Shown here: in pieces, positions 1 through 64,000 of the stretch
Position numbering within the stretch: the first letter of the stretch is position 1
Layout of the letters: every line of letters begins with the position of its first letter
Made by a program: the position numbers and the translations under genes
Virus record (IMG/VR): IMGVR_UViG_3300024348_000017
Coordinates: 26,869 to 90,868 of that record
Length of the DNA stretch: 64,000 bases
Origin: a virus
Strand: one strand, 5' to 3'
The notes under the pieces: model-generated
What the model was told of the DNA's origin: nothing
Databases searched by the model: none
What the model saw: the letters and a program-made list of their open reading frames with translations, nothing else

Positions 1-193
1 TGCGCACTGGTTGCTTCACACCGTACTCCAGATTGATTGTTTCACCCTCGACTCTAACGCCGAACAAAAAAATCGTAACCCACTGTAATAAATTGAACGT
101 GTATCCGAATAACTTAATCATAATTATTAATTTAATGGTTGTGTGAAAAAAAAATGAACGGCGGTGGATGGATCACACCCACCGCGTCCAGAA

Positions 194-439
194 TTACGCT
201 GTAACCGCTTCTGGTTTCACCTTCTTAGGTGCACCACGCTTGATCACTTCACCGGCTGCAATTTTAGATGCACGATCGGCTAATTTCTTCTGGCGTGCTG
301 ATTCACCAGACGCTGGACGTCCCCTACCAATTGATCCACCCGCTGCTGCGCGTGCTGCTCTAGCTGCTAAACGTGCTTGACGTGCTGATGTTCCTACTAC
401 TGGACGACCTCTTTGTGTTGATTTGTTTTCTGTTGACAT
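194..439 (-). CDS. small basic AT-hook-like DNA-binding protein
   Basis: 81 aa, Arg/Lys/Ala-rich, two RGRP motifs plus KRGAP; promoter-like motif upstream. Confidence 0.6.
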   Translation of the reverse strand: MSTENKSTQRGRPVVGTSARQARLAARAARAAAGGSIGRGRPASGESARQKKLADRASKIAAGEVIKRGAPKKVKPEAVTA

Positions 440-505
440 AACCTGTTTTTTTTTATTATTTAATTTTATATTATAAATGTCTGGACAAAACGTTGCCCAA
501 ACAAC

Positions 506-712
506 TTATTTAACGAATACCTTTTGCATTGTATCTAAACCATAACTTACTCCGGCGTGAAAAATTTCCATTACATCTAACGCACCATCAACCTCAACGG
601 ATATCTTTACCTGTCCCGTTTCGTCTGGTTCATTTAATACTACTATTTTATCACCCATATTTTTCTGTAGGTAAGATAAACGCTCTACTTGTGTGAAAAT
701 TTCTACTTTCAT
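506..712 (-). CDS. hypothetical protein
   Basis: 68-aa ORF preceded by AAAGTTATG start context and promoter motif. Confidence 0.6.
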   Translation of the reverse strand: MKVEIFTQVERLSYLQKNMGDKIVVLNEPDETGQVKISVEVDGALDVMEIFHAGVSYGLDTMQKVFVK

Positions 713-772
713 AACTTTTATTTTAATTTATTATACCATCAATGTACGAAAAAAACTCCGACCGAACAAAAC

Positions 773-1423
773 CTATCGTCGAGTACTTTTCGGACGCCCA
801 CGTTTACCTCCAGTACGCACCTTAGTGGCTGCCTTCTGGCCGACCCTCTGGGTGATCACCGCTTGAGTAAGCGCTGGGCGTCCCCTTTTACCCGCGGGCT
901 TCTTTTCTGCGGATACCACCCGTACAACAGTACTAGCTGGTCTACCACGTTTCCCACCACTGCGCGTTGATCGTTCTATCTTAGCCGTGTCACGAGCTAA
1001 TTTAACCGCTGGGTCCAGAGCTGGACGTCCCCTGCGTCCACCCTCAACTTTCACCTTCACCTTATCGCCGCGTAAAACAGCACGTTCAGCAGCTGCCGCC
1101 TCACGCTCCTCACGGCGCGTCATTAGGTCCAGTGTTGCTTGGTGCTTAATGAGTGCTGGATGCACAATCACCTGATCAATATCATAGTGTCGTACACCAC
1201 CTCCATTATCGCGTACCTCAAAACCACCGTTTGGATAAAACCGAGCACCAGGCTCGTGTTGCTTTATTAATGTAAACGTCTCACCCGATTCATAAAAAAA
1301 CGGGGCTGGGAGTACACGTTGTCCAGGACGGAAACGTAACAATTCGGGCTCCACATCCTCATACGCATTGTATGTGCCGAGCTTCGCTCCACCGACGATA
1401 AAATCTCTTTCTATTACTTTCAT
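773..1423 (-). CDS. protein with four C-terminal AT-hook (G[RK]RGRP) motifs
   Basis: GRRGRP, GKRGRP, GKRGRP, GKRGRPK; start moved to MKVIER because the promoter motif occupies 1441-1466. Confidence 0.7.
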   Translation of the reverse strand: MKVIERDFIVGGAKLGTYNAYEDVEPELLRFRPGQRVLPAPFFYESGETFTLIKQHEPGARFYPNGGFEVRDNGGGVRHYDIDQVIVHPALIKHQATLDLMTRREEREAAAAERAVLRGDKVKVKVEGGRRGRPALDPAVKLARDTAKIERSTRSGGKRGRPASTVVRVVSAEKKPAGKRGRPALTQAVITQRVGQKAATKVRTGGKRGRPKSTRR

Positions 1424-1440
1424 ATCTTTAATTATTATAA

Positions 1441-1466
1441 CGTCAATATACGAACAAAACTCTGCC
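1441..1466 (-). promoter_or_regulatory. bipartite phage promoter GGCA-N10-CG-TAyATTnA
   Basis: GGCA gagttttgtt CG TATATTGA; same motif recurs before many genes. Confidence 0.65.
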
Positions 1467-1905
1467 ACAACAAAACACTATACACATACAAAAAAACAAA
1501 TGAAATTGGGTGGAAGATACGACTCCACTTTGACAAAACCAAACTTACTTTACGACAAAAAAGTTATAGACGCGGTGAAGGTACGACAAAATCTTGCCCA
1601 CTCCAAATTTAGTTGTGCGTCACAAAAGCGCAGTCGTGCGTCACAAAAATAGGGATGTGGGGGACAAAATGTTCATAAAGAAAAGTGTGGAGTGCGTGCA
1701 GAAAAAACAGGACGAAACCCAATCACCAACACCCATTATCAACCAACTCGTCACATACTATAATACAACCGAACAAAATATTACGCTATTACAAAACAAC
1801 GTTGATATATGTTGGACAAAAGTGGTACATGTTGCTACAAAAATTTAACTAATGTGTGACAAAAAAGCGCGTTATTTGCGCAGTAAACGCGCAAAAAAAC
1901 GCATG
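1450..1905. repeat. non-coding region with 14 ACAAAA A-tract repeats
   Basis: ACAAAA at 1454,1470,1488,1533,1555,1586,1622,1643,1664,1773,1791,1816,1837,1859; GTGCGTCACAAAA direct repeat. Confidence 0.6.
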
Positions 1906-1909
1906 TAAT

Positions 1910-2146
1910 CTACGATTTAACTATTTGCTCGTATGGTACCCAATCGTAAGTAGCGTCGAATTTATTAGGTAATGCTAACAAAAACTCGTCGTTATGACCC
2001 TTAGCTATTCCTACCGTCCCATATCCCTCACAAATGTACGCTACCATAAACCCAGGTTTCAATTTGCTATATTCCTCTACCATATCGAAATCCCAAGGCA
2101 TGTCCGAATCATTTTCGTCACACCATTGCTTACTAAAGTCTGCCAT
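1910..2146 (-). CDS. hypothetical protein
   Basis: ORF; likely start MADFSKQW. Confidence 0.55.
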   Translation of the reverse strand: MADFSKQWCDENDSDMPWDFDMVEEYSKLKPGFMVAYICEGYGTVGIAKGHNDEFLLALPNKFDATYDWVPYEQIVKS

Positions 2147-2224
2147 CTTATTATTATTTACTGTTATTAATCTGAATTTACGTTTCGTTCCCATACTAGT
2201 GTTTGTAAATAATCACTATTGTGA

Positions 2225-2578
2225 TTAGTGCTTGTGTGGTGATCTGAATTGTATATGTTTCCCTATAGCGTCCTCGTCTGCCTCCTCGTTCGTTACATAA
2301 TGCGTTCCTTCGTTTCCGTTCTGCCCTATAACATCCATTCGTTTATTCGCTTCTTCCTCGTCCCAACTATCCGCATCATGATTTACACACGGATATTTCT
2401 TGATGTTGATTTCCATTCTATTATTTACCTTATAATCAAATATCATTCCCTCTAATGCATCTTTTACCAAATTAATATCATGGTTAAAGATCATATTCAT
2501 ATAGCCTTTATAATCAATATGTGCAATTGAGTAGTTGCCCTTATCGTCTATTAATTTCAATTCAATTTCTTTTATCAT
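2225..2578 (-). CDS. hypothetical protein
   Basis: 117-aa ORF in tightly packed minus-strand run. Confidence 0.55.
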   Translation of the reverse strand: MIKEIELKLIDDKGNYSIAHIDYKGYMNMIFNHDINLVKDALEGMIFDYKVNNRMEINIKKYPCVNHDADSWDEEEANKRMDVIGQNGNEGTHYVTNEEADEDAIGKHIQFRSPHKH

Positions 2579-2579
2579 C

Positions 2580-2795
2580 TTAATATTGTTTTATGTTATC
2601 AATATACGCTTGGTCCATTGCCTCCTCCATCTGTTTCCCAATGTTGAATACCTTTATCTGTAGTTCCTTAATCTTATCCTCATATTCATCCATCAATTCC
2701 TGATCGGTCACGTCTAGTCTTAGTCTACTCTCATACCAATTTAATTGCTCTAAATAGCGATCATACATCGCCTTCATATCTGCTATACTAATCAT
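2580..2795 (-). CDS. hypothetical coiled-coil protein
   Basis: 71-aa ORF abutting neighbours. Confidence 0.55.
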   Translation of the reverse strand: MISIADMKAMYDRYLEQLNWYESRLRLDVTDQELMDEYEDKIKELQIKVFNIGKQMEEAMDQAYIDNIKQY

Positions 2796-2983
2796 TATCC
2801 TACATTTATTTCGTCTAATTTAACTTTACCATTTTGCCAATCCACCCATTGCTCATATGATAATGATTTAACCTTATCTGCATCAATACCATACTTCTCT
2901 ATTGCTTCTGCTCCATATCGATCAATGTAATCATCAACTACTTTCATATATCGTCTATAATCAAGTTCGGTATATATTTTCAT
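2795..2983 (-). CDS. hypothetical protein
   Basis: 62-aa ORF, stop/start overlap with the next gene. Confidence 0.55.
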   Translation of the reverse strand: MKIYTELDYRRYMKVVDDYIDRYGAEAIEKYGIDADKVKSLSYEQWVDWQNGKVKLDEINVG

Positions 2984-2989
2984 TTATCC

Positions 2990-3343
2990 TTATTTATCAA
3001 TTATTGTATATGCACCCCCTAACTCAATACTATTACCATTTTCATCCCTGAACCATATTCTATCATTGTTATATCCATATCCTATCCTCGTTGTGTGGTA
3101 TATTGTTCCATCTGCTGCTCGTACCTCATAGTTGTGGTGTTCTGCTGGTAATGTTGCTAGTAGGTAGAATATTACTCCTACTAGTGTTAGGAATATTAAC
3201 CACTTACTGAATTTTACTAGCTGTGGTAATGTAGTTGGTTCTTCGTTTCTTTCTGTAAATAGTCCCATATTATATATTTTATCTCTATCATGATCAAATC
3301 CTATCTTCTCAACTTCTTTCTCTGTTATTTTTACCTTATTCAT
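2990..3343 (-). CDS. hypothetical membrane protein
   Basis: single hydrophobic segment WLIFLTLVGVIFYLLA. Confidence 0.6.
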   Translation of the reverse strand: MNKVKITEKEVEKIGFDHDRDKIYNMGLFTERNEEPTTLPQLVKFSKWLIFLTLVGVIFYLLATLPAEHHNYEVRAADGTIYHTTRIGYGYNNDRIWFRDENGNSIELGGAYTIIDK

Positions 3344-3545
3344 TATGTGCTGGGTTATCGTTTGCCTCTAATGCTTCGTTATAACCATCAATATGTCCTT
3401 GATCGTATGCTCGTTCCTTCTCTGTTTCTAATATTGTTTCGTCCTCTTCCCTAAGCGTTTCAACTAGGTTCTCAAATGATGTATTCGTTTCGTATCGTTT
3501 CCTAATGTATGCTATTAGTTGCTCTAATGGTGTTAAATTATTCAT
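3336..3545 (-). CDS. hypothetical protein
   Basis: 69-aa ORF. Confidence 0.55.
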   Translation of the reverse strand: MNNLTPLEQLIAYIRKRYETNTSFENLVETLREEDETILETEKERAYDQGHIDGYNEALEANDNPAHNE

Positions 3546-3606
3546 AATGAATCGTATATACGTATTTAAGTATTGTGTGGTGTGTCCACCACTTTGAGGC
3601 TGAATT

Positions 3607-3849
3607 TTAGGGTGCGATCATTTGTTTCAATATTGCATCTGCTCGTTCTTCTAATTCGAACCATTCCATGTCACTATAGTCTGCGTTATAGCATTCGAAT
3701 TTAATTTCTTTACTTTTACGACCCATATCTATAAGTACTAGTACATTGTATTCGTCTCCTAAGTTACGTCCCATTGTTTCTTTAACTCGGTCTGCACTGT
3801 CACGTGGAAATTGAGTAGGTAGTCTTACTATGAATATTGGTTTAGCCAT
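3607..3849 (-). CDS. hypothetical protein
   Basis: 80-aa ORF. Confidence 0.55.
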   Translation of the reverse strand: MAKPIFIVRLPTQFPRDSADRVKETMGRNLGDEYNVLVLIDMGRKSKEIKFECYNADYSDMEWFELEERADAILKQMIAP

Positions 3850-3850
3850 G

Positions 3851-4090
3851 TTATTTTATATTTTTGTCTTGTTTCCACTTAGTATTCTTATCATTCTCAT
3901 TTAACGCCTCTTCTATTAGGTTACGTAGTGTTTTGGACATGTAATATAATCCAAGTATCGCTCCTACTACTAACATTATCCCAATTACATAAGCCGGAAA
4001 TATGAATATGAATACTAGTATTGCTATTAGTATTGACATTATAGTCATTGTAATTTTATTTGCTCGTTTTCTATTATTAGTAGTCTCCAT
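3851..4090 (-). CDS. hypothetical 2-TM membrane protein
   Basis: long hydrophobic hairpin. Confidence 0.6.
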   Translation of the reverse strand: METTNNRKRANKITMTIMSILIAILVFIFIFPAYVIGIMLVVGAILGLYYMSKTLRNLIEEALNENDKNTKWKQDKNIK

Positions 4091-4271
4091 TTTGAATGAA
4101 TTTTGATTTAAATTGCATATCGTGATTTAATTGGTCTTCCGCTAATATACGTTCTTTATTTTGCTCCCACCACTGCTCGAATTTTCTACGTGGTTCGTTG
4201 ATTTGTATTTCCATTTGTTCTTGTTCCCATTGTATAACGTTTGGGTCCTTGTCGTTGTTGTAAATTGCCAT
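4077..4271 (-). CDS. hypothetical protein
   Basis: 64-aa ORF. Confidence 0.5.
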   Translation of the reverse strand: MAIYNNDKDPNVIQWEQEQMEIQINEPRRKFEQWWEQNKERILAEDQLNHDMQFKSKFIQNGDY

Positions 4272-4318
4272 ACTATTTAATTTTATTTATGTTGGTTTTC
4301 GTAGCGTTGTTCGTCTTG

Positions 4319-4600
4319 TTATAATGATGCTTTATAATCTTCATCTGCATCAGCATTACTTATTACTCTGTATTGTCCATTTACTATTCTATCGTCTTCA
4401 GTAAAGCCAGCACTGTCATATTCTGGTTCATCATCTTCATTACTATCCATTTCATATATTACTAAATCGATTTCATCACGTACTTTGTCTATTAGGTTAT
4501 TTACTGCATTAGCGTCTAATAGTTTGTGTTCTGAATAGTGTGTTATTGCTATGTTTAAGCAGTAATACATTTCGTTTAATTCCTTTAATGTTAATTTCAT
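4319..4600 (-). CDS. hypothetical acidic protein
   Basis: start moved to MKLTLKEL, downstream of the promoter motif at 4618-4643. Confidence 0.55.
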   Translation of the reverse strand: MKLTLKELNEMYYCLNIAITHYSEHKLLDANAVNNLIDKVRDEIDLVIYEMDSNEDDEPEYDSAGFTEDDRIVNGQYRVISNADADEDYKASL

Positions 4601-4617
4601 ATTTTTTAATTTTATAA

Positions 4618-4643
4618 CGTCAATGTACGAACGGAGCCCTGCC
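4618..4643 (-). promoter_or_regulatory. bipartite phage promoter
   Basis: GGCA gggctccgtt CG TACATTGA; near-identical to the copy at 5507-5531. Confidence 0.7.
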
Positions 4644-4687
4644 AAGCACTAAGGAAGCGCCTTAATGGCGCTCCTTAATATACTTGA

Positions 4688-5473
4688 CTATTTACTAATC
4701 AATGTTAATTTATCTGTATCGGCACATAACTGCTTAAATTCATCCGCTGTTATGTTATTCATATTATCTACTCTAATTGTGTGTGACTCAATCATACCTG
4801 TTGTTAGGTTAGTAAGCGCTACACTGCTATTCTCACCTGTTAAGATATATTGATTCTCATCTTCATGTTTATATCTGTTACCTACTTTATGGGTAATGAA
4901 TAGTTCTGGAAAATCAGATTCAATTTGGTCTTTAAGGAATGATACTTTAGCTAATTCTTTGATTTGCTCTAGGCTTGATACTACGATCGCTTTCATACTG
5001 TATTGTTTTAATTGGTTATCGTCAATATACGATTTCTGTTCTGCCCCAACTAATACTAGATCACGTTCATTGTAGCTATTTGTTTCGCCATTCGACCAAG
5101 CAACATATATACCTAAATCACAATTTTTAATATCACTAATAATACCATCGGTATCAATTGGATTCCAAGTATTTTCAACACCATACCAAATTGAATCATC
5201 ACTAATCATTACTTTATCACCTACTTTGAATTTTGATTTCACTTTAGTCTCAGTTTGTTCTACTGCTGGGCAGAAATGAGCAGCGAATTTATCTTTAGGA
5301 ATAACAATGTCTATACCTCGTCCTGATGCTTTGTCCATTAAATAACCATTAGGACCATAATCGTCCCAATAAACGAATTTTTGACCTACTCTACAACGAT
5401 CACCATTGAAATCGGTAAAACCTTTGTAACACTCATAAACGACGCCTTGTTGTGGCTTAATTGATTTACTCAT
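4688..5473 (-). CDS. hypothetical protein with KFKVGD (SH3/KOW-like) modules
   Basis: FKVGDKV, HKVGNRY, CRVGQKF motifs typical of phage YorP/SH3-like domains. Confidence 0.55.
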   Translation of the reverse strand: MSKSIKPQQGVVYECYKGFTDFNGDRCRVGQKFVYWDDYGPNGYLMDKASGRGIDIVIPKDKFAAHFCPAVEQTETKVKSKFKVGDKVMISDDSIWYGVENTWNPIDTDGIISDIKNCDLGIYVAWSNGETNSYNERDLVLVGAEQKSYIDDNQLKQYSMKAIVVSSLEQIKELAKVSFLKDQIESDFPELFITHKVGNRYKHEDENQYILTGENSSVALTNLTTGMIESHTIRVDNMNNITADEFKQLCADTDKLTLISK

Positions 5474-5506
5474 AACTTTTATTTTATTTTTAATTATTTA
5501 ATATAC

Positions 5507-5531
5507 GTCAATGTACGAACGGGACCCTGCC
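5507..5531 (-). promoter_or_regulatory. bipartite phage promoter
   Basis: GGCA gggtcccgtt CG TACATTGA. Confidence 0.7.
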
Positions 5532-5535
5532 CAAT

Positions 5536-6576
5536 CTATCCTATTCTTATAGATTCATCATTATTCATCGTTAATATGGCTGTTGGTGCATTAGTAAATG
5601 TAAATGGGTTAGTTGGTATTGCTTGTTCCGTTACATCACGTTCAACTTCACCAAATTCTTCATCAGTACGTAATCCAGGGAATGTTAAAGCATCTCTCAT
5701 CCTAGTTACTATATCGGCAGTTTGGTGTTCTGTTTCTAATGCTGCTCTAAATCTTCTATTCTTTTTCTCAAAACACTCATCTTCCACTTTCATTTTTAAT
5801 TCTTCACTACATAGATCTTTATTAGTGATTTTTTTATTTATTTCCTCCTTAACAATATTAAAGATATTACCATCAACATCTACTTCATCCCAACTTACTT
5901 CTCTATCAACCGCATTCCATAATGTTGAACGCTCATATTCGCTGTCATAGTATTTCTGAGTTGCTATTTTATATCCTGTTTTCTTATTTAAGATATAAAT
6001 TAATGCTCCTCTATCCCAATAACGATGGAAGTGTTGTGGTTCGTGTATAGCGGTAGTGCACCATTTAGTCGCTGCTCCATATTTACATGAAGCTGAGAAT
6101 GTTAGTGGACGTAATACTAACCAAGTATCATCTTCAAATACCCTAACGATTTGAGCAGCCATATCCTTATCCATCGTTTTTAAATGAGCTATTGAGATGG
6201 CGTTTGATATATCATTAAATGTCTTATACTTTAAAATGTCATTTTCATCTATTAGACTTCTTTCATTTAAGTCCATAAACTCAATTAACGTTTTAATATT
6301 ATCACCATTCATATTATCAACAGCTAAATAAACCATCCTTAAATGAGAATCAGGTAATCCGTTAACAATACCATTTGCAATCCCATATTTCGTTAAAACA
6401 TCTCTAAAATAGTCTAAATCTTGGGTTGTGGTTCTGTTTTGGAGTTCATTTGTAATAACTTTAGACAACATAGGAAGATATTTATTCTTCTCTGTTGGAT
6501 CTATCATTGATAAGACATCTACTATTGACATTGATATCAATGGAAATTTCTCCTTCAAATCTTTAATTCGACTCAT
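5536..6576 (-). CDS. uncharacterised large-phage protein with ASCKYG..TKWC motif
   Basis: 346 aa; WCT motif family recurrent in large phages. Confidence 0.6.
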   Translation of the reverse strand: MSRIKDLKEKFPLISMSIVDVLSMIDPTEKNKYLPMLSKVITNELQNRTTTQDLDYFRDVLTKYGIANGIVNGLPDSHLRMVYLAVDNMNGDNIKTLIEFMDLNERSLIDENDILKYKTFNDISNAISIAHLKTMDKDMAAQIVRVFEDDTWLVLRPLTFSASCKYGAATKWCTTAIHEPQHFHRYWDRGALIYILNKKTGYKIATQKYYDSEYERSTLWNAVDREVSWDEVDVDGNIFNIVKEEINKKITNKDLCSEELKMKVEDECFEKKNRRFRAALETEHQTADIVTRMRDALTFPGLRTDEEFGEVERDVTEQAIPTNPFTFTNAPTAILTMNNDESIRIG

Positions 6577-6577
6577 A

Positions 6578-7129
6578 CTAGTCTTTTAAATATAATCTAT
6601 TATAATTGTATAATGCTACAGGGTTATCTTCAACTAATAATTCGTAATTAGTCATTACGTGGTCGTAAGCGTCTTGTAGTGGTTCATTTATAACTTCACC
6701 TAATAATTGAGCGAAGTAATTATTTGAAGCGTCTACTTGATCTTGTTCTGTACCTGGTAATCCACAGTATGTTGCTTCGCTTATTTCACTAATGAACATA
6801 CCACTGTATAATCCTTTTAAATCATGTTTATTAACGAACTGATCTGCATTACACCAAATGAATATACATTCTTTGTTTCTTAATAACTCAACATTTTTAT
6901 CATTAATGATGAATCCACTATAATCTAAAGTTTTGAACTTAGCACAGCTAAATAAACCACTAGGCGAACCATGCCCCATCATATAGATACAATCGTGTTG
7001 TTCTATTAATTGATTTACTTCTTTTTTAGATATCCCACCCGTTACAATAGTAGCGTTGGTTATATGTTCATATATCGGCTTTAGGAAATCTGTACTCGGA
7101 TCGTCCGGGTGAATTATTAATGTTTTCAT
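6578..7129 (-). CDS. possible caspase-hemoglobinase (clan CD) fold protein
   Basis: hydrophobic strand-GHGS and FIWC, spaced like a His/Cys dyad. Confidence 0.4.
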   Translation of the reverse strand: MKTLIIHPDDPSTDFLKPIYEHITNATIVTGGISKKEVNQLIEQHDCIYMMGHGSPSGLFSCAKFKTLDYSGFIINDKNVELLRNKECIFIWCNADQFVNKHDLKGLYSGMFISEISEATYCGLPGTEQDQVDASNNYFAQLLGEVINEPLQDAYDHVMTNYELLVEDNPVALYNYNRLYLKD

Positions 7130-7166
7130 AACATAAAGATAGGCAACTTGCGTTGCCCATCCTAGT

Positions 7167-7472
7167 TTATTTATTTGGATCTAAATCCGTATCATCATCA
7201 TTGTCATAATTGAACCAATCATCATTTGGAGAGATTGCATCCGTTAATTCATCTAAGGTATTATACGCTCTTTGCAAGTCGTTATTAATCATTCCTAGGT
7301 TATAACCTAATTTGATTTGGTTAAAATCATTAGCTACTAACTCAGAAATTCGATCAGTTGCTTCGTCTAATGCTGTGTAAATTTTAATTAACTCATCAAA
7401 TTGCTCTTGAGTTAATACGATTTGCTTTTGTTCTGGTTCCAGTTTTGCTGGTGTTTTTTTAGCTTTTGCCAT
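7167..7472 (-). CDS. hypothetical protein
   Basis: 101-aa helical ORF. Confidence 0.55.
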   Translation of the reverse strand: MAKAKKTPAKLEPEQKQIVLTQEQFDELIKIYTALDEATDRISELVANDFNQIKLGYNLGMINNDLQRAYNTLDELTDAISPNDDWFNYDNDDDTDLDPNK

Positions 7473-7637
7473 AATTGTATTTTTATTTTATTTTAATATA
7501 AATCATCTTCAAGGCCAATCCAATTATTCCTCCACCATTTAGTGAATTTAGGATACTTATTTCTAAGTGCTATTGACTCACCCAATACTAATGTTAGGAA
7601 GAATACTACTGAGAATAAACAGAATATTAATAGTATT

Positions 7638-7907
7638 TTATAAATCATTACTATCTTCGTTTAACTCCATATTGAGTGTTAATAATATATCGCTTTCGTG
7701 CCCTTCAATAATTTCAGTCATTAATTGTTTAAATGATTCGAAATCATCAGTTAGATAGGCATCCATTATAGCATCTATCATTACACATTTAGCATCATGC
7801 GATGAATGAATCAAATAGTTATAGCTTGTATCTAAATCATCAAACATTTTAGACTTGATATCAGATATCATCATATCGCTTAAAACGCGTTCATTGTTTC
7901 TTGACAT
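7638..7907 (-). CDS. hypothetical acidic protein
   Basis: 89-aa ORF. Confidence 0.55.
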   Translation of the reverse strand: MSRNNERVLSDMMISDIKSKMFDDLDTSYNYLIHSSHDAKCVMIDAIMDAYLTDDFESFKQLMTEIIEGHESDILLTLNMELNEDSNDL

Positions 7908-7924
7908 AACTTTTATTTTAATAA

Positions 7925-8137
7925 TTAATAATTCTCATCATGCTCATCCCACTCACTACTATAATCATCTTCCACTTCACCATAGTAAGTAAATTCACCA
8001 GCCTCATCTAAATCTTCATAATAAGTCTCTAAAGTACCAATGAAATCTTCTAAATCGAAATTTTCAGGATGGCCGTTGTGACTTAATGTTGCGTTAGCGG
8101 CTACAATCAATTCTTTTAAAATGTCTTTAATTTCCAT
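7925..8137 (-). CDS. hypothetical acidic protein
   Basis: 70-aa ORF. Confidence 0.55.
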   Translation of the reverse strand: MEIKDILKELIVAANATLSHNGHPENFDLEDFIGTLETYYEDLDEAGEFTYYGEVEDDYSSEWDEHDENY

Positions 8138-8570
8138 TTGTTATTTTATTTTTCTTGCTATAAATATACTGAATAAATTCTGACAATGTACCTTCAAATT
8201 GAAGCATTTCTTCTTCCACTTCATCTTTACTCATTCTAAATTCTGCTTTAAATGCCTTGTACATTTCCTCTAATATCTTAGTTTCGTCCTTCTCGTAATC
8301 ATTATTTAAACGACGCTTACGCTCCCCAAACATACATCTAATTTCATGTTGTTTATCTGGGTTGGGTTCATTCGTTATAGATTGTTTCTCTAATTCTGTT
8401 TCCCACATTACCTGCCAATGATAATCACTCACTTCGAAATCACCATTTGCTACACGTTCGTCTAAACGTCTATAGTGATGAAGTGATTGGCGTGGTTGGA
8501 ATCGTCTCCACCAATAGAATCTGTTATAATTCTGTTTGCTGTATGTTGCTATTCTGTCTTTTAACTCCAT
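8127..8570 (-). CDS. hypothetical protein
   Basis: 147-aa ORF. Confidence 0.6.
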   Translation of the reverse strand: MELKDRIATYSKQNYNRFYWWRRFQPRQSLHHYRRLDERVANGDFEVSDYHWQVMWETELEKQSITNEPNPDKQHEIRCMFGERKRRLNNDYEKDETKILEEMYKAFKAEFRMSKDEVEEEMLQFEGTLSEFIQYIYSKKNKITNGN

Positions 8571-8761
8571 TTTCTAGTAAAGTTAGGATCGTTTTTAAGT
8601 AAATACTCGAATTCTTCTATTTTTAATATTCTAAATGTACCTTCTGGGTCTTCTACTAACCAATTATCATACAACCAATCATCTAAATCACCCACATCAG
8701 ACTTTCTCCATAATTCATCCATTTCATTACCATAATTATCGTATAATATTTTTAACTCCAT
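8561..8761 (-). CDS. hypothetical protein
   Basis: 66-aa ORF. Confidence 0.5.
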   Translation of the reverse strand: MELKILYDNYGNEMDELWRKSDVGDLDDWLYDNWLVEDPEGTFRILKIEEFEYLLKNDPNFTRKWS

Positions 8762-8788
8762 AACGTAAATGTATGACTGTTGTTTTGA

Positions 8789-9868
8789 CTATTCGAAATC
8801 TCTAATTGCAATTACTTTAGGAAAACGAGGTATTCCATCTTCAGTTAATTCAAAGTATTTAACTGTGGCTTGCTTACCTATTAAATCGTTTCGTTTTAAT
8901 AATTCAGCCAAGTATTCCCAATCCCCATTAACAGCAGATTCGAATGGTTTGCCGTTGATTTCGAATTGCAATTTACCAACTTTACCTGTTAAGTTACCTT
9001 TACCTTCAATCACACCCAATATTGTAAACTCAGCATCAACGAATGACTTATGTTTTAATAATGATTTAGAACGTTTATTTTCATATAGTGAATCGGTTCT
9101 TAATATTTGTCCTTCGTAACCTGCACTTACATAATCGAAATAATAAGCGTGTAAGTCATTTAAGTTATCAACTTGATCTGTTTGTACTTTAACACAGCAA
9201 TCTGGTAGGTTAAAGTCTCTTAATTCTTCAAATCGCTCTATAAATGTACCATCTACACTAGGAATATCATAAACCCAGTACTGTATTTTCTTAGATGTTT
9301 CTAAATCAGCTGCTGTTGGTTTCGTCTTACGAACGCAAGATATAATTGTATTGAAATCAGCTACATCCTTATTAGCATATAATTCACCATCTAATATTAA
9401 GTCAGGATTCTGTTCGAACCATGGCTTTAATGCCTCATAAATGTGAGGTGCAGATATAATTTGCTTACCGTTTCTACTCCACATTCCATCTTCCCTAATG
9501 ATACATCTAATACCATCTAGTTTTGGTTGTGAGTAAATTGGAAATTTGACTTTATTCTTGTAATCAAGGTAATCATGAGCCAACATCGGTTTGAAATAGA
9601 CAGGTGTGTCTATGTGTTCAAGTGCACTCCAATAACCTAAGTCTTTACGTTTAGTGTACATTGCTTCTACCTCAGCGTGAGCTTGCTGTTCGTCTGTAGT
9701 AGCATTTTTCTTACCTACATTTTTAGCTTTACATTCTGTCCATTCAGACGTCACTGATTTGCCATCTAAGAAACCACTAATTGTTCTGAAGCAATTGTCT
9801 TCTACTTCTGCTCTCCAGGTTGATACTTTCCCCGTAACGGAGCGCTTATACAGCATTGGATAATTCAT
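8789..9868 (-). CDS. lig: ATP-dependent DNA ligase
   Basis: motif I QPKLDG, LDGELY, YEGQILR, RSKSLLK, PRFP OB-domain end. Confidence 0.95.
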   Translation of the reverse strand: MNYPMLYKRSVTGKVSTWRAEVEDNCFRTISGFLDGKSVTSEWTECKAKNVGKKNATTDEQQAHAEVEAMYTKRKDLGYWSALEHIDTPVYFKPMLAHDYLDYKNKVKFPIYSQPKLDGIRCIIREDGMWSRNGKQIISAPHIYEALKPWFEQNPDLILDGELYANKDVADFNTIISCVRKTKPTAADLETSKKIQYWVYDIPSVDGTFIERFEELRDFNLPDCCVKVQTDQVDNLNDLHAYYFDYVSAGYEGQILRTDSLYENKRSKSLLKHKSFVDAEFTILGVIEGKGNLTGKVGKLQFEINGKPFESAVNGDWEYLAELLKRNDLIGKQATVKYFELTEDGIPRFPKVIAIRDFE

Positions 9869-9901
9869 AACTATTAATTTTTGGTATACGTAAATATACG
9901 C

Positions 9902-10207
9902 TTAGGACTTTGCCTTCCAAAACTGCCACCAACGTCTTTTAGGTGTAGGCAGACATTGGCTGAATGGGTTATCACCGAATGATACCTTATTACTATATTT
10001 AGCTGTCATTATATTTAAGAATACCTCATGGTATTTCTCAGGTATAGTATTAAAGTCAGCTTCAATTTTAACATTCAATTCAATAGGACCTTCAGTACCA
10101 TTCACTGTTACTAATACTAGCGACTCGTTAATTGATACTAACTGTGACGTTTGAACGTTTAGATGTGAACCGAATCCTAAATGTATTTCGTTTTTATTTT
10201 CTTTCAT
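9902..10207 (-). CDS. hypothetical protein
   Basis: ends in RRWWQFWK amphipathic tail. Confidence 0.55.
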   Translation of the reverse strand: MKENKNEIHLGFGSHLNVQTSQLVSINESLVLVTVNGTEGPIELNVKIEADFNTIPEKYHEVFLNIMTAKYSNKVSFGDNPFSQCLPTPKRRWWQFWKAKS

Positions 10208-10224
10208 AACATGTTAAATGTAAG

Positions 10225-10245
10225 TTGGGGGATTTGCACCCCCAA
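10225..10245 (-). terminator. GC-rich hairpin downstream of the DUF932 gene
   Basis: TTGGGGG/CCCCCAA inverted repeat. Confidence 0.45.
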
Positions 10246-10255
10246 ACCTACTAAA

Positions 10256-11002
10256 TTAAAGGTATGATTCTGCTAATTCGAACAACTGTTCGTTTAACTG
10301 AATGTCTTTTTGGAAGTTCTTTACTGATCTAGCCTTACGACCACCAGATGTATATGAACCACCTAATATTTTCTCTTGTACTCTATTAAATACGACCCAT
10401 AGATCATTACCCTGATCCTCAGTACGTGTAGGTGTAAGTACATCCATAATGTTAACTGTTTTCTTAGTTCTCAACGCTGCTGCTTTAGTAGCAAAATCAT
10501 TCATTTGAGTTTCAGTTAATGTTTTAGATTTGAATAAGTTAATCTTCTGAACTAATCCAGGCAATTTACTAATCATTTCAGCAACTCTAGCTTGTAATGA
10601 TTCGAATGTGTAATTTATGTGTCTAATAGACATTACTCCGAAATCAGCATCACTAATTACTAATCCATTACTACATACTAATCTGAAGATACCCACTCTA
10701 AAATTGAAAGCGGCTTTACCATCATGAGAATTAGTTAATAGGATTTCAGGAAACGAATCATCTCCATTTTCACCCTTAATTGTAATACTTGGATTACGAA
10801 ACACTAATAAGTGTTTTTGGAAGCCTTTATACTTACGAGATCTTACCTCTTGTACTTTAGTAACTTCCCAACCTAAATTCATTAGATCTTCTACTACTCT
10901 AATTGTAGGAGTCTGAATGTATTTGTCTGTTAAATGTGCTGCTTTAGTTTCTGTGAAAACTGAAGGCGCAGCTGCCTTGATTTGTTCAATGTTGTAACTC
11001 AT
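10256..11002 (-). CDS. DUF932 family protein
   Basis: LTNSHDG, FRLVCSNGL, LWVVFNRVQE motifs. Confidence 0.85.
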   Translation of the reverse strand: MSYNIEQIKAAAPSVFTETKAAHLTDKYIQTPTIRVVEDLMNLGWEVTKVQEVRSRKYKGFQKHLLVFRNPSITIKGENGDDSFPEILLTNSHDGKAAFNFRVGIFRLVCSNGLVISDADFGVMSIRHINYTFESLQARVAEMISKLPGLVQKINLFKSKTLTETQMNDFATKAAALRTKKTVNIMDVLTPTRTEDQGNDLWVVFNRVQEKILGGSYTSGGRKARSVKNFQKDIQLNEQLFELAESYL

Positions 11003-11057
11003 AACTTATTATTTTAATTATCCTTAAATCTACGTTAACCGCTCTGCCCGACCACCT

Positions 11058-11243
11058 CTAATTTAAGACACCTAAACGAGCATATGCAATTGCTTCTGCA
11101 ATGACTTCCATTTCATCTAACGTTTCAGGCTCATACATTTCATCAATCTTATATACGATTTCTTCTCTATCCATACCTCTCATCGTTAATGAACGGGTCC
11201 AATTCTCAATCTCCAAACATCTAATTTGTAATTCCATTGTCAT
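11058..11243 (-). CDS. hypothetical protein
   Basis: ORF; start MTMELQ downstream of promoter motif. Confidence 0.5.
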   Translation of the reverse strand: MTMELQIRCLEIENWTRSLTMRGMDREEIVYKIDEMYEPETLDEMEVIAEAIAYARLGVLN

Positions 11244-11292
11244 AACTTTTAATTTATGCCGTGAATATAAGTGAGGGGCTATGCCCCTCAAA

Positions 11293-11496
11293 TTATGCTT
11301 TATTATTTGATTCTCGTTCTCGTTTACGTTTATCTAAACGGATCCACTCATATTGTTCTGCTAATGTAGCGCCTCGTTGGTTTAGATCAGACCATGATTG
11401 CTCACTTAATGGTATTTCTTTCTTTTTCTTGTTTAATACTCTATCTAATTTCTTAGAAGCTTTGTCTTGAAACTGATCCCTCGTTTGAAACGCCAT
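11293..11496 (-). CDS. hypothetical basic protein
   Basis: 67-aa ORF. Confidence 0.5.
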   Translation of the reverse strand: MAFQTRDQFQDKASKKLDRVLNKKKKEIPLSEQSWSDLNQRGATLAEQYEWIRLDKRKRERESNNKA

Positions 11497-11529
11497 ATCT
11501 TTAATTTTTGTTACAGCATGAATATACGA

Positions 11530-11931
11530 CTATTGTTCTGCCACCCACTTACCACTATCAATCAATTTAAATTCATCACTATTTCTATCTATGAATTGAT
11601 ACGTTGCTGATTGTAAATCAAAATGTTCATTGATATGATTTAATACTTGCTCAGGTGTAAAATCGGAGCAGCTGTATAAATCGAATTGAAACATTGATGG
11701 ATGTATTGCATCCCAAACATGTATTGAGGCGTGGGATGTAGCTAGTGTTACTGTACCTGTTATTCCCTCATTTCCAAGTTCATTAACATATACTGAGGTA
11801 GGTCCTGCTACAACTACCATTCCGACTTTATTTACTAATTCTCTAAACCATTGGTTTAGTATTTCTTCTGACTTTGGTGGGTTAATAATATAACCCTTTA
11901 CTAGTAGGTGGATGTGATTCGGTACGAACAT
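11530..11931 (-). CDS. speD: S-adenosylmethionine decarboxylase family proenzyme (pyruvoyl-dependent)
   Basis: HLLV, GITGTVTLATSHASIHVW, DLYSC motifs. Confidence 0.85.
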   Translation of the reverse strand: MFVPNHIHLLVKGYIINPPKSEEILNQWFRELVNKVGMVVVAGPTSVYVNELGNEGITGTVTLATSHASIHVWDAIHPSMFQFDLYSCSDFTPEQVLNHINEHFDLQSATYQFIDRNSDEFKLIDSGKWVAEQ

Positions 11932-12560
11932 TACTTAAACTTAAATCCTGTTAATTTTTCAACATCAGTAACACTAACCTTATTATTGGTGATACCGTCT
12001 GCTTTAGTTGTATTGTTATCAAATATAAATGCCATGTATTCTTTTGTCTTCTTAGTATAAACTACTTTCCAACATTGGGTTGGTACTGATGTAGTGCCTA
12101 TTTTATTTGCTACGCCTATTGACCCAGCCCAAACATGCACTGAATCCTCTTTAAGTGCTGTTTCACGAGATAACATTTCCAATGTTTTCCAATCCCCACG
12201 ATTTAAAGCAGGGTATTGAGCAGTCATATTACTGAAATAAAATGATTCGTCGTTTGCTACTTGATCGCATGAAGCGTCAGCGGCTGGAAAATTATGTCCA
12301 CGATCGAAACCAGCGCCTGTATAGTCTGATTGTAAATTTGTTTCAGTTGGTAATTTAGGATCAACAATAAATTTATCACCACGTTTTGCCTTAACAGGAC
12401 ACGTTAGTGATGCTTTTGTAATCCACCATTCAACTTTAACTGGGTAGTGTTTTGATTTGCTGTAATGCGTTGTGTACGCTTTGTGTGTTAGTATAACTAC
12501 ATCTTGAGCTGTAACTGTAAAACTAACTAATAGTAATAAGGCTAATAGGCATTGTTTCAT
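11931..12560 (-). CDS. exported DNA/RNA non-specific endonuclease (NucA/EndA type)
   Basis: signal peptide, DRGH catalytic motif, SNMTAQYPALNRGDW. Confidence 0.9.
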   Translation of the reverse strand: MKQCLLALLLLVSFTVTAQDVVILTHKAYTTHYSKSKHYPVKVEWWITKASLTCPVKAKRGDKFIVDPKLPTETNLQSDYTGAGFDRGHNFPAADASCDQVANDESFYFSNMTAQYPALNRGDWKTLEMLSRETALKEDSVHVWAGSIGVANKIGTTSVPTQCWKVVYTKKTKEYMAFIFDNNTTKADGITNNKVSVTDVEKLTGFKFK

Positions 12561-12572
12561 GCCGATAAATAT

Positions 12573-12776
12573 CTACGCTACTGGTTCATCAGCTAGGAAT
12601 TTTAAACTATTGTAATATTCTTCTCTCAAACGTCTAACAGCGGCTTCAGCACTCGCCACACCTGCTTTAAACATATGGTCATCACTTGATGATGCTCGCT
12701 CGTTAATTACTTTAAATACCTCTTCGAATACATCGAATCCGAAATACTCGCCTGAAATTTGATATTTGTTTTCCAT
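12573..12776 (-). CDS. hypothetical protein
   Basis: 67-aa ORF. Confidence 0.55.
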   Translation of the reverse strand: MENKYQISGEYFGFDVFEEVFKVINERASSSDDHMFKAGVASAEAAVRRLREEYYNSLKFLADEPVA

Positions 12777-12777
12777 A

Positions 12778-12981
12778 TTATAATTTTTCTATTTCTTGTT
12801 TAACTTCTTGCCAATATTCTAATTCAAAATTTGGCGATTCATAAGGATGCCAAAATATGGCTTCTTTAATTTCTTCTACTGCAATTAATGCACATTGTTT
12901 AGCATCCTTAAAACCATAGGGTTGATGATTAGATTTAAAATACTTTTGTACTAATTCTAATGCTTTTTCTTTTGGATCCAT
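12778..12981 (-). CDS. hypothetical phage protein (PKEKAxEL...AKQCALIAV...YWQEVKQEI family)
   Basis: motif pattern recurrent in Bacteroidota phages. Confidence 0.6.
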   Translation of the reverse strand: MDPKEKALELVQKYFKSNHQPYGFKDAKQCALIAVEEIKEAIFWHPYESPNFELEYWQEVKQEIEKL

Positions 12982-12982
12982 A

Positions 12983-13162
12983 TTAGTTGAAATTAAAGAA
13001 TTTATGTTCTTGTTTTACTCTCAATTTTTGCTCTGCTACTACTCTTGGTTTTGGTTTGCGGCCTCGAGGTTTACTAACTCGATCTTCATCACTACCCCAA
13101 TTCGTTTCCCTAACCGTCTTATAAAAGCGTTCACGAACACGCTTCATATATTCATCTTCCAT
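12983..13162 (-). CDS. small basic protein with PRGRKP motif (not in ORF track)
   Basis: translated by hand: 59 aa MEDEYMKRVRERFYK...KPRGRKPKPR...FFNFN. Confidence 0.5.
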   Translation of the reverse strand: MEDEYMKRVRERFYKTVRETNWGSDEDRVSKPRGRKPKPRVVAEQKLRVKQEHKFFNFN

Positions 13163-13317
13163 CTTTAATTAATTGTGGGTTATTTTCAATTATATTTACA
13201 ATTGAATCTACTATCTCTTCTGGACCGAATGAGGTTTTCCAATCACACTCTTCAGATACCTCATTTACCCACTCCATATAAAGTTTAAATAACTCGTCTT
13301 TATCTATTTTCATAACA

Positions 13318-13599
13318 TTAATTTAAATATTTTGAATCTGATATTTTTAACCCACAATATAAATCTAACATTCTCATTTCACGATCAGCTAGATACTTAT
13401 TGTAACGATGCTTTTTCATTATGAATTTAGTACCCCAATCTCGCCATTCCTCATTTTGGGCTTCAGTCATTGTGTATTGTTGATACCAATTATCCTTTCT
13501 ACTTTCAACATCTTCAAATTTAAGATCGTGACCTGCTATTTCAAACATCTTATCGATTAGTTCTTTTAATACTAACTTATTTTTATCTGCTCGTTTCAT
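13318..13599 (-). CDS. hypothetical protein
   Basis: 93-aa ORF. Confidence 0.6.
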   Translation of the reverse strand: MKRADKNKLVLKELIDKMFEIAGHDLKFEDVESRKDNWYQQYTMTEAQNEEWRDWGTKFIMKKHRYNKYLADREMRMLDLYCGLKISDSKYLN

Positions 13600-14174
13600 T
13601 TTAGATATTTTGATTTGAGTATCTTAGTATAGTAATCTGTTGTTACTGGTTCTTCATCATGTTTATGTGAAGTCCATGTTTGTGGAGCTTCCTTTATACA
13701 TTGCTCTATTCGCTCACGCTTTGATTTTGTTTTATCTGTTGCATATTCATAGTATAACCATGGTTCCCAATAGTGAGAATGATGTTCGCTATATACTGTT
13801 AATGCTATTTGATATCCGAAAAATACAAATGTAAATACTGGATTCCATTCGTGTCTAAAGTCATTAGGTGTCCATTTTGTTTTCCATCCTAAACTACACC
13901 AATCGAATCCAACTTTAATTGGTACTGCTTTAGTATAGTTTTTATACATATCGTATAACTTACTATCTATATGTTGTACATAGTTTTTATTGGTTTTATG
14001 CTTTTCCATTGCTTTTTGAATATCCTCTTCTGTATATTTAACCCATTTTCTAGGGAAGAAGTATGGAGTGCCTATTGCTAATTTACCAGCATAGAATCCA
14101 ATTTTAAATGGTTTAAAGGGACTCCATAGTGCTTTAATCCATCTAAAGCGTTGTATTGTGTATTTTATACTCAT
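13596..14174 (-). CDS. hypothetical Trp/Tyr-rich protein
   Basis: 192-aa ORF. Confidence 0.6.
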   Translation of the reverse strand: MSIKYTIQRFRWIKALWSPFKPFKIGFYAGKLAIGTPYFFPRKWVKYTEEDIQKAMEKHKTNKNYVQHIDSKLYDMYKNYTKAVPIKVGFDWCSLGWKTKWTPNDFRHEWNPVFTFVFFGYQIALTVYSEHHSHYWEPWLYYEYATDKTKSKRERIEQCIKEAPQTWTSHKHDEEPVTTDYYTKILKSKYLK

Positions 14175-14177
14175 AAT

Positions 14178-14378
14178 CTAATTTATATATTCAATTAATA
14201 ATTCCTTAGCACCCACAACGTATTGTAATGCTCCTAATTTACATTCATTATTAAACGGCTTACCGTTTTTAATTTCCATTGACCATTGTGGTTGACCTCC
14301 ATTCGCTAATCCAGTGAAGAATCCATCCTCACTGAATATAACGAATTCGGGTAATTTATTTTGTTTGGGCTTTTTCAT
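14178..14378 (-). CDS. hypothetical protein
   Basis: 66-aa ORF. Confidence 0.5.
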   Translation of the reverse strand: MKKPKQNKLPEFVIFSEDGFFTGLANGGQPQWSMEIKNGKPFNNECKLGALQYVVGAKELLIEYIN

Positions 14379-15117
14379 TCTCTAATTTGCCCAAAGATAC
14401 GACTCCATCGTTGACAATCAAATATTCTCTTGGCATTGTATCAATGAAATAGTAACGACCACCTGTAGCTTTACCCTCAATATCGATTTGTTTTTTGGTT
14501 GTATGGCCTACTACTTGTCTAATTTTAGTACGTAATGTATCGTAATTGGCTTCCATTAATGATTTAGGACGGATCCAAATAGGACCTTGGAATGTTTCAT
14601 CTCCAAACCCATAAGCACCATATACTTGATCTCCAACTTGTCTATATGAACGATAACCGACTTTAGTTGGTTGATAATTAAATAAATCATTCAGATACAT
14701 AGCTATATTCTCTACATCCCACATTGTAATCATATCATCTAACCATACACTACTTACACCAGCGTGTGTAACTAATATATCATCAAATTGATAGGCCATT
14801 TGTAAATGGTCTCTATTAGTACTGATGAGATATTGAATGGTTGGCGCCATTCTAGATTGATAACCTGAAGTATTACTATCTCCAATTTCAGGAAAATAAT
14901 GATAATCGTGATTACCAACTAATAACACTACTACTTTATCAGTTGTAGTTTTAAACTCAATAATGTCTTGAAAATTTTGGCATTGTATTAATCCAGGAAC
15001 TGTAAATGAATCGAAATAATCACCTACAAATACAAATCTGTCGGCGTCTTGTTCTTGTTGAACTACTTGCTTCCATGTATTGTGACCATGAATATCTCCT
15101 ATAATAACTGTTTTCAT
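14356..15117 (-). CDS. calcineurin-like metallophosphoesterase
   Basis: GDIHG, GDYFD, GNHD, THAG, VVGHT motifs. Confidence 0.9.
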   Translation of the reverse strand: MKTVIIGDIHGHNTWKQVVQQEQDADRFVFVGDYFDSFTVPGLIQCQNFQDIIEFKTTTDKVVVLLVGNHDYHYFPEIGDSNTSGYQSRMAPTIQYLISTNRDHLQMAYQFDDILVTHAGVSSVWLDDMITMWDVENIAMYLNDLFNYQPTKVGYRSYRQVGDQVYGAYGFGDETFQGPIWIRPKSLMEANYDTLRTKIRQVVGHTTKKQIDIEGKATGGRYYFIDTMPREYLIVNDGVVSLGKLENEKAQTK

Positions 15118-15120
15118 AAC

Positions 15121-15351
15121 TTATAATATTATACCTTTAACTATTATGTGTTTTGATTTGTCAGGCACATAATAAGCAGTGTCCGCCTCTTCATGTTTAC
15201 CATAATACCATTCTTTATGTACATCTAAAGCTATTTCCATAACGGGGCCTATTGGACCAGCATCATTGTAACCACCTTCGTAGCCACTAACAAATACATG
15301 TAAATCGGGATCGAGCGTTTGTAATTGCTCTATTAATTCTTTAACTGTCAT
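15121..15351 (-). CDS. hypothetical phage protein (MTVKELIEQL family)
   Basis: 76-aa ORF. Confidence 0.6.
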   Translation of the reverse strand: MTVKELIEQLQTLDPDLHVFVSGYEGGYNDAGPIGPVMEIALDVHKEWYYGKHEEADTAYYVPDKSKHIIVKGIIL

Positions 15352-15379
15352 AACCTAAATTTACGTAATTATTTTGCCA

Positions 15380-15613
15380 TTACCAAAATTTATACCATGG
15401 TTTTTCTACCTTAGTTTGTGGTTTTAATCGTGGTGTTATTTTAAGAGTACGATTTAATAATGCATTAGCATGCTTCTGGATTATTGATTTGTCTTCATCT
15501 GGTAAACCGCTAACGTTTATATGGATTTGTACTAATGAGCTAGTGGAACCAGCCTCTAACGTTGTTGTAATAACGTAATATTCTTTATTTTTGATATAAA
15601 CTGTACGTACCAT
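15380..15613 (-). CDS. hypothetical protein
   Basis: ends KPWYKFW; ATATTTAT motif 4 nt upstream. Confidence 0.55.
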   Translation of the reverse strand: MVRTVYIKNKEYYVITTTLEAGSTSSLVQIHINVSGLPDEDKSIIQKHANALLNRTLKITPRLKPQTKVEKPWYKFW

Positions 15614-15638
15614 AGATATAAATATCTACAGTTCAAAC

Positions 15639-15899
15639 TTATTCAGTTTCGTGGTTCATATAATTTACAAACTCAAGAGCTGCTTTAGGATTTACCTCCT
15701 GTAAATGATCTAAAGTCAATTCGTATCTACCTAATTGGACATGTTTGATAAATGCTTCATCATATAGACTATCTGATGTTGATTGTAATGTTTTAACTTC
15801 AACCTTAAATTGGTTGATTCTTTCATTTTGAAAGTAAATTGTCGTTAACAGAGCTATCAATGTACCTGCTGTTAGTAATGGGTTAATGTATTTTTTCAT
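15639..15899 (-). CDS. hypothetical membrane-anchored protein
   Basis: N-terminal hydrophobic helix followed by coiled coil. Confidence 0.55.
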   Translation of the reverse strand: MKKYINPLLTAGTLIALLTTIYFQNERINQFKVEVKTLQSTSDSLYDEAFIKHVQLGRYELTLDHLQEVNPKAALEFVNYMNHETE

Positions 15900-16038
15900 G
15901 TTATACTGTTTTTATCTTCTTCATCAAATAAGTCTTCACCTTTATAATCAGGATGATTTTCCTTCATATAGTCAATTCCACGTACCCAAAATGTGGCTAC
16001 GATTGCTGCTAATACAGCACTACATCCTATACCAATTG

Positions 16039-16557
16039 CTAATCCCACCATTTTTCAATATTTTCTTCTAATATGTTAAATAATAATCGTCTTGCTCTTA
16101 AATGATTTATATGAGCTATGTTTATAGCTATTCCTGCTTTAGTTTTCTTCTTAAATGGAGGTTTCTTCATTGCTTTAACAGCAATCCAAATACGAGGATA
16201 CTTAATAAAGTAATCATCAAAATGTTCATTTAATTCCTTTAAATCCCATTCATAACTACCTGGATGTGATTCGCTTGGTGTAAATACAGATTCTGTTTGA
16301 TGATAATCATTATATTCATGTAAATAATATTCTGTTTGTAATTTATCAATTAGACGAGTACATAGCATCATTATTTCAGCATCGCGTTTAGCACTAACGT
16401 GTCTGTCTTTAGTACCAATATATTTTGCTTGATTCTTTAATTTGAATTTAAGTATCTCCCAAATATAATGATCATCCCAATCCTGGTCCTTCCATATAAT
16501 GGGTAACCAACGATATAAATTGTATATGCGTTTAAAGAATTGTTTTACCTTGTACAT
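16039..16557 (-). CDS. hypothetical phage protein
   Basis: 172 aa, WKDQDWD and C-terminal WWD motifs. Confidence 0.6.
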   Translation of the reverse strand: MYKVKQFFKRIYNLYRWLPIIWKDQDWDDHYIWEILKFKLKNQAKYIGTKDRHVSAKRDAEIMMLCTRLIDKLQTEYYLHEYNDYHQTESVFTPSESHPGSYEWDLKELNEHFDDYFIKYPRIWIAVKAMKKPPFKKKTKAGIAINIAHINHLRARRLLFNILEENIEKWWD

Positions 16558-16612
16558 AACATGAATTTAAAACAGAAATTTGGCCCTACCAAACAGGTAG
16601 AGCCATAATCAC

Positions 16613-16774
16613 TTACTTAGTTACAGTTGTATCAACTACTGCTGTAGTTGTATCAGATGTTACTACTGTTGAATCTACTGCTACGGCAGTTGAATCTGTT
16701 GTTGATACTTCAGTTGAAGCACCACCACATGCTACCAATGTAGCGATTGCGAAAATTGCAATTACTTTTCTCAT
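16613..16774 (-). CDS. small Bacteroidota-type lipoprotein (not in ORF track)
   Basis: MRKVIAIFAIATLVA-CGGASTEVSTTDSTAVAVDSTVVTSDTTTAVVDTTVTK; lipobox and four D-S/T-T sequons. Confidence 0.75.
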   Translation of the reverse strand: MRKVIAIFAIATLVACGGASTEVSTTDSTAVAVDSTVVTSDTTTAVVDTTVTK

Positions 16775-16832
16775 AGTGTAATTTTTGTTTTATTATAATT
16801 AAATATACAACCGAATTTTGCCCAAACCAAAT

Positions 16833-18242
16833 TTATAATTGAAGTCTTGAACCAATCATAAAGAAACTAAGTATGGGTGTACCGGGCACGGTTGATATGC
16901 TGGCTTTGTAATCGATGTTAAATCCAAATCTTTTACTCAATTTAAAACTATATCCTGTGCCTACCAAACCCATTACATTATAGTTCCAAGAGCTTCCCGA
17001 TTTGCTGTTGTAAGCGTAGGGCGAGGCCATCAGGAAGACTCCTGGAGATAAGGTTGATTTTAGACTTATTTGGTATGGTTTAGTCCAGAATGCTGTTGTT
17101 GACGACATCATTGAATATGAGTAACCATCTACTTCTTTTAATTTAATGTTAATAACTGATAAGTTGTAACCATACGTACCTAATTTTGGATGTGGTATAA
17201 TATGAGTATAACCACCGAAAGTCATATGGGTACCTGCAACGTAAGCGACGGTATATGAGTAAGCATCTATTGATTTGAGTGCTCCGTTCTTAAAATTCAT
17301 ATCGCTTTTATTCGCAGATAAAGCGAATGATTTTAAATCAGCCCATATCATACTCGATACGCCCCAACTCGATTCACCTGTAGCGGATGCTTGAGACATA
17401 CTCAATGATATGACTGGTGTGAACCCACCTGTAGCGTTTTGACCTACTGTTAAGTCAGAACCTATCATTATGGGATTCATTACTGCTTTTTTCTTTTCTT
17501 CCTTTTTATCTGATTTCTTTTCTTCTTTCTTTTCCTCTTTTTTCTCTTCTGATTTACTTTCTTCTTTCTTTTCTTCTTTAGTTTCTGATTTACTTTCTTC
17601 CTTTGATTCGGTTTTTGATTCGCTCTTACTTTCGGTTTTGGTTTCGGTTTTGGTTTCGCTGCTTGAACTGCTTCCTCCGCTGCTGCTCTCCGAGCTTGAG
17701 CCTGATGATGAGGAAGATCCAGATGAAGATGAAGATTGGGATGAAGATGATGATGATTGGGAAGATGATGACTGGGATGATGTACCACTCGATGCTGCGG
17801 CTCCTGAACCTGCTGAAGACGCTCCTGCTGAAGCGGCTCCGCTTGCTGCTCCTGAAGCCGCTCCTGAAGCGGCTCCACTTGCTGCACTTGATGCTGCTGA
17901 TGAAGCTGCGGATGCTGCTGCTGAGGCTGCTGCTTGTGATACTGCCTGAGTCACCGTCTGTGTTACCACGGGGGTTGATACGGGACATGCTAATGTATTG
18001 TAGGATGCATACGTTGCTTGAAGCCAAGCTTGTAATTCTCCATTTGTTACTTGCGCTGATGTAAATGTTTTGATTTGTCCATAGAAGGAAACGACAGCGT
18101 TTCCATTAACCATTGTAGTTGTAGCTACTTTAGTTTGACCAGTGCATTTGTCAATAAAGGTTTGAGTATAGACTTGTCCGTTCGCTGTTTTAGCGAATAA
18201 ACATATAACGATTAATATTAAACTTATTAACCATTTCTTCAT
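16833..18242 (-). CDS. exported protein with Ala/Ser and Glu/Lys stalk and C-terminal outer-membrane beta-barrel
   Basis: signal peptide, low-complexity linker, amphipathic strands ending FMIGSRLQL; paralogous motifs with 22191..23084. Confidence 0.7.
   Translation of the reverse strand: MKKWLISLILIVICLFAKTANGQVYTQTFIDKCTGQTKVATTTMVNGNAVVSFYGQIKTFTSAQVTNGELQAWLQATYASYNTLACPVSTPVVTQTVTQAVSQAAASAAASAASSAASSAASGAASGAASGAASGAASAGASSAGSGAAASSGTSSQSSSSQSSSSSSQSSSSSGSSSSSGSSSESSSGGSSSSSETKTETKTESKSESKTESKEESKSETKEEKKEESKSEEKKEEKKEEKKSDKKEEKKKAVMNPIMIGSDLTVGQNATGGFTPVISLSMSQASATGESSWGVSSMIWADLKSFALSANKSDMNFKNGALKSIDAYSYTVAYVAGTHMTFGGYTHIIPHPKLGTYGYNLSVINIKLKEVDGYSYSMMSSTTAFWTKPYQISLKSTLSPGVFLMASPYAYNSKSGSSWNYNVMGLVGTGYSFKLSKRFGFNIDYKASISTVPGTPILSFFMIGSRLQL
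17490..17945 (-). repeat. low-complexity coding repeats (ASGA, SSSSS, KEEK)
   Basis: tandem imperfect codon repeats within the 469-aa gene. Confidence 0.8.
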
Positions 18243-19066
18243 TACTTATTATTCAATCCAATTGAAATTTGAGAATACTTCCTAATTGGGTCAGTATCTA
18301 ATTTTAATGTGAACCATTTGAAATCTCTTATTAATCCGACTTTAAATGTAGTAAATGATGTGTTTGATTTTGGAAATGATATACCACCAATAGCATCTTT
18401 ACCTTGCCATCTAATAATTTCATTGCCAAATCCTACCATACCGTGTATTCCAATTTTACCAATTCGTTTACCTCCACCAACATATAAAGTTGATTCTTTT
18501 TTCCAATCGTTTTTACTAAGTGGGAAATCAACATTATTGATTTGACCATATGGATAATAGCTATTTTGGTCTATTGCATAAGTCATTACATAATCCATAA
18601 TGAAATATCCTTTCTTACCACCCACTACTCCCCAATAAGATATTTGTTTATTATTTGTATGTCCAAATCCAAAGGATGTATAAACTCGTTCTTTTCTAAC
18701 AGTATCTCTTCTACCACTTTCGTATATGTGAATTACACTTCTTTGTCTCCATCCTAAATCATCATACCAAATGTAAGGCATTGGTTGATACCATCCGTAG
18801 TTACCCCAATAATAACCAAACTGATTAGGGCCGTTCCAATTTTGAATACCACCCCTACCACGTGGTGGCAATGGTTGTGATTCTTGTGGTGGATTATTTC
18901 TCCAATTACTCACATTATTTTGTGGTAATGTAGGGGTTTGAACTCTTGACTGTGTTGCTTGAGACGTTTGTGCTGCTGGAGTACTTCCACCAGTTTGTCT
19001 CCAAGTTGATACTTGTGAAAAAGATATCATTGGAATAACCAACAATAAAACTAATAATTTTTTCAT
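18242..19066 (-). CDS. exported protein with disordered N-terminus and small C-terminal beta-barrel
   Basis: signal peptide, Q/P/N-rich region, Tyr/Trp/Gly stretch, alternating Gly/aromatic strands. Confidence 0.6.
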   Translation of the reverse strand: MKKLLVLLLVIPMISFSQVSTWRQTGGSTPAAQTSQATQSRVQTPTLPQNNVSNWRNNPPQESQPLPPRGRGGIQNWNGPNQFGYYWGNYGWYQPMPYIWYDDLGWRQRSVIHIYESGRRDTVRKERVYTSFGFGHTNNKQISYWGVVGGKKGYFIMDYVMTYAIDQNSYYPYGQINNVDFPLSKNDWKKESTLYVGGGKRIGKIGIHGMVGFGNEIIRWQGKDAIGGISFPKSNTSFTTFKVGLIRDFKWFTLKLDTDPIRKYSQISIGLNNK

Positions 19067-19069
19067 AGT

Positions 19070-19786
19070 TTAGTTTTTAAATACACCCTTCTTAATCATA
19101 CGAGGTAATATACGAGCACAAGCAATATCTAATGCTTTTTTAGTCGCAATACTAACTGTAGACTGATTAAATTTAACTGGGTCTATTGTTGCGTCTGATA
19201 ATATTGTTAATTCTCTTGTTGTTTTGGCTTCACCTAAACCCGATGCTGCTATAATTTCTCCTGTTTCAGCATCTGTAAAGCGTACTTGCAACCCTAAACG
19301 TGTAACCATTGTATTTTTAACTCCGTTTGATAAGTTTACTTCTTCATCATCTGAAACTGACCAATCGTATACTTCAATTTCAACGAAGTAATGAGCTAAT
19401 CTAATTTTACCTCTACCATCTAATTTATCTTGAGAAATCCCAGCGGCTGACGCTTGGAATTGTTTTACCATTCTATTTTTAATTTCTGTTTTATCTTCTG
19501 TAAACGTAAAGCGATTAAGATTTTCAAGATATTCAAGCGTGATGTTAGCAACGCCAAGGCCCACTTTCTTTTCCTTGAGTTCAGGATACGACTCATAAAG
19601 ATCATCTCCGATACCACATTTAAGAATTTGTATTGGTATCGTTGGTCCTTCATAATTTAAAAATTGACTAATGTCTATTTTGGTTTCGAATGACGCTTTG
19701 AACTGTTCTGTCTTCGTGCTTCCTATAGTTTGAGCACCCACATTTATGGTCAATAACAGACCTAATAATATTAATAAACTTTTCAT
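19070..19786 (-). CDS. CsgG/HfaB family protein
   Basis: signal peptide; GLGVANITLEYLENLNRFTFTE, LGLQVRFTDAETGEII, C-terminal ATKKAL helix match the CsgG pattern. Confidence 0.75.
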   Translation of the reverse strand: MKSLLILLGLLLTINVGAQTIGSTKTEQFKASFETKIDISQFLNYEGPTIPIQILKCGIGDDLYESYPELKEKKVGLGVANITLEYLENLNRFTFTEDKTEIKNRMVKQFQASAAGISQDKLDGRGKIRLAHYFVEIEVYDWSVSDDEEVNLSNGVKNTMVTRLGLQVRFTDAETGEIIAASGLGEAKTTRELTILSDATIDPVKFNQSTVSIATKKALDIACARILPRMIKKGVFKN

Positions 19787-19800
19787 ACATAAATTTAATT

Positions 19801-19826
19801 TAAAAAAGGGAACCGAAGTTCCCTTT
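19801..19826 (-). terminator. rho-independent terminator
   Basis: AAAGGGAAC-TTCG-GTTCCCTTT followed by U-tract on the minus strand. Confidence 0.85.
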
Positions 19827-19833
19827 AGTTTTT

Positions 19834-20073
19834 TTAATCTTCTTTTTTCTTAGAGCTAAACTTATCGAATGTATCAGCACCCATCCCAATACCAGTAATA
19901 ATCATTACTGCATTTACTAATTCAGCTGATGGGGCGAAGTCTGCATGTGAAAATGAATTTAACATCATTGTAATACATAAGAACATTGCACCCACAAACG
20001 CTATAACTGGTTTTACTGAAATAGCGCCTCTTTCATCTTTAAATAAATCAATCACCCATTCTTTGAAATTCAT
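19834..20073 (-). CDS. 2-TM membrane protein (holin-like)
   Basis: two hydrophobic helices, charged C-terminus. Confidence 0.55.
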   Translation of the reverse strand: MNFKEWVIDLFKDERGAISVKPVIAFVGAMFLCITMMLNSFSHADFAPSAELVNAVMIITGIGMGADTFDKFSSKKKED

Positions 20074-20094
20074 ACTTTTAATTTTTAATTGTTA

Positions 20095-20703
20095 CTAATG
20101 AGAGTCATCGTGGAAGTCTTTTAATAGACCGCAATTTTGACACTCTAATTCACCATCGTTATCGGCATCACCCCAAACATGTTTACATTGTCTGTGTTCG
20201 TGGTGTTCGAATTCTAATTTTTCCATCTCTTGCTCATGTTCTTGAGCATCTTTAGCTATATCTTGATCATGTTCTTGTTGATCTTTTTTCAACTCAAACT
20301 TTTGTTTGTTCTCAGTTACGGCTAAATCTCTTGCTGCTGCAGCACCTTGAACGAATGCATCTGGGATTAATGGAGTAAATGGTCTGTTACTTTCTTTTAT
20401 GTCATTAACACTACCTAATGCTACACCATCTTCCTCATCCATCTTTTGTACTAACATTTTATCCTTATCAGTGTCACTAAACCAATAGTCTATGATTTTA
20501 CCATAGCTACCAATAAAGGCACCTAATAACAATAATAATAATTCTTTCCACTCTCCTTCTATTGATGATTTACTTAATATAGCGAAGAACATTCCTCCTA
20601 TAATAAATAAAAATCCACCTAATACCATAGCGGTAATATACCATCTACGGCTCATCATTTTAATTAATAAATCTTTAAATCCTGTTGGAGTTTGATCTGC
20701 CAT
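20095..20703 (-). CDS. 2-TM protein with coiled coil and C-terminal Zn-ribbon-like motif
   Basis: two TM helices, IIDYWF, CxH...CxxC. Confidence 0.6.
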   Translation of the reverse strand: MADQTPTGFKDLLIKMMSRRWYITAMVLGGFLFIIGGMFFAILSKSSIEGEWKELLLLLLGAFIGSYGKIIDYWFSDTDKDKMLVQKMDEEDGVALGSVNDIKESNRPFTPLIPDAFVQGAAAARDLAVTENKQKFELKKDQQEHDQDIAKDAQEHEQEMEKLEFEHHEHRQCKHVWGDADNDGELECQNCGLLKDFHDDSH

Positions 20704-20772
20704 TTTTATATGCTTTATACGATAATAAACTAATTAATATAATAAAGAACACTACTGTTCCTATCTTATATC

Positions 20773-21078
20773 CTACCATTGTGCTGGTTTTTCTTTAAAC
20801 TCATCACCGTCTTTTTTCTTAACTGGAGCTGCTGGTTTTGTTTCTGCTGTTTTTTCTTTAATGATTACGGTTTTACCACCTGCTGCTTGAGACTGTTGGT
20901 TGCTGTTAGTAATATTAATTACTGGGGCTGCTTGTTGTACTGGAGCTGCTTCATCACCACCACCTGTTAATTTATTTGTAATAAATCCACCTACACCTAG
21001 TGTAACTGTACTTACTAAACCGATGATAATGTTTTTAAATGATTTACCAGTTGATTCTTGTTCTACTTCTTCTGCCAT
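20773..21078 (-). CDS. membrane-anchored low-complexity protein
   Basis: one TM segment, PVINITN, Q/A/P/K-rich tail. Confidence 0.6.
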   Translation of the reverse strand: MAEEVEQESTGKSFKNIIIGLVSTVTLGVGGFITNKLTGGGDEAAPVQQAAPVINITNSNQQSQAAGGKTVIIKEKTAETKPAAPVKKKDGDEFKEKPAQW

Positions 21079-21138
21079 TTTTATTTTTTTTTATATTTTT
21101 TTAATTTATTTTAAACTCAATAAAACTACCCAAACCAA

Positions 21139-21459
21139 TCACCAAATTGGGAGATTGACAAACCAATCACCAAATTTAGTTAAAAAACTACGATTATCAG
21201 TTTCATCATTTAAGTTTTGTTTACAAACATCACAACCACATTTTTCTCTTACCTGTTTCCAATTAATATCTGCTAAAACCTCATACCATATATGATTTTT
21301 ATCAGGGTGTTGATGAATGAATTTTATTGCTGCTGGTGTGAGTGCGTGTGTATCACATGCTGAACCAGGTCCGTCTCCACCAAATCCATAATATCTTACA
21401 TAATTTTCACCACAATCTGAGCAGTTATATACTATATCGTCTCCGTTTTTCTTTGCCAT
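21139..21459 (-). CDS. Cys-rich hypothetical protein
   Basis: CxxC and CxCxxC motifs. Confidence 0.55.
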   Translation of the reverse strand: MAKKNGDDIVYNCSDCGENYVRYYGFGGDGPGSACDTHALTPAAIKFIHQHPDKNHIWYEVLADINWKQVREKCGCDVCKQNLNDETDNRSFLTKFGDWFVNLPIW

Positions 21460-21470
21460 AATTTTTGCTT

Positions 21471-21851
21471 TTATATTTTGTTAAAATCTGTTATTCCTAA
21501 TTGATTACCATTAGCATCGAATAATCCTATTCTATATGCTGATGATGGTAATGCTGATGTATATACTTTTAAGATGTTGTCTCCAACAACTACGTTTACT
21601 GTTTCTTTTGATACTACTCTATTTGAAATATCAAATATTTTGATTGTAACTGATTGAGCTACATTACTTTTAACATTCATAGCAACCTCTGAGGTTACGA
21701 ATGGTGTTTGTAATTTAATACCTACCGCGCTAGCTATTTTTAATTCAGCATTAGCTGTAGGTGGTTGGGGTGTAGGTACGTCTACTTTTGTACATCCTGC
21801 AAATAGAATAATCGCAACCGCTATTGTACATAATTTCTTCATTGTATTCAT
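21471..21851 (-). CDS. lipoprotein with Ig-like (T9SS-CTD/FlgD-like) domain
   Basis: lipobox FAGC; VTIKIFDISNRVV...LPSSAYRIGL pattern. Confidence 0.65.
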   Translation of the reverse strand: MNTMKKLCTIAVAIILFAGCTKVDVPTPQPPTANAELKIASAVGIKLQTPFVTSEVAMNVKSNVAQSVTIKIFDISNRVVSKETVNVVVGDNILKVYTSALPSSAYRIGLFDANGNQLGITDFNKI

Positions 21852-21852
21852 T

Positions 21853-22191
21853 TTAATTAATTTTAATGGTCGTTTTACCTATCTGAGTACGGGATTGGTC
21901 TTCCAATACTAGATATAAATATTTAACGGGTAGCGAACTAGTGTATATTTTCAACTTGTTTTGTCCTACTTTACCACTAATGCGCTCTCTTGTTATTACG
22001 TTTTGAGTTTGATCCAACATTGTTAAAGTATATGTACCTGCCGTCTTTAAATCGAAATAAATATCACCACCATTCACCACGGTTGATTCAGCAACACTGA
22101 ATATATCTGCTGTAATGGGTTTTGGTTCAGGTCTAACTTCTACTTTTCTACAGCTAGACAATAATAGCAATATGACTAGTAATTTTTTCAT
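21853..22191 (-). CDS. lipoprotein, paralog of 21471..21851
   Basis: lipobox LSSC; GQNKLKIYTSSLP vs GDNILKVYTSALP. Confidence 0.65.
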   Translation of the reverse strand: MKKLLVILLLLSSCRKVEVRPEPKPITADIFSVAESTVVNGGDIYFDLKTAGTYTLTMLDQTQNVITRERISGKVGQNKLKIYTSSLPVKYLYLVLEDQSRTQIGKTTIKIN

Positions 22192-23084
22192 TAAAATTGG
22201 AAATTTGTTCCTATCATAAATAGGATTGGGTTACTCTTTTTATATCCAACCGATTCACTTAATTTATCCCAAGTTGTGTTATATCTGATATTGGTATTTA
22301 ATATAAATCTTTTAGTTATTTTCCAATCAATAGATGTACCATAATATAAGTCTAAATTGAAATCATTTAAGTATCCTATATCTGATGCCGTACCATCTTT
22401 AAAATCTTTGTAGATATCACTCATAGCAAATACTTGTGGTGATATGTTTACCCTCTTTGTTTTGAATGTATATGTGTACATTGCCATACCTCTATAAGTT
22501 ATTTGAGATGATGATGGCATTATTGGATAAATTAAATCTACAAAATTACCATCTACATCTACTGTATATTTTCCTTCCCACTCACCTTGATATGTTCCCC
22601 AAAATGTTTTTGAGGCAATTAAACTATATCCAAATGTTCCAAACTTTTTAGTTCTAAATACATCTATAAATGATAGTGTAATATCTTTTTGGAAATTAAA
22701 ATCAGTTGAATAGAATGATTGTAATGTAGTTGTTCTTGTATCTGTATTTCTACTGAAGCCATATCCCACACCATAATAATTCCATATTGGGTTTATTGAT
22801 GATGCTAATGAGTGGGCCCATTTACCATTATTAGATGTTTTACTATATCCTAAATTTAAGGTGGTAGATACTTGCTTTCCAATTATACCTACTGAAAGGT
22901 TTGATGATGATAAAACATCTTTTGAAAAATCAATATAAGACTCCAATATACCTAAGTTATTCCAATCACTACTTTCTCCAAATAATTCTTTTGGTGTTAG
23001 TTGTAATGTATCAGGCTTTTGTATTTGTGCATTTGCTACAAATCCAATTAAAACTAACGATATGATTAATAATAATTTTTTCAT
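22191..23084 (-). CDS. outer-membrane beta-barrel protein
   Basis: signal peptide, amphipathic strands, terminal Phe (IGTNFQF) like a BAM beta-signal. Confidence 0.7.
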   Translation of the reverse strand: MKKLLLIISLVLIGFVANAQIQKPDTLQLTPKELFGESSDWNNLGILESYIDFSKDVLSSSNLSVGIIGKQVSTTLNLGYSKTSNNGKWAHSLASSINPIWNYYGVGYGFSRNTDTRTTTLQSFYSTDFNFQKDITLSFIDVFRTKKFGTFGYSLIASKTFWGTYQGEWEGKYTVDVDGNFVDLIYPIMPSSSQITYRGMAMYTYTFKTKRVNISPQVFAMSDIYKDFKDGTASDIGYLNDFNLDLYYGTSIDWKITKRFILNTNIRYNTTWDKLSESVGYKKSNPILFMIGTNFQF

Positions 23085-25000
23085 TATTTTACTTTAACTT
23101 TTAATGTTGTACCTGCTTTATTAACGGCATCAGTTGCACCTATTGAAATTAAACCCAATATATTATCAAGCTTAGTTGTTGATGTGAATGTTATTTTATA
23201 TTCAGTGGTGTTATCTAAGGTAGTATTACCATCACTTATTAATGAACCTAAATTAATATAAGCACCTTTATCAGTTGCATAGTTAGTAGGTGAACCTTTA
23301 GTAGTAAATTGTATTCCTTTAAACTTTAAGACTGAATTATCATAATTTAATTGGAATTGAGTTCCAACTACATTTTGTTGTAGTGGATCTAATGTAATAT
23401 AAGCATAAATACTATCACCAATCACTTCAGTCATTATTAAAGCATTAATTTCATTACTAATACTCATTCCCCTAACTGACATTGTTGTTAGATTATTTGA
23501 TTTAGGTGTTGTTGAATGAGATAAGTTTACATCACCTTTCCAAGCCATTGTTAAGTTTAATGTATCGGATGATTTACCTGTGTTTATATCAAATGAATAC
23601 CCACTACCCAATGGTGTTGTAAATGTAGTCCAATTAGATTTACCAATACTATCATATTTTGTTTGTGGTATAATTCTTAATGTTTTATTAAGATTAAATG
23701 TATCAACTAATGTTTTAGCGCCTGTTAAGTTTTGCAATAAAGCGAAACAATCAGCCTCATTAAAGTAACCATCACTATTTACATCAGCATTCTTATATTG
23801 AATACCATATCCAAATTCGTTTCCACTTTGGTTTCCAAATATACCACCATTTGCTAATTCCTTAAAAGCTAAATAAACGTCTGATACTGTTACAATACTA
23901 TTATATAAAGTTGTTAAATTATTTGTAGTAGTTGTAGTTATTGATTGTGTTTTGTATGTAGATAATTGTGAAAATGTAAATTCTGCTTGTAATCCATAAA
24001 ATCCATTTCCTGCTCTTATATTTGATGCGAAAGTAGAACCTGAAAAGTTAAATTGTGTGGGGGTATAAACATAAACTTCTGTCCAACCATTAGCATCGTA
24101 TGAATTAAATGTTACCGGCCCATCCCATAAATCAAATAATTGTAAATTACTGATTGATGATGGTGTAGATAATATACCATTTACTTCTCTACTATCAATA
24201 CCAATTCTATATCTTTGATTGGTTGCATCGTATTGATATATTACACACCACTCTACTCCACCACTAGTTGTTAATGCTTTAACTCCACTTGCTACTTTGG
24301 TACTATCTAATAATGTTGTTATATCAACTGAACCTGCTGAACTTAATGCTGAACCTATTGCAAATGTTGTTGCTGTTAGGTTGGTATTCAAATTAAAATT
24401 TGCTACTGCTTTTTTAGTAGGTGTATTATTAATATTTGTTACTTCTTCATTCCAATATGAGTATGTATTTGGTGCACTTGGTCTTGACCATCTCACAAAT
24501 AAAGCATCACCACCACCATATTCTTGATACCTTGTAACTATCTTATATCTTGTACCAGCAACCATATTTTTTGAACCATATTGATATCCACTAGCACCAT
24601 GCCCACCATAGTAAGTTGATATTATTGTTCCGTCTACTGATATATCGCTCGCATCATCTGAATTGATTCCAAATCTATAGGTTCCTGTTTGTGTTGGTAT
24701 AAACCAAAATTCAAATTTAATTGCATAGAAATCACCTCCCCAATGTGGGGTTTGAATTGAACCATCACACATAATATTAAGAGCAACTTCACCTGTATGT
24801 GTTATAGTTGTATTTGAGTTTGCCGTATTTAACATATTGTCAAATTCGGCAGCCGTATTTGCGTGGTATGGATATTGGGTTATACTCCCGTTTCCATTAT
24901 GTGTTTTGTAAGAGGTATAATTAACGTACCCCCAACCCGATTGAGCTAAAGATACGTTAGTTAATAGGAAAGCTAATAATATCGTAACGAATCTCTTCAT
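23084..25000 (-). CDS. exported PA14 + dockerin-like + cohesin-like protein
   Basis: TGTYRFGINSDD...YQEYGG (PA14); ADVNSDGYFNEADCFALL (dockerin/EF-hand-like); VVGTQFQLNYDNSVLKF (cohesin-like). Confidence 0.7.
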   Translation of the reverse strand: MKRFVTILLAFLLTNVSLAQSGWGYVNYTSYKTHNGNGSITQYPYHANTAAEFDNMLNTANSNTTITHTGEVALNIMCDGSIQTPHWGGDFYAIKFEFWFIPTQTGTYRFGINSDDASDISVDGTIISTYYGGHGASGYQYGSKNMVAGTRYKIVTRYQEYGGGDALFVRWSRPSAPNTYSYWNEEVTNINNTPTKKAVANFNLNTNLTATTFAIGSALSSAGSVDITTLLDSTKVASGVKALTTSGGVEWCVIYQYDATNQRYRIGIDSREVNGILSTPSSISNLQLFDLWDGPVTFNSYDANGWTEVYVYTPTQFNFSGSTFASNIRAGNGFYGLQAEFTFSQLSTYKTQSITTTTTNNLTTLYNSIVTVSDVYLAFKELANGGIFGNQSGNEFGYGIQYKNADVNSDGYFNEADCFALLQNLTGAKTLVDTFNLNKTLRIIPQTKYDSIGKSNWTTFTTPLGSGYSFDINTGKSSDTLNLTMAWKGDVNLSHSTTPKSNNLTTMSVRGMSISNEINALIMTEVIGDSIYAYITLDPLQQNVVGTQFQLNYDNSVLKFKGIQFTTKGSPTNYATDKGAYINLGSLISDGNTTLDNTTEYKITFTSTTKLDNILGLISIGATDAVNKAGTTLKVKVK

Positions 25001-26658
25001 TATTCAACTATTAATTCTATCTTTTTACCAGTAGCATCAACTGCATCTGCTAATACTGTATAGAATAAACCTGCAGTGTTACTTAGAGGTGATTTAGAAG
25101 TAAATATTAATTTATATGGAGTACCAACTTTAATTCTAGCTGTCTTTAATTGATCAATTGAACCAAATGTTAACCTACCATTATCATGTGTTGAGAAATT
25201 TGTAACTGTACTTCCAGCATCAAATATAACATCTGTTAATGTTAATTTAGTACTATCGTATTGCATGATTACTTCTAAACCAGCTAAATCAGCTTTAGTT
25301 AAGCTTGCTGATAATGTTACTTTATTATTTTCAACTGTAGATGTTAAGCTTAATGTTGCTTTTTCTAAAGCTTCAGTAGCGTAAGCCATACTGCTAAATG
25401 ATGCTGTTCTTATAGTTTCACCTGGGTTAATTGAATTATAATAGTTACCGCTTGATATTCTTGAAGCAATAGTATCAGGATGAGATGAGTGTGACCAATC
25501 TAAATCACCACCCCAAGCAAATACAGCGTCTACTGTTTGAATTGGAGTTGCAATTGTTACTTTATTTGTTTGTCCACCATCTAACCAAGTTTGATTTAAT
25601 AAACCACTATAGTATCTTACTGATGTGGATGTTGATTTAGGAACAGATGCTTTAGAAGTTACATCTATACCCATTACATGAGCAAATAAGTAGTAACCAT
25701 CACTTTCACCAAATGTGGAATTACTTAATGTTATTAAACCAATTCTTTTCTCTAATACAGGCCTAGTAAAATATGTTGAGGTACCAGTAATATCAGTTTG
25801 AGTATGTCCTAAAAATGCCTTATAAGCATCTGATACTGTTATAATATTATTCATCCAAGTTTTAGTCATTGCAGGTGCAATAAATACACCTAAACTATCT
25901 CCAACTTTAATCCCTGATGTGAATATTGCTTCACCACTAGCATCTAATGCTTTAGTTTGTATTGGTTGTTGAGTCCAATCAATACCACCACTACCATCAG
26001 TTTTTAATTTCATTAATTGAACTGAATGATCACCAATATTGTAATTTGAAGGAAATAATACTCTAACTTTAAATTGAGATGTATTACCACTTACACTCGA
26101 TAGTGATACTTTACCTGTTGTAGTTGTGATTGGAGCAATATAAGCTGATGTATCATCAATAGCATATGATAAGTCTAATTTATGAATGTCAGTATAATCA
26201 GCCAAATCTTTAATTACATATTTTTGTGTTGCTATAATTCCATCAACACTAGCATCAGTTCTTTGTACTGTTAATTGACCAATATTCCAATCTGAATTTG
26301 AAACATAAGACCAAGGTGTAGCTAAATATTGTGCGTATAAACTTGTTGCAACTATACTATTTGCTGTACTTGCTGTAAATTTATAAGATGACCAATTTGT
26401 ATAATATGTTTGCACTGCACTACCTTGTGACCAGGTTGTTGATACATAAGCTAAAGCTTTGTTATTAAATTGATATCTTAACCAATAATAACGTGGTTTA
26501 GTTGTACCCTTAGCTACAGTGTACTTAATTTGAATAGTATCACCCACCTTATAAGGTGCTGCTGTTACTACTGCTTGGTTTACTGTTAATTGTGCGTTGG
26601 CTGTTAATGACAGCATAGATACTGCTAGTATCCCTAAAATTGTTAATAGTTTTTTCAT
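25000..26658 (-). CDS. exported cohesin-like/dockerin-like protein, paralog of 23084..25000
   Basis: KVGDTIQIKY..YQFNNKALAY and LAGLEVIMQYDSTKLTL cohesin-like; ITVSDAYKAF; shared AWxGDxxxSHS motif. Confidence 0.65.
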   Translation of the reverse strand: MKKLLTILGILAVSMLSLTANAQLTVNQAVVTAAPYKVGDTIQIKYTVAKGTTKPRYYWLRYQFNNKALAYVSTTWSQGSAVQTYYTNWSSYKFTASTANSIVATSLYAQYLATPWSYVSNSDWNIGQLTVQRTDASVDGIIATQKYVIKDLADYTDIHKLDLSYAIDDTSAYIAPITTTTGKVSLSSVSGNTSQFKVRVLFPSNYNIGDHSVQLMKLKTDGSGGIDWTQQPIQTKALDASGEAIFTSGIKVGDSLGVFIAPAMTKTWMNNIITVSDAYKAFLGHTQTDITGTSTYFTRPVLEKRIGLITLSNSTFGESDGYYLFAHVMGIDVTSKASVPKSTSTSVRYYSGLLNQTWLDGGQTNKVTIATPIQTVDAVFAWGGDLDWSHSSHPDTIASRISSGNYYNSINPGETIRTASFSSMAYATEALEKATLSLTSTVENNKVTLSASLTKADLAGLEVIMQYDSTKLTLTDVIFDAGSTVTNFSTHDNGRLTFGSIDQLKTARIKVGTPYKLIFTSKSPLSNTAGLFYTVLADAVDATGKKIELIVE

Positions 26659-27312
26659 TTATTTTTCTCCTAATAGTTTAGTGACTAATTTATCACAACC
26701 TTTCTTAATAGCGTTACTAAGACTTGTTTGATTGAATTTACCACCCTCATCTACTATAAGAGTCGACATAGAGATTTCAGATGATGATTCTTCAACTAAA
26801 ACCTCTTTTTCTTTGATACCATCTTTGTATAAAATACCTTTTAAACGAATTACAACTTCTTGTTCGTTTTTATGAAACACAGATACGTTCTTTTTTGTAG
26901 TTAGAACGTCTAGATAAACAATTTCAACACGTAATTTATTCTCAGCATCTGGGGATAAATCATATCCCTTTTCCTGAATATATTCTTCTAAAATATTTTT
27001 AACACCGAATTCTAAATTGCGGTTACCTGCTAATTTACCAATAACAACTTTATTAGTAACTTTCTCAACATAAATATGTTCAGATGCATTATACCAAATA
27101 TTACCTGGGCTATTTTTAAAAGTACCATCGAATCTCCATGAAAATTCATTGGCTAAATGTTGCATATATTCTTCTTTTCCAGAGAATTGAAGAACTACGA
27201 AGAAAATTTGTGTAATTAATGCAAGACCTATAAATAATCCTACACCTAATAAGAATAATTGAAATAATCGGTCGCGTAGACTGATGGCCAGACTGATAGC
27301 TTTTTGCTTCAT
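26659..27312 (-). CDS. membrane-anchored CsgG/TolB-N-like protein
   Basis: N-terminal TM; FGVKNILEEY helix; FNQTSLSNAIKK resembles FNQSTVSIATKK of the CsgG gene. Confidence 0.55.
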   Translation of the reverse strand: MKQKAISLAISLRDRLFQLFLLGVGLFIGLALITQIFFVVLQFSGKEEYMQHLANEFSWRFDGTFKNSPGNIWYNASEHIYVEKVTNKVVIGKLAGNRNLEFGVKNILEEYIQEKGYDLSPDAENKLRVEIVYLDVLTTKKNVSVFHKNEQEVVIRLKGILYKDGIKEKEVLVEESSSEISMSTLIVDEGGKFNQTSLSNAIKKGCDKLVTKLLGEK

Positions 27313-27338
27313 CTTTTAATTTTTAATGTGGTTCGAAT

Positions 27339-27346
27339 ATAAATAT
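27339..27346 (-). promoter_or_regulatory. ATATTTAT promoter-like element heading the exported-protein block
   Basis: same octamer precedes about 10 genes in the window. Confidence 0.55.
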
Positions 27347-27347
27347 G

Positions 27348-27377
27348 CAAAAGAAAGCAACCATTTCTGGTTGCTTC
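27348..27377 (-). terminator. terminator ending the tRNA/tmRNA transcript
   Basis: AAGCAACCA-GAAA-TGGTTGCTT followed by TCTTTT. Confidence 0.8.
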
Positions 27378-27429
27378 GTAAAAGGCCCACTCTGAGCGCC
27401 CTGATCGCGGGAAGGGGAATGGACTCTTG

Positions 27430-27800
27430 TGGAGATGACGAGAGTCGAACTCGTGTCTCAATAATGAACAATAATACCAACGTCTCACACGCTTAGCTCA
27501 CTGATTAACCCCAGTGCATGAGGTATAGGGCCACAAGTTTTTGGTCTTAGTGACATCCACCACCTAGTTTTAATCTAAACTAAGAAAATCTAGCTTGTAA
27601 CTTCTGTTCCTAGGATGTTACACCCGACGCTATTTAAGCCGCTAATGCGTACTCGTTCGCACCTACGAAAGACATCATATCTTCGAAGGTCATAGTAGAT
27701 AATTCTACAGTTATTGTTTCGCAAGGTTTTAAGGACTTATCTTACTTTGTCCGCGTGTGGTACTACCTTCAGATTACTGATCAAATACCGGTACATCCCC
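27430..27800 (-). ncRNA. ssrA: tmRNA
   Basis: GGGGAUG/CAUCUCC acceptor stem with G3-U70, T-arm ACGAG-UUCGACU-CUCGU, tag ORF ending YALAA at 27634-27708. Confidence 0.93.
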
Positions 27801-28100
27801 ATGTTTTTTTGACTTTTTGTCTAATATTTTCTTCACTTCAGCACATAACTCATATTCCTCAATTTTAATTAAGTCATCTAAGCAATTGCTTAATAGTTCA
27901 ATATACTGCGATTTTTCAATATTAAATATCATACCACTTGTATCCTTGAATGTGATATCAAATATATCAATGCCGTCTTTATTTCGTTTATATGCGCTAA
28001 GTACACATTTAACCATTTTAAGAATCAATTCACTGTCCCTTTCCTTCATCATTTGAAGGAACTCACGTTGATCCTTTAACATTAAACAGTGGCATGCCAT
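27774..28100 (-). CDS. protein with C-terminal UVR (UvrB/C) helical motif
   Basis: LIKIEEYELCAEVKKIL; start inferred from ATATTTAT 4 nt upstream. Confidence 0.55.
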   Translation of the reverse strand: MACHCLMLKDQREFLQMMKERDSELILKMVKCVLSAYKRNKDGIDIFDITFKDTSGMIFNIEKSQYIELLSNCLDDLIKIEEYELCAEVKKILDKKSKKHGDVPVFDQ

Positions 28101-28113
28101 AACGATAAATATT

Positions 28114-28223
28114 AAATACACTGTCTGTACTGTTAAACTGTCTCAATACTACCTTTATCCGTAGTAGAGGTGCTTTATTCATTCTTAGCGTCTGTTCAGT
28201 CCTCCTTTCGGAGCAGTGTATTT
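28114..28223 (-). ncRNA. putative structured RNA of unknown class
   Basis: perfect 10-bp closing helix, CUCC-GAAA-GGAG and UACUAC/GUAGUA hairpins. Confidence 0.55.
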
Positions 28224-28224
28224 G

Positions 28225-28310
28225 TGCCTCAGGCGAGAATCGAACTCGCACTCGCGTTGCGGCGAACAGGATTTTAAGTCCTGCGTGTCTACCAATTTCA
28301 CCACCAAGGC
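28225..28310 (-). tRNA. tRNA-Leu(UAA)
   Basis: class II cloverleaf, CAGGA-CUUAAAA-UCCUG. Confidence 0.95.
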
Positions 28311-28370
28311 ATGAGACCCGATATCCGCGTTTTCATCTCACTCGGGTCATGATGAGCTTCCGACGGTTTG

Positions 28371-28526
28371 CTGTAGGGGCTGGAATCGAACCAGCACGCT
28401 GCAATTCAATATAAGACAATTAAGCCGGCTTTGTGGTCAACCCATATCTTACATCTATCTCTTATCAGCACCCACGAGACGAGTGGGCACGTCTACCTTG
28501 ACTGCCGTCATTTCCGCCACCCTACA
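28371..28526 (-). ncRNA. aberrant tRNA-like RNA (GUC in anticodon position, enlarged D-loop and variable arm)
   Basis: acceptor UGUAGGG/CCCUACA, T-arm GCUGG-UUCGAUU-CCAGC, CCCAC-UCGUCUC-GUGGG arm. Confidence 0.75.
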
Positions 28527-28529
28527 GTA

Positions 28530-28763
28530 TTAAACCCATCTATTACCATTTCGGCGTTTAGCTTCTTCAGCTTCTTTAACTCCTTTAACCATTTTAATCC
28601 AGGTTAAAGATACGTCAACAGGAGCTAATACCCAAGCCATAACTAAAACCATTATAGCATCCATTTCTGGGGAGGTTCCGAAATCAATTCCTCTTGTTTT
28701 ATATTTTTTATTTAACTGATAGAAACAGTAAATAATACAAATAATGTAATAACCTAATAACAT
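28530..28763 (-). CDS. small membrane protein
   Basis: two hydrophobic segments; likely start MLLGYY. Confidence 0.5.
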   Translation of the reverse strand: MLLGYYIICIIYCFYQLNKKYKTRGIDFGTSPEMDAIMVLVMAWVLAPVDVSLTWIKMVKGVKEAEEAKRRNGNRWV

Positions 28764-28767
28764 ATAA

Positions 28768-28977
28768 CTATTTTTTAAAGTATTTTTCAAGTGCATCTAT
28801 CTTATCATCAGCATCAACTAACATTGTAAGTGCTTCTTCAGCATTACTATAGAAGTCTTTTGTTGAATGATCACCAATACCAACAGCGTGATTAGATAAT
28901 AAATCTAAACTTAATAATGCTTTTGATTTTTCAGCTATTGCTGATGCCATAAGCATGTCAAATAATTCTTTTTTCAT
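28768..28977 (-). CDS. conserved small phage protein (VGIGDH motif)
   Basis: 69 aa, AVGIGDHS motif. Confidence 0.6.
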   Translation of the reverse strand: MKKELFDMLMASAIAEKSKALLSLDLLSNHAVGIGDHSTKDFYSNAEEALTMLVDADDKIDALEKYFKK

Positions 28978-28990
28978 ATTTTTTATTTTG

Positions 28991-29075
28991 CGGAAAGACA
29001 GGGATTCGAACCCCAGAACCTGTTACAGTTGCCAGTTTTCAAGACTGGTGCATTCAACCACTCTGCCATCTTTCC
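28991..29075 (-). tRNA. tRNA-Ser(UGA)
   Basis: class II cloverleaf, CCAGU-CUUGAAA-ACUGG, G73. Confidence 0.95.
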
Positions 29076-29080
29076 AAGAG

Positions 29081-29178
29081 GATGAGGTTTAGCGGCCAAC
29101 TAAACAAAGTTACTACTTGCTCTCACCTCGAGTTACACGTGACAGTTACGGGTGAATAGGGTTTCGTCAACACTCATC
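29081..29178 (-). ncRNA. putative structured RNA between tRNA-Thr and tRNA-Ser
   Basis: GAUGAG/CUCAUC closing stem and internal hairpins. Confidence 0.35.
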
Positions 29179-29182
29179 TTTG

Positions 29183-29255
29183 ATCCAGAAATAAGAATCG
29201 AACTTACGACCTACTGATTACAAATCAGTTGCTCTACCTGCTGAGCTATTCTGGA
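29183..29255 (-). tRNA. tRNA-Thr(UGU)
   Basis: cloverleaf, ACUGA-UUUGUAA-UCAGU; U1-A72 first pair. Confidence 0.92.
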
Positions 29256-29259
29256 GTTT

Positions 29260-29344
29260 AGAGGATAGGCTCCGCGCCTCTACTAGGGGTTTCCTAATAG
29301 CGTAGACTTTCATGTTATTACCTTCGCATGCTCTCCTACCCTCT
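29260..29344 (-). ncRNA. putative structured RNA (three-way junction)
   Basis: 10-bp closing helix with a G-U pair only on the minus strand. Confidence 0.5.
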
Positions 29345-29353
29345 TTATATTTT

Positions 29354-29459
29354 TAGGAAAGTAGAAGATGGGTGCGTGGACATCTACTTTTACGATTGGC
29401 ATTTCTAACCGATTATATCCGCCCTTCCTACAGTTAAAGGATACGTCCCAATCAACCTA
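29354..29459 (-). ncRNA. putative structured RNA
   Basis: UAGG/CCUA, GAUUGG/CCAAUC and AAAGUAGA/UCUACUUU helices. Confidence 0.55.
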
Positions 29460-29466
29460 ATATCAT

Positions 29467-29537
29467 AACAACTACCTACAATTTTTTAAAGTCGCCTCCT
29501 CGTCATGCGATGGTTATACCTGCGGCAGGTAGTTATT
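29467..29537 (-). ncRNA. putative structured RNA
   Basis: 13-bp closing helix with two G-U pairs on the minus strand. Confidence 0.5.
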
Positions 29538-29542
29538 GTTTG

Positions 29543-29614
29543 TTGCGAGAGAAGGATTCGAACCTCCGACCCCTAGGTTATGAGCCTAGTGAGCTACCCC
29601 TGCTCTATCTCGCG
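29543..29614 (-). tRNA. tRNA-Met(CAU), initiator-like
   Basis: C1:A72 mismatch, CUAGG-CUCAUAA-CCUAG. Confidence 0.92.
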
Positions 29615-29619
29615 GTTTG

Positions 29620-29691
29620 TACTTCCAACGGGATTTGAACCCGTATTACTTCCGTGAAAGGGAAGTGACCTAACCCTTAGTCGATAGAAGC
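29620..29691 (-). tRNA. tRNA-Glu(UUC)
   Basis: cloverleaf, CUUCC-CUUUCAC-GGAAG. Confidence 0.93.
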
Positions 29692-29699
29692 AACTCTAG

Positions 29700-29930
29700 T
29701 TACTCAGCTTCTGGAGTTTCTACTGCTACAATTACTTCTGCAATTTTAGCTTCTGATGCTGATTTAACTTCAAATGCCTCTTCGTCGCGGCTCAATAAAT
29801 ATTGCACTGTGCGGGCTTCCGCCTCAGTTACTGATTGAGCGTCCACTAAGTAGTTTACTGTTTCTTTTTTTACTTTACCATTTTCGTTTTCAATTCTAAA
29901 TTGAACTTTTACGTTGAAATACTGTCCCAT
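29700..29930 (-). CDS. DUF4494 family protein
   Basis: FNVKVQF..ENGKVKKE..YLVDAQSVTEAEAR; real start MGQYF. Confidence 0.8.
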   Translation of the reverse strand: MGQYFNVKVQFRIENENGKVKKETVNYLVDAQSVTEAEARTVQYLLSRDEEAFEVKSASEAKIAEVIVAVETPEAE

Positions 29931-29937
29931 GTTTTTA

Positions 29938-30249
29938 TTAGTTTTGTTTTGTGTATACTGAATAATCGTAGATGTGAGCTCTATATTTGTATAGAACTTT
30001 TTGGAATTTACCACGATTTTTATATTCTTCAATAGATTCACCTTCTCTACGTGATGGGGCAATACCCATATAGTAGTCAATTACATCGTTGTTTAGCTTA
30101 ACTTCATTAGCAAAGAACATCATCTTAGCCATGTTTTGAGATCCAAATGGCTGGTAACCAGCTTTATACATTTGTTTTACTTCAGCTGGTAATTCAAAAC
30201 CAGCAAATTGGTTGTGTAAACCAACATATTGTTTTTTAGGTCCTCCCAT
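29938..30249 (-). CDS. hypothetical protein
   Basis: 103-aa ORF with promoter motif upstream. Confidence 0.6.
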   Translation of the reverse strand: MGGPKKQYVGLHNQFAGFELPAEVKQMYKAGYQPFGSQNMAKMMFFANEVKLNNDVIDYYMGIAPSRREGESIEEYKNRGKFQKVLYKYRAHIYDYSVYTKQN

Positions 30250-30287
30250 ATTTTATAACTTTATTTACGGTAAATATACGACGGGCA

Positions 30288-30887
30288 TTATAATATTCCA
30301 AGTGCTTTCATATTCTCTATTTGATCTTCTGAAAGCTGAAAATCGGGTTCCGCTACATTGTATTTGTTGGTTGTAAAGCTTTCAATCTTATCTACCTGTT
30401 CGGGAGTAAACACATCGCCTATAAGTAAATAATAACAATTATAACATAACAATTCTAAATTATCCAAACGATAATTACGTTTGTTATTATCTTTAAAGTT
30501 AAGTAATAATGGTATTTTATAGTCAGTTACTCTACGCTCGCAGAATCCACAATTACTGCAATCCTCAGCTATTTTATTTTCATAAATTAGTCTATTTTTA
30601 ATCTTTTCAGGATTAAAGTGAGAAGGATCCATTGAACCATTTAATATCTGCTCTAAAGCAGGCTCTTTCTTCTTACCAACTAAATGTTTAGGAATGCCCT
30701 TACCAGATTGGTTTAAGTGGGTATCAAATAATGTTTTACTCGTTTCGTCATCTGTATAGAGCTTAGCATATGCCTTATAATGAGTATAAGAGCAATTTAA
30801 GTAACGAGCAGCTGCTCTATTACTACGAGTATGTCTCATAGCCCTTAAGACATCGTCTTTCGAAAACGGTTTTGGTTTCATTCCCAT
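30288..30887 (-). CDS. HTH + degenerate HNH-like Zn-binding protein
   Basis: CSNCG...LLLNFKDNNKRNYRLDNLELLCYNC; catalytic His apparently absent. Confidence 0.65.
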   Translation of the reverse strand: MGMKPKPFSKDDVLRAMRHTRSNRAAARYLNCSYTHYKAYAKLYTDDETSKTLFDTHLNQSGKGIPKHLVGKKKEPALEQILNGSMDPSHFNPEKIKNRLIYENKIAEDCSNCGFCERRVTDYKIPLLLNFKDNNKRNYRLDNLELLCYNCYYLLIGDVFTPEQVDKIESFTTNKYNVAEPDFQLSEDQIENMKALGIL

Positions 30888-30889
30888 AA

Positions 30890-31303
30890 CTACTTTTTTT
30901 TCTTCAAACCCTCATTGATAACCTGTAGCAATAACCACAATTCATCTGGATTTTGAAGTATTACTTCTTTGCCTGTTGGATCAACTAATACATTTATGCT
31001 TCCGTCTGGATTTAGTCTATCATAAAGATAAAAGAATATTAACTCCGATGCTTCTTTTCCAAAATGCATTACTAATAAATTATCAATAGCATCGTAGAAT
31101 ATATCATCGTATTTATTAAGATCTAATTTAAAATCATTTTCTAAAATGAATGAACGACCATTTGCTTGTTCTAGATTAATTATAACCTTATTAAACAAAT
31201 CTCTAGTAACGTCAGTTTGTGTTTTCTTCCTTCTAGTAAGAGTTGTATCAGAACCTAAAATTAAATCTATTGATTTTTTTGCATCGTCAATATTATCCTC
31301 CAT
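30890..31303 (-). CDS. hypothetical protein
   Basis: 137-aa ORF. Confidence 0.6.
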   Translation of the reverse strand: MEDNIDDAKKSIDLILGSDTTLTRRKKTQTDVTRDLFNKVIINLEQANGRSFILENDFKLDLNKYDDIFYDAIDNLLVMHFGKEASELIFFYLYDRLNPDGSINVLVDPTGKEVILQNPDELWLLLQVINEGLKKKK

Positions 31304-31305
31304 AA

Positions 31306-31614
31306 CTAAATTTGTTTTATTAAATCCCTTATTTCAATACATTTATCGTAATTTTCATCCTCAATATATTGATCTAATATTTTTTCAAGTGTTGGTTGCC
31401 ACTTTTCTTTTTCCAATTCAAGGTACGTAGTTGTTCCTGCTATCTGAAATAAAGGTATGGACTTCTTTTTATTTTTTACTCCTTCCTTAATTGCAAATAT
31501 AGTTTCTTCTATAACTACTTTTCTAATTTCAGGGTGAGAGCTTACTTGCTCATAGGTTACCCCATCGCTAAGTGACACTCTAAACACAGGAATCTTTCTT
31601 TTCATATTCCTCAT
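31306..31614 (-). CDS. protein with C-terminal UVR motif
   Basis: YIEDENYDKCIEIRDLIKQI; similar layout to 27774..28100. Confidence 0.6.
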   Translation of the reverse strand: MRNMKRKIPVFRVSLSDGVTYEQVSSHPEIRKVVIEETIFAIKEGVKNKKKSIPLFQIAGTTTYLELEKEKWQPTLEKILDQYIEDENYDKCIEIRDLIKQI

Positions 31615-31625
31615 TTGTTGTTGAT

Positions 31626-31973
31626 TTATTCAGCTGTAACTTCTTCTTCAGAAGCTGGAGGCGGTAATTCCGCTGCTGGCTCCTCAACTGGTGCCTCTGC
31701 AGGCATTATTGCATTCTTGATCATCAATCTGATGTCTTGAATTGGGATAAGGAATCCAATAACATTATCAAATGGAACATCTGTATCCATGTTTGCAGTC
31801 ATATTATATTGTTGCAAACCTTGATTTAGCTTAGATTGTAACTTTTGAGTCATAGCCGCTTTATCATCACCAACTAATGTTTGTGGTAATACAAATTGTA
31901 CCTTAACACCCTTTTTAGTTGGATTATGGTTTACGTCTACTTTAAGTTTTGGTTTTATGTTCAAATCAGCCAT
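31626..31973 (-). CDS. hypothetical protein
   Basis: 115 aa, acidic Pro/Ala tail. Confidence 0.6.
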   Translation of the reverse strand: MADLNIKPKLKVDVNHNPTKKGVKVQFVLPQTLVGDDKAAMTQKLQSKLNQGLQQYNMTANMDTDVPFDNVIGFLIPIQDIRLMIKNAIMPAEAPVEEPAAELPPPASEEEVTAE

Positions 31974-32003
31974 TATGTTGTGTTTATATATAAATATGTG
32001 AAA

Positions 32004-32546
32004 TTATTCAAGGATCTCATCTACTAAGCCATATCTCTGTGCTACTTTAACATCGAAATACCATTCAGCTTGTTTATCCCTGTGTGGTTTTAATATCTTA
32101 TCTGTGAACTTTGTTTTAGACATAAAGTAAGCATCACACACTTTATCAATACGCACACACTCAGCTAATTCTTGTTTATGAAATGCTACTTTACCTTCAA
32201 CTTCATAATTACCCTCGTGGTACATGAATGTAGCATATTTACTAGCCTGTCTAACATGGCCCGCCGAGAATACTACTAACCCCATTGACATTGCATGACC
32301 ATGACATATTGTGTGGATTGGAGTCTGCGAAGAATCAATTACATCAATTAAAGCCATCCCATTATATATCTCTCCTCCAGGTGAGTTGATAATGAGTTTT
32401 ATTGGGTCTACTATTTGCTTTTTAGCGTCCTCAGCATTAATCTCATATATATCCTGTATGATTTCGTTAACTGTTAGACCATCAATGTATCCTAATGTTA
32501 TAACTCGACTTAACGGGTCTAATTTGGAACGACGCTCTCTTGCCAT
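32004..32546 (-). CDS. clpP: ClpP-family protease subunit
   Basis: LIINSPGG, AMSM (catalytic Ser), FMYH (His), YGLVDEI. Confidence 0.88.
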   Translation of the reverse strand: MARERRSKLDPLSRVITLGYIDGLTVNEIIQDIYEINAEDAKKQIVDPIKLIINSPGGEIYNGMALIDVIDSSQTPIHTICHGHAMSMGLVVFSAGHVRQASKYATFMYHEGNYEVEGKVAFHKQELAECVRIDKVCDAYFMSKTKFTDKILKPHRDKQAEWYFDVKVAQRYGLVDEILE

Positions 32547-32582
32547 AAATTATAAATTTTCTCTTATAAATATAAGTCCAAA

Positions 32583-33365
32583 TTATTGCTTAAACAAAGG
32601 AGGGTAATTTGAATTTGTTTCGCCGTTTCTATACCCGTAAAAACCCCATTTATATTTAAAATACTCGTGGCATTCTCTTTCAATTAATCCCTTCTGATAC
32701 GTCACTTCTGGTTCTATTTTTCTAGTACCTACTGATACGAAATGGTAGAAGTGGGTATTATAAGTTCTCTTCATCTCCATTCCCGACATTTCACATTGCA
32801 TAAAGAACTCCCAATCAACTACCCAAGGACCAGGATATGTTTCATCCCAACCTCCAACTTGAAGATATTTAGTTTTATTCATGAATATAGGAAGAGTTGA
32901 ACCACAATTATCAGATTCTTTTCTATTAATTGTTGATGTATAATCCCAAAAACTAACAAGATCAAAATCCTCTACACTCCCAAGTGGATGAACTACAAAC
33001 TGCTTAAATATTCCTGGATTAGGTTCTATTTGATTTGGAGCCCAAACAATATTTGGGTCATATATTTCTTCTAACTTAGCGTCCCAATCTTTATCAAATA
33101 CGTTATCATCATTTGCAATTAATATTTTATCTGATGTTGCGTTATATACTCCAAAGTTAGTTGCTGTATTCAATCCTCTATTTTCAGGTAAATTAAGTAC
33201 ATCAATATGTTTAGAATATTTATCTAATACCTCTTTATTAATATCGTAAAAACCATCTACAACTACTATAATTTGATTTTTATGAGCAGCCCCATTGATT
33301 GCTGAATTTAGACATACGTCTAAAGCATGGGGTTCTTTATATGTTGGGATTATTACTGATATCAT
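32583..33365 (-). CDS. glycosyltransferase family 2
   Basis: ISVIIPTY, VVVDG, NDD, VGGWDE. Confidence 0.88.
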   Translation of the reverse strand: MISVIIPTYKEPHALDVCLNSAINGAAHKNQIIVVVDGFYDINKEVLDKYSKHIDVLNLPENRGLNTATNFGVYNATSDKILIANDDNVFDKDWDAKLEEIYDPNIVWAPNQIEPNPGIFKQFVVHPLGSVEDFDLVSFWDYTSTINRKESDNCGSTLPIFMNKTKYLQVGGWDETYPGPWVVDWEFFMQCEMSGMEMKRTYNTHFYHFVSVGTRKIEPEVTYQKGLIERECHEYFKYKWGFYGYRNGETNSNYPPLFKQ

Positions 33366-34240
33366 TATTTATTATTTAAAATCATTTCAATTCTTTCTTC
33401 TAATGTATATTTCGGCTTGTAAATTGAATTAAATAAAGATGGATCACAAACTCTATACGATACACCTATTGGTTTTCCTATTAAGTGTTTTATTCCATTA
33501 GTAGGAGTATGACCACTTATTTCAAACATTGTTTTTGCTAAATCGTTAAATGAAGTTGCAATACCACTTCCTAAATTTAGTGCATCAACTTCAACATCAT
33601 TATCAACTACAGTCATAACCGCTTCAACTATATCATCCATATGAATGAAGTCTCTAACTTGAGTACCATCTCCCCAAATTTCAAATTCATCAACTTTACG
33701 ATTAATTCTATCTATAAAGGAAGGGAATGGATAAGTTAAATCTTGGTCGATACCATATCCACTAAACGGTCTAAATACATAGACTTTAGTTCCACTTTGT
33801 CTTACAAATTTAGCTAAATATTCTCCTGTTAACTTAGACCACCCATAAGTGTAGTCAGGTAATCTTATATCATCTAAATTAATATCACTTTCTTTTAACT
33901 GATATTTTAATTCAGGTAATTGTAAGTGAACTGGGTAAGCAGCGCTACTACTAAAGTATACTACTCGTTTTTGTTTTGTCTTAATTACCCAATTAAAGAA
34001 CTCAGAATCAATTGATAGATCAGTTGCTACGGATAATGGTTCGTTTTCAATAGTTTCTCTCCCACCAACAATAGCAGCTAAATGAATAACTAAATCAAAT
34101 ACTTGATTTGACTGTTTGAAATAATCTCTACAATCATTTCCTTCTTTTAAATCTATTCCTAAAATTTCATGTTTACCATTGAAATATTTTAAAAATGATC
34201 TACCAACAAAACCTAAATGACCTGTTATTAATATTTTCAT
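33365..34240 (-). CDS. NAD-dependent epimerase/dehydratase
   Basis: ITGHLGFVG, HLAA, SSSAAY, YGWSK, RDFIH. Confidence 0.92.
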   Translation of the reverse strand: MKILITGHLGFVGRSFLKYFNGKHEILGIDLKEGNDCRDYFKQSNQVFDLVIHLAAIVGGRETIENEPLSVATDLSIDSEFFNWVIKTKQKRVVYFSSSAAYPVHLQLPELKYQLKESDINLDDIRLPDYTYGWSKLTGEYLAKFVRQSGTKVYVFRPFSGYGIDQDLTYPFPSFIDRINRKVDEFEIWGDGTQVRDFIHMDDIVEAVMTVVDNDVEVDALNLGSGIATSFNDLAKTMFEISGHTPTNGIKHLIGKPIGVSYRVCDPSLFNSIYKPKYTLEERIEMILNNK

Positions 34241-35106
34241 TTTATAATCTTTTTATATAGTTCAATATGTTGATTAGCTACATACCTTGAATTGCACATT
34301 TCTTTAATATTATCTGGTAGGGTTGTTTCTATTTCTGTTAAATTTCCATTAACATCAATTAAGTAAATATAACCAGGAACATCGCAACACCATCCTTCTA
34401 AAGTAGTTCTTCCTAATAATATACCTGCTGTAAAGTCCATATGTTTTACAACATTTTCAGTATCCCATCTTGTATTAATATACTTTATGTTTGAGTGCTT
34501 AAAATCATGTTTACTATTACTCATTAAGTATAAATCCCAATCATTTTCTATACAGCTGTCTACTAAATGAGAGACTGCTTTGAAACGAATTGGATCTAAA
34601 ACTTCACCAACAAATATACCACTCGTTTTTTCATTTTTAGTAACACCCTCTGAATTGAATCTGCTTTGATCAATTGGATTGTAAATTAAAGATATTTTAT
34701 CTTTTGGTATTCCATATTCATTTATCAACATATCTGTAATAGGCTTCCTAATAGATATGTAGTGAGATATATTTTCATCCAGTATAGGAGTTTCACTTCT
34801 AATTTCTGAGTGTATTACACTAATGAGAGGAGTTCCTTTAAAATATTGAATTATGAAAGCATTTACTTGAGGTTGACTTGCTAATATGATATCAAATTTT
34901 TCATTTATATCAAGTGTTTTTGCGTCAATTTGTCTTATCCCTAATTCGTCTATTCTCTTTCTAACAGAATCGTTTTTATCAATATCTCTTAATGAAAATA
35001 AGGTAACATTGTTACCTAATGAATGTAGTTCTCTAACCAATTCATAATGGTACATTTCACTTCCTCCGAAACCATTAACGTTTAGACAACAGACTAATAT
35101 TTTCAT
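34237..35106 (-). CDS. GT-B fold glycosyltransferase (GT4-like)
   Basis: GGSE N-terminal motif, IYNPID, GRTTLEG. Confidence 0.7.
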   Translation of the reverse strand: MKILVCCLNVNGFGGSEMYHYELVRELHSLGNNVTLFSLRDIDKNDSVRKRIDELGIRQIDAKTLDINEKFDIILASQPQVNAFIIQYFKGTPLISVIHSEIRSETPILDENISHYISIRKPITDMLINEYGIPKDKISLIYNPIDQSRFNSEGVTKNEKTSGIFVGEVLDPIRFKAVSHLVDSCIENDWDLYLMSNSKHDFKHSNIKYINTRWDTENVVKHMDFTAGILLGRTTLEGWCCDVPGYIYLIDVNGNLTEIETTLPDNIKEMCNSRYVANQHIELYKKIIK

Positions 35107-35690
35107 TATTTCCCCTTTGCAATAATATATTGAAAGTAATCTTTATGATGTAGTGTTACATCCCAACCTGAGGCAATAAACATTTCCTTATATGAATCAC
35201 CATTAAATACCCATAAATGAAATGGAGCATGATATGAAGGAGTTTCATAATCAGGGGATGAGGCAATTATATATTTAACTCCATTATCTAATAATCTTTT
35301 TATAAAAGCATCTGGGTCTACTAAATGTTCCAATACTTCTGTAGCAATTGCTATATCCGGAAATTCAATAGATTCATTTACAAAGTCTAAATATTTTATA
35401 TTTTCAGAGTTCCCTTTCTGTACAGCGTCTTCAATATTAGTAGGTTGTAAGTCATATCCCCAAATTTTATTAGGTAATTTACTTTCTATTTCTCTAATAA
35501 GACCTCCATTCCCACATCCAAAATCAGCAATAGTAGTCTCTGAATTATCTCCTACTATCTGAATCAGATATTCTAGGACTTGCATTAATCTTGGTCTATG
35601 ATTATCTTGATTTATATGATCTGCTAATTCTCTACTTTTATACCACTCAGCGTCATGTGAATGGGGTTGATCAAATGTTTTATATCTCAT
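35106..35690 (-). CDS. class I SAM-dependent methyltransferase
   Basis: ADFGCGNG, TEVLEHL. Confidence 0.88.
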   Translation of the reverse strand: MRYKTFDQPHSHDAEWYKSRELADHINQDNHRPRLMQVLEYLIQIVGDNSETTIADFGCGNGGLIREIESKLPNKIWGYDLQPTNIEDAVQKGNSENIKYLDFVNESIEFPDIAIATEVLEHLVDPDAFIKRLLDNGVKYIIASSPDYETPSYHAPFHLWVFNGDSYKEMFIASGWDVTLHHKDYFQYIIAKGK

Positions 35691-36360
35691 ATAAACTTTT
35701 TACTTTATTAACATCGTTTGGAAAATCATTTCCACTTCTATAAACAGCGTATGCTTGTTGATCTATATAAGCTACTGAAGCAGCATCAACATATTGAGAA
35801 TCTCTTTCTGCTTTGCCATTATCTGGATGGACATGTTCAAATGTAACGTTATCAAAGTATTTTATTATGTTTAGGTTATTTCCTAAATCCAACCAAAAAT
35901 TATCAGCATACATGTGAAGTAAACATTCAGGAACCATAAATCCTAATACATCTACTATATTTGAAGTTAAACAAACTGCAGTAGGTAATTTAGCACCTTG
36001 TAATAAGTCATTACCATAGGCAATACCTATACCGTTGTTGCTTTCAAAATAACTAATGAATTGTGATTCCCATTTAGTTCTAATAATATGATCATCTCCA
36101 AAGAAAGCAACATACTTGTATGAATCTTTATATTTCATAGCAATTTGATTCAATGTAGGAATCATTCTAATTCTAGGATTTACCTCATATATAACTCCTT
36201 CTCTAACAGGATACTTGTGAGCATCATCATCATCTAAAGCTATACATAAATCACTAAACCCTTCAGTGTTTAATTTCCAATTTTCAATAAATCTATCTAC
36301 ATTTGGATATCTTTCACTATCTCCACTTCTTGATGGAACTATAATTAATATATCTTTCAT
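35680..36360 (-). CDS. glycosyltransferase family 2-like
   Basis: IIVPSR, GDDH, HMYADN, EHVHP; start MKDIL. Confidence 0.78.
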   Translation of the reverse strand: MKDILIIVPSRSGDSERYPNVDRFIENWKLNTEGFSDLCIALDDDDAHKYPVREGVIYEVNPRIRMIPTLNQIAMKYKDSYKYVAFFGDDHIIRTKWESQFISYFESNNGIGIAYGNDLLQGAKLPTAVCLTSNIVDVLGFMVPECLLHMYADNFWLDLGNNLNIIKYFDNVTFEHVHPDNGKAERDSQYVDAASVAYIDQQAYAVYRSGNDFPNDVNKVKSLYEI

Positions 36361-36361
36361 T

Positions 36362-36793
36362 TTAGTCTTGTTTAAAATATTCAATATAATTTAATGCTTC
36401 CATATATGTGCTTCCAAAATGCTGGATAGTTTTCATATCAGCTTTGTGAGTAGCGCCTTCAGGAAATTTAGATTTTTCTTCTTCAGTAACTAAAGTTGCT
36501 TTAACTCCAGCCCAATTCCAAGTATTGTCAACTAAATCAACGAATACCATTCCTTTAGTTGGGTGGTTAATTGTTGAAGGATACCAATAATATCCGTTTT
36601 TATCTAACTTTTTAATAGCTCTATATAGTTCGGGTATTACTGCTTCTGTTTTTTCTAAATCAACAGTTTCAATATGCTGATTTGAGTTTGAAGCAAATCC
36701 ACAGCCGAAGCAATGCCATAATTTCTTTTGCTCTTGTTCTACTTCATAGCAGAAATCTGATTCACAAACAGGGCATGTTATTAACTTATCCAT
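36362..36793 (-). CDS. Zn-ribbon protein
   Basis: CPVC...CFGCG. Confidence 0.6.
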   Translation of the reverse strand: MDKLITCPVCESDFCYEVEQEQKKLWHCFGCGFASNSNQHIETVDLEKTEAVIPELYRAIKKLDKNGYYWYPSTINHPTKGMVFVDLVDNTWNWAGVKATLVTEEEKSKFPEGATHKADMKTIQHFGSTYMEALNYIEYFKQD

Positions 36794-36980
36794 TTAATTG
36801 TTGTTTTGTTGTTGTTGAATTTAGACCTAGTTTTTCTATTTCAATTTTATAAGTACTAGGTTCATCATTTACGTTTGCTAGTTTTTCTTTTAACAGATCC
36901 CATTGTTTTGGGGTTATATTAAAGTCATGTACTCCTTCTGTAAATCCTTTTAACCAAAGGATAAATTCTTTACTTGTCAT
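36786..36980 (-). CDS. hypothetical protein
   Basis: 64 aa, FILWLKGF motif. Confidence 0.55.
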   Translation of the reverse strand: MTSKEFILWLKGFTEGVHDFNITPKQWDLLKEKLANVNDEPSTYKIEIEKLGLNSTTTKQQLNG

Positions 36981-36985
36981 TATTT

Positions 36986-37291
36986 TTATGCTAAAGGTGA
37001 TTCTTTAATTCTTTTTTCAGTATCTTCTTTAATTATTGATATAATTTTTGTTTGAGCTTCTTTTGATAATAGAGATAAATTGTGTGTTGAAATATCTTCT
37101 CTATCAAATTCTAAACTCGAGTACAATGATAAATCTTGTGGAATTACCAATGATTTAATTTTATTTGAATATGGTTGATTTGATGGTCTTTCAATTATTT
37201 TTTTAGCTCTTGCTATAAATTGTTCGTCAAATAATGGTTTTTCTTTTTTTCCAAACCATTTGTTAAATATTTTTTTTATAAAATTTATCAT
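36986..37291 (-). CDS. hypothetical protein
   Basis: 101-aa ORF. Confidence 0.5.
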   Translation of the reverse strand: MINFIKKIFNKWFGKKEKPLFDEQFIARAKKIIERPSNQPYSNKIKSLVIPQDLSLYSSLEFDREDISTHNLSLLSKEAQTKIISIIKEDTEKRIKESPLA

Positions 37292-37292
37292 A

Positions 37293-38588
37293 TTATACTT
37301 TATTTAAGGTTGGTAACTTGCTTTTTTTCAATTTAGGTAAAGGAATTTCTTTAGGTACAATACTTTTATCTAATATACCAACTAATTTTTCTTCCATTTT
37401 TTCTAAACTAAATTCAGTACGACAAATATACGACTGTCTTTTTGCTTTTTCAAGGTATTCATCATAGTCAGTATAAATCGCCTTTAATCCTAATGACGCT
37501 TCATCATAGCTAGGAGTAAACCATTTTGATTCTGCTATTAACATATTTTCTTGAACTGCACTCTTATCTATTGGTTTTAATTCACCACCAACGAATAAAC
37601 TGAATTCTTTATTTAAGAAATCTGTATGTCCGCTCCACCCACTAACTATAATTGGTTTTTGTGACTGAGTAAATTCGATTAATGGTCTACCATATCCTTC
37701 ACCTTTAGTTAAGCTAAACATAGCTTTTACTTTAGGATGGTTATATAAACTATTCATCTCACTATCAGTTAATTCACCGTGTAGTAAATAAATGTTTGGT
37801 AATTCACCTTCAACCATTGATTTAATTTCTTCAATTTTAGCAAGCATGCTGTCTCTATCCATAATAGAATAAGTTCCACCATTTACTTTTAAAAGTAATC
37901 CTGGTTTTATTTTTCTATTTTTGAATGTTTCAAGGAAGGTTTTAATTGTTCCTCCCATATTTTTTCTATCTTCACCAAAATTTCCTTGTAACCAATGTCC
38001 TACAACTAAGAAGTTAAAATCTTCAGGAATGCCTTGTAGCACATAATCTAAGTTTTCATCAATACCTGTTTCTTTTTTATAAATGTTAGTATCAACACCC
38101 TCAAATAACACCTCCATTGGAACTGTTGTTTGAATAATACTTACAATTTCTTCAGGATTGTCTTTTTTACGTTGTTCGTATTTAGAATTTTGAAATACAT
38201 TTTTAGCATGGTTACATGACGTTAATACTAAATCCATTCTATTACATCCTTCAATCCATGGGGTTGAACATAAATCCGTCTCAATACCAGCAGTAATACC
38301 AATATTAAATGTACCTAACTTTTGAAATTCATTTGGTACAGTAATCTGTATCCAAACATCAGGCACACCTTCTAATTTATTATTACTTGGTTGAATGCAA
38401 TCAATAATTTTCTTATGATCAGGAATATCAGCATTCAAGAATCCAAATGGAGTACCACCCCATCTTTGTGATAGAATTTTTACTTCGTATTTTTCTGAGT
38501 TAATAATTGCTTTAACTACGTCTCTTGACCTTGCTCCATATCCACTGAATGTGTCTATTGGGCAACTAATTGCTATAACTGGTTTCAT
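37293..38588 (-). CDS. glycosyltransferase family 4
   Basis: SGYG, RKN, KGEGYGRPLIE. Confidence 0.88.
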   Translation of the reverse strand: MKPVIAISCPIDTFSGYGARSRDVVKAIINSEKYEVKILSQRWGGTPFGFLNADIPDHKKIIDCIQPSNNKLEGVPDVWIQITVPNEFQKLGTFNIGITAGIETDLCSTPWIEGCNRMDLVLTSCNHAKNVFQNSKYEQRKKDNPEEIVSIIQTTVPMEVLFEGVDTNIYKKETGIDENLDYVLQGIPEDFNFLVVGHWLQGNFGEDRKNMGGTIKTFLETFKNRKIKPGLLLKVNGGTYSIMDRDSMLAKIEEIKSMVEGELPNIYLLHGELTDSEMNSLYNHPKVKAMFSLTKGEGYGRPLIEFTQSQKPIIVSGWSGHTDFLNKEFSLFVGGELKPIDKSAVQENMLIAESKWFTPSYDEASLGLKAIYTDYDEYLEKAKRQSYICRTEFSLEKMEEKLVGILDKSIVPKEIPLPKLKKSKLPTLNKV

Positions 38589-38590
38589 AA

Positions 38591-40072
38591 CTATTTTGCT
38601 ATTAAATAAGGATTATAATGTATTGGTTGATTTAATGTTTCTACAGGTATTAATTCATATGAGTATCTTGGTGTCCATTTTTCTAATGTTTCCTCAATAC
38701 CTTCAATAATGTTTTTAGACATCCATCTAGCTGACATCATTGATTCATCTGAAGTTACCCACTCATAAGCGGCCTTACAAATTTCTTCATACGTTTCTAA
38801 TCTAGTATGAGATCCATATTCAGCAACTTGATTAGTTTTTATGGCGTATATTTCTTGAATTTGAGAAGCTATATCATCTGTAGATACTCTATCATCGTAA
38901 ATGTAAGGAGTTGGTATTGACCCTACAAGTGAGTGATTATTAGGAAATACTGGGAAAGCCCATTTGCCATGTTTCTTATATTTACCTCTATGATTCGAAC
39001 CGAATTCTTCTGTAAATTTAACCCACTTACCATTTTCATCTTCAAAACGCATCTGGTCCTGCATACCGCCTGTTACAGTAGCTATAATTGGCTTACCAGC
39101 CATCATTGCTTCTGTTAATGATAATCCCCATCCTTCATTTGATGAAACTAAAGCACATCCATCAGTAATATTATAAAGTAAGTTCATTACTTGAGCTGGA
39201 TGTTTGTGTTGGGAGAATATTACATTGCCTCCCTCTTTTCCAAACATCATATCTCTAACCGCTATTAAATCTGTACCATGCTCATCTTTCATTTGGGTAT
39301 GCATTACAAAGGCAACCTTATCTGCTTTATCCTTTGGTAATGAATCTCGGAATAACTTCCAAGCTAACATTAAGTCAGGAGCTGATTTACGTCTGATGTT
39401 TCTAGCATTATATAATAGAGTAAATTCATATTCTTTACCTTTAAATAATTGCTTTTTAAATTCATCCATAGCAAGATACTCAGGCATTGCCTCAGTAATA
39501 GGAAAGAATATACTTTCATTTATTCCATGAGGGATATATTTGATTATTTTTTCTTCAGCTACTTCACCTAATACAACACGATTAATGTTTTCTGTTTGTT
39601 TGCTGATAGCAAATAAAGCATCACACGATTCGTAGTATGATTTGTTATACATTGGATAAGGTAAATCATCCCAAATATTTAAATAAATAATTGGTAACTG
39701 CTTTCTTATCTCATGTTCGCCTTGAAATAACCAAATCCAATATCTTGGATCAGTAAAGATCATTAATGCGTCTGGTTTTTCAAGTTGGATAAGTTGTCTT
39801 AACCATTCCATATTACCATATCCTTTTACAGGATAAATAAATACGCTTGAATCTTCTATTCCAGCATGTTCGTTTGTGCTAGCACAGATATCTAATTTTT
39901 TACCTTCTTCGGGATGGTTAATTCCACCACCTAAGTTAATCCAATTAAAACGATGAGCGGTACCTACCACTATTTCTCTAGCCATGGTAGATATACCGCT
40001 CGTCATTCTTATATCATCGCAAAGTAATAAAATTTTCTTTCTATCCTCTTGTTTAATATAACCTTCTTTCAT
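38591..40072 (-). CDS. glycosyltransferase family 4
   Basis: IPHGI, RNIRRK, NEGWGLSLTEAM. Confidence 0.9.
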   Translation of the reverse strand: MKEGYIKQEDRKKILLLCDDIRMTSGISTMAREIVVGTAHRFNWINLGGGINHPEEGKKLDICASTNEHAGIEDSSVFIYPVKGYGNMEWLRQLIQLEKPDALMIFTDPRYWIWLFQGEHEIRKQLPIIYLNIWDDLPYPMYNKSYYESCDALFAISKQTENINRVVLGEVAEEKIIKYIPHGINESIFFPITEAMPEYLAMDEFKKQLFKGKEYEFTLLYNARNIRRKSAPDLMLAWKLFRDSLPKDKADKVAFVMHTQMKDEHGTDLIAVRDMMFGKEGGNVIFSQHKHPAQVMNLLYNITDGCALVSSNEGWGLSLTEAMMAGKPIIATVTGGMQDQMRFEDENGKWVKFTEEFGSNHRGKYKKHGKWAFPVFPNNHSLVGSIPTPYIYDDRVSTDDIASQIQEIYAIKTNQVAEYGSHTRLETYEEICKAAYEWVTSDESMMSARWMSKNIIEGIEETLEKWTPRYSYELIPVETLNQPIHYNPYLIAK

Positions 40073-40079
40073 AACGTAA

Positions 40080-40274
40080 TTAGTCTTCTTTTTTCAGTTG
40101 TGTGTTTAATTGGTTGTGCATCGTTTTGCGATACTCATCATCGGTTAAATACAAATACATTGCGCGTTCTGTTAATTTCTGAATACTGAATTTATGTTTT
40201 ACGCAAGCTATTTTAAATTCTTCAAATAATGATTCGGGTATTTTTACACTGGTTAATTGCATTTTATCTGCCAT
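40080..40274 (-). CDS. ribbon-helix-helix-like regulator
   Basis: LTSVKIPESLFEEFKIAC...IQKLTERAMYLY. Confidence 0.6.
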   Translation of the reverse strand: MADKMQLTSVKIPESLFEEFKIACVKHKFSIQKLTERAMYLYLTDDEYRKTMHNQLNTQLKKED

Positions 40275-40303
40275 AATAATATATTTGATATAAATATATA
40301 CAA

Positions 40304-41248
40304 CTATACGGAGGATGCAATTTTATCGCAGAGTTCTGGTAGGTCACGATAAGGGCACCACTTACATGCATTTTCACCAACATTTTTAAGATACGACTTT
40401 ATTTGGGGTTTACCAAATTCATCAAAGCAATCTTTAATAAATGCTTGAAAGTTATCTACTGCTTGTTTACGCTTATTTTTCCCACTTGCTGGTTTGAATG
40501 ATTGAGTTCTGGGAGTTGGGTATTCTGATTGCTCCCAGATTTTTCGTTTAACGATGAAGTATTCAACTTCGATTTTCCCAACATCAACCCCAAATTGTTT
40601 TGAAAAGTACTCCTTGTATAATAAGACTTGAGCAATTTTACTATCGTCTTTCTTTTCTTTATCGCTCCATCCTCGTGTTGATGTTTTGATGTCATATATA
40701 TAAATTTTATCTAAATCTTCATCATATAATACAAAGTCAATAAATCCTTTTAAAAATATATTATTAGCTACGTTTATCATTAAAGGTATTTCAATACCTA
40801 ATAATTTTACTCTGCGGATTGTAAATAATTTATTCCTATTCTTCTTAATAAACTGGATAATAGCTATGGCGTCCTCATAAAAATCACCCATTTCCTGAGG
40901 TGTTGTAAAATGAGCACCCATCTTTTTATATTCCTTAGAATATACTTTAGAGAAGTTTTCCTGAAATAATATTTCAAGATCCATTCTATCTGCCTCAGCT
41001 CCACTCTGATTGTACATCACATCAAGATATGATTGTATTGTTTCGTGAAACGCAGTTCCAAATACAGTATGTATGCTGGCTTGGTATGGTTGTTTATTCT
41101 CTACATAGGTAAGATACCACTTATGAGGACATGAGTCCCACATTGAGAATTGAGAATAAGATACAGTTTTATGAAACGCCGGATTAACCTCAGGGGCTTG
41201 ATGACTCTTTATCTTAAGTTCAATCTCAGATAATTTTTTCTTTGCCAC
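40304..41248 (-). CDS. PD-(D/E)XK nuclease (RecB/Cas4-like)
   Basis: SYSQ..CP, GTAFH, GFID, DIKT, CKWCPY. Confidence 0.88.
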   Translation of the reverse strand: MAKKKLSEIELKIKSHQAPEVNPAFHKTVSYSQFSMWDSCPHKWYLTYVENKQPYQASIHTVFGTAFHETIQSYLDVMYNQSGAEADRMDLEILFQENFSKVYSKEYKKMGAHFTTPQEMGDFYEDAIAIIQFIKKNRNKLFTIRRVKLLGIEIPLMINVANNIFLKGFIDFVLYDEDLDKIYIYDIKTSTRGWSDKEKKDDSKIAQVLLYKEYFSKQFGVDVGKIEVEYFIVKRKIWEQSEYPTPRTQSFKPASGKNKRKQAVDNFQAFIKDCFDEFGKPQIKSYLKNVGENACKWCPYRDLPELCDKIASSV

Positions 41249-41480
41249 TGATTTCTTGTTTAATTTTTTCTAAATACAAGATAGCATCCATATGCTCTTG
41301 TTTAGCATGTTCAATCCATTCAAGTATAGGTAAATCATTACGATCTAAATTAACACCGTATTTTTTATGACCCATAAGGGCTCTAGTTGTGAATTGATTT
41401 AAAATTGAGCTAACAACTGAATCTAATTGTACTAGCTCTCCATTTTCATCTTCAACGTAGTGATATTCTTTAGTTACCAT
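41226..41480 (-). CDS. all-alpha NTP pyrophosphatase-like protein
   Basis: KKYG..L.R.DL, EHMDAILYLEK. Confidence 0.6.
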   Translation of the reverse strand: MVTKEYHYVEDENGELVQLDSVVSSILNQFTTRALMGHKKYGVNLDRNDLPILEWIEHAKQEHMDAILYLEKIKQEISGKEKII

Positions 41481-41844
41481 TGATTTGTTGTGTTATATTT
41501 TTTAATTCATCTTTAGGTAGCATATCAATATATTCTTTAGCTTCCTTTTTACTAATTTCAAAGTATAAAGATACTGCCTCTATATCGCCAGCATCGTAAT
41601 CTTTCTTCTTGGTTGATTTAATATATTTAAGATACTTGTATTGTTTAGGAATAAGATCCTTATACAGATTGTATAGGTACTCACCTTTCATTTGCCAAGT
41701 ATTCTTTTGAACCATATTAACTACCTCACAATAGTCCGGATCCATACTTAAAAAGCGATTAATCATCCAGTTGTTCCAACCTTCATCGCCTAAGTAAACA
41801 TCCTTATTAGTTGTAATATTCTTAATATGATCAAATATATTCAT
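41470..41844 (-). CDS. clamp loader small subunit (T4 gp62-like)
   Basis: MINRFLS, YLKYIK, EAKEY; next to the clamp-loader ATPase. Confidence 0.75.
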   Translation of the reverse strand: MNIFDHIKNITTNKDVYLGDEGWNNWMINRFLSMDPDYCEVVNMVQKNTWQMKGEYLYNLYKDLIPKQYKYLKYIKSTKKKDYDAGDIEAVSLYFEISKKEAKEYIDMLPKDELKNITQQINGN

Positions 41845-42113
41845 TAGTATGTTTTATTGTTCTGTAATACATCATTTCTAGTCTTATCAATACGACTTGT
41901 AAAATGACTGTACTGAGATTTGATTTGTTTGTCTACATTACTAATTGACTCTCTTGTTTCATTGGTAAATTTAGGTACCCATGTATTGATATTATTCAAT
42001 TCTATATTTAATCGATCAATCTGCTCTTGTAGTTTATCTGATCTTTTAGCTCCGTAATACGCTGTAATAGCGTTTGATATTGCTATTAACAATATTGTTA
42101 TTGATATCATCAT
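41844..42113 (-). CDS. membrane-anchored coiled-coil protein
   Basis: N-terminal hydrophobic helix. Confidence 0.5.
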   Translation of the reverse strand: MMISITILLIAISNAITAYYGAKRSDKLQEQIDRLNIELNNINTWVPKFTNETRESISNVDKQIKSQYSHFTSRIDKTRNDVLQNNKTY

Positions 42114-42115
42114 AA

Positions 42116-42415
42116 TTAAAATGTTATTATTTTAGCACCTTTGTTTTCTTCTACTTCAACCTCAGGTTCAATAGTTTCTTCTTTAGGTGTTGCTTGTTGT
42201 CTCATTTGTATTGGTAAGAATTCTTCATTTACATTACCACAACTCATACAAGCGAATACTTGAATAGGAATCAAAGCATCTTGTGCTGTTCCTGTTAATA
42301 ATCGAGATGCTTTTCTAAGCAATACTCCTTCTTGGAAAACTTGACTACCGCACTTGTTGCAAGATATTGGTTGGGTTTTGTCTAATCCAATGTTTAGGTT
42401 CATTTGTTGATCCAT
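42116..42415 (-). CDS. Zn-ribbon protein
   Basis: CNKCG...CMSCG. Confidence 0.65.
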   Translation of the reverse strand: MDQQMNLNIGLDKTQPISCNKCGSQVFQEGVLLRKASRLLTGTAQDALIPIQVFACMSCGNVNEEFLPIQMRQQATPKEETIEPEVEVEENKGAKIITF

Positions 42416-43338
42416 TATAATATTTGTTTTTTATTTGTTTCTAATACTTTAGCAATTGCTGCTGCAAAATTTATTTCTTTATCCGGAACCACTGATGAGC
42501 GCCAAATGAAATCATCTAATATAACTGATAGTTCAGCATCGTGTCCGTAACTAAATTCAGATAAGTGCTCAAACATATATCTATAAGCGGTTTGAAAATC
42601 ATCTACTTGCGAGTCAGCCACCAACTGTCTAATTTCATACCACGCCTTTTTATCGCGTTTATTTAATATTTGAATTAATTGCTTACACCAGTTGTCATCT
42701 ATAGTATCCACAACTAAAGTACCGCCTTGAGAAAATTGTTGTAATGTTTTAAGAATAGAACGTACATCAGGATAAAATATATTAATTATCTGAGCTACGT
42801 CTTTCATATCATATTTAATATTTTCAACATCAAGAACGTTTAAACATAAATGTTTAGCAACGGACCCTTTAGTTGGAGGTTTTAACATATGAACTTCACA
42901 ACGTGATTGAAGCGGTTCAATTAAACGCTCTAAATAATTACAAGTCAATATAAAGCGAGTATATGCTGAGTATTCTTCAATTATATTACGTAATGCTGCT
43001 TGAGCGGGTTGAGTTAAGAAGTCTGCTTCATCTAATATTACAACCTTAAGTGGTTGAAATGATGCTGTTGAAGCAAATCCTTTTACTTTATCTCTAATAG
43101 TATCAATTCCATTCTCATCGCTGGCGTTAATATAAAGATAATCGCATTGGATGTTCTTGACAATTAACTTCGCGAGTGTAGTTTTTCCTGTTCCTGCGCT
43201 ACCAGCGAAGATGAAATGGGGTATGTCGTTTTTAGCAATACAATCGGTGATGCGGGTTTTAACCGCATCATTGCCGATGTACTGTTCTAAGGTTTGTGAC
43301 CTATATTTTTCTATCCAGAGTGTGTGTTGCTTGTTCAT
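42415..43338 (-). CDS. clamp loader AAA+ subunit (RFC/T4 gp44-like)
   Basis: WIEKYR, GTGKT, NASD, LDEAD, SRC. Confidence 0.95.
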   Translation of the reverse strand: MNKQHTLWIEKYRSQTLEQYIGNDAVKTRITDCIAKNDIPHFIFAGSAGTGKTTLAKLIVKNIQCDYLYINASDENGIDTIRDKVKGFASTASFQPLKVVILDEADFLTQPAQAALRNIIEEYSAYTRFILTCNYLERLIEPLQSRCEVHMLKPPTKGSVAKHLCLNVLDVENIKYDMKDVAQIINIFYPDVRSILKTLQQFSQGGTLVVDTIDDNWCKQLIQILNKRDKKAWYEIRQLVADSQVDDFQTAYRYMFEHLSEFSYGHDAELSVILDDFIWRSSVVPDKEINFAAAIAKVLETNKKQIL

Positions 43339-43700
43339 AACTGATTTTGGTGTTTAATAACATTATTAATATATGCCTCTATATTTGCCTTACCAACGGG
43401 GTTTGCAGAATGACAATTCCATTTTGGGTATGGTTTATTTGTTAGTAAACAGTGTTGTCCTAACCATTTAGCAGCATCATAACCACTTTTAGTTTCCTTC
43501 TTTTGCTCTCTTGCTTTACGCTTAAGCATTCCTGCTTCTACTTTTGCTTTAGCAACGTCTTCTCCCAAATCATGGTCAAATGATACTTCATCAGGAATGC
43601 CATTAAATCTAACCCATGCTACGAAATCTTCGTAGTTACGAACGATATCCCACCCCTCTGTTTGTGGAGTGCGGATATCGTCTAAATATAACTTTTTCAT
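43335..43700 (-). CDS. cyclic-phosphate processing receiver-like domain protein
   Basis: LYLDDIR, SFDHDLG, GYD, HSANPVG. Confidence 0.75.
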   Translation of the reverse strand: MKKLYLDDIRTPQTEGWDIVRNYEDFVAWVRFNGIPDEVSFDHDLGEDVAKAKVEAGMLKRKAREQKKETKSGYDAAKWLGQHCLLTNKPYPKWNCHSANPVGKANIEAYINNVIKHQNQL

Positions 43701-43709
43701 ACATTGAAT

Positions 43710-45332
43710 CTACATACCTAACCCTGCCATACCACCCATATCATCCTTCTTCTCATCTGGTTTTTCATTAATAACACATTCAGTCATTAATAATGTAATG
43801 GCGGCTGCGGCTGCGTTTTCAAGTGCGCAACGTACCACCTTAGTAGGATCAATAATACCTGATTCAAATGCATCTACCATTTCTCCACTATTAATATTAG
43901 GAACAGATTTTGAATCTGTAACTTTTAATAATTTAAGATACCACTCACTATATGATTCACCAGCATTAGATAAAATTTGTTTAAGTGGAGTATTGCACGA
44001 TTGGAATACTATTTGTTTACCTTTACCAAAATCGGTTTTATCACGATTAGTAATAGAGAACTTAGCATCAACTAAAGCCATACCAGCACCTGGAACGATA
44101 CCTTCTTCTAAAGCCGCTTTTGTAGCTTGTAAAGCATCATCAATACGATCTTTTTTCTCATCAATCTCAATTTCATTACCACCACCAACATTGATAATAG
44201 CAACACCACCAACCATTTTACCTAAACGCTCTTGATATTTTTCAATTTCATAAGGTGTGGTATCTGGTTTATCCATCTGAGCTTTAATATTTAAAATACG
44301 CTCTTCAATTTTATCAATATTACCTTTACCATCAACAATTGTAGTTACATCTTTACTAACAGTAACTACTCTAGATTTACCTAACCAGGTAATATCTAAT
44401 TTTGCTAATGTCATTCCTTTATCATTTGAAACAACTGTTCCTCCTGTTAAAGTAGCAATATCTTCCAAAATTGCTGTTCTACGATCTCCAAAGTCAGGTG
44501 CTTTAACAGCACATACTTGTAATACACCACGTGCTTTATTCATTACTAATGTCGCTAACGCTTCACCATCAATGTCTTCAGCAATAATTAAAAGAGATTT
44601 ACTCTCAGTAGAAACACGTTCAAGCAATGGAAGTAAATCCTTAACTGCACTAATACGTTTATCATAAATTAAAATATAGGGTTCATTTAATGTAACTTGC
44701 ATTGTGTTGTTATCGGTTACAAAGTAAGGAGATTTATAACCTCTATCAAATTGCATACCTTCTACAACCTCTAATGTTGTTTCACCTGTACGAGATTTCT
44801 CTACAGTAACAACACCATCTCTACCTACTTTATCAATAGCGGTAGCTACAATATTACCAATTTCTTCATCACCATTAGCTGACAATGTAGCTACTTGTTT
44901 AATTTGTGCCTCATCTGTAATGTCTACAGATATTGCTTTTAATTCAGCTACTACTTCTTTAACAGCAGCTTCAATACCACGTTTTACTTGAGTAGCATTT
45001 GTTGATGCATACGCTGTAGCTTGTAGTGCTTGAGATGCAATCGAGTGAGCCAATACAGTAGATGTTGTTGTACCATCACCTGCTTGATCAACTGTCTTTG
45101 ATGCTGCTTGCTTAATAACAGTAGCAGCCATGTTTTCGATAGGATCTTCTAATGTAATTGATTTAGCTACAGTCACACCATCTTTAGTTGATGATACTTG
45201 ACCATACTCTCTCTCAATTAACACGTTACGTCCGAAAGGACCCATTGTTGTTGCTACGGCTTTGTAGACTTTGTCTACACCCGCCTGTAATTTTTCTTTT
45301 GCTTCGCGATCGAAACTGATTATTTTACTCAT
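43710..45332 (-). CDS. groEL: chaperonin GroEL
   Basis: TKDGVTVAK, GDGTTT, GMQFDRGY, GIIDP, GGM tail. Confidence 0.97.
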   Translation of the reverse strand: MSKIISFDREAKEKLQAGVDKVYKAVATTMGPFGRNVLIEREYGQVSSTKDGVTVAKSITLEDPIENMAATVIKQAASKTVDQAGDGTTTSTVLAHSIASQALQATAYASTNATQVKRGIEAAVKEVVAELKAISVDITDEAQIKQVATLSANGDEEIGNIVATAIDKVGRDGVVTVEKSRTGETTLEVVEGMQFDRGYKSPYFVTDNNTMQVTLNEPYILIYDKRISAVKDLLPLLERVSTESKSLLIIAEDIDGEALATLVMNKARGVLQVCAVKAPDFGDRRTAILEDIATLTGGTVVSNDKGMTLAKLDITWLGKSRVVTVSKDVTTIVDGKGNIDKIEERILNIKAQMDKPDTTPYEIEKYQERLGKMVGGVAIINVGGGNEIEIDEKKDRIDDALQATKAALEEGIVPGAGMALVDAKFSITNRDKTDFGKGKQIVFQSCNTPLKQILSNAGESYSEWYLKLLKVTDSKSVPNINSGEMVDAFESGIIDPTKVVRCALENAAAAAITLLMTECVINEKPDEKKDDMGGMAGLGM

Positions 45333-45627
45333 TTGTATTGTTTTCTAGTGCTATTAATAAATCTGTTTCTTTTAGAATAATATATTCTTCACCATCTACT
45401 GATATTTTATTTCCACCAAATGAAGGAAATACAACTACCTGTCCTACCTTAAGGTGCGTTTCAACGAATACTCCAGTTACTGTATAAGTTCCAGGTCCAA
45501 TCTCAACAATAGTTCCTTGTAGTGGTTTTTCTTTACCTAAATCGGCAACCACAATACGGCCGTAGGTTTGTTCTTGATTTTCATCTTGCTTAATCACAAC
45601 GTGATTATGCAGCGCTTTTATTTTCAT
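45325..45627 (-). CDS. groES: co-chaperonin GroES
   Basis: KEKPLQG, GPG, DGEEYIILKE; adjacent to groEL. Confidence 0.92.
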   Translation of the reverse strand: MKIKALHNHVVIKQDENQEQTYGRIVVADLGKEKPLQGTIVEIGPGTYTVTGVFVETHLKVGQVVVFPSFGGNKISVDGEEYIILKETDLLIALENNTNE

Positions 45628-45654
45628 ATGTAATTTTGTTTTTGTAATAAAATG

Positions 45655-46182
45655 AAGATACTGACAGGTCTTCGGTTTTCAAAACTTATTTTTTCTTAGG
45701 CACTAAGATTTGTATTTTCTTTGGTGCTCTTTCTTCTGAAACTGGAATGTCAATAATTAACAATCCTTTATCCATCGTGGCTGTTAAGCTAGTTAAATCA
45801 AATTTAGCTGCTACTTTCCAAGCCAAGTCAAAGGAACGACGTGCTATACCCTTTTGGATATAATTACGTTCTTCTTCTACTGTCTTTCTGTCGTGTGTGA
45901 TTCTAAGTGTATCTCCTTCTACTAGGATATCTAGGTCCTCTTGATTGAGACCTACCACTGCTAATTCAAATCGTAACCCGTTGTTTTCGGTTTCGTAAAT
46001 ATCAACTGGGTAGTTGATTTTGTTTTCAATTGTGTTGAATGGGGAATTTACATCTAAAAAATTCTTCCAAACAATGTCGAATGGGTCCATTGCCCAATGT
46101 TGTAATTGTGTCATTTTGTTCACATTTTGTGCTTCCCTAAGGTAAGCGGTTAATAATCGAAATAAGACCTGTCAAGTATCTT
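45655..46182. repeat. 18/19-bp inverted repeat pair flanking hsp20
   Basis: AAGATACTGACAGGTCTT (45655-45672) vs AAGACCTGTCAAGTATCTT (46164-46182). Confidence 0.8.
45686..46114 (-). CDS. small heat-shock protein (Hsp20/IbpA)
   Basis: YPVDIYE, KGIARRSF, GLLIIDIP; ATG start at MTQLQ preferred over upstream GTG. Confidence 0.93.
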   Translation of the reverse strand: MTQLQHWAMDPFDIVWKNFLDVNSPFNTIENKINYPVDIYETENNGLRFELAVVGLNQEDLDILVEGDTLRITHDRKTVEEERNYIQKGIARRSFDLAWKVAAKFDLTSLTATMDKGLLIIDIPVSEERAPKKIQILVPKKK

Positions 46183-46201
46183 AAATATAAATATATACCA
46201 A

Positions 46202-46924
46202 CTACACTTTCGCTAAGATAATATAAGAAGCTTTATGGCCTTCTTCGTTGCTAAAATCCAATTTCATAGCACCATCATTGCTAATGTATGCTCTTCCATC
46301 TGAATTATAGTTTGCGTCGAATATTGCTTTTAAGTACTCTGCATTAAATTTTAATGTAGCACTATCGGTAACTAATCCGGTAATAGGAATTTCGAATTGA
46401 ATTTTATTGGAATGGCCTTCGGGCTCGCCTAATGTAAAGTTAACCTTACATTCACTATCTTCATTTGTGTATGCTTTTAGTATTGTTGTATCCGAATTTA
46501 ATGCTTTTTTAGCTTTAATCCAATTGTTAATTAGTTCATTGTTTACTTCAAACTCATAATCGCTTTCAAAGTCACTAACTGTAAAGTTAACGTTTGGTGC
46601 TAACATTAAGTTTGCTAATGCATACTCTAAATTATATTCTTGGTCTGCTATTAATAGTTTCGTTGCTATTTTACCATCGATTTGTATATCCATAGTAAGG
46701 AATTGAGCACATATACCGACAAGCTTTAGAAATTTCGAAGTGTCGAATATTACAAATTCACTATCTGGAAATTCAAAGGGAGCCGTAACTATACCTACCA
46801 TATCTTTTGTTGGTGAGAATGTTTTGATAACTACTTCGTTATCTTTAACTGTCCACTTTACTTTTTCACCTATACCATTTAGGTAATACTTATCGATTAT
46901 CGATACTAATGATTGTTTTTCCAT
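46202..46924 (-). CDS. DNA polymerase sliding clamp (T4 gp45-like)
   Basis: 240 aa alpha/beta pattern, FVIFDTSKFL, FNAEYL; sits between polymerase and clamp loader. Confidence 0.7.
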   Translation of the reverse strand: MEKQSLVSIIDKYYLNGIGEKVKWTVKDNEVVIKTFSPTKDMVGIVTAPFEFPDSEFVIFDTSKFLKLVGICAQFLTMDIQIDGKIATKLLIADQEYNLEYALANLMLAPNVNFTVSDFESDYEFEVNNELINNWIKAKKALNSDTTILKAYTNEDSECKVNFTLGEPEGHSNKIQFEIPITGLVTDSATLKFNAEYLKAIFDANYNSDGRAYISNDGAMKLDFSNEEGHKASYIILAKV

Positions 46925-46925
46925 A

Positions 46926-47264
46926 TTATTTCCATAAAATTTGAATTCCTATAATTGATATTCCTAATCCTATACACACTAGTGTTTTAGGTGTGAATGG
47001 TTCTTTAAATAAGTAATGACTCATTATGCTAAATACAACTATACCTAAGCCAAATCCAATTAAGCGACTAGGCCATAACTGACCATCAAATGCCGCTACA
47101 AAGTATTCAACTGATTTAATGTAGAACCAACTTAAAGGTACGCTCATTAGTAATACAGGCCAAAAGTATTTAGGAAACCATCCTAATTTCATTGCGCCTT
47201 GTAATTGTAGATATGAGCCTATTTGTCCTAATAGCCCAAAGAGTATTCCATATATTATATTCAT
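46926..47264 (-). CDS. 4-TM small membrane protein (DMT/SMR-like)
   Basis: four hydrophobic helices, LFKEP motif. Confidence 0.55.
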   Translation of the reverse strand: MNIIYGILFGLLGQIGSYLQLQGAMKLGWFPKYFWPVLLMSVPLSWFYIKSVEYFVAAFDGQLWPSRLIGFGLGIVVFSIMSHYLFKEPFTPKTLVCIGLGISIIGIQILWK

Positions 47265-47291
47265 AACGTGAATGTACGATTATTATTTTGA

Positions 47292-49868
47292 CTAATCAAA
47301 TTTAAAGAATTTACCTGCCTTTTCATGTAGCGACGGGAACTCCCATTTTAGATCATCATAAATGCCTACTAATTTATTCATCAATGACGATTCGAACCCC
47401 TGCTCTCTATCAGCATACTTATCAATGAATAAATTTATAAATTCAGGATCATTACCTGTTAATCCTATTACATCGATTCTATATGGATTATCTTTTAGTT
47501 GAATATATTTCATTTTATCTCCTTCAGTAAAGCATGGATATTTCTTATCTAGTTTCTTAAAACGTAATAAATCATTATACCACACAGCTGCTTTAGTATT
47601 GATAGGACATTTTAATCTTAATTGTGAGAATATTTCTCCAGTACCTGGTTTGCGTTCAATGTAGGCTTGTATTTGTTTTACTCCTGTTGGTTTAGCTATA
47701 TCTGTTATAGGAAGATCTTTAACATATTTTTTAAAGTCGAGTATGCGTTTATCAATTTCCTTCTTATCAGTACCAAACATAATTTGTTGTAATAATTCCT
47801 CTCCAAATTTACGATACATTGGAGTCATATTTGACTTCATTAGATCAAGACCCATCATTACCATTTCATCAACAGTAACACCTTCTTTATTTACAATATA
47901 CATTGCATAACGACGTTTACCTGCAAAATAACCTCTTTCAATAACCACTTCTTGTTTTAATTCAAGGTAGTGTGTTCTTTCATTCTTTATATTAAATGCT
48001 GATTTAGCAAACGTATTAATAAATTTATTTGCTACTTTTTGTAATTCAGTAGCTATCTCTAATGTTGCTTCTATGCAAGCGGCTTTATCAGTTAAATCTA
48101 TACCCTTAGATATTAATATGTCTTTTACTTGAATAAATAATGAATCGGTATCTGATGTTACAATAAAGTCCTTATCAGTTACATTTAGGTATTTGTTTAA
48201 ATATACATTCATATTTTTAATACTTTCCTGTAGTAACCTTTGTCCTGTTAATGTAATAGCTTTTGATATAATTTTATGACCATCAGTATAGCGCCACCCA
48301 TTAATAGCGTAACAACCATAAACGTCATTTAATTTAATCTTCATAGCATGTTGTCTACGATTGTAGAATTCGCCTTTAACAGCATCACCTGCTTTATAGG
48401 CTTTCTTCATTTTATTTTTATATTCAACACGTTTATTGAACCAATCAGTTAATACCTCACACACTACTGAGGATTTATCAGTACGGAATAATGCTCCGGA
48501 TGCTGCAACTAATATGTCTCCACCTTCAATAAATTTAACAATCTGACCTATTGTTGTTTGGGAATGATTAGTTGATTTATCATCTTTTAATCGTTCAATA
48601 GTAATTAGTTGTTCAGGGTCCATTAGTTTAAGATCATCTAATGTCCAATTATTATCGTATTTACCATCGTTCATTATTCGGCCAACGTACGTCTCAATAC
48701 CTATATTAAGTGAGCGTATAATTGACGGATACAGCGATGTAAAGTCAAGATCAATAACCCATTCATAAAGTCCAGGTACTGGGTCTTTTAAGTATCCACC
48801 TGCGTATTCTTCTTTGACAGCATATAATGCAGGTCGAGTTGTGGTGGGTTTGTTTGGTGAAACTATACCTTGACGTTTTAGGTATGTTAATATAGCTCCA
48901 TCATTTAGTGATGTTGATAGATATATTTGTTCATAAGGCACGTGGCATAAGTGACATATAGTAATTGTTAATTCTATAAATTTGAATTTCTTTTCTAATT
49001 CAATAATAATTTCAACGTCACGAATATTATATTCAATATACTTATTTACATCTTCAGAGAATAATCTATCAAGATTACCTTCATATTCAATTTTACCTAA
49101 ACCAACATATTTTTCTCCTATATCTCCTAATTTGTAAGACGGTTCTTGTTTAGCATTATACTTTTTAAATAATAACATATAATCTAAATGACTTAAACCT
49201 GCTAATGATACAGGTGCATCGTTTATATACTGTCCAAATTTAATCTTACGAAGAGGAGATAAACGAGAGGCCTCACTAGTACCTAGTTGATTTTCAATTC
49301 TGTGATATAGGAAGGGAACGTCAAAATATTCTGTATTCCATCCTGTAATAATAGTTGGGTCTAATTGTTCCCATAGGTTAAGGAATGCTCTTAATAAATC
49401 ATGTTCATGTTGAAATGAAATAATAGCTCTACTATCTTCGTTAATTGTTTGGATTTGTTTATTTTCGTCTAAAATTAAACAGTAATACTTTTGAGTTGTA
49501 TTATCATAAACAGCTATAGAGGTAATTTTAGTAGGAGCATTTTTGATCAGTTCAGGTGTTAAGGCACCTGCTATTTCACACTCAATATCAAAGTAAACGA
49601 TATTTTGCCATTCAGCAGTATCATCACTATCTTTATATCTATCAATTAATACAGCTGTGTTAGCATCTAAATCAGATTCATACAATGAATTATCCTTCCA
49701 ATCATATTTAGTGATTGAATTAGCTCGTTTACCATCTAATGTAGGATATTGACCATTTGGATCAATAATAAATCGGGGGCGAGTATATTTAAACTCACTC
49801 CATCCCGTTTTATCATCACGTAAATTGAATGTATAGGTAGACCTATCGTAATAAATTGCTTGATACAT
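47292..49868 (-). CDS. family B DNA polymerase
   Basis: FDIE and GWN..FD exonuclease motifs, DFTSLYPS, KxxLNxxYG, SDTDS, KRRY. Confidence 0.97.
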   Translation of the reverse strand: MYQAIYYDRSTYTFNLRDDKTGWSEFKYTRPRFIIDPNGQYPTLDGKRANSITKYDWKDNSLYESDLDANTAVLIDRYKDSDDTAEWQNIVYFDIECEIAGALTPELIKNAPTKITSIAVYDNTTQKYYCLILDENKQIQTINEDSRAIISFQHEHDLLRAFLNLWEQLDPTIITGWNTEYFDVPFLYHRIENQLGTSEASRLSPLRKIKFGQYINDAPVSLAGLSHLDYMLLFKKYNAKQEPSYKLGDIGEKYVGLGKIEYEGNLDRLFSEDVNKYIEYNIRDVEIIIELEKKFKFIELTITICHLCHVPYEQIYLSTSLNDGAILTYLKRQGIVSPNKPTTTRPALYAVKEEYAGGYLKDPVPGLYEWVIDLDFTSLYPSIIRSLNIGIETYVGRIMNDGKYDNNWTLDDLKLMDPEQLITIERLKDDKSTNHSQTTIGQIVKFIEGGDILVAASGALFRTDKSSVVCEVLTDWFNKRVEYKNKMKKAYKAGDAVKGEFYNRRQHAMKIKLNDVYGCYAINGWRYTDGHKIISKAITLTGQRLLQESIKNMNVYLNKYLNVTDKDFIVTSDTDSLFIQVKDILISKGIDLTDKAACIEATLEIATELQKVANKFINTFAKSAFNIKNERTHYLELKQEVVIERGYFAGKRRYAMYIVNKEGVTVDEMVMMGLDLMKSNMTPMYRKFGEELLQQIMFGTDKKEIDKRILDFKKYVKDLPITDIAKPTGVKQIQAYIERKPGTGEIFSQLRLKCPINTKAAVWYNDLLRFKKLDKKYPCFTEGDKMKYIQLKDNPYRIDVIGLTGNDPEFINLFIDKYADREQGFESSLMNKLVGIYDDLKWEFPSLHEKAGKFFKFD

Positions 49869-49906
49869 AACTTAAATGTAAGATGGGAGTCTTTGACTCC
49901 CACTTA

Positions 49907-50434
49907 TTATAATGAACTTCTTTGTTTATCGTTTTGCCACTGACCATCGTATAGTTCAGCTCCATTACATTCATGGAAGTATATTTGTGCTACACGAGCA
50001 TCCTTCTCAATGAATAGTGGTTCATGAACATATAATAATGTACCCATAAATTCAGTTTCAAAGCCTGGATCAAATACAGGACTATTGATAATGGCTCCGT
50101 TACGATATAATGATGAACGTTGTTTGATGAATGCTACACGATTTTCAGGTATTTTACAACCTTCATTAAAGGTAATATCATAAACACCTTCATGCAATAA
50201 CCATCCTTCAACTCCATCCAACATAATAGTTGATTTTGGAGTGTACTTAGTTAGCTCAGTTTTGTTTTTTAATACTTTACCAACAGCATTATCATTGAAT
50301 ATATTATATCCAATTCTAGTACCTATTTTTTGTACTGCTTTAAGGGATAAATCATAACCTACTTGTGCAGGTTTACCTTGTGTGTGCTCTAATAGCAATA
50401 GACCTTCGTCTACAATTTGTTTTGCGTTTAACAT
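49907..50434 (-). CDS. trimeric dUTPase/dCTP deaminase family
   Basis: GYDL, QRSS, FDPGF, RVAQ. Confidence 0.85.
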   Translation of the reverse strand: MLNAKQIVDEGLLLLEHTQGKPAQVGYDLSLKAVQKIGTRIGYNIFNDNAVGKVLKNKTELTKYTPKSTIMLDGVEGWLLHEGVYDITFNEGCKIPENRVAFIKQRSSLYRNGAIINSPVFDPGFETEFMGTLLYVHEPLFIEKDARVAQIYFHECNGAELYDGQWQNDKQRSSL

Positions 50435-50445
50435 AACTTTATTTT

Positions 50446-50769
50446 TTATACTGCAAATGACTCACCGCAACCACAGGTTCGTGAAGCATTTGGATTAATA
50501 AATTGAAATCCTTTACCATTTAACCCACCACTAAACTCTAATTCAGTACCATAAAGATACAATAGAGATTTCATATCTACAAGTATTTTTACGCCTTTAT
50601 CTTCTGCTAATGTATCTGAGGGTTGTTGTTCAGTATCAAATGATAAATCATAGGATAATCCACTGCATCCTCCCCCTTTAACTGATACTCTAACAAATGG
50701 GGTTTTAAATCCACTTTCTTCAATTAGTGAAGCTAATTTTATTGCTGCTGTTTCTGATACTGTTACCAT
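50446..50769 (-). CDS. iscA: A-type Fe-S carrier (IscA/HesB)
   Basis: GGCSG, NPNA, CGCGESF. Confidence 0.95.
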   Translation of the reverse strand: MVTVSETAAIKLASLIEESGFKTPFVRVSVKGGGCSGLSYDLSFDTEQQPSDTLAEDKGVKILVDMKSLLYLYGTELEFSGGLNGKGFQFINPNASRTCGCGESFAV

Positions 50770-51077
50770 TATGCATACTTTAATCCGAAGAACTCATAAT
50801 TTTTATGAACTGATTCTTCATCACCTGCTTTAATTGCTAAATCTTCATCTTCATAGATTGCACTAACAGGACATTCAGGAACACAAGCCCCACAATTGAT
50901 ACAAGTATCTGGATTAATATACATTTGCCCACCTGGGAACGCTGCTCTACCATCTCTTTCAATCTCACCACCCGAACCTTCCATATCAATGGGTCCGTGA
51001 ATACAGTCAACAGGACAAGCGTTAGCGCAAGCTGTATCCATACAATCAACACAACTTTTACCAATAATAAAACTCAT
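50769..51077 (-). CDS. ferredoxin (two Fe-S clusters)
   Basis: CVDC..C..ACPVDCI and CINCGACVPECP; start MSFIIG. Confidence 0.92.
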   Translation of the reverse strand: MSFIIGKSCVDCMDTACANACPVDCIHGPIDMEGSGGEIERDGRAAFPGGQMYINPDTCINCGACVPECPVSAIYEDEDLAIKAGDEESVHKNYEFFGLKYA

Positions 51078-51087
51078 AATTTTTAAT

Positions 51088-51498
51088 TTATACGTGTGAA
51101 GCATCAAATACAATTGCCTCTAATCCGTTTTTTACTCTATAATCATTAATAGCTGATTTAATAGCGTCTTCTGCTAAAACTGAACAGTGAATTTTAACAG
51201 GAGGTAAATTTAATTCCTCTACTAAATCCATATTGTCAATTGTTAAGGCCTCATCAATACTTTTTCCTTTTAACCATTCAGTTGCTACTGAAGAAGATGC
51301 AATTGCTGAACCACACCCAAATGTTTTGAATTTAGCGTCAACAATTATATTATTTTCTACTTCAATCTGTAAGCGCATTACGTCTCCACATTCCGGAGCT
51401 CCGACTAATCCTGTACCAACGTTTACTTTAGATTTATCTAAAGTGCCTACGTTTTGTGGATTTGAGTAGTGATCTAACACTTTATCTGAATATGCCAT
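51088..51498 (-). CDS. iscU: Fe-S scaffold IscU
   Basis: GAPECGD, FGCGSA, LPPVKIHCS. Confidence 0.96.
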   Translation of the reverse strand: MAYSDKVLDHYSNPQNVGTLDKSKVNVGTGLVGAPECGDVMRLQIEVENNIIVDAKFKTFGCGSAIASSSVATEWLKGKSIDEALTIDNMDLVEELNLPPVKIHCSVLAEDAIKSAINDYRVKNGLEAIVFDASHV

Positions 51499-51511
51499 GT
51501 GTATAAATATG

Positions 51512-51673
51512 TTAAAGTTCTTCTATGATACCTAATATCTCAGCAACTATAAAGAAACATCCTGCTGCTACCATGTGTTCAGACATTAAAGCAATACCCG
51601 CTACAATACGGAGTATTGATTTGAATACACTTATTTTAAAATGCCAATTTGTATGTGATTCTTTAGGTTGCAT
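51512..51673 (-). CDS. small membrane protein (not in ORF track)
   Basis: translated by hand: MQPKESHTNWHFKISVFKSILRIVAG...AEILGIIEEL, 53 aa. Confidence 0.6.
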   Translation of the reverse strand: MQPKESHTNWHFKISVFKSILRIVAGIALMSEHMVAAGCFFIVAEILGIIEEL

Positions 51674-51674
51674 A

Positions 51675-52307
51675 TTAGAATTTTGTTCCGTTTACTTCGA
51701 TCGCGTGTAAGAATTCTTCACGAATTAAATTTTCTTTTTCCATAAATACGCCACTGAATTTGTTTGTAGTCATTACAGAGCCATGTTTAATACCTCTATG
51801 AGAGCAACATGTATGCTTACAAGCAATACTAACTGCTACTGAATTACATATCATTTTATCAGCAATATAATTATGAATTTGTGTTGTTAACGATTCTTGC
51901 ATTTGTGGTCTACGAGAGAACCATTCTACAATTCTATTTAATTTACTCAAACCAATAACATTTTCAGCAGGAACATATGCTACTGTAGCGAATCCTGTAA
52001 ATGCTAAGTTATGGTGAGCACACATACTAACGATAGGAATACCTGATTGAATTACTAATCCATCATATCCTTCATCGTTAGGAAATACAGTCATATTTGG
52101 TTCATTACTGATTGATCCTACGATTAAATCTTTAAGCCATGCCTTCGCGACACGACGAGGAGTATTTACTGTTTGTCTATCTGCTGTATAATCAAATCCA
52201 ACTGCATTAAGGAAATGTCCATATGCTACTGTTGCTTGATCAATCATTTGCTCAATTTCTTCTGGTGTACGAGCTAAACTACCATTTGATTTGTTTAATA
52301 ATTCCAT
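51675..52307 (-). CDS. folE: GTP cyclohydrolase I
   Basis: TPRRVAK, SMCAHH, GLSKL, PQMQE, HTCCSHRG. Confidence 0.95.
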   Translation of the reverse strand: MELLNKSNGSLARTPEEIEQMIDQATVAYGHFLNAVGFDYTADRQTVNTPRRVAKAWLKDLIVGSISNEPNMTVFPNDEGYDGLVIQSGIPIVSMCAHHNLAFTGFATVAYVPAENVIGLSKLNRIVEWFSRRPQMQESLTTQIHNYIADKMICNSVAVSIACKHTCCSHRGIKHGSVMTTNKFSGVFMEKENLIREEFLHAIEVNGTKF

Positions 52308-52312
52308 TTATT

Positions 52313-52669
52313 TTATTTTTTACTTTCGAAATATAATTCCCTTACTTTGGCTCCCAAAATCTGATCGTTAGGATTGTTTGTAATAATCCATTCTGGTACT
52401 AAAAGATTGTTGCGGTTTGTTCCTGCATCAAAGCATTTAGAACATAATTGGCCTGCACCTTCAATATATCCAATTCTCATATCTACATGAGTATTGCGTT
52501 TGTATGCTGTTTCTACTCCACATAATATACAATGATCAAATCCATCTGCTTTAAATTCAGCATTCAAAGCACAAGATAAATGATCATAACCATTTAAATA
52601 ATCATACTCTACGTTTGAAGTATCATTACCACAGAACTGACAAGTCCACATTGATATTTGTTGTGACAT
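52313..52669 (-). CDS. double Zn-finger hypothetical protein
   Basis: CQFC, CILC, CSKC. Confidence 0.55.
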   Translation of the reverse strand: MSQQISMWTCQFCGNDTSNVEYDYLNGYDHLSCALNAEFKADGFDHCILCGVETAYKRNTHVDMRIGYIEGAGQLCSKCFDAGTNRNNLLVPEWIITNNPNDQILGAKVRELYFESKK

Positions 52670-52909
52670 GTAATTTGTTTTATTTATTTGTAAATATCAT
52701 ATACCATACCTCACCTAATATTCTAACTCCCCAATATATAATGGTGAATCCTAAAATTAAACCTGAGAAATAGCCAAAATTTTCTAAGAATTTTTCTAAT
52801 TTCTTTTTCATATTACTTTATTTTATTAATTTGTCTAATCATGTCTATAGCACCAAATACTGATAGTGCAGCCACTATAACATATCCTAATATAATTAAC
52901 ATTTCCATA

Positions 52910-53749
52910 TTATACGTTTAATGTTTTATTCCAAGCGGCAATATGTAATCTAGTTAAACCTCTAAATCTGTACTTCTTAGCCATTTCAAGACAGAATCTA
53001 GTGCGCTCTTCAAAATCAGAAGCATCATCTAAACCAGGCATACAAACAACGTTTTTAAGCGGTATATTAAATGGTACTACAAAGTCACGGAATAATTCCT
53101 GTACATCGTCTTCAGTGCTGATAACGAACTTAAATTGATAGTTTTTATGTAGTTTAATACGCTCAATCGCTTCTGGATTAATACGTTGCTTTTCTGTCAT
53201 ACCTGAATTAGCTAATTTAGGTGAACAGTTAATTTGATCTAACATATTAAATAACTTAACATCTATTACTATTGTACCATTAGTCTCAATTTCATAGAAT
53301 GGTTTAACATTATTAACGTCAAGATATCTTGACATCCAGTAATTAGTAAAGTTAATAATTGATTCTTGGTGTCCCTTAATTGTTGGTTCACCACCAGTCC
53401 AAATAATATGAACTAAACCATTTTTAATATCTTCATATACACCCTCTTCTTTCCAACGATTAATTAAATAATCGAAATCTTTATCTTCACCTCTCCACAA
53501 CCATTGACTAGTACTATCACAAGTCCAGGTTGCTTTACCTTCCTTAACTAAATCACCTTCGAATATCTCTCCGTCTTCTAATTTCTTTTCTTTCTCTAAT
53601 TGATTAGTGAATGCACGAGACATACCGCAAGTTAAATTACAAATTCCTAAACGAACGAAGTACGATGGAATACCTGATGATATACCTTCGCCTTGTATTG
53701 TGTAAAAGTCACTACTGATAAGTAACTTGTGTGGATCTATTTTACTCAT
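52910..53749 (-). CDS. queE: 7-carboxy-7-deazaguanine synthase (radical SAM)
   Basis: TIQGEG, CNLTC...CDS with long insertion, TGGEP, ETNG, SPKL. Confidence 0.9.
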   Translation of the reverse strand: MSKIDPHKLLISSDFYTIQGEGISSGIPSYFVRLGICNLTCGMSRAFTNQLEKEKKLEDGEIFEGDLVKEGKATWTCDSTSQWLWRGEDKDFDYLINRWKEEGVYEDIKNGLVHIIWTGGEPTIKGHQESIINFTNYWMSRYLDVNNVKPFYEIETNGTIVIDVKLFNMLDQINCSPKLANSGMTEKQRINPEAIERIKLHKNYQFKFVISTEDDVQELFRDFVVPFNIPLKNVVCMPGLDDASDFEERTRFCLEMAKKYRFRGLTRLHIAAWNKTLNV

Positions 53750-53869
53750 TTGAATATTGTTTTAATATAATTAAATATAGGAATAAAATTATGCCACTCA
53801 CTAAGTATTACAATAATACTTGGATGTTTGTCACCGCATATTCCTAATATGTGCATTATTTCGTGCATG

Positions 53870-54025
53870 TTATTTTGTTTTTACTTCTGCTACTGGTTCT
53901 GCTTTCTTAAATTGAGCCTTCCATTCTAATTTTGGAATAAATTTCCACTCGCTTGTAGCTGCGTTTGCTTCTTTATCAGACACTCTGATGATCTTTCCTG
54001 TTTTTGAACTTTTTAAACACTTCAT
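53870..54025 (-). CDS. small basic protein (not in ORF track)
   Basis: 51 aa MKCLKSSKTGKIIRVSD...; GGAGG 9 nt upstream. Confidence 0.6.
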   Translation of the reverse strand: MKCLKSSKTGKIIRVSDKEANAATSEWKFIPKLEWKAQFKKAEPVAEVKTK

Positions 54026-54061
54026 AGTTTATTTCCTCCATGTTTTAATTAATAAAATAAA

Positions 54062-54095
54062 AACATCTCCCCTATCCGTAGACGGGGGAGATGTT
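54062..54095 (-). terminator. rho-independent terminator
   Basis: AACATCTCCCC/GGGGAGATGTT stem followed by U-tract. Confidence 0.8.
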
Positions 54096-54104
54096 GGTTT
54101 GGAA

Positions 54105-54341
54105 TTAAGCAGATGCTAATTCACTGTTTTTCACTCTGCGGCTTGTTAAATTATACATTGCATTAGCAATTGTATTATTTACTCTACGCTTCAAACTTGT
54201 TACGTTTGATAAATGGCTAACAGAATAGCCTGTTTCTTCTGACAATCTTGTTAAATCACCTGTACGTTGACGGTGAGTAAAGAATGACAATTTTGCTGTG
54301 CGATTTAAGTAGTTCGCACGAACGTTTGTTTGATAACTCAT
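54105..54341 (-). CDS. small HTH-like basic protein
   Basis: LTRLSEETGYSVSHLSNV HTH-like pattern. Confidence 0.55.
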   Translation of the reverse strand: MSYQTNVRANYLNRTAKLSFFTHRQRTGDLTRLSEETGYSVSHLSNVTSLKRRVNNTIANAMYNLTSRRVKNSELASA

Positions 54342-54362
54342 AACTGTATGTTTGTTTTATGT

Positions 54363-55238
54363 TTACGATTTATGTGAATCTAATACTGATTGTACTGATT
54401 CTTTTACTTCTTCCCATTTCACAGTGCGGATACCACCCTCTGGTAATTGTTCACCATACTGTACAGGATCGGGACGACCTAGTTTAATAAATGCTTCTAC
54501 ACGTTCAACTGATGCTGCTGATTTATAATCAGATAACCAGATGTCATTTGATAATTTGATTGGCTTGTAAGATGTGTTTGTGCGTTTATACACTTCATTA
54601 AAATCTAATCTTAAATCAAAACATGCTTTTTCACCATCTTTTAAAATACCGAATTTATCAGTATCAAGGTATGGAGTGTAGACTTCTACTAATTCAGAAT
54701 CCCAATTTCCAATCTTAAATGCTTCAAAATCAGCATCTCTAAATTCTTGTCTACAATCAGGATAAATAGCGTGGTCACCTGCATGGATTCCCATCGCAAT
54801 AGCACATGTTTGTTTTTCTCCTTTAGTAGCGATTGATAATGCTGCTGCTTGAATTAATGAACTAAATATTTTGTTTCTGTTAGGTACAACTGTTTCTTTC
54901 ATGTTGTCCTGTTCATAATGTCCTTCAGGAACATCTTGTCCACCTTCTACTAAAGCGGAATTTAGTAATTGTGATAAGCCATCTAATTTAATAATTTGAT
55001 GTTTTACTAATGGAAAATTTTTCCCAGTTACTGTAATTGTTCCTAATTGATCTTGTTCTGCTTTTTGAGAACATCCATTTAGATACTCTACTAATTCAGT
55101 AGCACGCTCTAATTCAATTTTGTGTTTCTGACCATAGTCAAATCCTAATGCTGTTACTTCATAGCCGTTAGCTAATAGGTGTAACAATAATGAACTACTG
55201 TCCATTCCACCTGATAATGATAAAACTGCTTTTTTCAT
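54363..55238 (-). CDS. queC: 7-cyano-7-deazaguanine synthase
   Basis: SGGMDS, FDYGQKH, VPNRN, YPDCR; start MKKAVL. Confidence 0.93.
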   Translation of the reverse strand: MKKAVLSLSGGMDSSSLLLHLLANGYEVTALGFDYGQKHKIELERATELVEYLNGCSQKAEQDQLGTITVTGKNFPLVKHQIIKLDGLSQLLNSALVEGGQDVPEGHYEQDNMKETVVPNRNKIFSSLIQAAALSIATKGEKQTCAIAMGIHAGDHAIYPDCRQEFRDADFEAFKIGNWDSELVEVYTPYLDTDKFGILKDGEKACFDLRLDFNEVYKRTNTSYKPIKLSNDIWLSDYKSAASVERVEAFIKLGRPDPVQYGEQLPEGGIRTVKWEEVKESVQSVLDSHKS

Positions 55239-55245
55239 AACTTTA

Positions 55246-56031
55246 TTATTTAATAAATGATTTAAATCTGTTGACATTGAATATAATATCTTCAAGTTGA
55301 CCGCTCAAGTCTTTTTCAAAATAATGTTCAAGTTTTTCTTTAGGTTTCCATGTTAATCCACTATCACTATATCTTTTACCTTCTGCTCCAACTAAAATAG
55401 GATTAGACGTATCCACTGATTTAACAAATTTCCAGTCACTGTACGACATAAATTCTTGTGGTAATGAACATCCTAACAAATGGTGGTAATGGCTTTTTCT
55501 AATAGTACCTGATTGTACCAGGCGTCTAATAAATTCCATTCTACCATACATTGATGCTTTCAAATGATCCATTCCTGTATATTCATTCTGATAGGCTATA
55601 CTGGAGTGATTGAATGCGATATGTTCGTATCCTAAGTCTATTAATGTTTGATATGTTGTAATTAATTCACCCATATCATTGCCTTGACATACTGCCATTA
55701 AATTAACCCCTTCAGGTAAATTTTCTTTGAAATTAATCATCCAGCTTTTAGCATTCACTAATGTTGTATTAGAATCATTCCAAGCATCGGGTACGATGAA
55801 TATGTTAGGGCGAACTAGATTGATTTTTTCTAATAAGTCTTCAGTTGTATGCAGCACACCCTCAAATAAACCATTATCCATGATAATGAAACGTTTATCT
55901 AAACGTGATTTTTGAAAGAATATTTTATATTGGTCATACTGATCGATTAAGTGGGGTAGACAATAATCATAATTATTCCATTTATACGCATTGTGCATTA
56001 GTGCTAAAGGCAACTCATGGCTTACTTTCAT
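55246..56031 (-). CDS. dpdA: TGT-fold deazaguanine DNA transglycosylase (DpdA-like)
   Basis: IMDNGLFE, VPD, HHLLG, SVDTS; lies between queD and queC. Confidence 0.7.
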   Translation of the reverse strand: MKVSHELPLALMHNAYKWNNYDYCLPHLIDQYDQYKIFFQKSRLDKRFIIMDNGLFEGVLHTTEDLLEKINLVRPNIFIVPDAWNDSNTTLVNAKSWMINFKENLPEGVNLMAVCQGNDMGELITTYQTLIDLGYEHIAFNHSSIAYQNEYTGMDHLKASMYGRMEFIRRLVQSGTIRKSHYHHLLGCSLPQEFMSYSDWKFVKSVDTSNPILVGAEGKRYSDSGLTWKPKEKLEHYFEKDLSGQLEDIIFNVNRFKSFIK

Positions 56032-56296
56032 AGTGATGTAATTTTTCTTTTAATTTATCGATTCTAATTTGACAATACCATTTTCCCAACCAACTAGAGG
56101 CCTCAGCATATCTTTTTTCCCAATACTTAATACCTTTATTTGTCTTAGCGTTTATTTTTTCAAGCATATCTATGTCCCAATAACTGTGGGGTTCTAGATT
56201 TAATTCTTCCCATATACCTTCTGAATGGTATGGGGTATGCACTTCATGGTTAATTTTAATCTGGCGATTGCGCTGTTTTGTCGTTTTCTTGCTCAT
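56015..56296 (-). CDS. hypothetical protein
   Basis: 93-aa ORF. Confidence 0.5.
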   Translation of the reverse strand: MSKKTTKQRNRQIKINHEVHTPYHSEGIWEELNLEPHSYWDIDMLEKINAKTNKGIKYWEKRYAEASSWLGKWYCQIRIDKLKEKLHHYESKP

Positions 56297-56480
56297 TGGA
56301 TTTGGGTAGTATTGATGGTTTGTTTAGTATTTCAGTTAAGGTAGTTATGTTCTTAGATTTAAAATGTTTTGTATTTTGTCTATTACCATTAAAGAATGCC
56401 AACTGTTCATCTCTACTTATTGCATACCACAAGTCTTCATGATGGTTAAACCAGAAAATATAATTATAAAGTGCGTCCAT
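56256..56480 (-). CDS. hypothetical protein
   Basis: 74-aa ORF. Confidence 0.5.
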   Translation of the reverse strand: MDALYNYIFWFNHHEDLWYAISRDEQLAFFNGNRQNTKHFKSKNITTLTEILNKPSILPKSNEQENDKTAQSPD

Positions 56481-56481
56481 A

Positions 56482-56943
56482 TTATTCGTATATAGCAGTG
56501 TTTTTACTGTGTTCCATGAATTCTACTCTTACAACACTAACTCTACCTTCTGTTTCTTCTTGAACAAATGTATTTAATTTCTCAAAAATGTATTTTGAAA
56601 ATTGTTCAGCTCCAACTGATGGTAATATTCTAACTTGAGCTATTCCTAAATTATCCATTACTTTAAATCCACTAATACCTGGATCATCTTCAGCTACTAT
56701 TAATGTGTGGTCAAACATATAATCCATCCATGCTTTAGGATTCATTCCGTCTATAGTACCTTTAGCACGTTTCATACCTCCGAAATCCCATACCCAATTA
56801 CGTTCATCTAATTCACCTTCAAACCATACTCTAAATGATACTCCATACCCATGAAGGAATTTGCAGTGAGTTCCTTCTGCTTTCCATTGACGAAATACAC
56901 AACTGAAACCGTCAAATAATTTTGTTGATTGAAACTTTGCCAT
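56482..56943 (-). CDS. queD: 6-carboxytetrahydropterin synthase
   Basis: HCKFLHGY, VWDFG, FDH, GAE, EHSKN. Confidence 0.9.
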   Translation of the reverse strand: MAKFQSTKLFDGFSCVFRQWKAEGTHCKFLHGYGVSFRVWFEGELDERNWVWDFGGMKRAKGTIDGMNPKAWMDYMFDHTLIVAEDDPGISGFKVMDNLGIAQVRILPSVGAEQFSKYIFEKLNTFVQEETEGRVSVVRVEFMEHSKNTAIYE

Positions 56944-56944
56944 T

Positions 56945-57151
56945 TTACTTTTCTTTTTTTACTGTAATGTTTGATCTGAATAATATACCCGCTATTAAAT
57001 TTAATCCGCAAGCTTCCCAAAAACTAATATATCTCAAGTTAAATATACTTGTTATTAAAGCATTCCATAGGAATTGAAGTGGTAATCCAAATAATAGAGC
57101 TGCTAACATTAACAACCCTACAAGATAAAATGCTTGTTCTATTGGTTTCAT
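56945..57151 (-). CDS. small membrane protein
   Basis: LWN..I..F.L..ISFWEA pattern. Confidence 0.55.
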   Translation of the reverse strand: MKPIEQAFYLVGLLMLAALLFGLPLQFLWNALITSIFNLRYISFWEACGLNLIAGILFRSNITVKKEK

Positions 57152-57152
57152 A

Positions 57153-57350
57153 TTATTCTGTTTCTTCGTTATTTAATTCTTCTAATTCTGCTTTAGTTAC
57201 TTCTATCCAATTTTTATCATTATCAATGATTTCGTATACTTCATTCATGATAGTTTCTAATTCTTTAGATAATGTTTCAATATTAGCGTCAGGTACAGTT
57301 ATTTGTTCCTGGAGTTGTTTTGCTTTGTCTAATAATTCTATTAAATTCAT
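57153..57350 (-). CDS. hypothetical acidic protein
   Basis: 65-aa ORF. Confidence 0.5.
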   Translation of the reverse strand: MNLIELLDKAKQLQEQITVPDANIETLSKELETIMNEVYEIIDNDKNWIEVTKAELEELNNEETE

Positions 57351-57544
57351 TATTCTTTATTTGGATTAAATTTAAGTAATTTCTCTGACACAACCACCCT
57401 TCCCTTAGTATGTTTTGGAGAGTAAGGACAGTGCCTACACCCATTACCACAGCACTGGCCGCGTTTAATGTGTGCGAGCGCAGTGAAAATCACGCGCTCG
57501 CCTTCTATATAATAATCTATATTATTTATAAGATCTTTACTCAT
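57350..57544 (-). CDS. DUF5522-like Cys-rich protein
   Basis: DYYIE...RGQCCGNGCRHCPY. Confidence 0.75.
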   Translation of the reverse strand: MSKDLINNIDYYIEGERVIFTALAHIKRGQCCGNGCRHCPYSPKHTKGRVVVSEKLLKFNPNKE

Positions 57545-57545
57545 A

Positions 57546-59396
57546 TCATACTATTTCACAAGCACCACCAGCGCAAGCCGCTTGGTCCATTAGTGCTGTA
57601 TCATCTGTAAACTCTACAATTTTACTTAAGTCAATATTATGTAAATGTTGAACCATTTCATCGAACTGTTCTTTAGTAATATCTTCAAATGGAGCTTGAG
57701 TATAACTACCTCCAAAGAATGGTAATACTGATAATCCGTTGAATGTATCTCTATTAGTCCACATCCATTGTCCTACTTGTTCCCATTCATTTTCATTAAT
57801 AGGTACTGTAGCGGAAACGTTATTTGTGTTAGCACCTTTTCTATGTCCTTTTTTAACCCATTGTGTGTTGAATTTCTTAACACGTTCAAGCATATCCATT
57901 ACATTCTCTGTTCTTAAGATAGAACCTGGAGGTGCTTGTTGTGGTACTGAAATTACAGCTTGAATTGTTGGTTTAAAGAAATCATCTTCTACTAATTCAG
58001 GATGATTAATAGCTAAGTAGTTATAAATAGCCTCGTTCTTACCTACACGGATACGTCTAATATAGTAATCATTATGCCAAGCGTGAATACCTGATGCAGT
58101 TCCTAATACTAATGATGTTGTTCCCGATGGTTTAACTGTAGTTACACGAGCGGCTTTATTAACTCCAATAATCTCAGCGATACGAGCATTTTCTGTTTTA
58201 GCTAAATCAGCTGCTTTCTTTAAATCGTAATTTAAAATAACACCTGATCCAATACCTGTCATTCCAACACCTAATAAGGCATCTTTTTCAGTTGTTTTCT
58301 GCCATATGTCTCTTAAGTAATGAAAATCAGTATATGCTGCTTGTAATGTTCCAATGAATGCTCCTATTCTAACACGTTCATTTAAGTCTTCTTGTGATTC
58401 GATGTTTGATACATTTACCTCACATAAGTTACAGAATTGGAATGGTCTTAAAGCAATTTCACAGCATGGGTTTGTTCCCCATTCTTTATCGTTGCTAAAG
58501 TAGATACCTGGTTCTCCAGATCCACTTAATTCAATTTTCTTCCATAATTTAAGAAATTCCTCTTCATCAATTTTGTGACGTATTACTACAGCACTGTTGT
58601 TAGCACGACCACGTTGTGGGTTTTCTTCCCACCAAGCACCAAATTTACATGTTAACATTTCTTCATCATCTAAATTGAATAATGAAATTAATGCTGCTCT
58701 TCTAATACCACCACTTAATACTGCATCAGCAATATGGCAAGCCATATCATGAGCATCTAGTGATGTTAATTTGTCACCATTCTTTTTACGTTCAAATACT
58801 TTTTGTAAGTTAAATAAACATTCTTTCAATGGTTCTGGGCCTGGTGCTTTACCACCAACCGTGATCAGTTGAGCACCTTTAGCTCTAATATCTCTATAAT
58901 CGAATAAAGGCAACGGAGCACCTGTGAAATACGCTTTACAAAGCATTCTTACCGCATCCGCCCATCCTTCGATACTGTCGCCTATTAAATACCTTTTGTG
59001 TTTAGTTGGCACCTTAATTTCAGGTAGTTCATCAACGTGATGTGTTTGAACTGAATATCCAACTCCACAACCACTCAACAATAAGAACATTATTTCGCTG
59101 AATGCTCTCCAATCATTGATAGGAAGAAAAGAGCAATTAAATATACGAGAATTATTAAGTTCAATGGGTTTGCCTGCAAACTGTAGCGAACGCATTGATG
59201 GTAATACTTTCTTATCGTAGACCAATTTATAAGATTCTTCAATTTCATCTTTTAACTGTGGAAATTTTGCTTGATGCATTTCCTTGTTTCTTGTTACTAA
59301 TTCTTTCCATGTTTCTCTTCTCTTTTTCTCAGGAGAGTACTTAGCATATTTCATGTAAGTAGTTATTTCGCTAAGAATTTCTTGCGTTACGTCCAT
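57546..59396 (-). CDS. nrdJ: class II (adenosylcobalamin-dependent) ribonucleotide reductase
   Basis: FNC, TNPCCEI, TVKPSGT, C-terminal CAGGAC; no beta subunit adjacent. Confidence 0.88.
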   Translation of the reverse strand: MDVTQEILSEITTYMKYAKYSPEKKRRETWKELVTRNKEMHQAKFPQLKDEIEESYKLVYDKKVLPSMRSLQFAGKPIELNNSRIFNCSFLPINDWRAFSEIMFLLLSGCGVGYSVQTHHVDELPEIKVPTKHKRYLIGDSIEGWADAVRMLCKAYFTGAPLPLFDYRDIRAKGAQLITVGGKAPGPEPLKECLFNLQKVFERKKNGDKLTSLDAHDMACHIADAVLSGGIRRAALISLFNLDDEEMLTCKFGAWWEENPQRGRANNSAVVIRHKIDEEEFLKLWKKIELSGSGEPGIYFSNDKEWGTNPCCEIALRPFQFCNLCEVNVSNIESQEDLNERVRIGAFIGTLQAAYTDFHYLRDIWQKTTEKDALLGVGMTGIGSGVILNYDLKKAADLAKTENARIAEIIGVNKAARVTTVKPSGTTSLVLGTASGIHAWHNDYYIRRIRVGKNEAIYNYLAINHPELVEDDFFKPTIQAVISVPQQAPPGSILRTENVMDMLERVKKFNTQWVKKGHRKGANTNNVSATVPINENEWEQVGQWMWTNRDTFNGLSVLPFFGGSYTQAPFEDITKEQFDEMVQHLHNIDLSKIVEFTDDTALMDQAACAGGACEIV

Positions 59397-59409
59397 TTTA
59401 AAGTGGTTT

Positions 59410-59670
59410 TTAAATAAGTGATTTGATTGTGTTTACATAAGTTGATTTTGGATTTAATCCAACGTAACGTTGAATAGTTTGGCCGTCCTTTTCAATTATT
59501 ACTGTTGGGACTGAAGTGACCATATACTTTTGTGTTTCTTCGGGGGAGTTGTCTACATCAATTGTTTCAAATGAAACATTTGTGTACTCTGACTGTAATT
59601 GTCCGAAAAGAGGAGACAATTGCTTACACGGACCGCACCAAGCAGCCGTGAACCTTTTAACCTTTACCAT
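59410..59670 (-). CDS. trxA: thioredoxin
   Basis: WCGPC, SVPT. Confidence 0.95.
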   Translation of the reverse strand: MVKVKRFTAAWCGPCKQLSPLFGQLQSEYTNVSFETIDVDNSPEETQKYMVTSVPTVIIEKDGQTIQRYVGLNPKSTYVNTIKSLI

Positions 59671-59708
59671 AATTTTTATTGTTGTAGTTATAAATATAGT
59701 ATATACTA

Positions 59709-61088
59709 TTAGCCTTTGTTAAGTTCGAAAAACTTCTGTTGAAGATAGTCTCTATCATCATTGTTTACATTACTATAAGCATTTACTGGTTTTGAGTCTC
59801 CATCTTCATCATCATCTAATGGTGTTTCGTATATATCTATTTTTCCGTTTGACGTATCTATTTTGGAACCGAATGTTAATCCATCTGCTCCATATCTGTT
59901 TTTCATAAAGTGCCAGCGTCCTGTTCCATTTACTTTATCTTTCTTTTGTCTAGATAAGGATATAATTATATCTCCAATCATTATCTTTTCATAAGAACCG
60001 GCTGCATTATCTCCTTCAATAATACTGCTTTTAGCAGCGCCTCTATTTGCTTGTGAAGGTGATAAAATAGGTATTCCTAATTCTTTAGCTAATGCTTTAG
60101 CTCCAACATACACATCATCAATTTCCTCTTTACGCTCTCCACTTTTATTACGAGTAGAACTTTTAACATAATCCAAATAATCAATAATAATTAAATCTGG
60201 TTTAAAATCATGTTGAAATTCTAATTGTTGTAAATGAGCATTAATTGTATCGAATGATGCTCGTTTTGGAGGATATTCTTTAATTACAACCTTACCTTTC
60301 ACTTTAGCTACTGTTTCTTCTACTTTAGATCTATGTTTATCTAACTGATCAACAGGTATTCCTGTAAACACAGCATCATATCTTTTACCTACATAACCTT
60401 CAGCTAATTCTAATGAATAGTGTACTACATTAAAGCCCATAGCAGCGGCGTATGCTCCAATATCAATTGCAGCCCATGTTTTACCACCACCTGGATTACC
60501 AAATACTAATACTAAATCGCCTTTACCCATTCCACCTTGTGTTAATGAATTAAATACGGGCCATGGAAATGGTATTGGATTTCTATCGTCTTCTCTATAT
60601 CTTGATTCTACGTCTTTGTCATATTCATGACCTATATTCTTATCTTCACCTGCTTTTAAAGCACCATTGATAAGTGATCTGATGCCATCATAATCTCCCA
60701 TGTTGAGTAAATCGACTGATGTCATAATCGCCTTTTTCATTTGTTGGTTTTTACAGAAATCTGTGAATTCTGTTTCTACCCATTCTAAATCACTTGCTTG
60801 TGATTCTTTATATGCCTCTCTTAATCCTTCAGTAATAGCTATTTTTAGAACATCATTATCAATCTTTTTTACTTCAGTTGATAATACCTCCATTGTAGGA
60901 ACTGTATGGTACTTGGAGAAATATTGTTGTACCTCTTTTATAATCCATTGGTTGGCCTGATTCTCAAAGTATTCCTTTTCAAGCGAATCGGATACATTAA
61001 CTAAGAAATTCTTCTGTGTTAATAATGCTCCAATTACTTTGGTTTGGAAACCCGGGCCGTACTGGTTTAATTTGCTTAATGTTGTCAT
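59709..61088 (-). CDS. DnaB-like replicative helicase (T4 gp41-like)
   Basis: GGGKT, SLE, IIDY, SQANR, KNRYG. Confidence 0.93.
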   Translation of the reverse strand: MTTLSKLNQYGPGFQTKVIGALLTQKNFLVNVSDSLEKEYFENQANQWIIKEVQQYFSKYHTVPTMEVLSTEVKKIDNDVLKIAITEGLREAYKESQASDLEWVETEFTDFCKNQQMKKAIMTSVDLLNMGDYDGIRSLINGALKAGEDKNIGHEYDKDVESRYREDDRNPIPFPWPVFNSLTQGGMGKGDLVLVFGNPGGGKTWAAIDIGAYAAAMGFNVVHYSLELAEGYVGKRYDAVFTGIPVDQLDKHRSKVEETVAKVKGKVVIKEYPPKRASFDTINAHLQQLEFQHDFKPDLIIIDYLDYVKSSTRNKSGERKEEIDDVYVGAKALAKELGIPILSPSQANRGAAKSSIIEGDNAAGSYEKIMIGDIIISLSRQKKDKVNGTGRWHFMKNRYGADGLTFGSKIDTSNGKIDIYETPLDDDEDGDSKPVNAYSNVNNDDRDYLQQKFFELNKG

Positions 61089-61104
61089 AACTTATTTTAT
61101 AAAT

Positions 61105-62130
61105 TTAATTTAGAGAATTTAGATAACCAAATGTTTCTTGTAACCAATTATCTACATTCGGAATTGATTCCCCCAATCTATCATTTACATATATTTGGTG
61201 AAACAGATACTTATTTAATTCATACGAATTATTAAAAGCGTCTTTTACCACTTGTTTATTCTCTGGTGATAGGAAACTTCCATTCAAAGACATCAATTGA
61301 TGATTAATAGCTAATTGGTGTCGTCTTTCTACAACAGATAAATATAATTTATTTTCATCTATTTGATTAGCAGATTTTTCAATAATTTCATCTAATGTTA
61401 CTGGATTATCTGATGCTAATTCTGGAAATAGTTTATTTAACTTTTTAGGTCCTAAACCTGTAATTCCAGGCACATTATCAGAATTGTCACCTAATAATAT
61501 TTTGTAATTTAGAAAATTATAGCTGCTAACTCCAAATTCCTCTAATACATCCTTTGGTTTATATATTTTCTTTTTAACAGGAGAATATACTTGTACTTTA
61601 GGTGATATTAATTGTAAGAAATCTTTATCAGCAGACATAATTGTTACGCTTGTAGTCTCATTATAAGCTTGAAACTTATTAGCTAAATAACCAATAATGT
61701 CATCTGCTTCTAAACCATCAATACCAATAACAGTAATAGGTAGACATTTAAGATACTGAATTAATCTTGCCATCTGATTGTTTATACTCTCCGTTTCTTC
61801 TTCTTTTGAAGAGAAAATTGAGTAATTTGTCATACGACTAACGTGACGATTTGCTTTATATTCCGGATATAAATTTCTTCTAGCATTCGAACCACCAATC
61901 CCATCAAATATAATTACAACTTTAGTTGGGTTAAGCATTTTAATTGCATAACCTACTGATTTCAAAAATCCAGTTAGGCCACCAATGTGGTGGCCATTTG
62001 GATTTATGTGGTTTATCATAGTAAACGCTCTTAAAAAAGTATTTAAGCCGTCTATTATTAAAATTGAATCTAGAGATGTACGAGTGTCAGGTTGAATACT
62101 TGAAAAAAGTTCAAAGTATTTATTCTGCAT
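61105..62130 (-). CDS. 5'-3' exonuclease / flap endonuclease (T4 RNase H-like)
   Basis: IDG, YKANR, EADD, SADKD, GDNSDNVPG. Confidence 0.93.
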   Translation of the reverse strand: MQNKYFELFSSIQPDTRTSLDSILIIDGLNTFLRAFTMINHINPNGHHIGGLTGFLKSVGYAIKMLNPTKVVIIFDGIGGSNARRNLYPEYKANRHVSRMTNYSIFSSKEEETESINNQMARLIQYLKCLPITVIGIDGLEADDIIGYLANKFQAYNETTSVTIMSADKDFLQLISPKVQVYSPVKKKIYKPKDVLEEFGVSSYNFLNYKILLGDNSDNVPGITGLGPKKLNKLFPELASDNPVTLDEIIEKSANQIDENKLYLSVVERRHQLAINHQLMSLNGSFLSPENKQVVKDAFNNSYELNKYLFHQIYVNDRLGESIPNVDNWLQETFGYLNSLN

Positions 62131-63226
62131 TGTTGTTATCTATTTCTATCATAGGAGATATCTTGCTACTTTCATCCCATTCGCTAGCATCTTCTACAAT
62201 TTGTAATTCATCTACATTGGTCAGTCCTTCAAACCACTGATTAGCGTGTTGTTTCTTATAAGCTTTAATTGCATTATCCTCATCAGGAATAAATCCATGA
62301 GGAGTAGCAACTACAGTTGATGAGGTTGCAACACCACAGTCAGCGTGAATTTTGTCAATTGCTATTTTAGTACGCTTTGCAAATTCAACATTTTTTCCGT
62401 TTTTAACTGCTTTGATTTTAGATGTACCACTATTAGTTACATTACCAAATGTAATAACAAGTGAAGCATCCCAATACATTGCATTACCACCTTTATTTGT
62501 CATTCTTGGTTGAGACATAGGCGTTAAAGCTGGTTGAACACCTGTTTTATTAATTACAAAGAATGTATTTGTGTAAGGGTATTTTTCCTTACGTGATAAC
62601 GGAAATTGTTGGTTGATAAAGTTACCAAACTGAGTAGCCATAGCACCAGCATTCCACATAGGATTGTTGTTACCTTGTTTAACACTCATTTCACACGGAA
62701 TAGAACCTACTGAGTCCCATAAGAATAACAAGTCATAAGGTAATTTACCTTTAGCTTGATCATTTAAAGTATCAGCTATAAAAGCAGAAACATCTTCAAT
62801 TGTATTTAAAGATGATCTATCAACATAAATGAAGAATCCTTTATAGTTAATTACTTCGCCTGTTTCTTCATCAGGAACTGCATCTAATTCTAATCCCATT
62901 GTTTGAGCGTGAGCAAAGTCCCACTTCATCTCAGTAATGATGAATACAGGCAGTATGCCCATTTTCTGGGCATTAACTGCTGTTTCAATCATTAATGTAG
63001 TTTTACCAGTGTCAGAGCCTCCTCTAGCAATAGCAACGTGGCCCATAGGAATACCAGGAATAGATAATGCATCTCGAACTGCAGGAGAGAATGGAATCCA
63101 TTTCTGCTCTTTGAATTTAGTTGTTTCATCCAAGAATTTAGATTTCTTGTATGCATTAATATCAAAGGATTTTTTTAACGATTCAGATACTACTGAAGTT
63201 AGATTTTTTTCTTTGGACGTTGCCAT
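62120..63226 (-). CDS. RecA/UvsX-like recombinase
   Basis: GGSDTGKTT Walker A, WDSVG, KGG. Confidence 0.85.
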   Translation of the reverse strand: MATSKEKNLTSVVSESLKKSFDINAYKKSKFLDETTKFKEQKWIPFSPAVRDALSIPGIPMGHVAIARGGSDTGKTTLMIETAVNAQKMGILPVFIITEMKWDFAHAQTMGLELDAVPDEETGEVINYKGFFIYVDRSSLNTIEDVSAFIADTLNDQAKGKLPYDLLFLWDSVGSIPCEMSVKQGNNNPMWNAGAMATQFGNFINQQFPLSRKEKYPYTNTFFVINKTGVQPALTPMSQPRMTNKGGNAMYWDASLVITFGNVTNSGTSKIKAVKNGKNVEFAKRTKIAIDKIHADCGVATSSTVVATPHGFIPDEDNAIKAYKKQHANQWFEGLTNVDELQIVEDASEWDESSKISPMIEIDNNNAE

Positions 63227-63228
63227 TT

Positions 63229-64000
63229 TTAATCATTGAAGAGTGAATCAAATTTGTCAGATGCCGTTTCTTTTGGTTTTACATCTAAACTGTAAGGTTG
63301 GACAGGTGCGTTTATTTCTTTAATAAAATCATCTTCCTCATCTTCAGTTGATGCTACTGTTGGTGTTGCTTCTGTAGAGGTTTCCTCTTCAGGGCTTAAC
63401 CATTTTTGTAATACATCTTTCAATTGATCGTAAGTGTACTTACGGTTGATTGCTAAGATATCTGGTTGTTCTTCTAGTGCTTTTTCTACTAAAACAGAAT
63501 CATCAGATATTGGAGATGTTTTTGGTTTGATACGTAAAGTACATTTAATACCTTTTCTACCAGCAATAACATCTTCTACAGCTTCAACTGTAAAATCACG
63601 TCCATCAGTAATGTCAGTAAAATCACCATAATCTTCATCGCTAGCGATGCCCATTAATTGGTCATTTACTAATTTACCTACTTCCCATAAACGTACACCT
63701 GTGCTTTCTTCACCGCGAACGATTACTGGAGCGAAATAGCGTGTTTTTGGAGAAATTTTGTTAGCTAAAGTCCAATCATCTTTGTCAGCTGATTTTCTTA
63801 ATCCCTTAGCGAAACCTGTAATTGGATCCTCTTCACCCCAATTAGATAAAGCCAAAATTGGTCCCTTAGAAAATCCATAATGCATTTGGATTTCTCTTAG
63901 CGGCCACTCTTTTCTAAACTTGTTTGGGATAATTCTAATCTGGTATTTACCTGCTTTAGGTTTCCAGAAGATCTTTGTGTAGTCGATTTTTTCACGACCG
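63229..64000 (-). CDS. single-stranded DNA-binding protein (gp32-like), 5'-truncated by window edge
   Basis: frame stays open to the window end (FWKPKAGKYQIRIIP); D..DGRDF, acidic tail ending FDSLFND. Confidence 0.8.
   Translation of the reverse strand, partial: GREKIDYTKIFWKPKAGKYQIRIIPNKFRKEWPLREIQMHYGFSKGPILALSNWGEEDPITGFAKGLRKSADKDDWTLANKISPKTRYFAPVIVRGEESTGVRLWEVGKLVNDQLMGIASDEDYGDFTDITDGRDFTVEAVEDVIAGRKGIKCTLRIKPKTSPISDDSVLVEKALEEQPDILAINRKYTYDQLKDVLQKWLSPEEETSTEATPTVASTEDEEDDFIKEINAPVQPYSLDVKPKETASDKFDSLFND

Follow-up and report, generated by a model that had tools for sequence, protein, structure and literature searches.

A phage-borne gene block that may build an envelope and surface lectin scaffold in Flavobacterium-type cells

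We describe a block of 14 co-oriented ORFs, all on the minus strand (16613-27312), in a 64,000-nucleotide stretch of a viral genome (IMG/VR record IMGVR_UViG_3300024348_000017, positions 26,869 to 90,868; here called the window). We infer that it equips the infected Flavobacterium-type cell with a lectin scaffold in the envelope and at the surface, a reading to which we assign a probability of about 0.42. The co-oriented gene block proposed by a first-pass annotation of the sequence was recovered, with 14 minus-strand ORFs counted, and the claims that its products are envelope targeted, that its genes are tightly coupled, and that the genome is that of a phage with a Bacteroidota-type host were also borne out.

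A conserved block of envelope-targeted genes

A crude hydrophobicity test, applied to the ORFs of the whole 90.9-kb contig, assigned an N-terminal signal peptide, lipobox, or membrane anchor to 13 of the 14 block ORFs compared to 16 of the 132 ORFs in the rest of the contig (Fisher p = 6.7e-10), with 21139 as the sole exception in the block, as had been claimed. Because this test finds no signal peptide on the large tail proteins of the contig, we regard the block as an envelope-targeted module and not as a set of virion genes. It is located away from the baseplate and tail genes and adjoins replication or early genes. Adjacent genes overlap by one base at four junctions (18242, 22191, 23084, and 25000), and further junctions have gaps of 0 to 3 nt. 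The block lies directly downstream of a tmRNA gene (27429-27800), and its upstream end had been placed at 27346, which falls in the spacer before the tmRNA gene; translation of the block begins with a start codon at 27312. As judged from the sequence, the boundaries are two terminator-like hairpins on the minus strand, one with a 10-bp stem and a T-rich tail between the tmRNA gene and the first block gene (27354..27377) and one directly after the last block gene (16581..16605). Another minus-strand hairpin, with a T-run (19805..19826, between 19834 and 19070), is a possible internal terminator or attenuator.

The order of the block is kept in related phages, being colinear in 73 of 100 related viral loci that span it and that were selected for the presence of 26659; the frequencies given below refer to these loci. 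The closest cultured relative infects Flavobacterium, and reduced versions of the block are carried by a third viral lineage and by immuto (gp013-gp019), a cultured phage of Flavobacterium sp. LMO8 that makes the block testable. Side by side, and adjoining replication genes, immuto encodes a C-type lectin (57 bits), a protein (gp015) that combines a signal peptide with cohesin (36.7 bits) and Por_Secre_tail (34.6 bits) domains above the Pfam cut-off, a homologue of 20773 (gp016) directly before the CsgG-like gene, a CsgG-like protein at 53% identity, the 16833-like gp018, and a YajG-like homologue of 26659 (gp019, 27% identical). In the third lineage, a big protein with cohesin and CTD domains, both at a sub-threshold level, is accompanied by barrel-like and TM proteins, a CsgG-like protein that is lipidated, a 16833-like protein with a short, acidic linker, and a small secreted protein. 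The core found in the three phage lineages consists of the lectin/cohesin protein, 20773, 19070, the 16833-like protein, and the YajG-like 26659.

Lectin, cohesin, and lipoprotein components

As judged by Pfam, AF2, Foldseek, and VIA, 23084 (23084..25000; 638 aa) is a secreted lectin-scaffold protein, with a PA14 domain (residues 22-193), a beta domain (230-355), a dockerin-like helical segment (363-451) that harbors the Ca-loop DVNSDGYFNEAD at 406-417, and a cohesin domain (513-638); the pLDDT of its AF2 model is 75 overall and about 88 for the cohesin residues. The PA14 domain claimed earlier is confirmed by a Pfam score above the cut-off (PF07691; 32.2 bits, cut-off 24) and by VIA matches of the fold to the PA14 domains of Flo1/Flo5, Cea1, and MpIBP (Z 14-15.5), and this fold likens 23084 to the PA14/C-type-lectin adhesins (the flocculins Flo1/Flo5, Epa1, and the PA14 domain of Marinomonas MpIBP). 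The claim that 23084 combines cohesin and dockerin modules stood for the cohesin and only partly for the dockerin. In the model, residues 513-638 form the nine-stranded jelly-roll fold of cohesins and match many type I cohesins by VIA (Z 14-15.1, rmsd 2.0 Å over 121-125 residues) and by Foldseek (TM 0.65-0.69), with a Pfam cohesin score (PF00963; 21.7 bits) below the cut-off of 24.1. The dockerin score is likewise below its cut-off (PF00404; 14.5 bits, cut-off 22.9), and the segment, modeled at pLDDT 57-79 and with no structural match, is half degenerate: its one intact Ca-loop (of the type DxNxDGxxNxxD) has D406, N408, D410, N414, and D417 conserved in the family, whereas the other, first repeat is reduced to a helix. 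23084 resembles non-cellulosomal cohesin-dockerin proteins in its cohesin fold and its dockerin-type Ca-loop but differs from them in that both modules, with one intact dockerin repeat, reside on a single phage-encoded polypeptide without enzyme cargo.

The second presumed cohesin/dockerin protein, 25000 (25000..26658; 552 aa; present in 79 of the 100 loci), is secreted, as indicated by its signal peptide, and is indeed a paralogue of 23084, with which it aligns over the C-terminal ~280 aa with invariant columns in common. It consists of a beta-rich N-terminal part, a dockerin-like segment whose Ca-loop is degenerate, and a C-terminal domain that is cohesin-like by paralogy; it has no Pfam or PDB sequence match of its own. 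The lectin head is swapped between close relatives: of 37 homologues, 28 carry a C-type lectin and the other 9 a shorter head of PA14 type that is not a CTLD, which suggests that the ligand is probably a strain-variable host glycan. Both 23084 and 25000 lack a T9SS CTD that would take them across the outer membrane and may stay periplasmic.

The two Ig-like lipoproteins of the first-pass annotation, 21853 (21853..22191; 112 aa; 70% of loci) and 21471 (21471..21851; 126 aa; 71% of loci), proved to be paralogues by alignment and family matches, 21853 consisting of one T9SS-CTD-like/DUF3244-like Ig-type domain. Both families keep the lipobox Cys without exception, and in 21853 this Cys opens a C-x-K-x-D/E pattern. 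Their joint family matches DUF3244 (12 of 28 members) and Por_Secre_tail (9 of 28) at sub-threshold level throughout, the best member reaching E 9e-4 against the T9SS sorting domain PF18962. We rejected an assignment as genuine T9SS sorting domains on account of these sub-threshold scores and because the domain makes up the whole mature lipoprotein, with no cargo. T9SS cargo with a Por_Secre_tail is resembled by immuto gp015 and, in the CTD-like fold, by 21471 and 21853, but in the window the CTD-like domain directly follows a lipobox as an independent unit and does not terminate a cargo protein. A further mini-lipoprotein, 16613 (16613..16774; 53 aa), is Thr/Ser/Asp-rich with four D[ST][AILMTV] motifs, is similar to immuto gp030, and is accessory (20% of loci).

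The CsgG-like protein and other membrane-associated products

Two CsgG-like proteins had been proposed; 19070 is upheld by its fold and family matches, but 26659 turned out to be YajG-like. The most conserved gene of the block (median identity 79%) encodes 19070 (19070..19786; 238 aa), which has a cleavable SPase-I-type signal and no lipobox and belongs to a family of only 208 representatives. It gives no Pfam CsgG match at E <= 0.1 itself, and its sequence-based membership of the CsgG superfamily is transitive, via homologues, 20 of 39 aligned ones matching Pfam CsgG (PF03783; best 1.9e-17) and 7 of 39 matching LpoB. Its AF2 model (pLDDT 82) has the CsgG alpha/beta fold by Foldseek (E 1e-7, TM 0.54) and by VIA (Z 13.3, rmsd 3.2 Å, 183 residues aligned); CsgG is the best structural match of residues 38-238, 3.5 Z units above PelC (Z 9.8), with LptE at Z 8.7. 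Compared to bacterial CsgG of type VIII secretion (PDB 4uv2, 4uv3, and 6l7a), the model shares the alpha/beta core and has two long beta-hairpins, with strands of 16-19 residues, where CsgG has its transmembrane hairpins, but 19070 is about 11% identical, lacks the lipobox, and has acidic hairpin tips, as do its phage copies. CsgG forms a nonameric ring in which two transmembrane hairpins per subunit make up a 36-strand pore, an arrangement that is putative for 19070. The lipobox Cys of CsgG is absent from the phage copies of the 19070 lineage, where the signal ends in AQ/SQ, and is present in distant homologues and in the third viral lineage. The same CsgG-like subfamily is also found in fusions with caspase-like domains and, following a TM helix, with a Ser/Thr kinase, which better fit a periplasmic oligomerization or binding domain than an obligate outer-membrane pore.

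The YajG-like assignment of 26659 (26659..27312; 217 aa) to PF03923 (Lipoprotein_16) rests on a score of 24.1 bits, against a cut-off of 25, and on its relatives (4,164 clusters), most of the 120 listed ones being annotated with PF03923. It has an N-terminal membrane anchor in place of a lipobox, and profile comparison gave no support for a relationship to the 19070 family (hhalign probability 9.6%, with a 22-column motif shared), although the two may have a distant fold in common. 26659 is a core gene of the block, and its presence in 100/100 spanning loci follows from the selection of those loci.

The secreted core protein 16833 (16833..18242; 469 aa) is divided, according to its family alignment, into an N-domain of ~70 aa with two conserved Cys, a low-complexity linker of ~170 aa that is first Ser/Ala and then Lys/Glu rich, and a beta-rich, putative barrel domain of ~215 aa at the C terminus. 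A 16833-like gene always follows the CsgG-like gene, including in immuto and in the third lineage. The secreted protein 22191 (22191..23084; 297 aa; accessory, 50% of loci) corresponds, as a separate protein, to the C-terminal domain of 16833, with which it is homologous (hhalign 97%, E 8.7e-11), and the secreted W/Y/Q-rich protein 18242 (18242..19066; 274 aa; accessory, 35% of loci) is unrelated to both. The first-pass annotation had predicted all three proteins to be beta-barrels, a fold that stays putative. Searches of Pfam and PDB profiles gave no matches for 22191, the 16833 C-domain, or 18242; single weak matches to OMP_b-brl and DUF5777 were seen, and a period-2 hydrophobicity test was non-discriminating. 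The Atlas feature neighbors of 22191 are outer-membrane barrel families, at 0.93 only, and its C terminus (...IGTNFQF) ends in an F-x-F consistent with a beta-signal; 22191 is a putative outer-membrane barrel.

Three small membrane proteins precede the CsgG-like gene. The core protein 20773 (20773..21078; 101 aa; 97% of loci) has a short N terminus, one TM helix, and a P/A/Q/K-rich tail ending in W; 20095 (20095..20703; 202 aa; 78% of loci) combines two TM helices with an acidic coiled region and, at the C terminus, a Cys/His motif; and 19834 (19834..20073; 79 aa; 46% of loci), with two hydrophobic helices and a charged C terminus, is holin-like in shape only and had no match in a PHROG search. 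The signal-less, Cys-rich 21139 (21139..21459; 106 aa) is accessory (17% of loci) and probably stands outside the machinery.

Possible roles in the infected cell

If the block is an envelope and surface lectin-scaffold module, the products of this phage-borne operon pair would be exported via the host's Sec and lipoprotein routes and, in relatives, also via the type IX route. The CsgG-like 19070 would form a ring at the outer membrane with the beta-rich proteins 16833 and 22191 and the YajG-like protein, and 20773 and 20095 would tether this ring to the inner membrane. The lectin-dockerin-cohesin proteins would be retained in the envelope or on its surface, where cohesin-dockerin contacts may link them into chains, and would bind a host surface glycan. 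The most likely pay-off would be masking of the receptor glycan, leading to superinfection exclusion or sparing the progeny from adsorption to infected cells and debris, with cell-cell adhesion as a close alternative. Several observations count against this reading: 23084 and 25000 have no T9SS CTD, the dockerin is half degenerate, the barrels are putative, the phage CsgG-like copies have acidic hairpin tips and no lipid anchor, and their subfamily occurs in caspase and kinase fusions. A bolder version is tentative, and we consider it possible at well below even odds: lectin, cohesin, and dockerin modules would assemble by themselves into a coat whose glycan-binding, exchangeable heads track variation of the host surface, and a ring of CsgG type, with barrel, YajG-like, and inner-membrane tether proteins, would anchor or export this coat. 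Such a coat would amount to a "cellulosome-style" scaffold on infected flavobacteria, and phages would thereby take over the host surface in a way that forms a class of its own, common among the abundant Bacteroidota phages of aquatic habitats.

A periplasmic complex is an improbable competitor. Here, the lectins would bind peptidoglycan, LPS precursors, or periplasmic glycans, and the CsgG-like, YajG-like, and CTD-like lipoproteins would line the outer membrane from the periplasmic side, stabilizing or rewiring the envelope; in a variant, decoy CTD domains would jam the host's T9SS/gliding apparatus, which phages of flavobacteria frequently use as a receptor route. The lack of a CTD on the cohesin proteins of the window, whose CTD-like domains are stand-alone lipoproteins, would fit such a location, as would the fusion of cellular CsgG-like domains to periplasmic parts of kinases and caspases and the fold that 19070 shares with PelC, LptE, and FlgT, which are located under the outer membrane. 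On the other hand, the true T9SS sorting domain on the relatives' cohesin protein argues for display at the cell surface, and the exchange of lectin heads points to a ligand that is external and variable. The K..D/E pattern after the lipoprotein Cys also speaks against a periplasmic complex, since it resembles surface-export signals of Bacteroidota.

The first-pass annotation knew of no described phage system of this composition. This needs revision insofar as phage CsgG operons are published: "curli operons" of unknown function with CsgG and CsgF occur in pelagimyophages (PMC7029224) and in the OM43 phage Melnitz (PMC9004378), and in HTVC008M and Melnitz they comprise CsgF, CsgG, a curlin-associated protein, and two hypothetical proteins (PMC7029224, PMC9004378). 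Literature searches found no match, however, for the combination of lectin, cohesin, CTD-like, and YajG-like proteins. As in our block, a lytic myophage carries a CsgG-superfamily gene that is absent from the host among a few genes for secreted proteins, and in Melnitz the operon also lies directly downstream of the phage tmRNA gene. Yet only CsgG is related, and distantly (hhalign 31%, E 5e-4, 161 columns); the other HTVC008M proteins are unrelated to 16833 or 26659; and our block, which belongs to Bacteroidota phages, lacks CsgF and has, in addition, a YajG-like protein, putative membrane tethers, lipoproteins with a CTD-like domain, and the lectin/cohesin/dockerin proteins.

Curli-like fiber secretion, a hypothesis published for pelagimyophages (PMC7029224), would have the CsgG-like channel export the unfolded Ser/Ala/Lys/Glu-rich part of 16833, with the C-domain as an anchor, and cover the cells with hairs or an adhesive layer, so that they aggregate ("sibling capture"). 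The ~170-aa low-complexity segment and the translationally close gene pair, CsgG-like then 16833-like, invariant in three lineages, speak for it, but we think it unlikely, given the short, acidic linker of the third lineage, the putative nature of the CsgG-like pore, the lack of clumping with Melnitz (PMC9004378), and the block's lack of CsgA/B/E/F-like proteins (no Pfam, NCBIfam, or PHROG match to CsgA, CsgB, CsgE, or CsgF). Slightly further down the scale, and quite unlikely, is a lysis or egress device, a role proposed for the CsgG of Melnitz (PMC9004378), in which the CsgG-like protein would be an outer-membrane pore or a "pinholin/secretin-like" trigger that works with 19834, 20095, and 20773 in the manner of holins or spanins. 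In favor of this, 19834 resembles a class II holin in size and shape, 20773 has type II membrane topology and an extended tail, and the position downstream of the tmRNA gene is that seen in Melnitz; against this, no endolysin lies within or beside the block, the endolysin of immuto has no homologue on the contig, a PHROG search of the block gave no holin or spanin match, 19834 occurs in fewer than half of the loci, and the lectin, cohesin, and CTD-like parts would serve no lysis role. That the block consists of virion proteins or of unrelated morons merely grouped together is very unlikely, despite the accessory status of several genes and the frequent occurrence of lectin and Ig-like domains on phage particles, in view of the envelope-targeting signals (Sec, lipobox, or TM anchor) that 13 of the 14 products carry, the gene order and three-lineage core, and the distance from the baseplate and tail genes.

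Smaller phage devices for changing the infected cell surface are known: T5 Llp, lambda Bor and Lom, and Cor are lipoproteins or outer-membrane proteins that alter this surface and block receptors. These comprise one or two genes, whereas the block described here spans 10 kb and up to 14 genes, with its core in three lineages.

Layout and conservation of the block

The fourteen minus-strand ORFs of the block (window 16613-27312) are co-oriented and tightly packed, as the first-pass annotation had described: four junctions share one base, and most others leave gaps of 0-3 nt. Directly upstream lie five tRNA genes (28224-29691) and a tmRNA gene (27429-27800, minus strand; tag ANEYALAA). A terminator-like hairpin (27377-27354, minus strand) separates the tmRNA gene from the first block gene, another (16605-16581, minus strand) stands just after the last, and a third lies between genes 19834 and 19070 (genes are named by their lower window coordinate). 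Matches to sigma-70-type promoters were rarer in the sequence than in shuffles and are therefore uninformative about expression timing. By a simple hydrophobicity rule applied to all ORFs of the contig, an N-terminal signal or anchor is carried by 13 of the 14 block ORFs, in line with the earlier claim that all but one are envelope targeted, against 16 of 132 elsewhere (Fisher p = 6.7e-10); envelope-targeted products are thus genuinely clustered here, well beyond what chance would give.

No block protein matched PHROGs, NCBIfam returned only low-complexity noise, and no phage record matched when the block was searched with megablast. In IMG/VR, relatives of 19070 are encoded in 509 contigs and relatives of 22191 in 92. 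Among 160 related loci, 100 span the block, as defined by the presence of 26659, 19070, and 16833, and 73 of these are strictly colinear, so that the gene order seen in the first-pass annotation is conserved in related phages. Across the 100 loci, presence falls from 20773 (97%), 23084 (93%), 25000 (79%), and 20095 (78%) through 21471 (71%), 21853 (70%), 22191 (50%), and 19834 (46%) to 18242 (35%), 16613 (20%), and 21139 (17%). The best-conserved block protein is 19070, with a median identity of 79%. The block is a genuine envelope module of phages, both conserved and abundant.

In a set of 50,697 phage records, the CsgG-like gene of the block was found only in Flavobacterium phage vB_FspM_immuto (160 kb; host Flavobacterium sp. 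LMO8, Baltic Sea). Its genes gp013 to gp019 adjoin replication genes, and all carry signals. They comprise a C-type lectin (gp013; 57 bits), gp014, a protein with a signal, a cohesin (36.7 bits), and the type IX secretion (T9SS) sorting domain Por_Secre_tail (34.6 bits), both above cut-off (gp015), a transmembrane protein like 20773 (gp016), a CsgG-like protein (gp017; 53% identity), and proteins resembling 16833 (gp018) and YajG (gp019). A third, more distant viral lineage (loci L167-L171; e.g., L170:4733-12206) has a lipidated CsgG-like gene with the same neighbors, in the order secreted protein of ∼950 aa with sub-threshold cohesin and C-terminal sorting domain (CTD), barrel-like protein of ∼285 aa, transmembrane protein, lipidated CsgG-like protein, 16833-like protein, small secreted protein, and transmembrane protein. 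The ∼285-aa protein, whose gene directly follows that of the large cohesin and CTD protein, has an N-terminus (NxFTLNPSxxSAGxGN) that recalls PorP/SprF-type T9SS barrels, although it had no Pfam match. The contents of the window, immuto, and this lineage thus define a deep core of cohesin/lectin, small transmembrane, CsgG-like, 16833-like, and YajG-like proteins. Because the cultured pair of immuto and Flavobacterium sp. LMO8 carries this core, the function of the module is directly testable.

The CsgG-like protein and its putative partners

Although 19070 itself had no match in Pfam, PHROGs, NCBIfam, or PDB sequence searches, and HMMER, run in full over 1.84 billion representatives, recovered only 208 relatives, its assignment as CsgG-like is upheld by its family and its model. 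Of the 39 full-length members aligned, 20 match Pfam CsgG (best 1.9e-17) and 7 match LpoB. CsgG is the best structural match of the AlphaFold model (pLDDT 82; Foldseek E 1e-7), with a VIA Z score of 13.3 (rmsd 3.2 Å over 183 residues) compared to 9.8 for PelC, 8.9 for FlgT, and 8.7 for LptE, and the predicted fold is that of CsgG. An LptD/LptE-like reading of the block was rejected on the lower LptE score and on the size of the ∼215-aa C-domain of 16833, judged too small for a plug.

Several features argue for caution before a pore is assigned to 19070. In the phage copies the signal is cleaved at an AQ-type site and the lipobox cysteine found in the distant homologues is absent, and the long hairpins have acidic tips. 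Cellular homologues of the domain (P0105, P0109, and P0131) are fused to caspase-like modules with an HC dyad or follow an N-terminal Ser/Thr kinase and a transmembrane helix, and the CsgG-like subfamily therefore also serves as an extracytoplasmic module of signaling or death proteins. A scan of genome contigs with family member P0024, seeking the cellular context of the family, gave no match.

Protein 26659, initially taken for a second CsgG-like protein, belongs to a different family: it is of the YajG/Lipoprotein_16 type, with a score of 24.1 bits (cut-off 25) and relatives in 4,164 clusters, mostly annotated PF03923. It shares with the 19070 family only a 22-column motif, G-x-G-V-x-N-x-L-E-E, and begins with a membrane anchor that has no lipobox. 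For 26659, neither phmmer nor profile searches of PDB sequences produced a match, and the ESM Atlas contained no model of it. In Escherichia coli, YajG is a lipoprotein of the outer membrane that has no known function and copurifies with LptDE (PMC12065857).

Of the three putative barrels, 22191 and the last ∼215 residues of 16833 are homologous (hhalign 97%, E 8.7e-11), and 18242 is unrelated to either. The N-terminal part of 16833 is a small domain with two conserved cysteines. No family or structure match confirmed a barrel fold for any of the three; the 22191 and 16833 families had no match in phmmer and profile searches of PDB sequences, the ESM Atlas held no model of 22191, and a period-2 hydrophobicity score did not separate the putative barrels from controls. 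The only hints of a barrel are weak feature-space neighbors and the F-x-F with which 22191 ends.

Lectin-cohesin proteins and lipoproteins

The PA14 and cohesin calls made earlier are confirmed on 23084, where PA14 exceeds the Pfam cut-off and cohesin and dockerin fall below it. In its structure model (pLDDT 75), residues 22-193 resemble PA14 adhesin domains (Z 14-15.5) and residues 513-638 superpose on type I cohesins with an rmsd of 2.0 Å over ∼122 residues (Z about 15). The two are separated by a beta domain modeled with confidence (230-355) and by a helical segment bearing one conserved dockerin-type calcium loop (DVNSDGYFNEAD) and a degenerate first repeat. The paralogue 25000 matches 23084 across the C-terminal ∼280 residues; against PDB sequences, the 25000 family had no match and the 23084 family only weak C-type lectin matches. 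Among 37 distinct 23084 homologues from related contigs (L005-L162), 28, of ∼760 aa each, have a head with the W..GEPN motif of C-type lectins. The remaining nine, PA14-type like the window protein, measure ∼630-650 aa and do not contain it, and five of them fit a crude PA14-type pattern. The N-terminal sugar-binding head is therefore exchangeable, swapped as a domain on a constant dockerin-cohesin body.

The Ig-like lipoprotein call for 21471 and 21853 is among the fold calls that proved mostly right. The two are paralogues with an invariant lipobox cysteine followed by x-K-x-D/E, and their family has sub-threshold matches to DUF3244 (12 of 28 members) and to a T9SS sorting domain (9 of 28); phmmer and profile searches of PDB sequences found no match for the lipoproteins. 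A 53-aa lipoprotein (16613-16774, minus strand) contains four D[ST][AILMTV] motifs, a number reached by only 0.4% of shuffles. This motif is the Bacteroidota O-glycosylation sequon, and the protein may be a small surface lipoprotein that becomes glycosylated. It resembles gp030 ("YcfL") of immuto.

Precedents, possible functions, and genomic setting

Phage CsgG is not without precedent, having been published in pelagimyophages (PMC7029224) and in the OM43 phage Melnitz (PMC9004378). The pelagimyophage operon holds CsgF, CsgG, and three more genes and was proposed to act in uptake or "sibling capture" (PMC7029224). In Melnitz, csgGF come right after thyX and a tmRNA gene and were proposed to time lysis (PMC9004378); the block likewise lies directly downstream of a tmRNA gene. 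With an hhalign probability of 31% (E 5e-4), the CsgG of HTVC008M is no more than a distant relative of the 19070 family, and neither 16833 nor 26659 is related to the HTVC008M operon partners. A pelagimyophage-type curli operon was rejected on these unrelated partners and on the Flavobacterium host of the sole cultured relative. The block is a variant of these published, unexplained operons, from which it differs in its composition, which is also far richer; in a literature covered incompletely, we found no paper on a phage module combining lectin, cohesin/dockerin, and T9SS elements.

In the leading reading, to which we give a probability of roughly 0.4, the products would assemble in the host envelope. 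There 19070 would form a ring with 16833/22191 and the YajG-like protein, and 20773 and 20095 would tether it to the inner membrane. Proteins of the lectin-dockerin-cohesin type would bind a variable host glycan, may chain through cohesin-dockerin contacts, and would bring about receptor masking or adhesion.

A periplasmic complex or a T9SS decoy is unlikely. Curli-like export of the 16833 linker, a low-complexity stretch of ∼170 aa rich in Ser/Ala and Lys/Glu that precedes the C-domain, is quite unlikely. A lysis device is distinctly improbable, and no endolysin homologue was found on this contig. Virion proteins or unrelated morons are very improbable, and large tail proteins are not among the signal or anchor positives outside the block.

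Phage CsgG operons have been an oddity without explanation since 2020, and here, in a very abundant aquatic Bacteroidota phage group, no member of a far larger envelope-directed module is better conserved than the CsgG-like protein. Its association with lectins, cohesin/dockerin modules, and T9SS signals points to host-surface manipulation rather than curli production. Should the lectin heads serve to mask receptors or to glue cells together, the interpretation of phage-host networks, superinfection, and aggregation into particles would be affected for lakes and coastal waters.

The source record is one virus sequence of 90,868 bp with every gene on the minus strand, and is probably a genome fragment because no terminal repeat, capsid, or terminase genes were found on it. 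The window encodes a DnaB-type helicase, B-family DNA polymerase, ribonucleotide reductase, GroEL, ligase, and UvsX/RecA-like recombinase; a primase and a gp6-like baseplate wedge protein are encoded upstream of it. The phage fits the immuto-like group, with genomes of 155-190 kb and A-, B-, or C-family polymerases (preprint, bioRxiv 10.1101/2024.04.26.591309). In immuto, the endolysin gp236 is flanked by gp234 and gp235, whose homologues in the window are the ORFs 16039-16557 and 13324-13548 (both minus strand). A 209-aa protein with a signal peptide (11931-12560, minus strand) matches the Serratia-type/EndoG family (PDB 1g8t, E 3.8e-15), and its immuto homologue, the NUC1 nuclease gene gp012, immediately precedes the lectin gene gp013. 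A few kilobases upstream of the block, a sugar-modification cluster (32004-40072, all minus strand) comprises a ClpP-like protease (32004-32546), a GT2 glycosyltransferase (32583-33365), an NAD-dependent epimerase (33365-34240), a methyltransferase-like gene (35106-35690), and two more glycosyltransferase-like genes (37293-40072).

Follow-up and report, generated by a model that had tools for sequence, protein, structure and literature searches.

The tRNA clusters of phages are usually viewed only as codon-usage or anti-defence supplies of tRNA. In the cluster of phage T4, two genes for small stable RNAs of another kind are known, rnaC, whose product is the 139-nt species 1, and rnaD, which gives the 119-nt species 2; rnaD and rnaC lie 1 and 6 nt, respectively, behind the neighbouring gene (tRNA-Arg), and the two RNAs are excised by tRNA-processing enzymes; no function is known for either of them. 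RNAs flanking tRNAs are freed in other systems as well, by RNase P, RNase Z or RNase E, as in the case of the 3'ETS-leuZ sRNA sponge of E. coli; further examples of release punctuated by tRNAs are offered by mitochondrial tRNA punctuation and by the tRNA-miRNA units of MHV68. In phages of Bacteroidota and Bacillota, theta ribozymes (minimal HDV-like ribozymes) have been found within ~5 nt of tRNA ends, and a role in tRNA end formation has been proposed for those of gut phages (PMC10879173).

The locus described here belongs to a stretch of 64,000 nt (the window; positions 26,869 to 90,868 of the IMG/VR virus record IMGVR_UViG_3300024348_000017), whose source is probably a Bacteroidota-infecting phage. 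Five tRNA genes, a tmRNA gene and a terminator are encoded on the minus strand between positions 27354 and 29691, and the long gaps of this cluster house at least five RNA cassettes (units A, B, E, F and X; see Table 1), which belong to separate, widespread and uncatalogued RNA families, each with its own conserved core and covarying helices. We regard them as probably being independent structured RNA genes, co-transcribed with the tRNA array and released from it.

Organization of the Array

All genes of the array share the same orientation, beginning with tRNA-Glu, 8 nt ahead of which lies the stop codon of an upstream ORF (29700-30080), and ending with the tmRNA and the intrinsic terminator behind it. 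The terminator part of this last region is kept in relatives, and a terminator scan of the array returned this single site and no internal one; transcription of the array probably ends here. The first-pass annotation of this DNA had proposed a polycistronic RNA, a reading which fits the shared gene direction, the lack of internal terminators and the one good terminator after the tmRNA. A Bacteroidota-type promoter motif has two matches in 3.1 kb, which is the chance level, and none upstream of tRNA-Glu; sigma-70-like matches are at or under the shuffle expectation.

The same annotation had described nearly every spacer between the tRNAs as a relatively GC-rich unit closed by a helix, and this observation largely holds, its confirmation being partial. 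The six units that it listed (A to F) are indeed present on the minus strand, which is that of the tRNAs, and nearly every long gap is occupied by such a unit, with a GC content of 39-54%, compared to 33% for the window and 30-35% for the flanking ORFs; the exceptions are the stretches 27801-28113 and 28530-28989, which are small ORFs and not RNA units (the three ORFs within the array have no match in Pfam). Two further corrections concern unit B, which does not end at 28350, being a pseudoknot that fills the entire gap up to 28366, and the stretch 28367-28526, missing from the list, which is a tRNA-like RNA (unit X). The claim that the G-U pairs of the longer helices work on the tRNA strand proved right: the closing helix contains one such pair in unit D and two in unit F, and on the complementary strand the two helices would retain just 5 and 8 bp, respectively. 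Since G-U pairs occur in D and F as well as in covarying helices, the tRNA strand is supported.

Table 1: Features of the tRNA array, in the order of the minus strand; positions are those of the window.
Feature	Position	Strand	Description and basis
tRNA-Glu(UUC)	29619..29691	-	First gene of the array; ARAGORN; Rfam tRNA, 59.5 bits
tRNA-Met(CAU)	29542..29614	-	ARAGORN, Rfam
Unit F	29467..29537	-	Closing helix of 13 bp (29537-29525 with 29479-29467); invariant core of 21 nt (29515-29495)
Unit E	29354..29459	-	Three-way junction; 71-sequence alignment and covariation; P1, 29459-29456 with 29357-29354; P2, 29453-29448 with 29399-29394; variable inner hairpin, 29444-29439 with 29420-29415; P3, 29390-29381 with 29370-29358 (3-nt bulge); conserved 10-nt loop of P3, 29380-29371
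Unit D	29260..29344	-	Closing helix of 10 bp (29344-29335 with 29269-29260); two inner hairpins
tRNA-Thr(UGU)	29182..29255	-	ARAGORN, Rfam
Unit C	29081..29178	-	Conserved spacer; closing helix of 6 bp (29178-29173 with 29086-29081)
tRNA-Ser(UGA)	28990..29075	-	ARAGORN, Rfam
Two small overlapping ORFs	28530..28977	-	69 and 88 aa; 30% GC; DNA conserved in relatives
Unit X	28367..28526	-	tRNA-like RNA of 160 nt; alignment A1, RNAalifold, covariance model R1
Unit B (redefined)	28311..28366	-	H-type pseudoknot of ~56 nt between X and tRNA-Leu; helices 28366-28364/28327-28325, 28356-28352/28341-28337 and 28348-28342/28321-28315
tRNA-Leu(UAA)	28224..28310	-	ARAGORN, Rfam
Unit A	28114..28223	-	Three-way junction; alignment and covariation; P1, 28223-28214 with 28123-28114; P2, GAAA-loop hairpin, 28213-28202; P3, 28200-28197 with 28132-28129; conserved single strands, 28196-28178 and 28128-28124
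Small ORF	27774..28100	-	~108 aa; between unit A and tmRNA; 31% GC
tmRNA	27427..27800	-	ARAGORN (tag end ALAA); Rfam RF00023, 71.6 bits
Short helix, then intrinsic terminator	27354..27426	-	Helix ~27385-27426, after tmRNA; terminator 27377-27354 (10-bp stem and U tract)

Structure and Conservation of the Units

Compared with shuffled sequences, the terminal helices of A (10 bp), D (10 bp; P = 0.0005) and F (13 bp) are above chance (P <= 0.0005 for the three of them), that of C (6 bp) is marginal (P = 0.04), and those of B (4 bp at the ends first assigned, with an inner stem of 7 bp) and E (4 bp) are not significant (P = 0.20-0.25). The folding of the whole units gave z values of -3.85 for A, -3.5 for D (-3.46, reached by 0 of 200 shuffles), -2.2 for F, -1.8 for B, ~0 for C and +0.7 for E. 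Covariation among relatives restores the case for E and B and corroborates A and F, the support of C and D remaining weak.

Unit E is the most richly sampled case, with at least 119 stretches in the pattern scan. In its 71-sequence alignment (A3), which like the other family alignments was collected by exact sequence patterns, so that fixed positions are uninformative and the sample is biased to close relatives, 97.4% of the cells of the 20 pairs are paired and 9 of the pairs show compensatory changes (98 cells), a result matched by none of 500 shuffles and near zero in slid controls; the column pairs with the highest mutual information are the helix pairs themselves. The variable domain ranges from 0 to ~85 nt among the members, and consequently no ORF or leader peptide is conserved in this unit. 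An intrinsic terminator or leader attenuator was rejected for E, the U run being paired within P3 and followed by a conserved non-U tail, with a conserved loop and an end 4-7 nt ahead of a tRNA; a pseudoknot pairing the loop of P3 with the nucleotides that follow P2 was likewise discarded, given that its 5' half varies among the members and no Watson-Crick covariation links the two sides.

For unit A, 31 stretches were returned by the pattern scan, ~21 of which are true members; in an alignment of 17 sequences (A4) the 16 pairs are formed in 97.4% of the cells, and compensation, found at 10 of them (39 cells), was equalled in 0 of 500 shuffles. A possible contact between the GAAA tetraloop and a receptor was dropped, the receptor-like half not being conserved in the subtype to which the window belongs. 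The family of unit B (18 stretches in the pattern scan, to which divergent members were added by nhmmer) is paired without exception, in 240 of 240 cells over 15 pairs (A8), with five compensatory pairs spread across all three helices and a covariation score that no shuffle out of 500 could match. Unit F is represented by 21 stretches in a pattern scan of IMG/VR, corresponding to 13 distinct members, in all of which a closing helix of 8-14 bp and unrelated sequence occupies the same place; in 10 of the 13 it exceeds what shuffled flanks give (P < 0.03).

Unit X combines an acceptor stem of 7 bp, a D stem into which a further hairpin is inserted, a canonical T arm, an anticodon-like arm whose non-canonical loop contains GUC, and a variable arm of ~77 nt; RNAalifold on alignment A1 yields 46 pairs, 21 of them compensatory, and the covariance model R1 matched ~98 of 100 fetched loci with 75-172 bits. 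The Rfam tRNA model does not match this unit, which ARAGORN reads only as an "intron" tRNA, with an anticodon that differs in each relative. As to units A to F, an identity as tRNAs was rejected, with no match to the Rfam tRNA model at E <= 10 and none by ARAGORN at default settings.

Unit C occurs in only four contigs, an additional pattern scan having returned just those four, with one compensatory pair and a folding no better than that of shuffles; a Bacteroidota-type -7 motif lies within it, at chance frequency. Unit D has a single relative (L383, ~97% identical, found with a second pattern), in which two changes in the helix stay paired via G-U; an nhmmer search of 378 loci gave no match, and neither did a first 20-mer pattern in metagenomes.

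A search of Rfam 15 at the gathering score returned tRNA and tmRNA only, and none of the units; lax filters and a threshold of E <= 10, applied to the entire region as well as to two short sub-regions, added nothing credible beyond tRNA and tmRNA, and the models of ribozyme families, YrlA, ROOL and GOLLD had no match. Among GenBank phages (blastn, distant mode), X, E and A are unmatched and the whole region matches via its tRNAs only. The annotation's proposal of novel small RNAs is supported for A, B, E and F, four of its six units, and in addition for X: these show conservation and covariation, keep to the strand of the tRNAs and have no counterpart in Rfam 15. Our confidence in the folds of these five units is high.

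Distribution and Cassette Behaviour

Contigs of uncultured phages that carry these five families number in the tens to hundreds. Units A, B, E and F recur in them always on the tRNA strand and usually within a few bases of tRNA ends. Members start 0-5 nt past the 3' end of a tRNA and stop 4-7 nt before the next one: for E, the former applies to 40 and the latter to 53 of 106 copies, about half of the copies having no tRNA called within 15 nt, and the punctuation of B, A and F is like that of E. One family adjoins many different tRNAs, units are shuffled between related arrays, and unit A corresponds to an exact 110-nt presence/absence difference between arrays which are otherwise syntenic. The gaps between tRNAs in these arrays are bimodal, with 695 of 1683 not exceeding 15 nt, 54 of 16-39 nt and 545 of 40-260 nt.

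Among GTDB representatives, the E pattern is found only in four short contigs of Bacteroidota MAGs, and the A pattern is absent from 401 genomes sampled in the phylum of one of these E-bearing MAGs; no counterpart of the units was found in the host genomes searched. The conserved single strands of A, B, E, F and X have no antisense site of 12 nt or more in the transcripts of the window, the best hit being one 11-nt match, attributable to chance.

Release and Possible Roles of the Units

The arrangement may be pictured as one co-oriented RNA operon, in which tRNAs and tmRNA are interleaved with small structured non-coding RNA cassettes. The array would be read as a long precursor ending at the terminator behind the tmRNA; RNase P would cut the 5' ends of the tRNAs and RNase Z, or an equivalent enzyme, their 3' ends, and the self-folded, helix-closed cassettes would be freed as discrete, stable RNAs of ~55-160 nt. 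Release by the tRNA enzymes is, on the geometry of the array, somewhat more plausible than its opposite. Units F, E and D follow one another in the window with no tRNA between them; tRNA enzymes alone therefore cannot separate these three, and an extra cut in the AU-rich single-stranded linkers would be needed. The freed RNAs may then act in trans, for instance as a sponge or decoy that engages a host factor which binds RNA or targets tRNAs; near-invariant loops and junctions beside drifting helices suggest recognition by a protein or another macromolecule, and yet a decoy or protein-binding role is a guess, to be taken as tentative. A bolder version, which we consider unlikely, sees in the array a toolkit with which the phage deploys several new classes of functional RNA. 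At least one family would then be a new class of self-cleaving ribozyme, or else an RNA decoy against a host defence protein that binds RNA or targets tRNAs; the B pseudoknot and the very abundant E junction would be the foremost candidates, and the tRNA array, if this were true, would be a general launch pad for anti-host RNAs.

The same geometry could be explained by cassettes working in cis, as folding insulators or processing helpers which prevent mispairing of neighbouring tRNAs and expose short unpaired linkers for cutting by RNase P and RNase Z, or as a protection against exonucleases, and becoming waste once cut. The spacing of the units from the tRNA ends is in fact very regular (1-2 nt after one tRNA, 4-6 nt before the next), all units are helix-closed, and the compact B pseudoknot exactly fills its gap; nevertheless, the 695 tRNA pairs mentioned above cope with gaps of at most 15 nt, so that a large spacer is unnecessary, the same family is found beside many different tRNAs, and an insulator would not require near-invariant loops and junctions next to drifting helices, which renders this role unlikely. 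It is rather improbable, too, that one or more of B, E, A and F are new self-cleaving ribozymes trimming the trailers or leaders of the tRNAs in a theta-like manner: the units start 0-5 nt after tRNAs, matching the position of theta ribozymes (PMC10879173), and compact folds, invariant unpaired nucleotides and the pseudoknot of B would suit such an activity, but no ribozyme family of Rfam matches them even with lax filters and E <= 10, threading by hand could not bring the covariation-supported helices of E and B into the order of the HDV double pseudoknot, and neither A nor E has a hammerhead core at its junction.

That the stems are due to chance or are not RNA at all (decayed tRNA pseudogenes, small mobile elements with their inverted repeats, terminators or attenuators, small ORFs) is very hard to maintain. 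Unit C, lacking an energy signal and containing the -7 motif at its chance frequency, and the 4-bp end helices of B and E, which taken alone are at chance level, would agree with this explanation; for A, B, E, F and X, however, the compensatory changes, G-U pairs included, have already refuted it, and pseudogenes would be at odds with the missing matches to the tRNA model at E <= 10. Miniature inverted-repeat elements were also discarded: the closing helices of F and A vary in sequence, with compensatory changes and G-U pairs, around conserved interiors, and since arms vary while cores are fixed, this is the reverse of what is expected of transposon end repeats. Independent RNA genes co-transcribed with the tRNA array, and released from it, remain our preferred reading.

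Comparison with Known Systems

At least five separate RNA families with covariation-supported folds, absent from Rfam and from sequenced isolates, are housed in the long gaps of one cluster, and these small RNAs (55-160 nt) are candidates for new ribozymes, protein-binding RNAs or decoys. ROOL and GOLLD RNAs and the YrlA-type Y RNAs resemble them as structured RNAs which are grouped with the tRNAs of phages and are either uncharacterised or known to bind protein (Rfam); the former are far larger, and YrlA has another architecture. Theta ribozymes are likewise small structured RNAs, and the units lie within the same distance of ~5 nt from tRNAs; theta ribozymes differ in their nested double pseudoknot (P1, P1.1, P2, P3 and P4, with the catalytic C in J4/2) from the helices found in the window, and threading of B, E and A by hand on HDV-like, hammerhead and pistol ribozymes gave no fit. 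In the 3'ETS-leuZ, mitochondrial and MHV68 cases an RNA located between or behind tRNAs is freed and has its own role, as may be true here, whereas those are single elements of cellular or eukaryotic-virus transcripts, with no sequence or fold in common with the units.

The closest parallel is offered by rnaC and rnaD of T4, which, like the units, are non-tRNA RNA genes in a phage tRNA cluster, abutting a tRNA and lying on the same strand. Homology with units A to F was rejected, the blastn matches being at chance level only (7-13 nt, E 3.3-9.8); the better matches of rnaC involve its T arm against the tRNAs of the window. In T4 there are just two RNAs of this kind, located where the cluster ends, whereas in the window at least five families are interleaved with the tRNAs and swapped like cassettes among many phages; the 50-year-old puzzle of species 1 and 2 is in this way extended from two orphan molecules to a general modular trait of phage tRNA arrays.

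Organization of the RNA Array

The source contig (90.9 kb), from an uncultured virus and about 53% complete, carries every gene on the minus strand, and the tRNAs, the tmRNA and the RNA units in their long gaps follow one another on this strand in the order of the table. The stop codon of the preceding ORF and the start of the tRNA-Glu gene are 8 nt apart, and a terminator scan revealed no second credible minus-strand terminator within the array, rendering it plausible that the whole array is one long transcript. Three ORFs of 69-108 aa lie within the RNA array, their DNA being conserved in relatives, and a Pfam search of all three gave no match; for the tmRNA, ARAGORN predicts a short tag in the window and tags of ~24 residues in the closely related loci L001, L005, L012, and L022.

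Features of the array in minus-strand 5' to 3' order, with the stretches retrieved by one conserved pattern per unit
Feature	Position	Strand	Pattern scan
tRNA-Glu	29691-29619	-	
tRNA-Met	29614-29542	-	
Unit F	29467-29537	-	21 stretches (IMG/VR)
Unit E	29354-29459	-	at least 119 stretches (IMG/VR)
Unit D	29260-29344	-	one further metagenome contig
tRNA-Thr	29255-29182	-	
Unit C	29081-29178	-	no contigs beyond the 4 already known
tRNA-Ser	29075-28990	-	
Two small ORFs	28530-28796 and 28768-28977	-	
X, 160-nt tRNA-like RNA	28526-28367	-	at least 120 stretches (IMG/VR)
Unit B	28311-28366	-	18 stretches (IMG/VR)
tRNA-Leu	28310-28224	-	
Unit A	28114-28223	-	31 stretches, about 21 true members (IMG/VR)
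Small ORF	27774-28100	-	
tmRNA	27800-27427	-	
Short helix, 3' of tmRNA		-	
Intrinsic terminator	27377-27354	-	

The first-pass annotation described six spacers (units A-F) as relatively GC-rich and closed by helices; indeed, every listed helix is present and the units have 39-54% GC, compared with 33% for the window and 30-35% for the neighbouring ORFs. The G-U pairs were said to favour the tRNA strand, as they do in D (one pair) and F (two pairs), whose helices break on the opposite strand. The 40-nt hairpin listed for unit B (28311-28350) exists, but it is only part of a larger element: conservation extends upstream to X, so that the whole 56-nt gap is conserved. Set against shuffled controls, the proposal fares unevenly; three closing helices, 10 bp long in A and in D and 13 bp in F, outdo 2000 shuffles (P <= 0.0005). 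The 6-bp helix of C is borderline (P = 0.04), and B and E, each closed by 4 bp, do not rise above chance by this closure alone. Folding energies of whole units beat the shuffles in A (z = -3.85), in D (z = -3.5), and in F (z = -2.2), and are no better than shuffles in C (z about 0) and E (z = +0.7). Shuffles alone thus give a mixed picture, and the comparative data are decisive.

Structure of the Recurrent Units

Ninety related IMG/VR loci were fetched via two flanking proteins, and in subsets of these the units recur in a mosaic-like manner (blastn); IMG/VR was then scanned by pattern. In profile searches, each family has exactly one copy in the window, always within the array. Compensatory changes were found in A, B, E, F, and X.

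Unit E is represented by 71 non-redundant members (77 to about 143 nt), composed of a common 5' motif, a variable middle domain and a roughly 55-nt 3' module. Over the 20 pairs of its helices P1, P2, and P3, 97.4% of 1420 cells are paired, with changes on both sides at 9 pairs (98 cells); none of 500 shuffles is as good, and sliding the partners by 1-3 columns leaves pairing at only 37-54%. A blind mutual-information scan places the same helix pairs on top, all of them 100% Watson-Crick or G-U. The covariation is genuine, since the 3' strand of P2 and the variable positions of P3 were not fixed by the search pattern. The P3 loop holds four free nucleotides between fixed flanks, and a 3-nt bulge is invariant. 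Unit E is flanked most often by tRNA-Trp on the upstream side (18 copies) and by tRNA-Tyr on the downstream side (29 copies), a setting which may reflect lineage inheritance or a functional link.

For unit A, 17 sequences support a three-way junction composed of P1 (8-10 bp), P2, which is a hairpin capped by a GAAA-type loop, and P3 (4 bp), with 97.4% of cells paired and compensatory changes at 10 of 16 pairs (39 cells), matched by 0 of 500 shuffles. Hardly any variation occurs in the 19-nt strand enclosed by P3 or in the 5 nt that join P3 to P1. The unit is a clean 110-nt presence/absence difference, the small ORF directly following tRNA-Leu in several relatives. The conserved GAAA loop (28206-28209, minus strand) and a receptor-like motif pair in the conserved strand (28178-28196) of most relatives hint at a tertiary contact, the motif not being kept in the window's own subtype. 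In unit F, a 21-nt invariant core lies within a closing helix of 8-14 bp, constant in position and unrelated in sequence between lineages; for 10 of the 13 distinct members this helix is better than what shuffled flanks give.

With the addition of three diverged members detected by nhmmer, unit B forms three helices arranged as an H-type pseudoknot (240 cells, 100% paired), with five compensatory pairs spread across all three helices. As the diverged members are one lineage, few independent events underlie the two pseudoknot helices. X is a class-II-like cloverleaf carrying an extra hairpin in the D loop and a variable arm of roughly 77 nt; 21 of its 46 pairs are compensatory, and its covariance model matched about 98 of 100 searched pattern-fetched loci (75-172 bits). 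It presents GUC at the anticodon position, discriminator G, G10 and mostly C38, these being identity elements of tRNA-Asp, together with a pyrimidine at position 37, U33 being absent in many members; X might be charged with Asp and yet be poor at decoding. Further tRNA-like elements of 110-160 nt occur in related loci (L010:6135-6293, L004:1438-1553, L101:4534-4682, L116:7679-7830); recognized by ARAGORN as 'intron' tRNAs or by the X model as weak matches (25-39 bits), such elements may represent more families of expanded tRNA-like RNAs.

Unit D has a single relative, about 97% identical, in which two closing-helix changes both remain paired via G-U, workable on the tRNA strand only; it is a probable structured RNA unit. 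In related arrays its position is taken by other helix-closed units, common to some of them (L022:2865-2997, L003:5514-5643, L014:2488-2645, L127:1054-1255). Unit C, 82-100% identical over four contigs, has a single compensatory pair, lacks an energy signal, and is unproven as a structured RNA.

Position, Origin, and Possible Function

Wherever the families occur in the fetched loci, they share the strand of the tRNAs and sit close against tRNA ends. Of 106 copies of unit E, 40 start 0-5 nt past a tRNA and 53 end 4-7 nt short of the next one; B starts 0-1 nt past X, tRNA-His or tRNA-Gln, with its end 1-5 nt short of a tRNA; for A, 14 of 21 copies start no more than 5 nt from a tRNA 3' end, and for F, 6 of 15 start 1 nt past a tRNA. 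In this sample, biased by the fetching route, the lengths of the gaps separating neighbouring tRNAs have a bimodal distribution (695 of <=15 nt, 54 of 16-39 nt, 545 of 40-260 nt) and no fewer than 13 spacer clusters contain five distinct members or more; therefore, many more cassette families exist beyond those described here.

X, E, and A have no match in GenBank phages; among GTDB representatives the E pattern occurs only in four short contigs of Bacteroidota MAGs, and the A pattern in 0 of 401 sampled genomes of that phylum. The RNA families look phage-borne, and the phage host is probably a member of Bacteroidota.

By analogy with T4 and from the border geometry, the array would be a single precursor, cut at the tRNA borders by RNase P and a 3' tRNase, and the helix-closed cassettes would thereby be set free in the form of stable RNAs. 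In the AU-rich linkers of the F-E-D block, an additional cut would be needed. The helices drift whereas loops and junctions are near-invariant, a combination that points to a sequence-specific partner, and hence to a putative role in trans, such as protein binding or decoy; no antisense target was found in the window. Alternatively, the cassettes may act in cis, in tRNA maturation, or constitute a new ribozyme. Theta (HDV-like) ribozymes adjoin phage tRNAs at a position similar to that of the units (PMC10879173); as a reading of E and B, this type does not fit the order of the helices. Variable helix arms around fixed cores exclude end repeats of the transposon type, and a terminator or attenuator is excluded for E because the U run is paired, the loop is conserved and the variable middle domain leaves no conserved ORF.

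Rfam 15, in agreement with the novelty proposed in the first-pass annotation, reports only the tRNAs and the tmRNA in the array, also when short sub-regions are searched at E <= 10; neither Rfam nor the literature searched describes these families, how many there are, how they are exchanged like cassettes or how widely they are spread. Small stable RNAs inside a phage tRNA cluster are a kind already known from T4, the closest precedent: within the tRNA cluster of this phage, rnaD is found 1 nt and rnaC 6 nt behind tRNA-Arg, both being stable RNAs that share no sequence with the present units.

Follow-up and report, generated by a model that had tools for sequence, protein, structure and literature searches.

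A conserved giant-armed, aspartate-type tRNA look-alike of Bacteroidota has a phage branch with self-complementary loops

The 156-nt element at positions 28371-28526 (minus strand) of the window, i.e. of the whole 64,000-nt stretch of viral DNA analysed here, is, as judged from comparison with its relatives, a genuine and strongly conserved gene for a tRNA-shaped RNA. The same comparison shows that it belongs, as the phage branch, to a conserved Bacteroidota family of aspartate-type tRNA look-alikes with a giant arm. This RNA family is apparently undescribed; no description of it was found in the full-text literature and it has no Rfam entry. New for the phage branch are its separate clade, a doubled D loop and an arm-tip palindrome that co-varies in every copy. 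Quite possibly, and this is the reading that we tentatively favour, the RNA matures like a tRNA, is charged with aspartate by the host and is used off the ribosome, with amidation as the preferred use, while the phage form in addition pairs with itself.

The RNA runs from U1 (28526) to the discriminator G73 (28371), and all of its parts lie on the minus strand. The acceptor stem is formed by RNA positions 1-7 with 149-155, its 5' strand being UGUAGGG (28520-28526) and the partner CCCUACA (28372-28378). The D arm (28489-28517) has a 3-bp GCG/CGU stem of the Leu type and a 23-nt loop, in which the G18G19 motif is retained with its GG at RNA 30-31. A 12-nt hairpin, UGAC-GGCA-GUCA (28499-28510, RNA 17-28), is inserted in this loop and is specific to the phage clade. 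The anticodon-like arm (28471-28487) consists of a CCCAC/GUGGG stem and the loop UCGUCUC (28476-28482), which reads C33, G34-U35-C36, U37 and C38. The variable arm (28398-28469, RNA 58-129) is closed by helix P1 (GCUG/CAGC), contains the AUAAGA/UCUUAU helix and has the further helices P2, which is short, and P3 of about 11 bp (28445-28455 with 28409-28419). It has an internal loop with GAUA on one strand and UGAA opposite, and an apical loop of 26 nt. The arm tip carries the motif GGGUUGACCAC (28433-28443), common to the phage copies and most cellular copies, and the self-complementary 10-mer AAGCCGGCUU (28422-28431), a perfect palindrome and candidate site of RNA-RNA self-pairing. The T arm is GCUGG-UUCGAUU-CCAGC (28379-28395).

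The acceptor stem, T arm, D arm, arm helices, extra D-loop hairpin and the loop lacking U33 and purine 37 are thus read on the minus strand as the initial annotation had noted them. Some of its details are to be corrected: the variable arm is 72 nt long and not about 75 nt, the GGCA loop, with C at the third position, does not belong to the GNRA type, and the proposed C-1:G73 extension of the acceptor is not kept, position -1 being U, C or A in relatives.

Large contigs of uncultured phages hold more than 65 copies of the family, and Bacteroidota chromosomes about 40. A search with the arm-tip motif gave 55 viral contigs, and a looser pattern found more. The complete phage genomes (174-238 kb) carry a single copy each, with one strong match in each of the five examined. 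On the cellular side, about 20 Chitinophaga chromosomes carry the RNA, Chitinophaga pinensis has two chromosomal copies, and the RNA is present in 14 of 151 sampled Bacteroidota genomes. The window copy scores 150.5 bits (E about 1e-39) with model R1. A covariance model built from the phage copies alone recognises the cellular copies with 50-96 bits and E values of 1e-11 to 1e-24.

When the 69 phage and cellular copies are aligned, compensatory changes appear in 29 of the 42 pairs. The fraction of paired cells is 96.5%, while shuffles reach 80% and slid partners 50% at most. The changes involve acceptor pairs 4-7, the D-stem pair 11:24 (C-G/U-A), alignment columns 55:65 of the anticodon-like stem, each of P1, P2 and P3 of the variable arm, and four of the five pairs of the T arm, where 100% of cells are paired. 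Hence the cloverleaf is proved by comparison of the homologous sequences, despite the modest score of the single-sequence fold, which is moderately better than shuffles (z = -2.67). It had been proposed that the RNA is under selection, and that a decayed pseudo-tRNA would show no homologs with compensatory changes. Such homologs are clearly present (25 of 42 pairs within 47 phage copies), and a decayed pseudo-tRNA is ruled out by the covariation and the wide conservation.

The phage copies form a separate clade with a support of 1.0. In the cellular copies the same acceptor, loop and arm-base motif recur, as does GGGUUGACCAC in most of them, and the length of the variable arm ranges from 40 to 150 nt across the family. 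The traits of the family, i.e. U1-A72, G73-C74, GUC with pyrimidine 37, the class II D arm and the GAUA internal loop of a structured arm, are all present in the window copy.

This abundant and well-folded class of RNA escapes the standard tRNA and RNA-family finders. ARAGORN lists five tRNAs and the tmRNA and does not call the element. Neither a phage copy nor a cellular copy matches Rfam at E<=10 (RF00005 included for the phage copy), the element has no Rfam match at gathering score, and blastn found no homolog among 50,697 records of cultured phages. Several known RNAs were considered and rejected. The RNA is not a tmRNA, as it has full D and anticodon arms, no called tag and no RF00023 match, and the real tmRNA of the island lies at 27427-27800. 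It is not a tRNA-Sec or allo-tRNA with an 8-bp acceptor, since its acceptor-T geometry is 7/5 and relatives do not keep a -1:73 pair; RF01852 gives 17.5 bits on a cellular copy versus the gathering score of 47. A tRNA containing a group I intron was rejected as well: at E<=10 neither the phage nor the cellular copy matches a model of an intron or ribozyme, and the 72-nt insert sits at the variable-arm position and co-varies as a stable arm, unlike an anticodon-loop intron of at least 200 nt. There are no matches to the Rfam models of GOLLD, ROOL or Y RNA (YrlA). Within the element, the hammerhead-like CUGAUAAG of the arm varies (A or C) at its required G and matches no ribozyme model, the AUG of a possible minigene AUG-GGU-UGA in the arm tip is replaced by AGG, ACG or AUA in relatives, and relatives also do not keep the complementarity of the anticodon loop to GAGAU in the arm or to AGAC in the D loop.

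In its body the RNA resembles class II tRNAs, especially tRNA-Leu: the acceptor has 7 bp and the T stem 5 bp, the T loop reads UUCGA, and G18G19 is present. The phage's own tRNA-Leu(UAA) has a nearly identical D arm, and the extra arm of the element exits the core at the variable-arm position, its 72 nt comparing with about 13-21 nt in class II tRNAs. It departs from tRNA-Leu in the hairpin within its D loop, in having G73 where tRNA-Leu has A73, and in an Asp-type loop with C33 and U37.

The identity set of aspartate consists of G73, G34, U35, C36 and C38, and U1-A72 is a determinant for the amidation of Asp-tRNAAsn by GatCAB (PMC9976931). Judging by its conserved bases, the family joins this aspartate set with the first base pair that GatCAB reads. 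U1-A72 is present in 69 of 69 phage and cellular copies and G2-C71 in 68; in the anticodon-like loop G34 is kept in 67 of 69, U35 and C36 in all 69 and C38 in 62. G73 is found in every copy inspected and is followed by C in all inspected phage and cellular copies. The window copy has the whole set G73, G34, U35, C36, C38 and G2-C71, nearly invariant family-wide, and with U1-A72 it is thus similar to the tRNAs that serve as AspRS and GatCAB substrates. The tRNA-Asp features without a match are the first pair G1-C72 and the class I body, in place of which it has U1-A72, the 72-nt arm and the Leu-type D arm. Unlike tRNA-Asp and tRNA-Asn, the family has a class II body, pyrimidine 37 and a cellular gene beside asnC. 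To our knowledge, a GUC anticodon and U1-A72 do not occur together in any known tRNA. The initial annotation had overlooked that the loop is of the aspartate type (GUC, C38) and is joined with G73 and U1-A72.

Of the features of an elongator tRNA, the 7/5 acceptor-T helix, G18G19 and the T loop are found in the window copy, and U33 and purine 37 are not. Position 37 is a pyrimidine in 69 of 69 copies, and C33 is characteristic of the phage clade and occurs also in Chitinophaga. The RNA looks unfit for decoding, as had been suspected. The opposite view is that it decodes GAY once mature, either as an unusual but working tRNA-Asp isoacceptor or as a tRNA whose variable region hides an intron. 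This view might appeal to the GUC in a 7-nt loop, the full cloverleaf and the tRNA-type flanks. We consider it very improbable: besides the bases at 37 and 33, U1-A72 stands where bacterial tRNA-Asp strictly conserves G1-C72, the arm looks like a functional domain, with co-varying helices and a conserved tip motif, models of group I introns and other ribozymes give no match, and ordinary tRNA-Asp genes coexist with the element in relatives (L002, L007 and L029 additionally encode tRNA-Asp(GUC)).

In the chromosomes the copies are stand-alone genes with their own promoter and terminator, outside tRNA operons. A divergent gene of the Lrp/AsnC family adjoins the RNA gene, usually back-to-back; these chromosomal family members beside asnC had also escaped the initial annotation. 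For seven of seven regulators tested the AsnC model is the best, with 150-170 bits versus at most 87 for other Lrp-type models. An AsnC-like gene is present in 14 of 14 RNA-bearing genomes versus 20 of 137 others (these counts ignore shared ancestry), adjacent to the RNA in nine of the 14 and non-adjacent in five. In genome G110 the same kind of regulator stands divergent beside asnB. GatB is found in all 14 RNA-bearing genomes; however, it is present in 126 of the 151 sampled genomes (83%), and for this reason the co-occurrence with GatCAB is uninformative. Genes of the AsnB family are present in 12 of the 14 RNA-bearing genomes, a count blurred by paralogues, and AsnA is rare everywhere, so that the idea of the RNA replacing AsnA/AsnB is unsupported. 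The AsnB-family genes do not fit a simple replacement picture and thus speak against the amidation proposal.

The same data bear on another explanation, in which the RNA is a regulatory tRNA mimic and not a carrier. It would bind, and titrate or sense, a tRNA-handling partner, such as AspRS, GatCAB, EF-Tu, the ribosomal A site with RelA or a modification enzyme, charging would be unnecessary or merely a signal, and the phage would use it to retune amino-acid or stress signalling of the host. The identity marks suit binding as well as charging, AsnC-type control matches a feast/famine regulator, the large conserved arm with the invariant GGGUUGACCAC resembles a docking surface, and the retention of AsnB-family genes in RNA-bearing genomes is in agreement with this. 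However, the encoded C74, G73 and the intact 7/5 helix are conserved like those of chargeable tRNAs, while a pure binder would need none of them, and, AsnC aside, no partner protein is linked to the RNA in phage or cell. We regard regulatory mimicry as possible but doubtful.

In the phage the gene lies in a tRNA/tmRNA island. tRNA-Leu(UAA) (28224-28310, minus strand) is located 60 nt downstream of the element, and the genes for tRNA-Ser, Thr, Met and Glu (28990-29691) upstream; related contigs repeat the same neighbours (Ser-UGA, Gln, Leu-UAA and tmRNA). An 88-aa ORF (28530-28796, minus strand) directly precedes the element, which therefore sits between this ORF and tRNA-Leu. The stop codon of the ORF ends 3 nt before U1, and therefore the RNA must be excised from a longer transcript. 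On its 3' side G73 is followed by the trailer CAA (28368-28370, minus strand), with C74 encoded and the remainder of CCA not encoded. As previously noted, the real tRNAs have the same trailer: all five tRNAs and the tmRNA read N73-C-A-A, so that it is identical across all seven RNA genes of the island. The shared trailer backs the suggestion that the element is processed within the tRNA island. The phage copies in general lie in tRNA islands and have no asnC neighbour.

According to the reading favoured here, the RNA would be transcribed inside the island and excised like a tRNA. RNase P would cleave at U1, the 3' end would be trimmed at the shared C-A-A trailer and CCA would be completed. The host aspartyl-tRNA synthetase would then load aspartate through G73, G34-U35-C36 and C38. 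Pyrimidine 37, C33, the D-loop insert and the 72-nt arm would exclude the RNA from decoding and, therefore, we propose that the aspartate is used off the ribosome. The use that we favour is amidation of the aspartate to asparagine by the host GatCAB, which would read U1-A72; on this proposal the cellular copies would therefore be asparagine-regulated, AsnC-linked genes, and the phage copy an auxiliary metabolic RNA that relies on host enzymes. AspRS and GatB were not found in five complete phage genomes, and AspRS, asparagine synthase and AsnC were not found in the window's own record. A point against charging is that in bacterial tRNA-Asp G1-C72 is strictly conserved and helps to position the 3' end in AspRS (PMC9976931), because of which its replacement by U1-A72 may lower aspartylation. 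Further points against the favoured reading are the A that replaces C38 in about 10 phage copies and the five RNA-bearing genomes in which asnC does not adjoin the RNA gene. Among the roles listed by the initial annotation, a carrier RNA or a synthetase ligand appears to fit best.

Another of these roles is a decoy or shield against host defences that target tRNAs, such as anticodon nucleases and GUN-loop enzymes, which the RNA would absorb or, with its C33 and U37, resist. The location in a phage tRNA island and a loop that resembles tRNA-Asp with changes at 33 and 37 are what might be expected of it. Such a role seems to fit poorly with the cellular branch: the genes that share the altered loop there are chromosomal and AsnC-linked, and they stand alone, each with a promoter and a terminator of its own. 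In addition, a decoy does not need the conserved arm and acceptor marks, and no defence genes are linked. We find this role distinctly unlikely.

The phage clade differs from the cellular copies in its loops. All phage copies have a D-loop insert, with differing sequences, and it is absent from 26 of 26 cellular copies; the median D loop is 22 nt in the former and 11 nt in the latter. The insert is a perfect palindrome of at least 8 nt in 28 of 43 phage copies, with 18 different sequences, and in none of the 26 cellular ones, although the insert of the window copy itself is not palindromic. At the arm tip a perfect palindrome of 8-12 nt is present in 43 of 43 phage copies and in 4 of 26 cellular copies. 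Its variants include GCCGGC, GCGCGC, CUCGAG, CUUGCAAG and CGUACG, so that the self-complementarity is kept through sequence change in all 43. At least five central tetramers occur, all of them palindromic (CCGG, CGCG, UCGA, UGCA and GUAC). The predicted gain on dimerisation is -12 to -16 kcal/mol. This pattern of variation suggests that the phage RNA pairs with itself, forming dimers or larger assemblies. We propose that the phage clade gained one or two self-complementary loops, at which two or more RNA molecules probably pair.

Alternatively, self-assembly might be the function itself. In this case the RNA would be architectural, the tRNA frame serving for processing and stability and the arm building dimers or larger RNA-only assemblies. 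The arm-tip palindromes vary and yet stay self-complementary, which is not required of a hairpin loop, and the palindromic D-loop inserts and the predicted dimer gain point in the same direction. There is also a precedent near phage tRNA islands: the phage or prophage RNAs GOLLD and ROOL form homo-oligomers through kissing loops, a self-association by loop-loop pairing that is backed by covariation, with the assembly solved by cryo-EM (PMC12286853). However, these RNAs are 500-800 nt long and lack a tRNA frame, while the element has 156 nt on a tRNA frame and its self-pairing is a prediction. The cellular copies, which mostly lack palindromes in the arm and always lack them in the D loop, keep the marks of the anticodon loop and acceptor, and therefore the self-pairing is an add-on and not the core function. 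The non-palindromic D-loop insert of the window copy also does not fit, and the palindromes might have a mutational or DNA-level origin. For these reasons we consider a purely architectural role unlikely, and keep the self-pairing as an addition of the phage clade to the favoured off-ribosome carrier.

Two further systems are worth comparing. The dimerisation initiation site (DIS) of the retrovirus HIV-1 is a GC-rich 6-nt palindrome exposed in a loop, and GCCGGC of the element and GCGCGC of contig L098 are similar to it; the analogy is in mechanism only, since system, host and loop context are unrelated. Phage T4 species 1 RNA (rnaC), a stable RNA about 140 nt long, resembles the element in coming from a phage tRNA cluster, in which it is also processed. 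Its T arm is likewise canonical, its ends are paired and its middle is large and structured, but it is without a D arm, an Asp-type loop and known cellular relatives. No homology to T4 rnaC or rnaD is detected; R1 gives 15 bits on rnaC, no more than ordinary tRNAs of T4 reach.

Should the family act off the ribosome, a bacterial phylum and its viruses would have in common an amino-acid carrier RNA that is dedicated to this task and does not decode, and the phage member would be an auxiliary metabolic gene made of RNA. The most specific form of this reading, rather unlikely when taken as a whole, is that the phage RNA is a self-pairing cofactor, loaded by host AspRS and amidated by GatCAB off the ribosome, which boosts or rewires the asparagine supply. 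This supply would then be altered by an RNA gene and not by an enzyme gene, and the cellular relatives would represent a new AsnC-controlled, tRNA-dependent route of amino-acid synthesis in Bacteroidota. The presence of the cellular form in cultured Chitinophaga species makes tests of charging, amidation and knockout feasible, and the phage RNA with its palindromes, small (156 nt) and tractable, is a candidate for the natural assembly of RNA with RNA on a tRNA frame. We note that one gene of the Asn_synthase family occurs in a single phage genome, and that phage proteins contain 5.65% Asn, which is unremarkable.

The 156-nt giant-armed tRNA-like gene at window positions 28371-28526 (-) belongs to an RNA island on the minus strand (~27.4-29.7 kb of the window) of a 90.9-kb IMG/VR virus record with a GC content of ~33% and an estimated completeness of ~53%. 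The element shares this island with tRNA-Glu, Met, Thr and Ser(UGA), a pair of small ORFs, tRNA-Leu(UAA) and tmRNA. Read on the minus strand, the element has a 7-bp acceptor stem, U8-G9 followed by a 3-bp D stem, a 23-nt D loop, which keeps G18G19 and encloses the hairpin UGAC-GGCA-GUCA, a 5-bp anticodon-like stem closing the 7-nt loop UCGUCUC, an arm of 72 nt where tRNAs have the variable arm, and a standard T arm followed by G73 and CAA. This bears out the initial annotation, which had described an aberrant tRNA-like RNA here. The element is called neither by ARAGORN nor by Rfam, the latter tried to E≤10. Its single-sequence fold shows a modest gain over shuffles (z = -2.67), and the decision was therefore left to comparison with relatives.

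A search with the exact T arm and acceptor found four viral contigs, in whose copies compensatory changes are already visible, and the arm-tip motif retrieved 55 (the longest of 238 kb). From 47 distinct phage copies we built a covariance model, R1, which together with a looser pattern gave 13 further, more divergent copies. For the 47 copies RNAalifold yields a cloverleaf with a three-helix arm and double compensatory changes in 25 of the 42 pairs. Over 69 phage and cellular sequences 29 of the 42 pairs have changed on both sides; covarying homologs, to be looked for if the RNA was under selection as first proposed, do exist. Standard pairs occupy 96.5% of the cells in these sequences versus 80.2% in shuffles, none of 500 shuffles reaches the observed value, and pairing falls to 42-50% when the partners are slid by 1-3 columns. 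In five complete phage genomes of 174-238 kb, of which three have terminal repeats, there is a single strong copy each, and the usual neighbours of phage copies are tRNA-Ser(UGA), tRNA-Gln, tRNA-Leu(UAA) and tmRNA. Judged by this comparison of sequences, the element is a conserved structured RNA and truly belongs to a widespread family. Cultured phage records gave no blastn match to it, and the full-text literature searched contains no description of the family.

The seven RNA genes in this island (27427-29691 (-); five tRNAs, tmRNA and the element) share an N73-C-A-A(A) trailer with no encoded CCA, which points to one 3′ maturation rule for the whole island. Upstream of the element lies an 88-aa ORF (28530-28796 (-)) without family match, whose C-terminus (..NRWV*) also precedes the element copies in contigs L003, L005 and L049. 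Its stop is located 3 nt before U1, hence the element RNA must be excised from a longer transcript, like its tRNA neighbours. Between the element and tRNA-Leu, a 60-nt spacer (28311-28370 (-)) contains the hairpin GACCCGA...UCGGGUC, and the start of the spacer (ACCGTCGGAAGCTCATC) is found again after the element in L031 and L053. Just 3′ of the element, two motifs, GTTACYGTTCTTTGACAT and CCTGAACACAGTG, recur in different contigs (L003, L004, L006, L015, L020, L033, L049, L056; and L012, L021, L028, L036, L038, L046, L048, L052); they could serve as promoters or processing signals, or represent additional small RNAs. ARAGORN assigns the 8-residue tag ANEYALAA to the window tmRNA (27427-27800 (-)) and tags of 23-24 residues, of the type DEMSTMTFEDLMSFVGADYALAA, to the tmRNAs of most related phages, and the 8-residue call may start too late.

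The family extends to bacterial chromosomes. Scanning one genome per prokaryote species with a pattern revealed copies in ~20 Chitinophaga chromosomes, with R1 scores of 90-96 bits, and 14 of 151 sampled Bacteroidota genomes have matches at E≤1e-8. Cellular copies are 109 to 212 nt long, with two or tandem copies in some genomes. They share with the phage copies the acceptor UGU.../...ACA-G-C, the stem CCCNC/GNGGG with the anticodon-like loop, and the arm base with its GAUA internal loop; GGGUUGACCAC is common to phage copies and most cellular copies. The cellular D loop has the normal 11 nt. In a tree of 69 sequences 43 phage-type and 26 cellular copies separate with support 1.0. Searching Rfam with a cellular copy gave no family match either, the top score being that of tRNA-Sec (17.5 bits versus a gathering score of 47). 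In C. pinensis the RNA gene stands alone, with a Bacteroidetes-type -7 box (TAGATTTG) upstream, an intrinsic terminator downstream and no tRNA genes nearby; a trmB-type tRNA (m7G46) methyltransferase gene (L187:4812-5519 (-)) is located ~700 nt downstream. The hexamer inside the conserved arm-tip motif (window 28435-28440 (-)), GUUGAC, is nearly self-complementary; its variants include GUAGAC, AUUGAC and, rarely, the perfect palindromes GUCGAC (L218) and AUCGAU (L212).

Across the family the anticodon-like loop occurs as UCGUCUC, UUGUCUC, CUGUCUC and a few others, and CUGUCUC differs from the loop of E. coli tRNA-Asp at position 37 alone. In the family alignment G34 is conserved in 67 of 69 sequences, U35 and C36 in all 69 and C38 in 62, while position 37 is always a pyrimidine (69/69). 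The U1-A72 pair is invariant and G2-C71 nearly so (69 sequences), and G73 with an encoded C74 is present in all copies inspected. According to a review, G73, G34, U35, C36 and C38 are the aspartate identity set, bacterial tRNA-Asp strictly conserves G1-C72 and G2-C71, and for the amidation of Asp-tRNA by the amidotransferase U1-A72 is a determinant and G1-C72 an antideterminant (PMC9976931). Read against these rules, the conserved letters mark the element RNA as a chimera, on the level of sequence, of an aspartate anticodon loop and discriminator, a first pair as in tRNA-Asn and a class II body as in tRNA-Leu. Decoding is expected to be hindered by pyrimidine 37, by C33 (in the phage clade and Chitinophaga) and by the huge arm. 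An ordinary tRNA-Asp(GUC) is also present in the relatives L002, L007 and L029, so the role of phage tRNA-Asp does not fall to the element.

The cellular genes are linked to AsnC. An Lrp/AsnC-family gene (155-180 aa) is divergent and directly upstream in at least 10 of the 16 cellular loci examined, the other neighbours being variable. All seven RNA-adjacent regulators tested score best on the NCBI AsnC model, with 150-170 bits, below its strict cut-off of 227 bits, and at most 87 bits on Lrp, LrpA, LysM and other models. Within the 151-genome sample, at E≤1e-30, an AsnC-like gene is found in 14/14 RNA-bearing genomes versus 20/137 others (Fisher p 7e-11, uncorrected for shared ancestry), and in 9 of those 14 genomes it directly adjoins the RNA gene. 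E. coli asnC lies divergently to asnA, which it controls; in the Bacteroidota loci the place of asnA is taken by the RNA gene. In one RNA-less genome (G110:C3:381375-382998) the AsnC-like gene is divergent and adjoins an AsnB-type asparagine synthase gene (asnB), and this pair mirrors the asnC-RNA arrangement with a protein gene in place of the RNA.

The mechanism we favour, at somewhat less than even confidence, is that the RNA is charged with aspartate and used off the ribosome in an asparagine-linked role. This carrier model draws on two things, the identity marks and the link to AsnC. Gene content does not discriminate: GatB occurs in all 14 RNA-bearing genomes and 112/137 others, AsnA in 4 of 151, none with the RNA, and AsnB-family genes in 12 of the 14, so the genomes do not show the RNA replacing a missing synthetase. 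Searches of the window's own virus record found neither an AspRS-type synthetase nor an asparagine synthase nor an AsnC domain, and the five complete relative phage genomes have neither an AspRS-type synthetase nor GatB; one of the five has an Asn_synthase-family gene. Any charging or amidation would thus proceed via host enzymes.

The phage form has additional features. Every phage copy has a D-loop hairpin insert between the A14-A15 region and G18G19 (median D loop 22 nt versus 11 nt in cellular copies). Right after the invariant GACCAC, 43/43 aligned phage copies and 57/57 of a wider set have a perfectly self-complementary stretch of 8-12 nt, generally absent from cellular copies. Its sequence varies by lineage: one type reads AGCCGGCU or AAGCCGGCUU, the latter in the window, and others are AGCGCGCU, GCUCGAGC, CGCCGGCG, UAGCGCGCUA, GCUUGCAAGC and GCGUACGC. 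The central tetramers are always self-complementary (CCGG, CGCG, UCGA, UGCA, GUAC), with a chance of ~1.5e-5 for four further independent types, self-complementary tetramers being 1/16. A hairpin constrains the flanks only, and since the central four letters are self-complementary too, the pattern is the one predicted by pairing between two RNA copies. In 28 of 43 phage copies the D-loop insert, too, reads as a perfect palindrome (8-14 nt; 18 different sequences), and none of the 26 cellular D loops does; the inserts of the window element and its closest relatives are ordinary hairpins. The arm-tip and D-loop palindromes of one RNA differ from each other, so any pairing would be of like with like. 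In co-folding the arm-tip duplex is predicted to gain 12-16 kcal/mol over two monomers. The palindromes may have arisen by mutation or by a process at the DNA level, but their variety argues against one protein-binding site. The palindrome pattern itself is well supported by the alignments, and from it we infer self-pairing of the phage form. A chromosomal copy in genome G074 (L206:1501-1650 (-)), with asnC on another contig, has a phage-like 8-nt palindrome (UGCGCGCA) after GACCAC and may be prophage-borne or an intermediate form.

The predicted arm-tip duplex is similar to retroviral dimerisation loops. A further parallel to this predicted duplex is the loop-loop bridging in GOLLD, ROOL and OLE, which are RNA-only assemblies, the first two encoded near phage tRNA islands (PMC12286853). 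The element shares its scaffold with class II tRNA but is not recognised by the finder, lacks U33 and purine 37 and has too long an arm. Membership tests rejected tmRNA, tRNA-Sec, allo-tRNA, Y RNA and intron-bearing tRNA. The nearest classical analogue is T4 species 1 RNA (rnaC), a stable RNA of 139 nt from the phage's tRNA cluster, whose ends pair and which has a T arm and a large middle; its R1 score of 15 bits does not exceed that of ordinary T4 tRNAs, which makes it an analogue only. Besides its family copy, the 94-kb viral contig L075 contains at least four further tRNA-like genes stretched to 123-181 nt (4212-4392, 4534-4678, 4977-5099 and 11993-12116, all (+)), and another is located at L083:2669-2808 (+). 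In these genes the acceptor is identical (AGUCAGG/CCUGACU) and a Leu-type D arm and a T arm are shared, but the middles of 50-110 nt are unrelated; the loop of one, ACUAACA, reads UAA with C33 and C37. In such phages tRNA frames seem to be reused as carriers of several different RNA domains.
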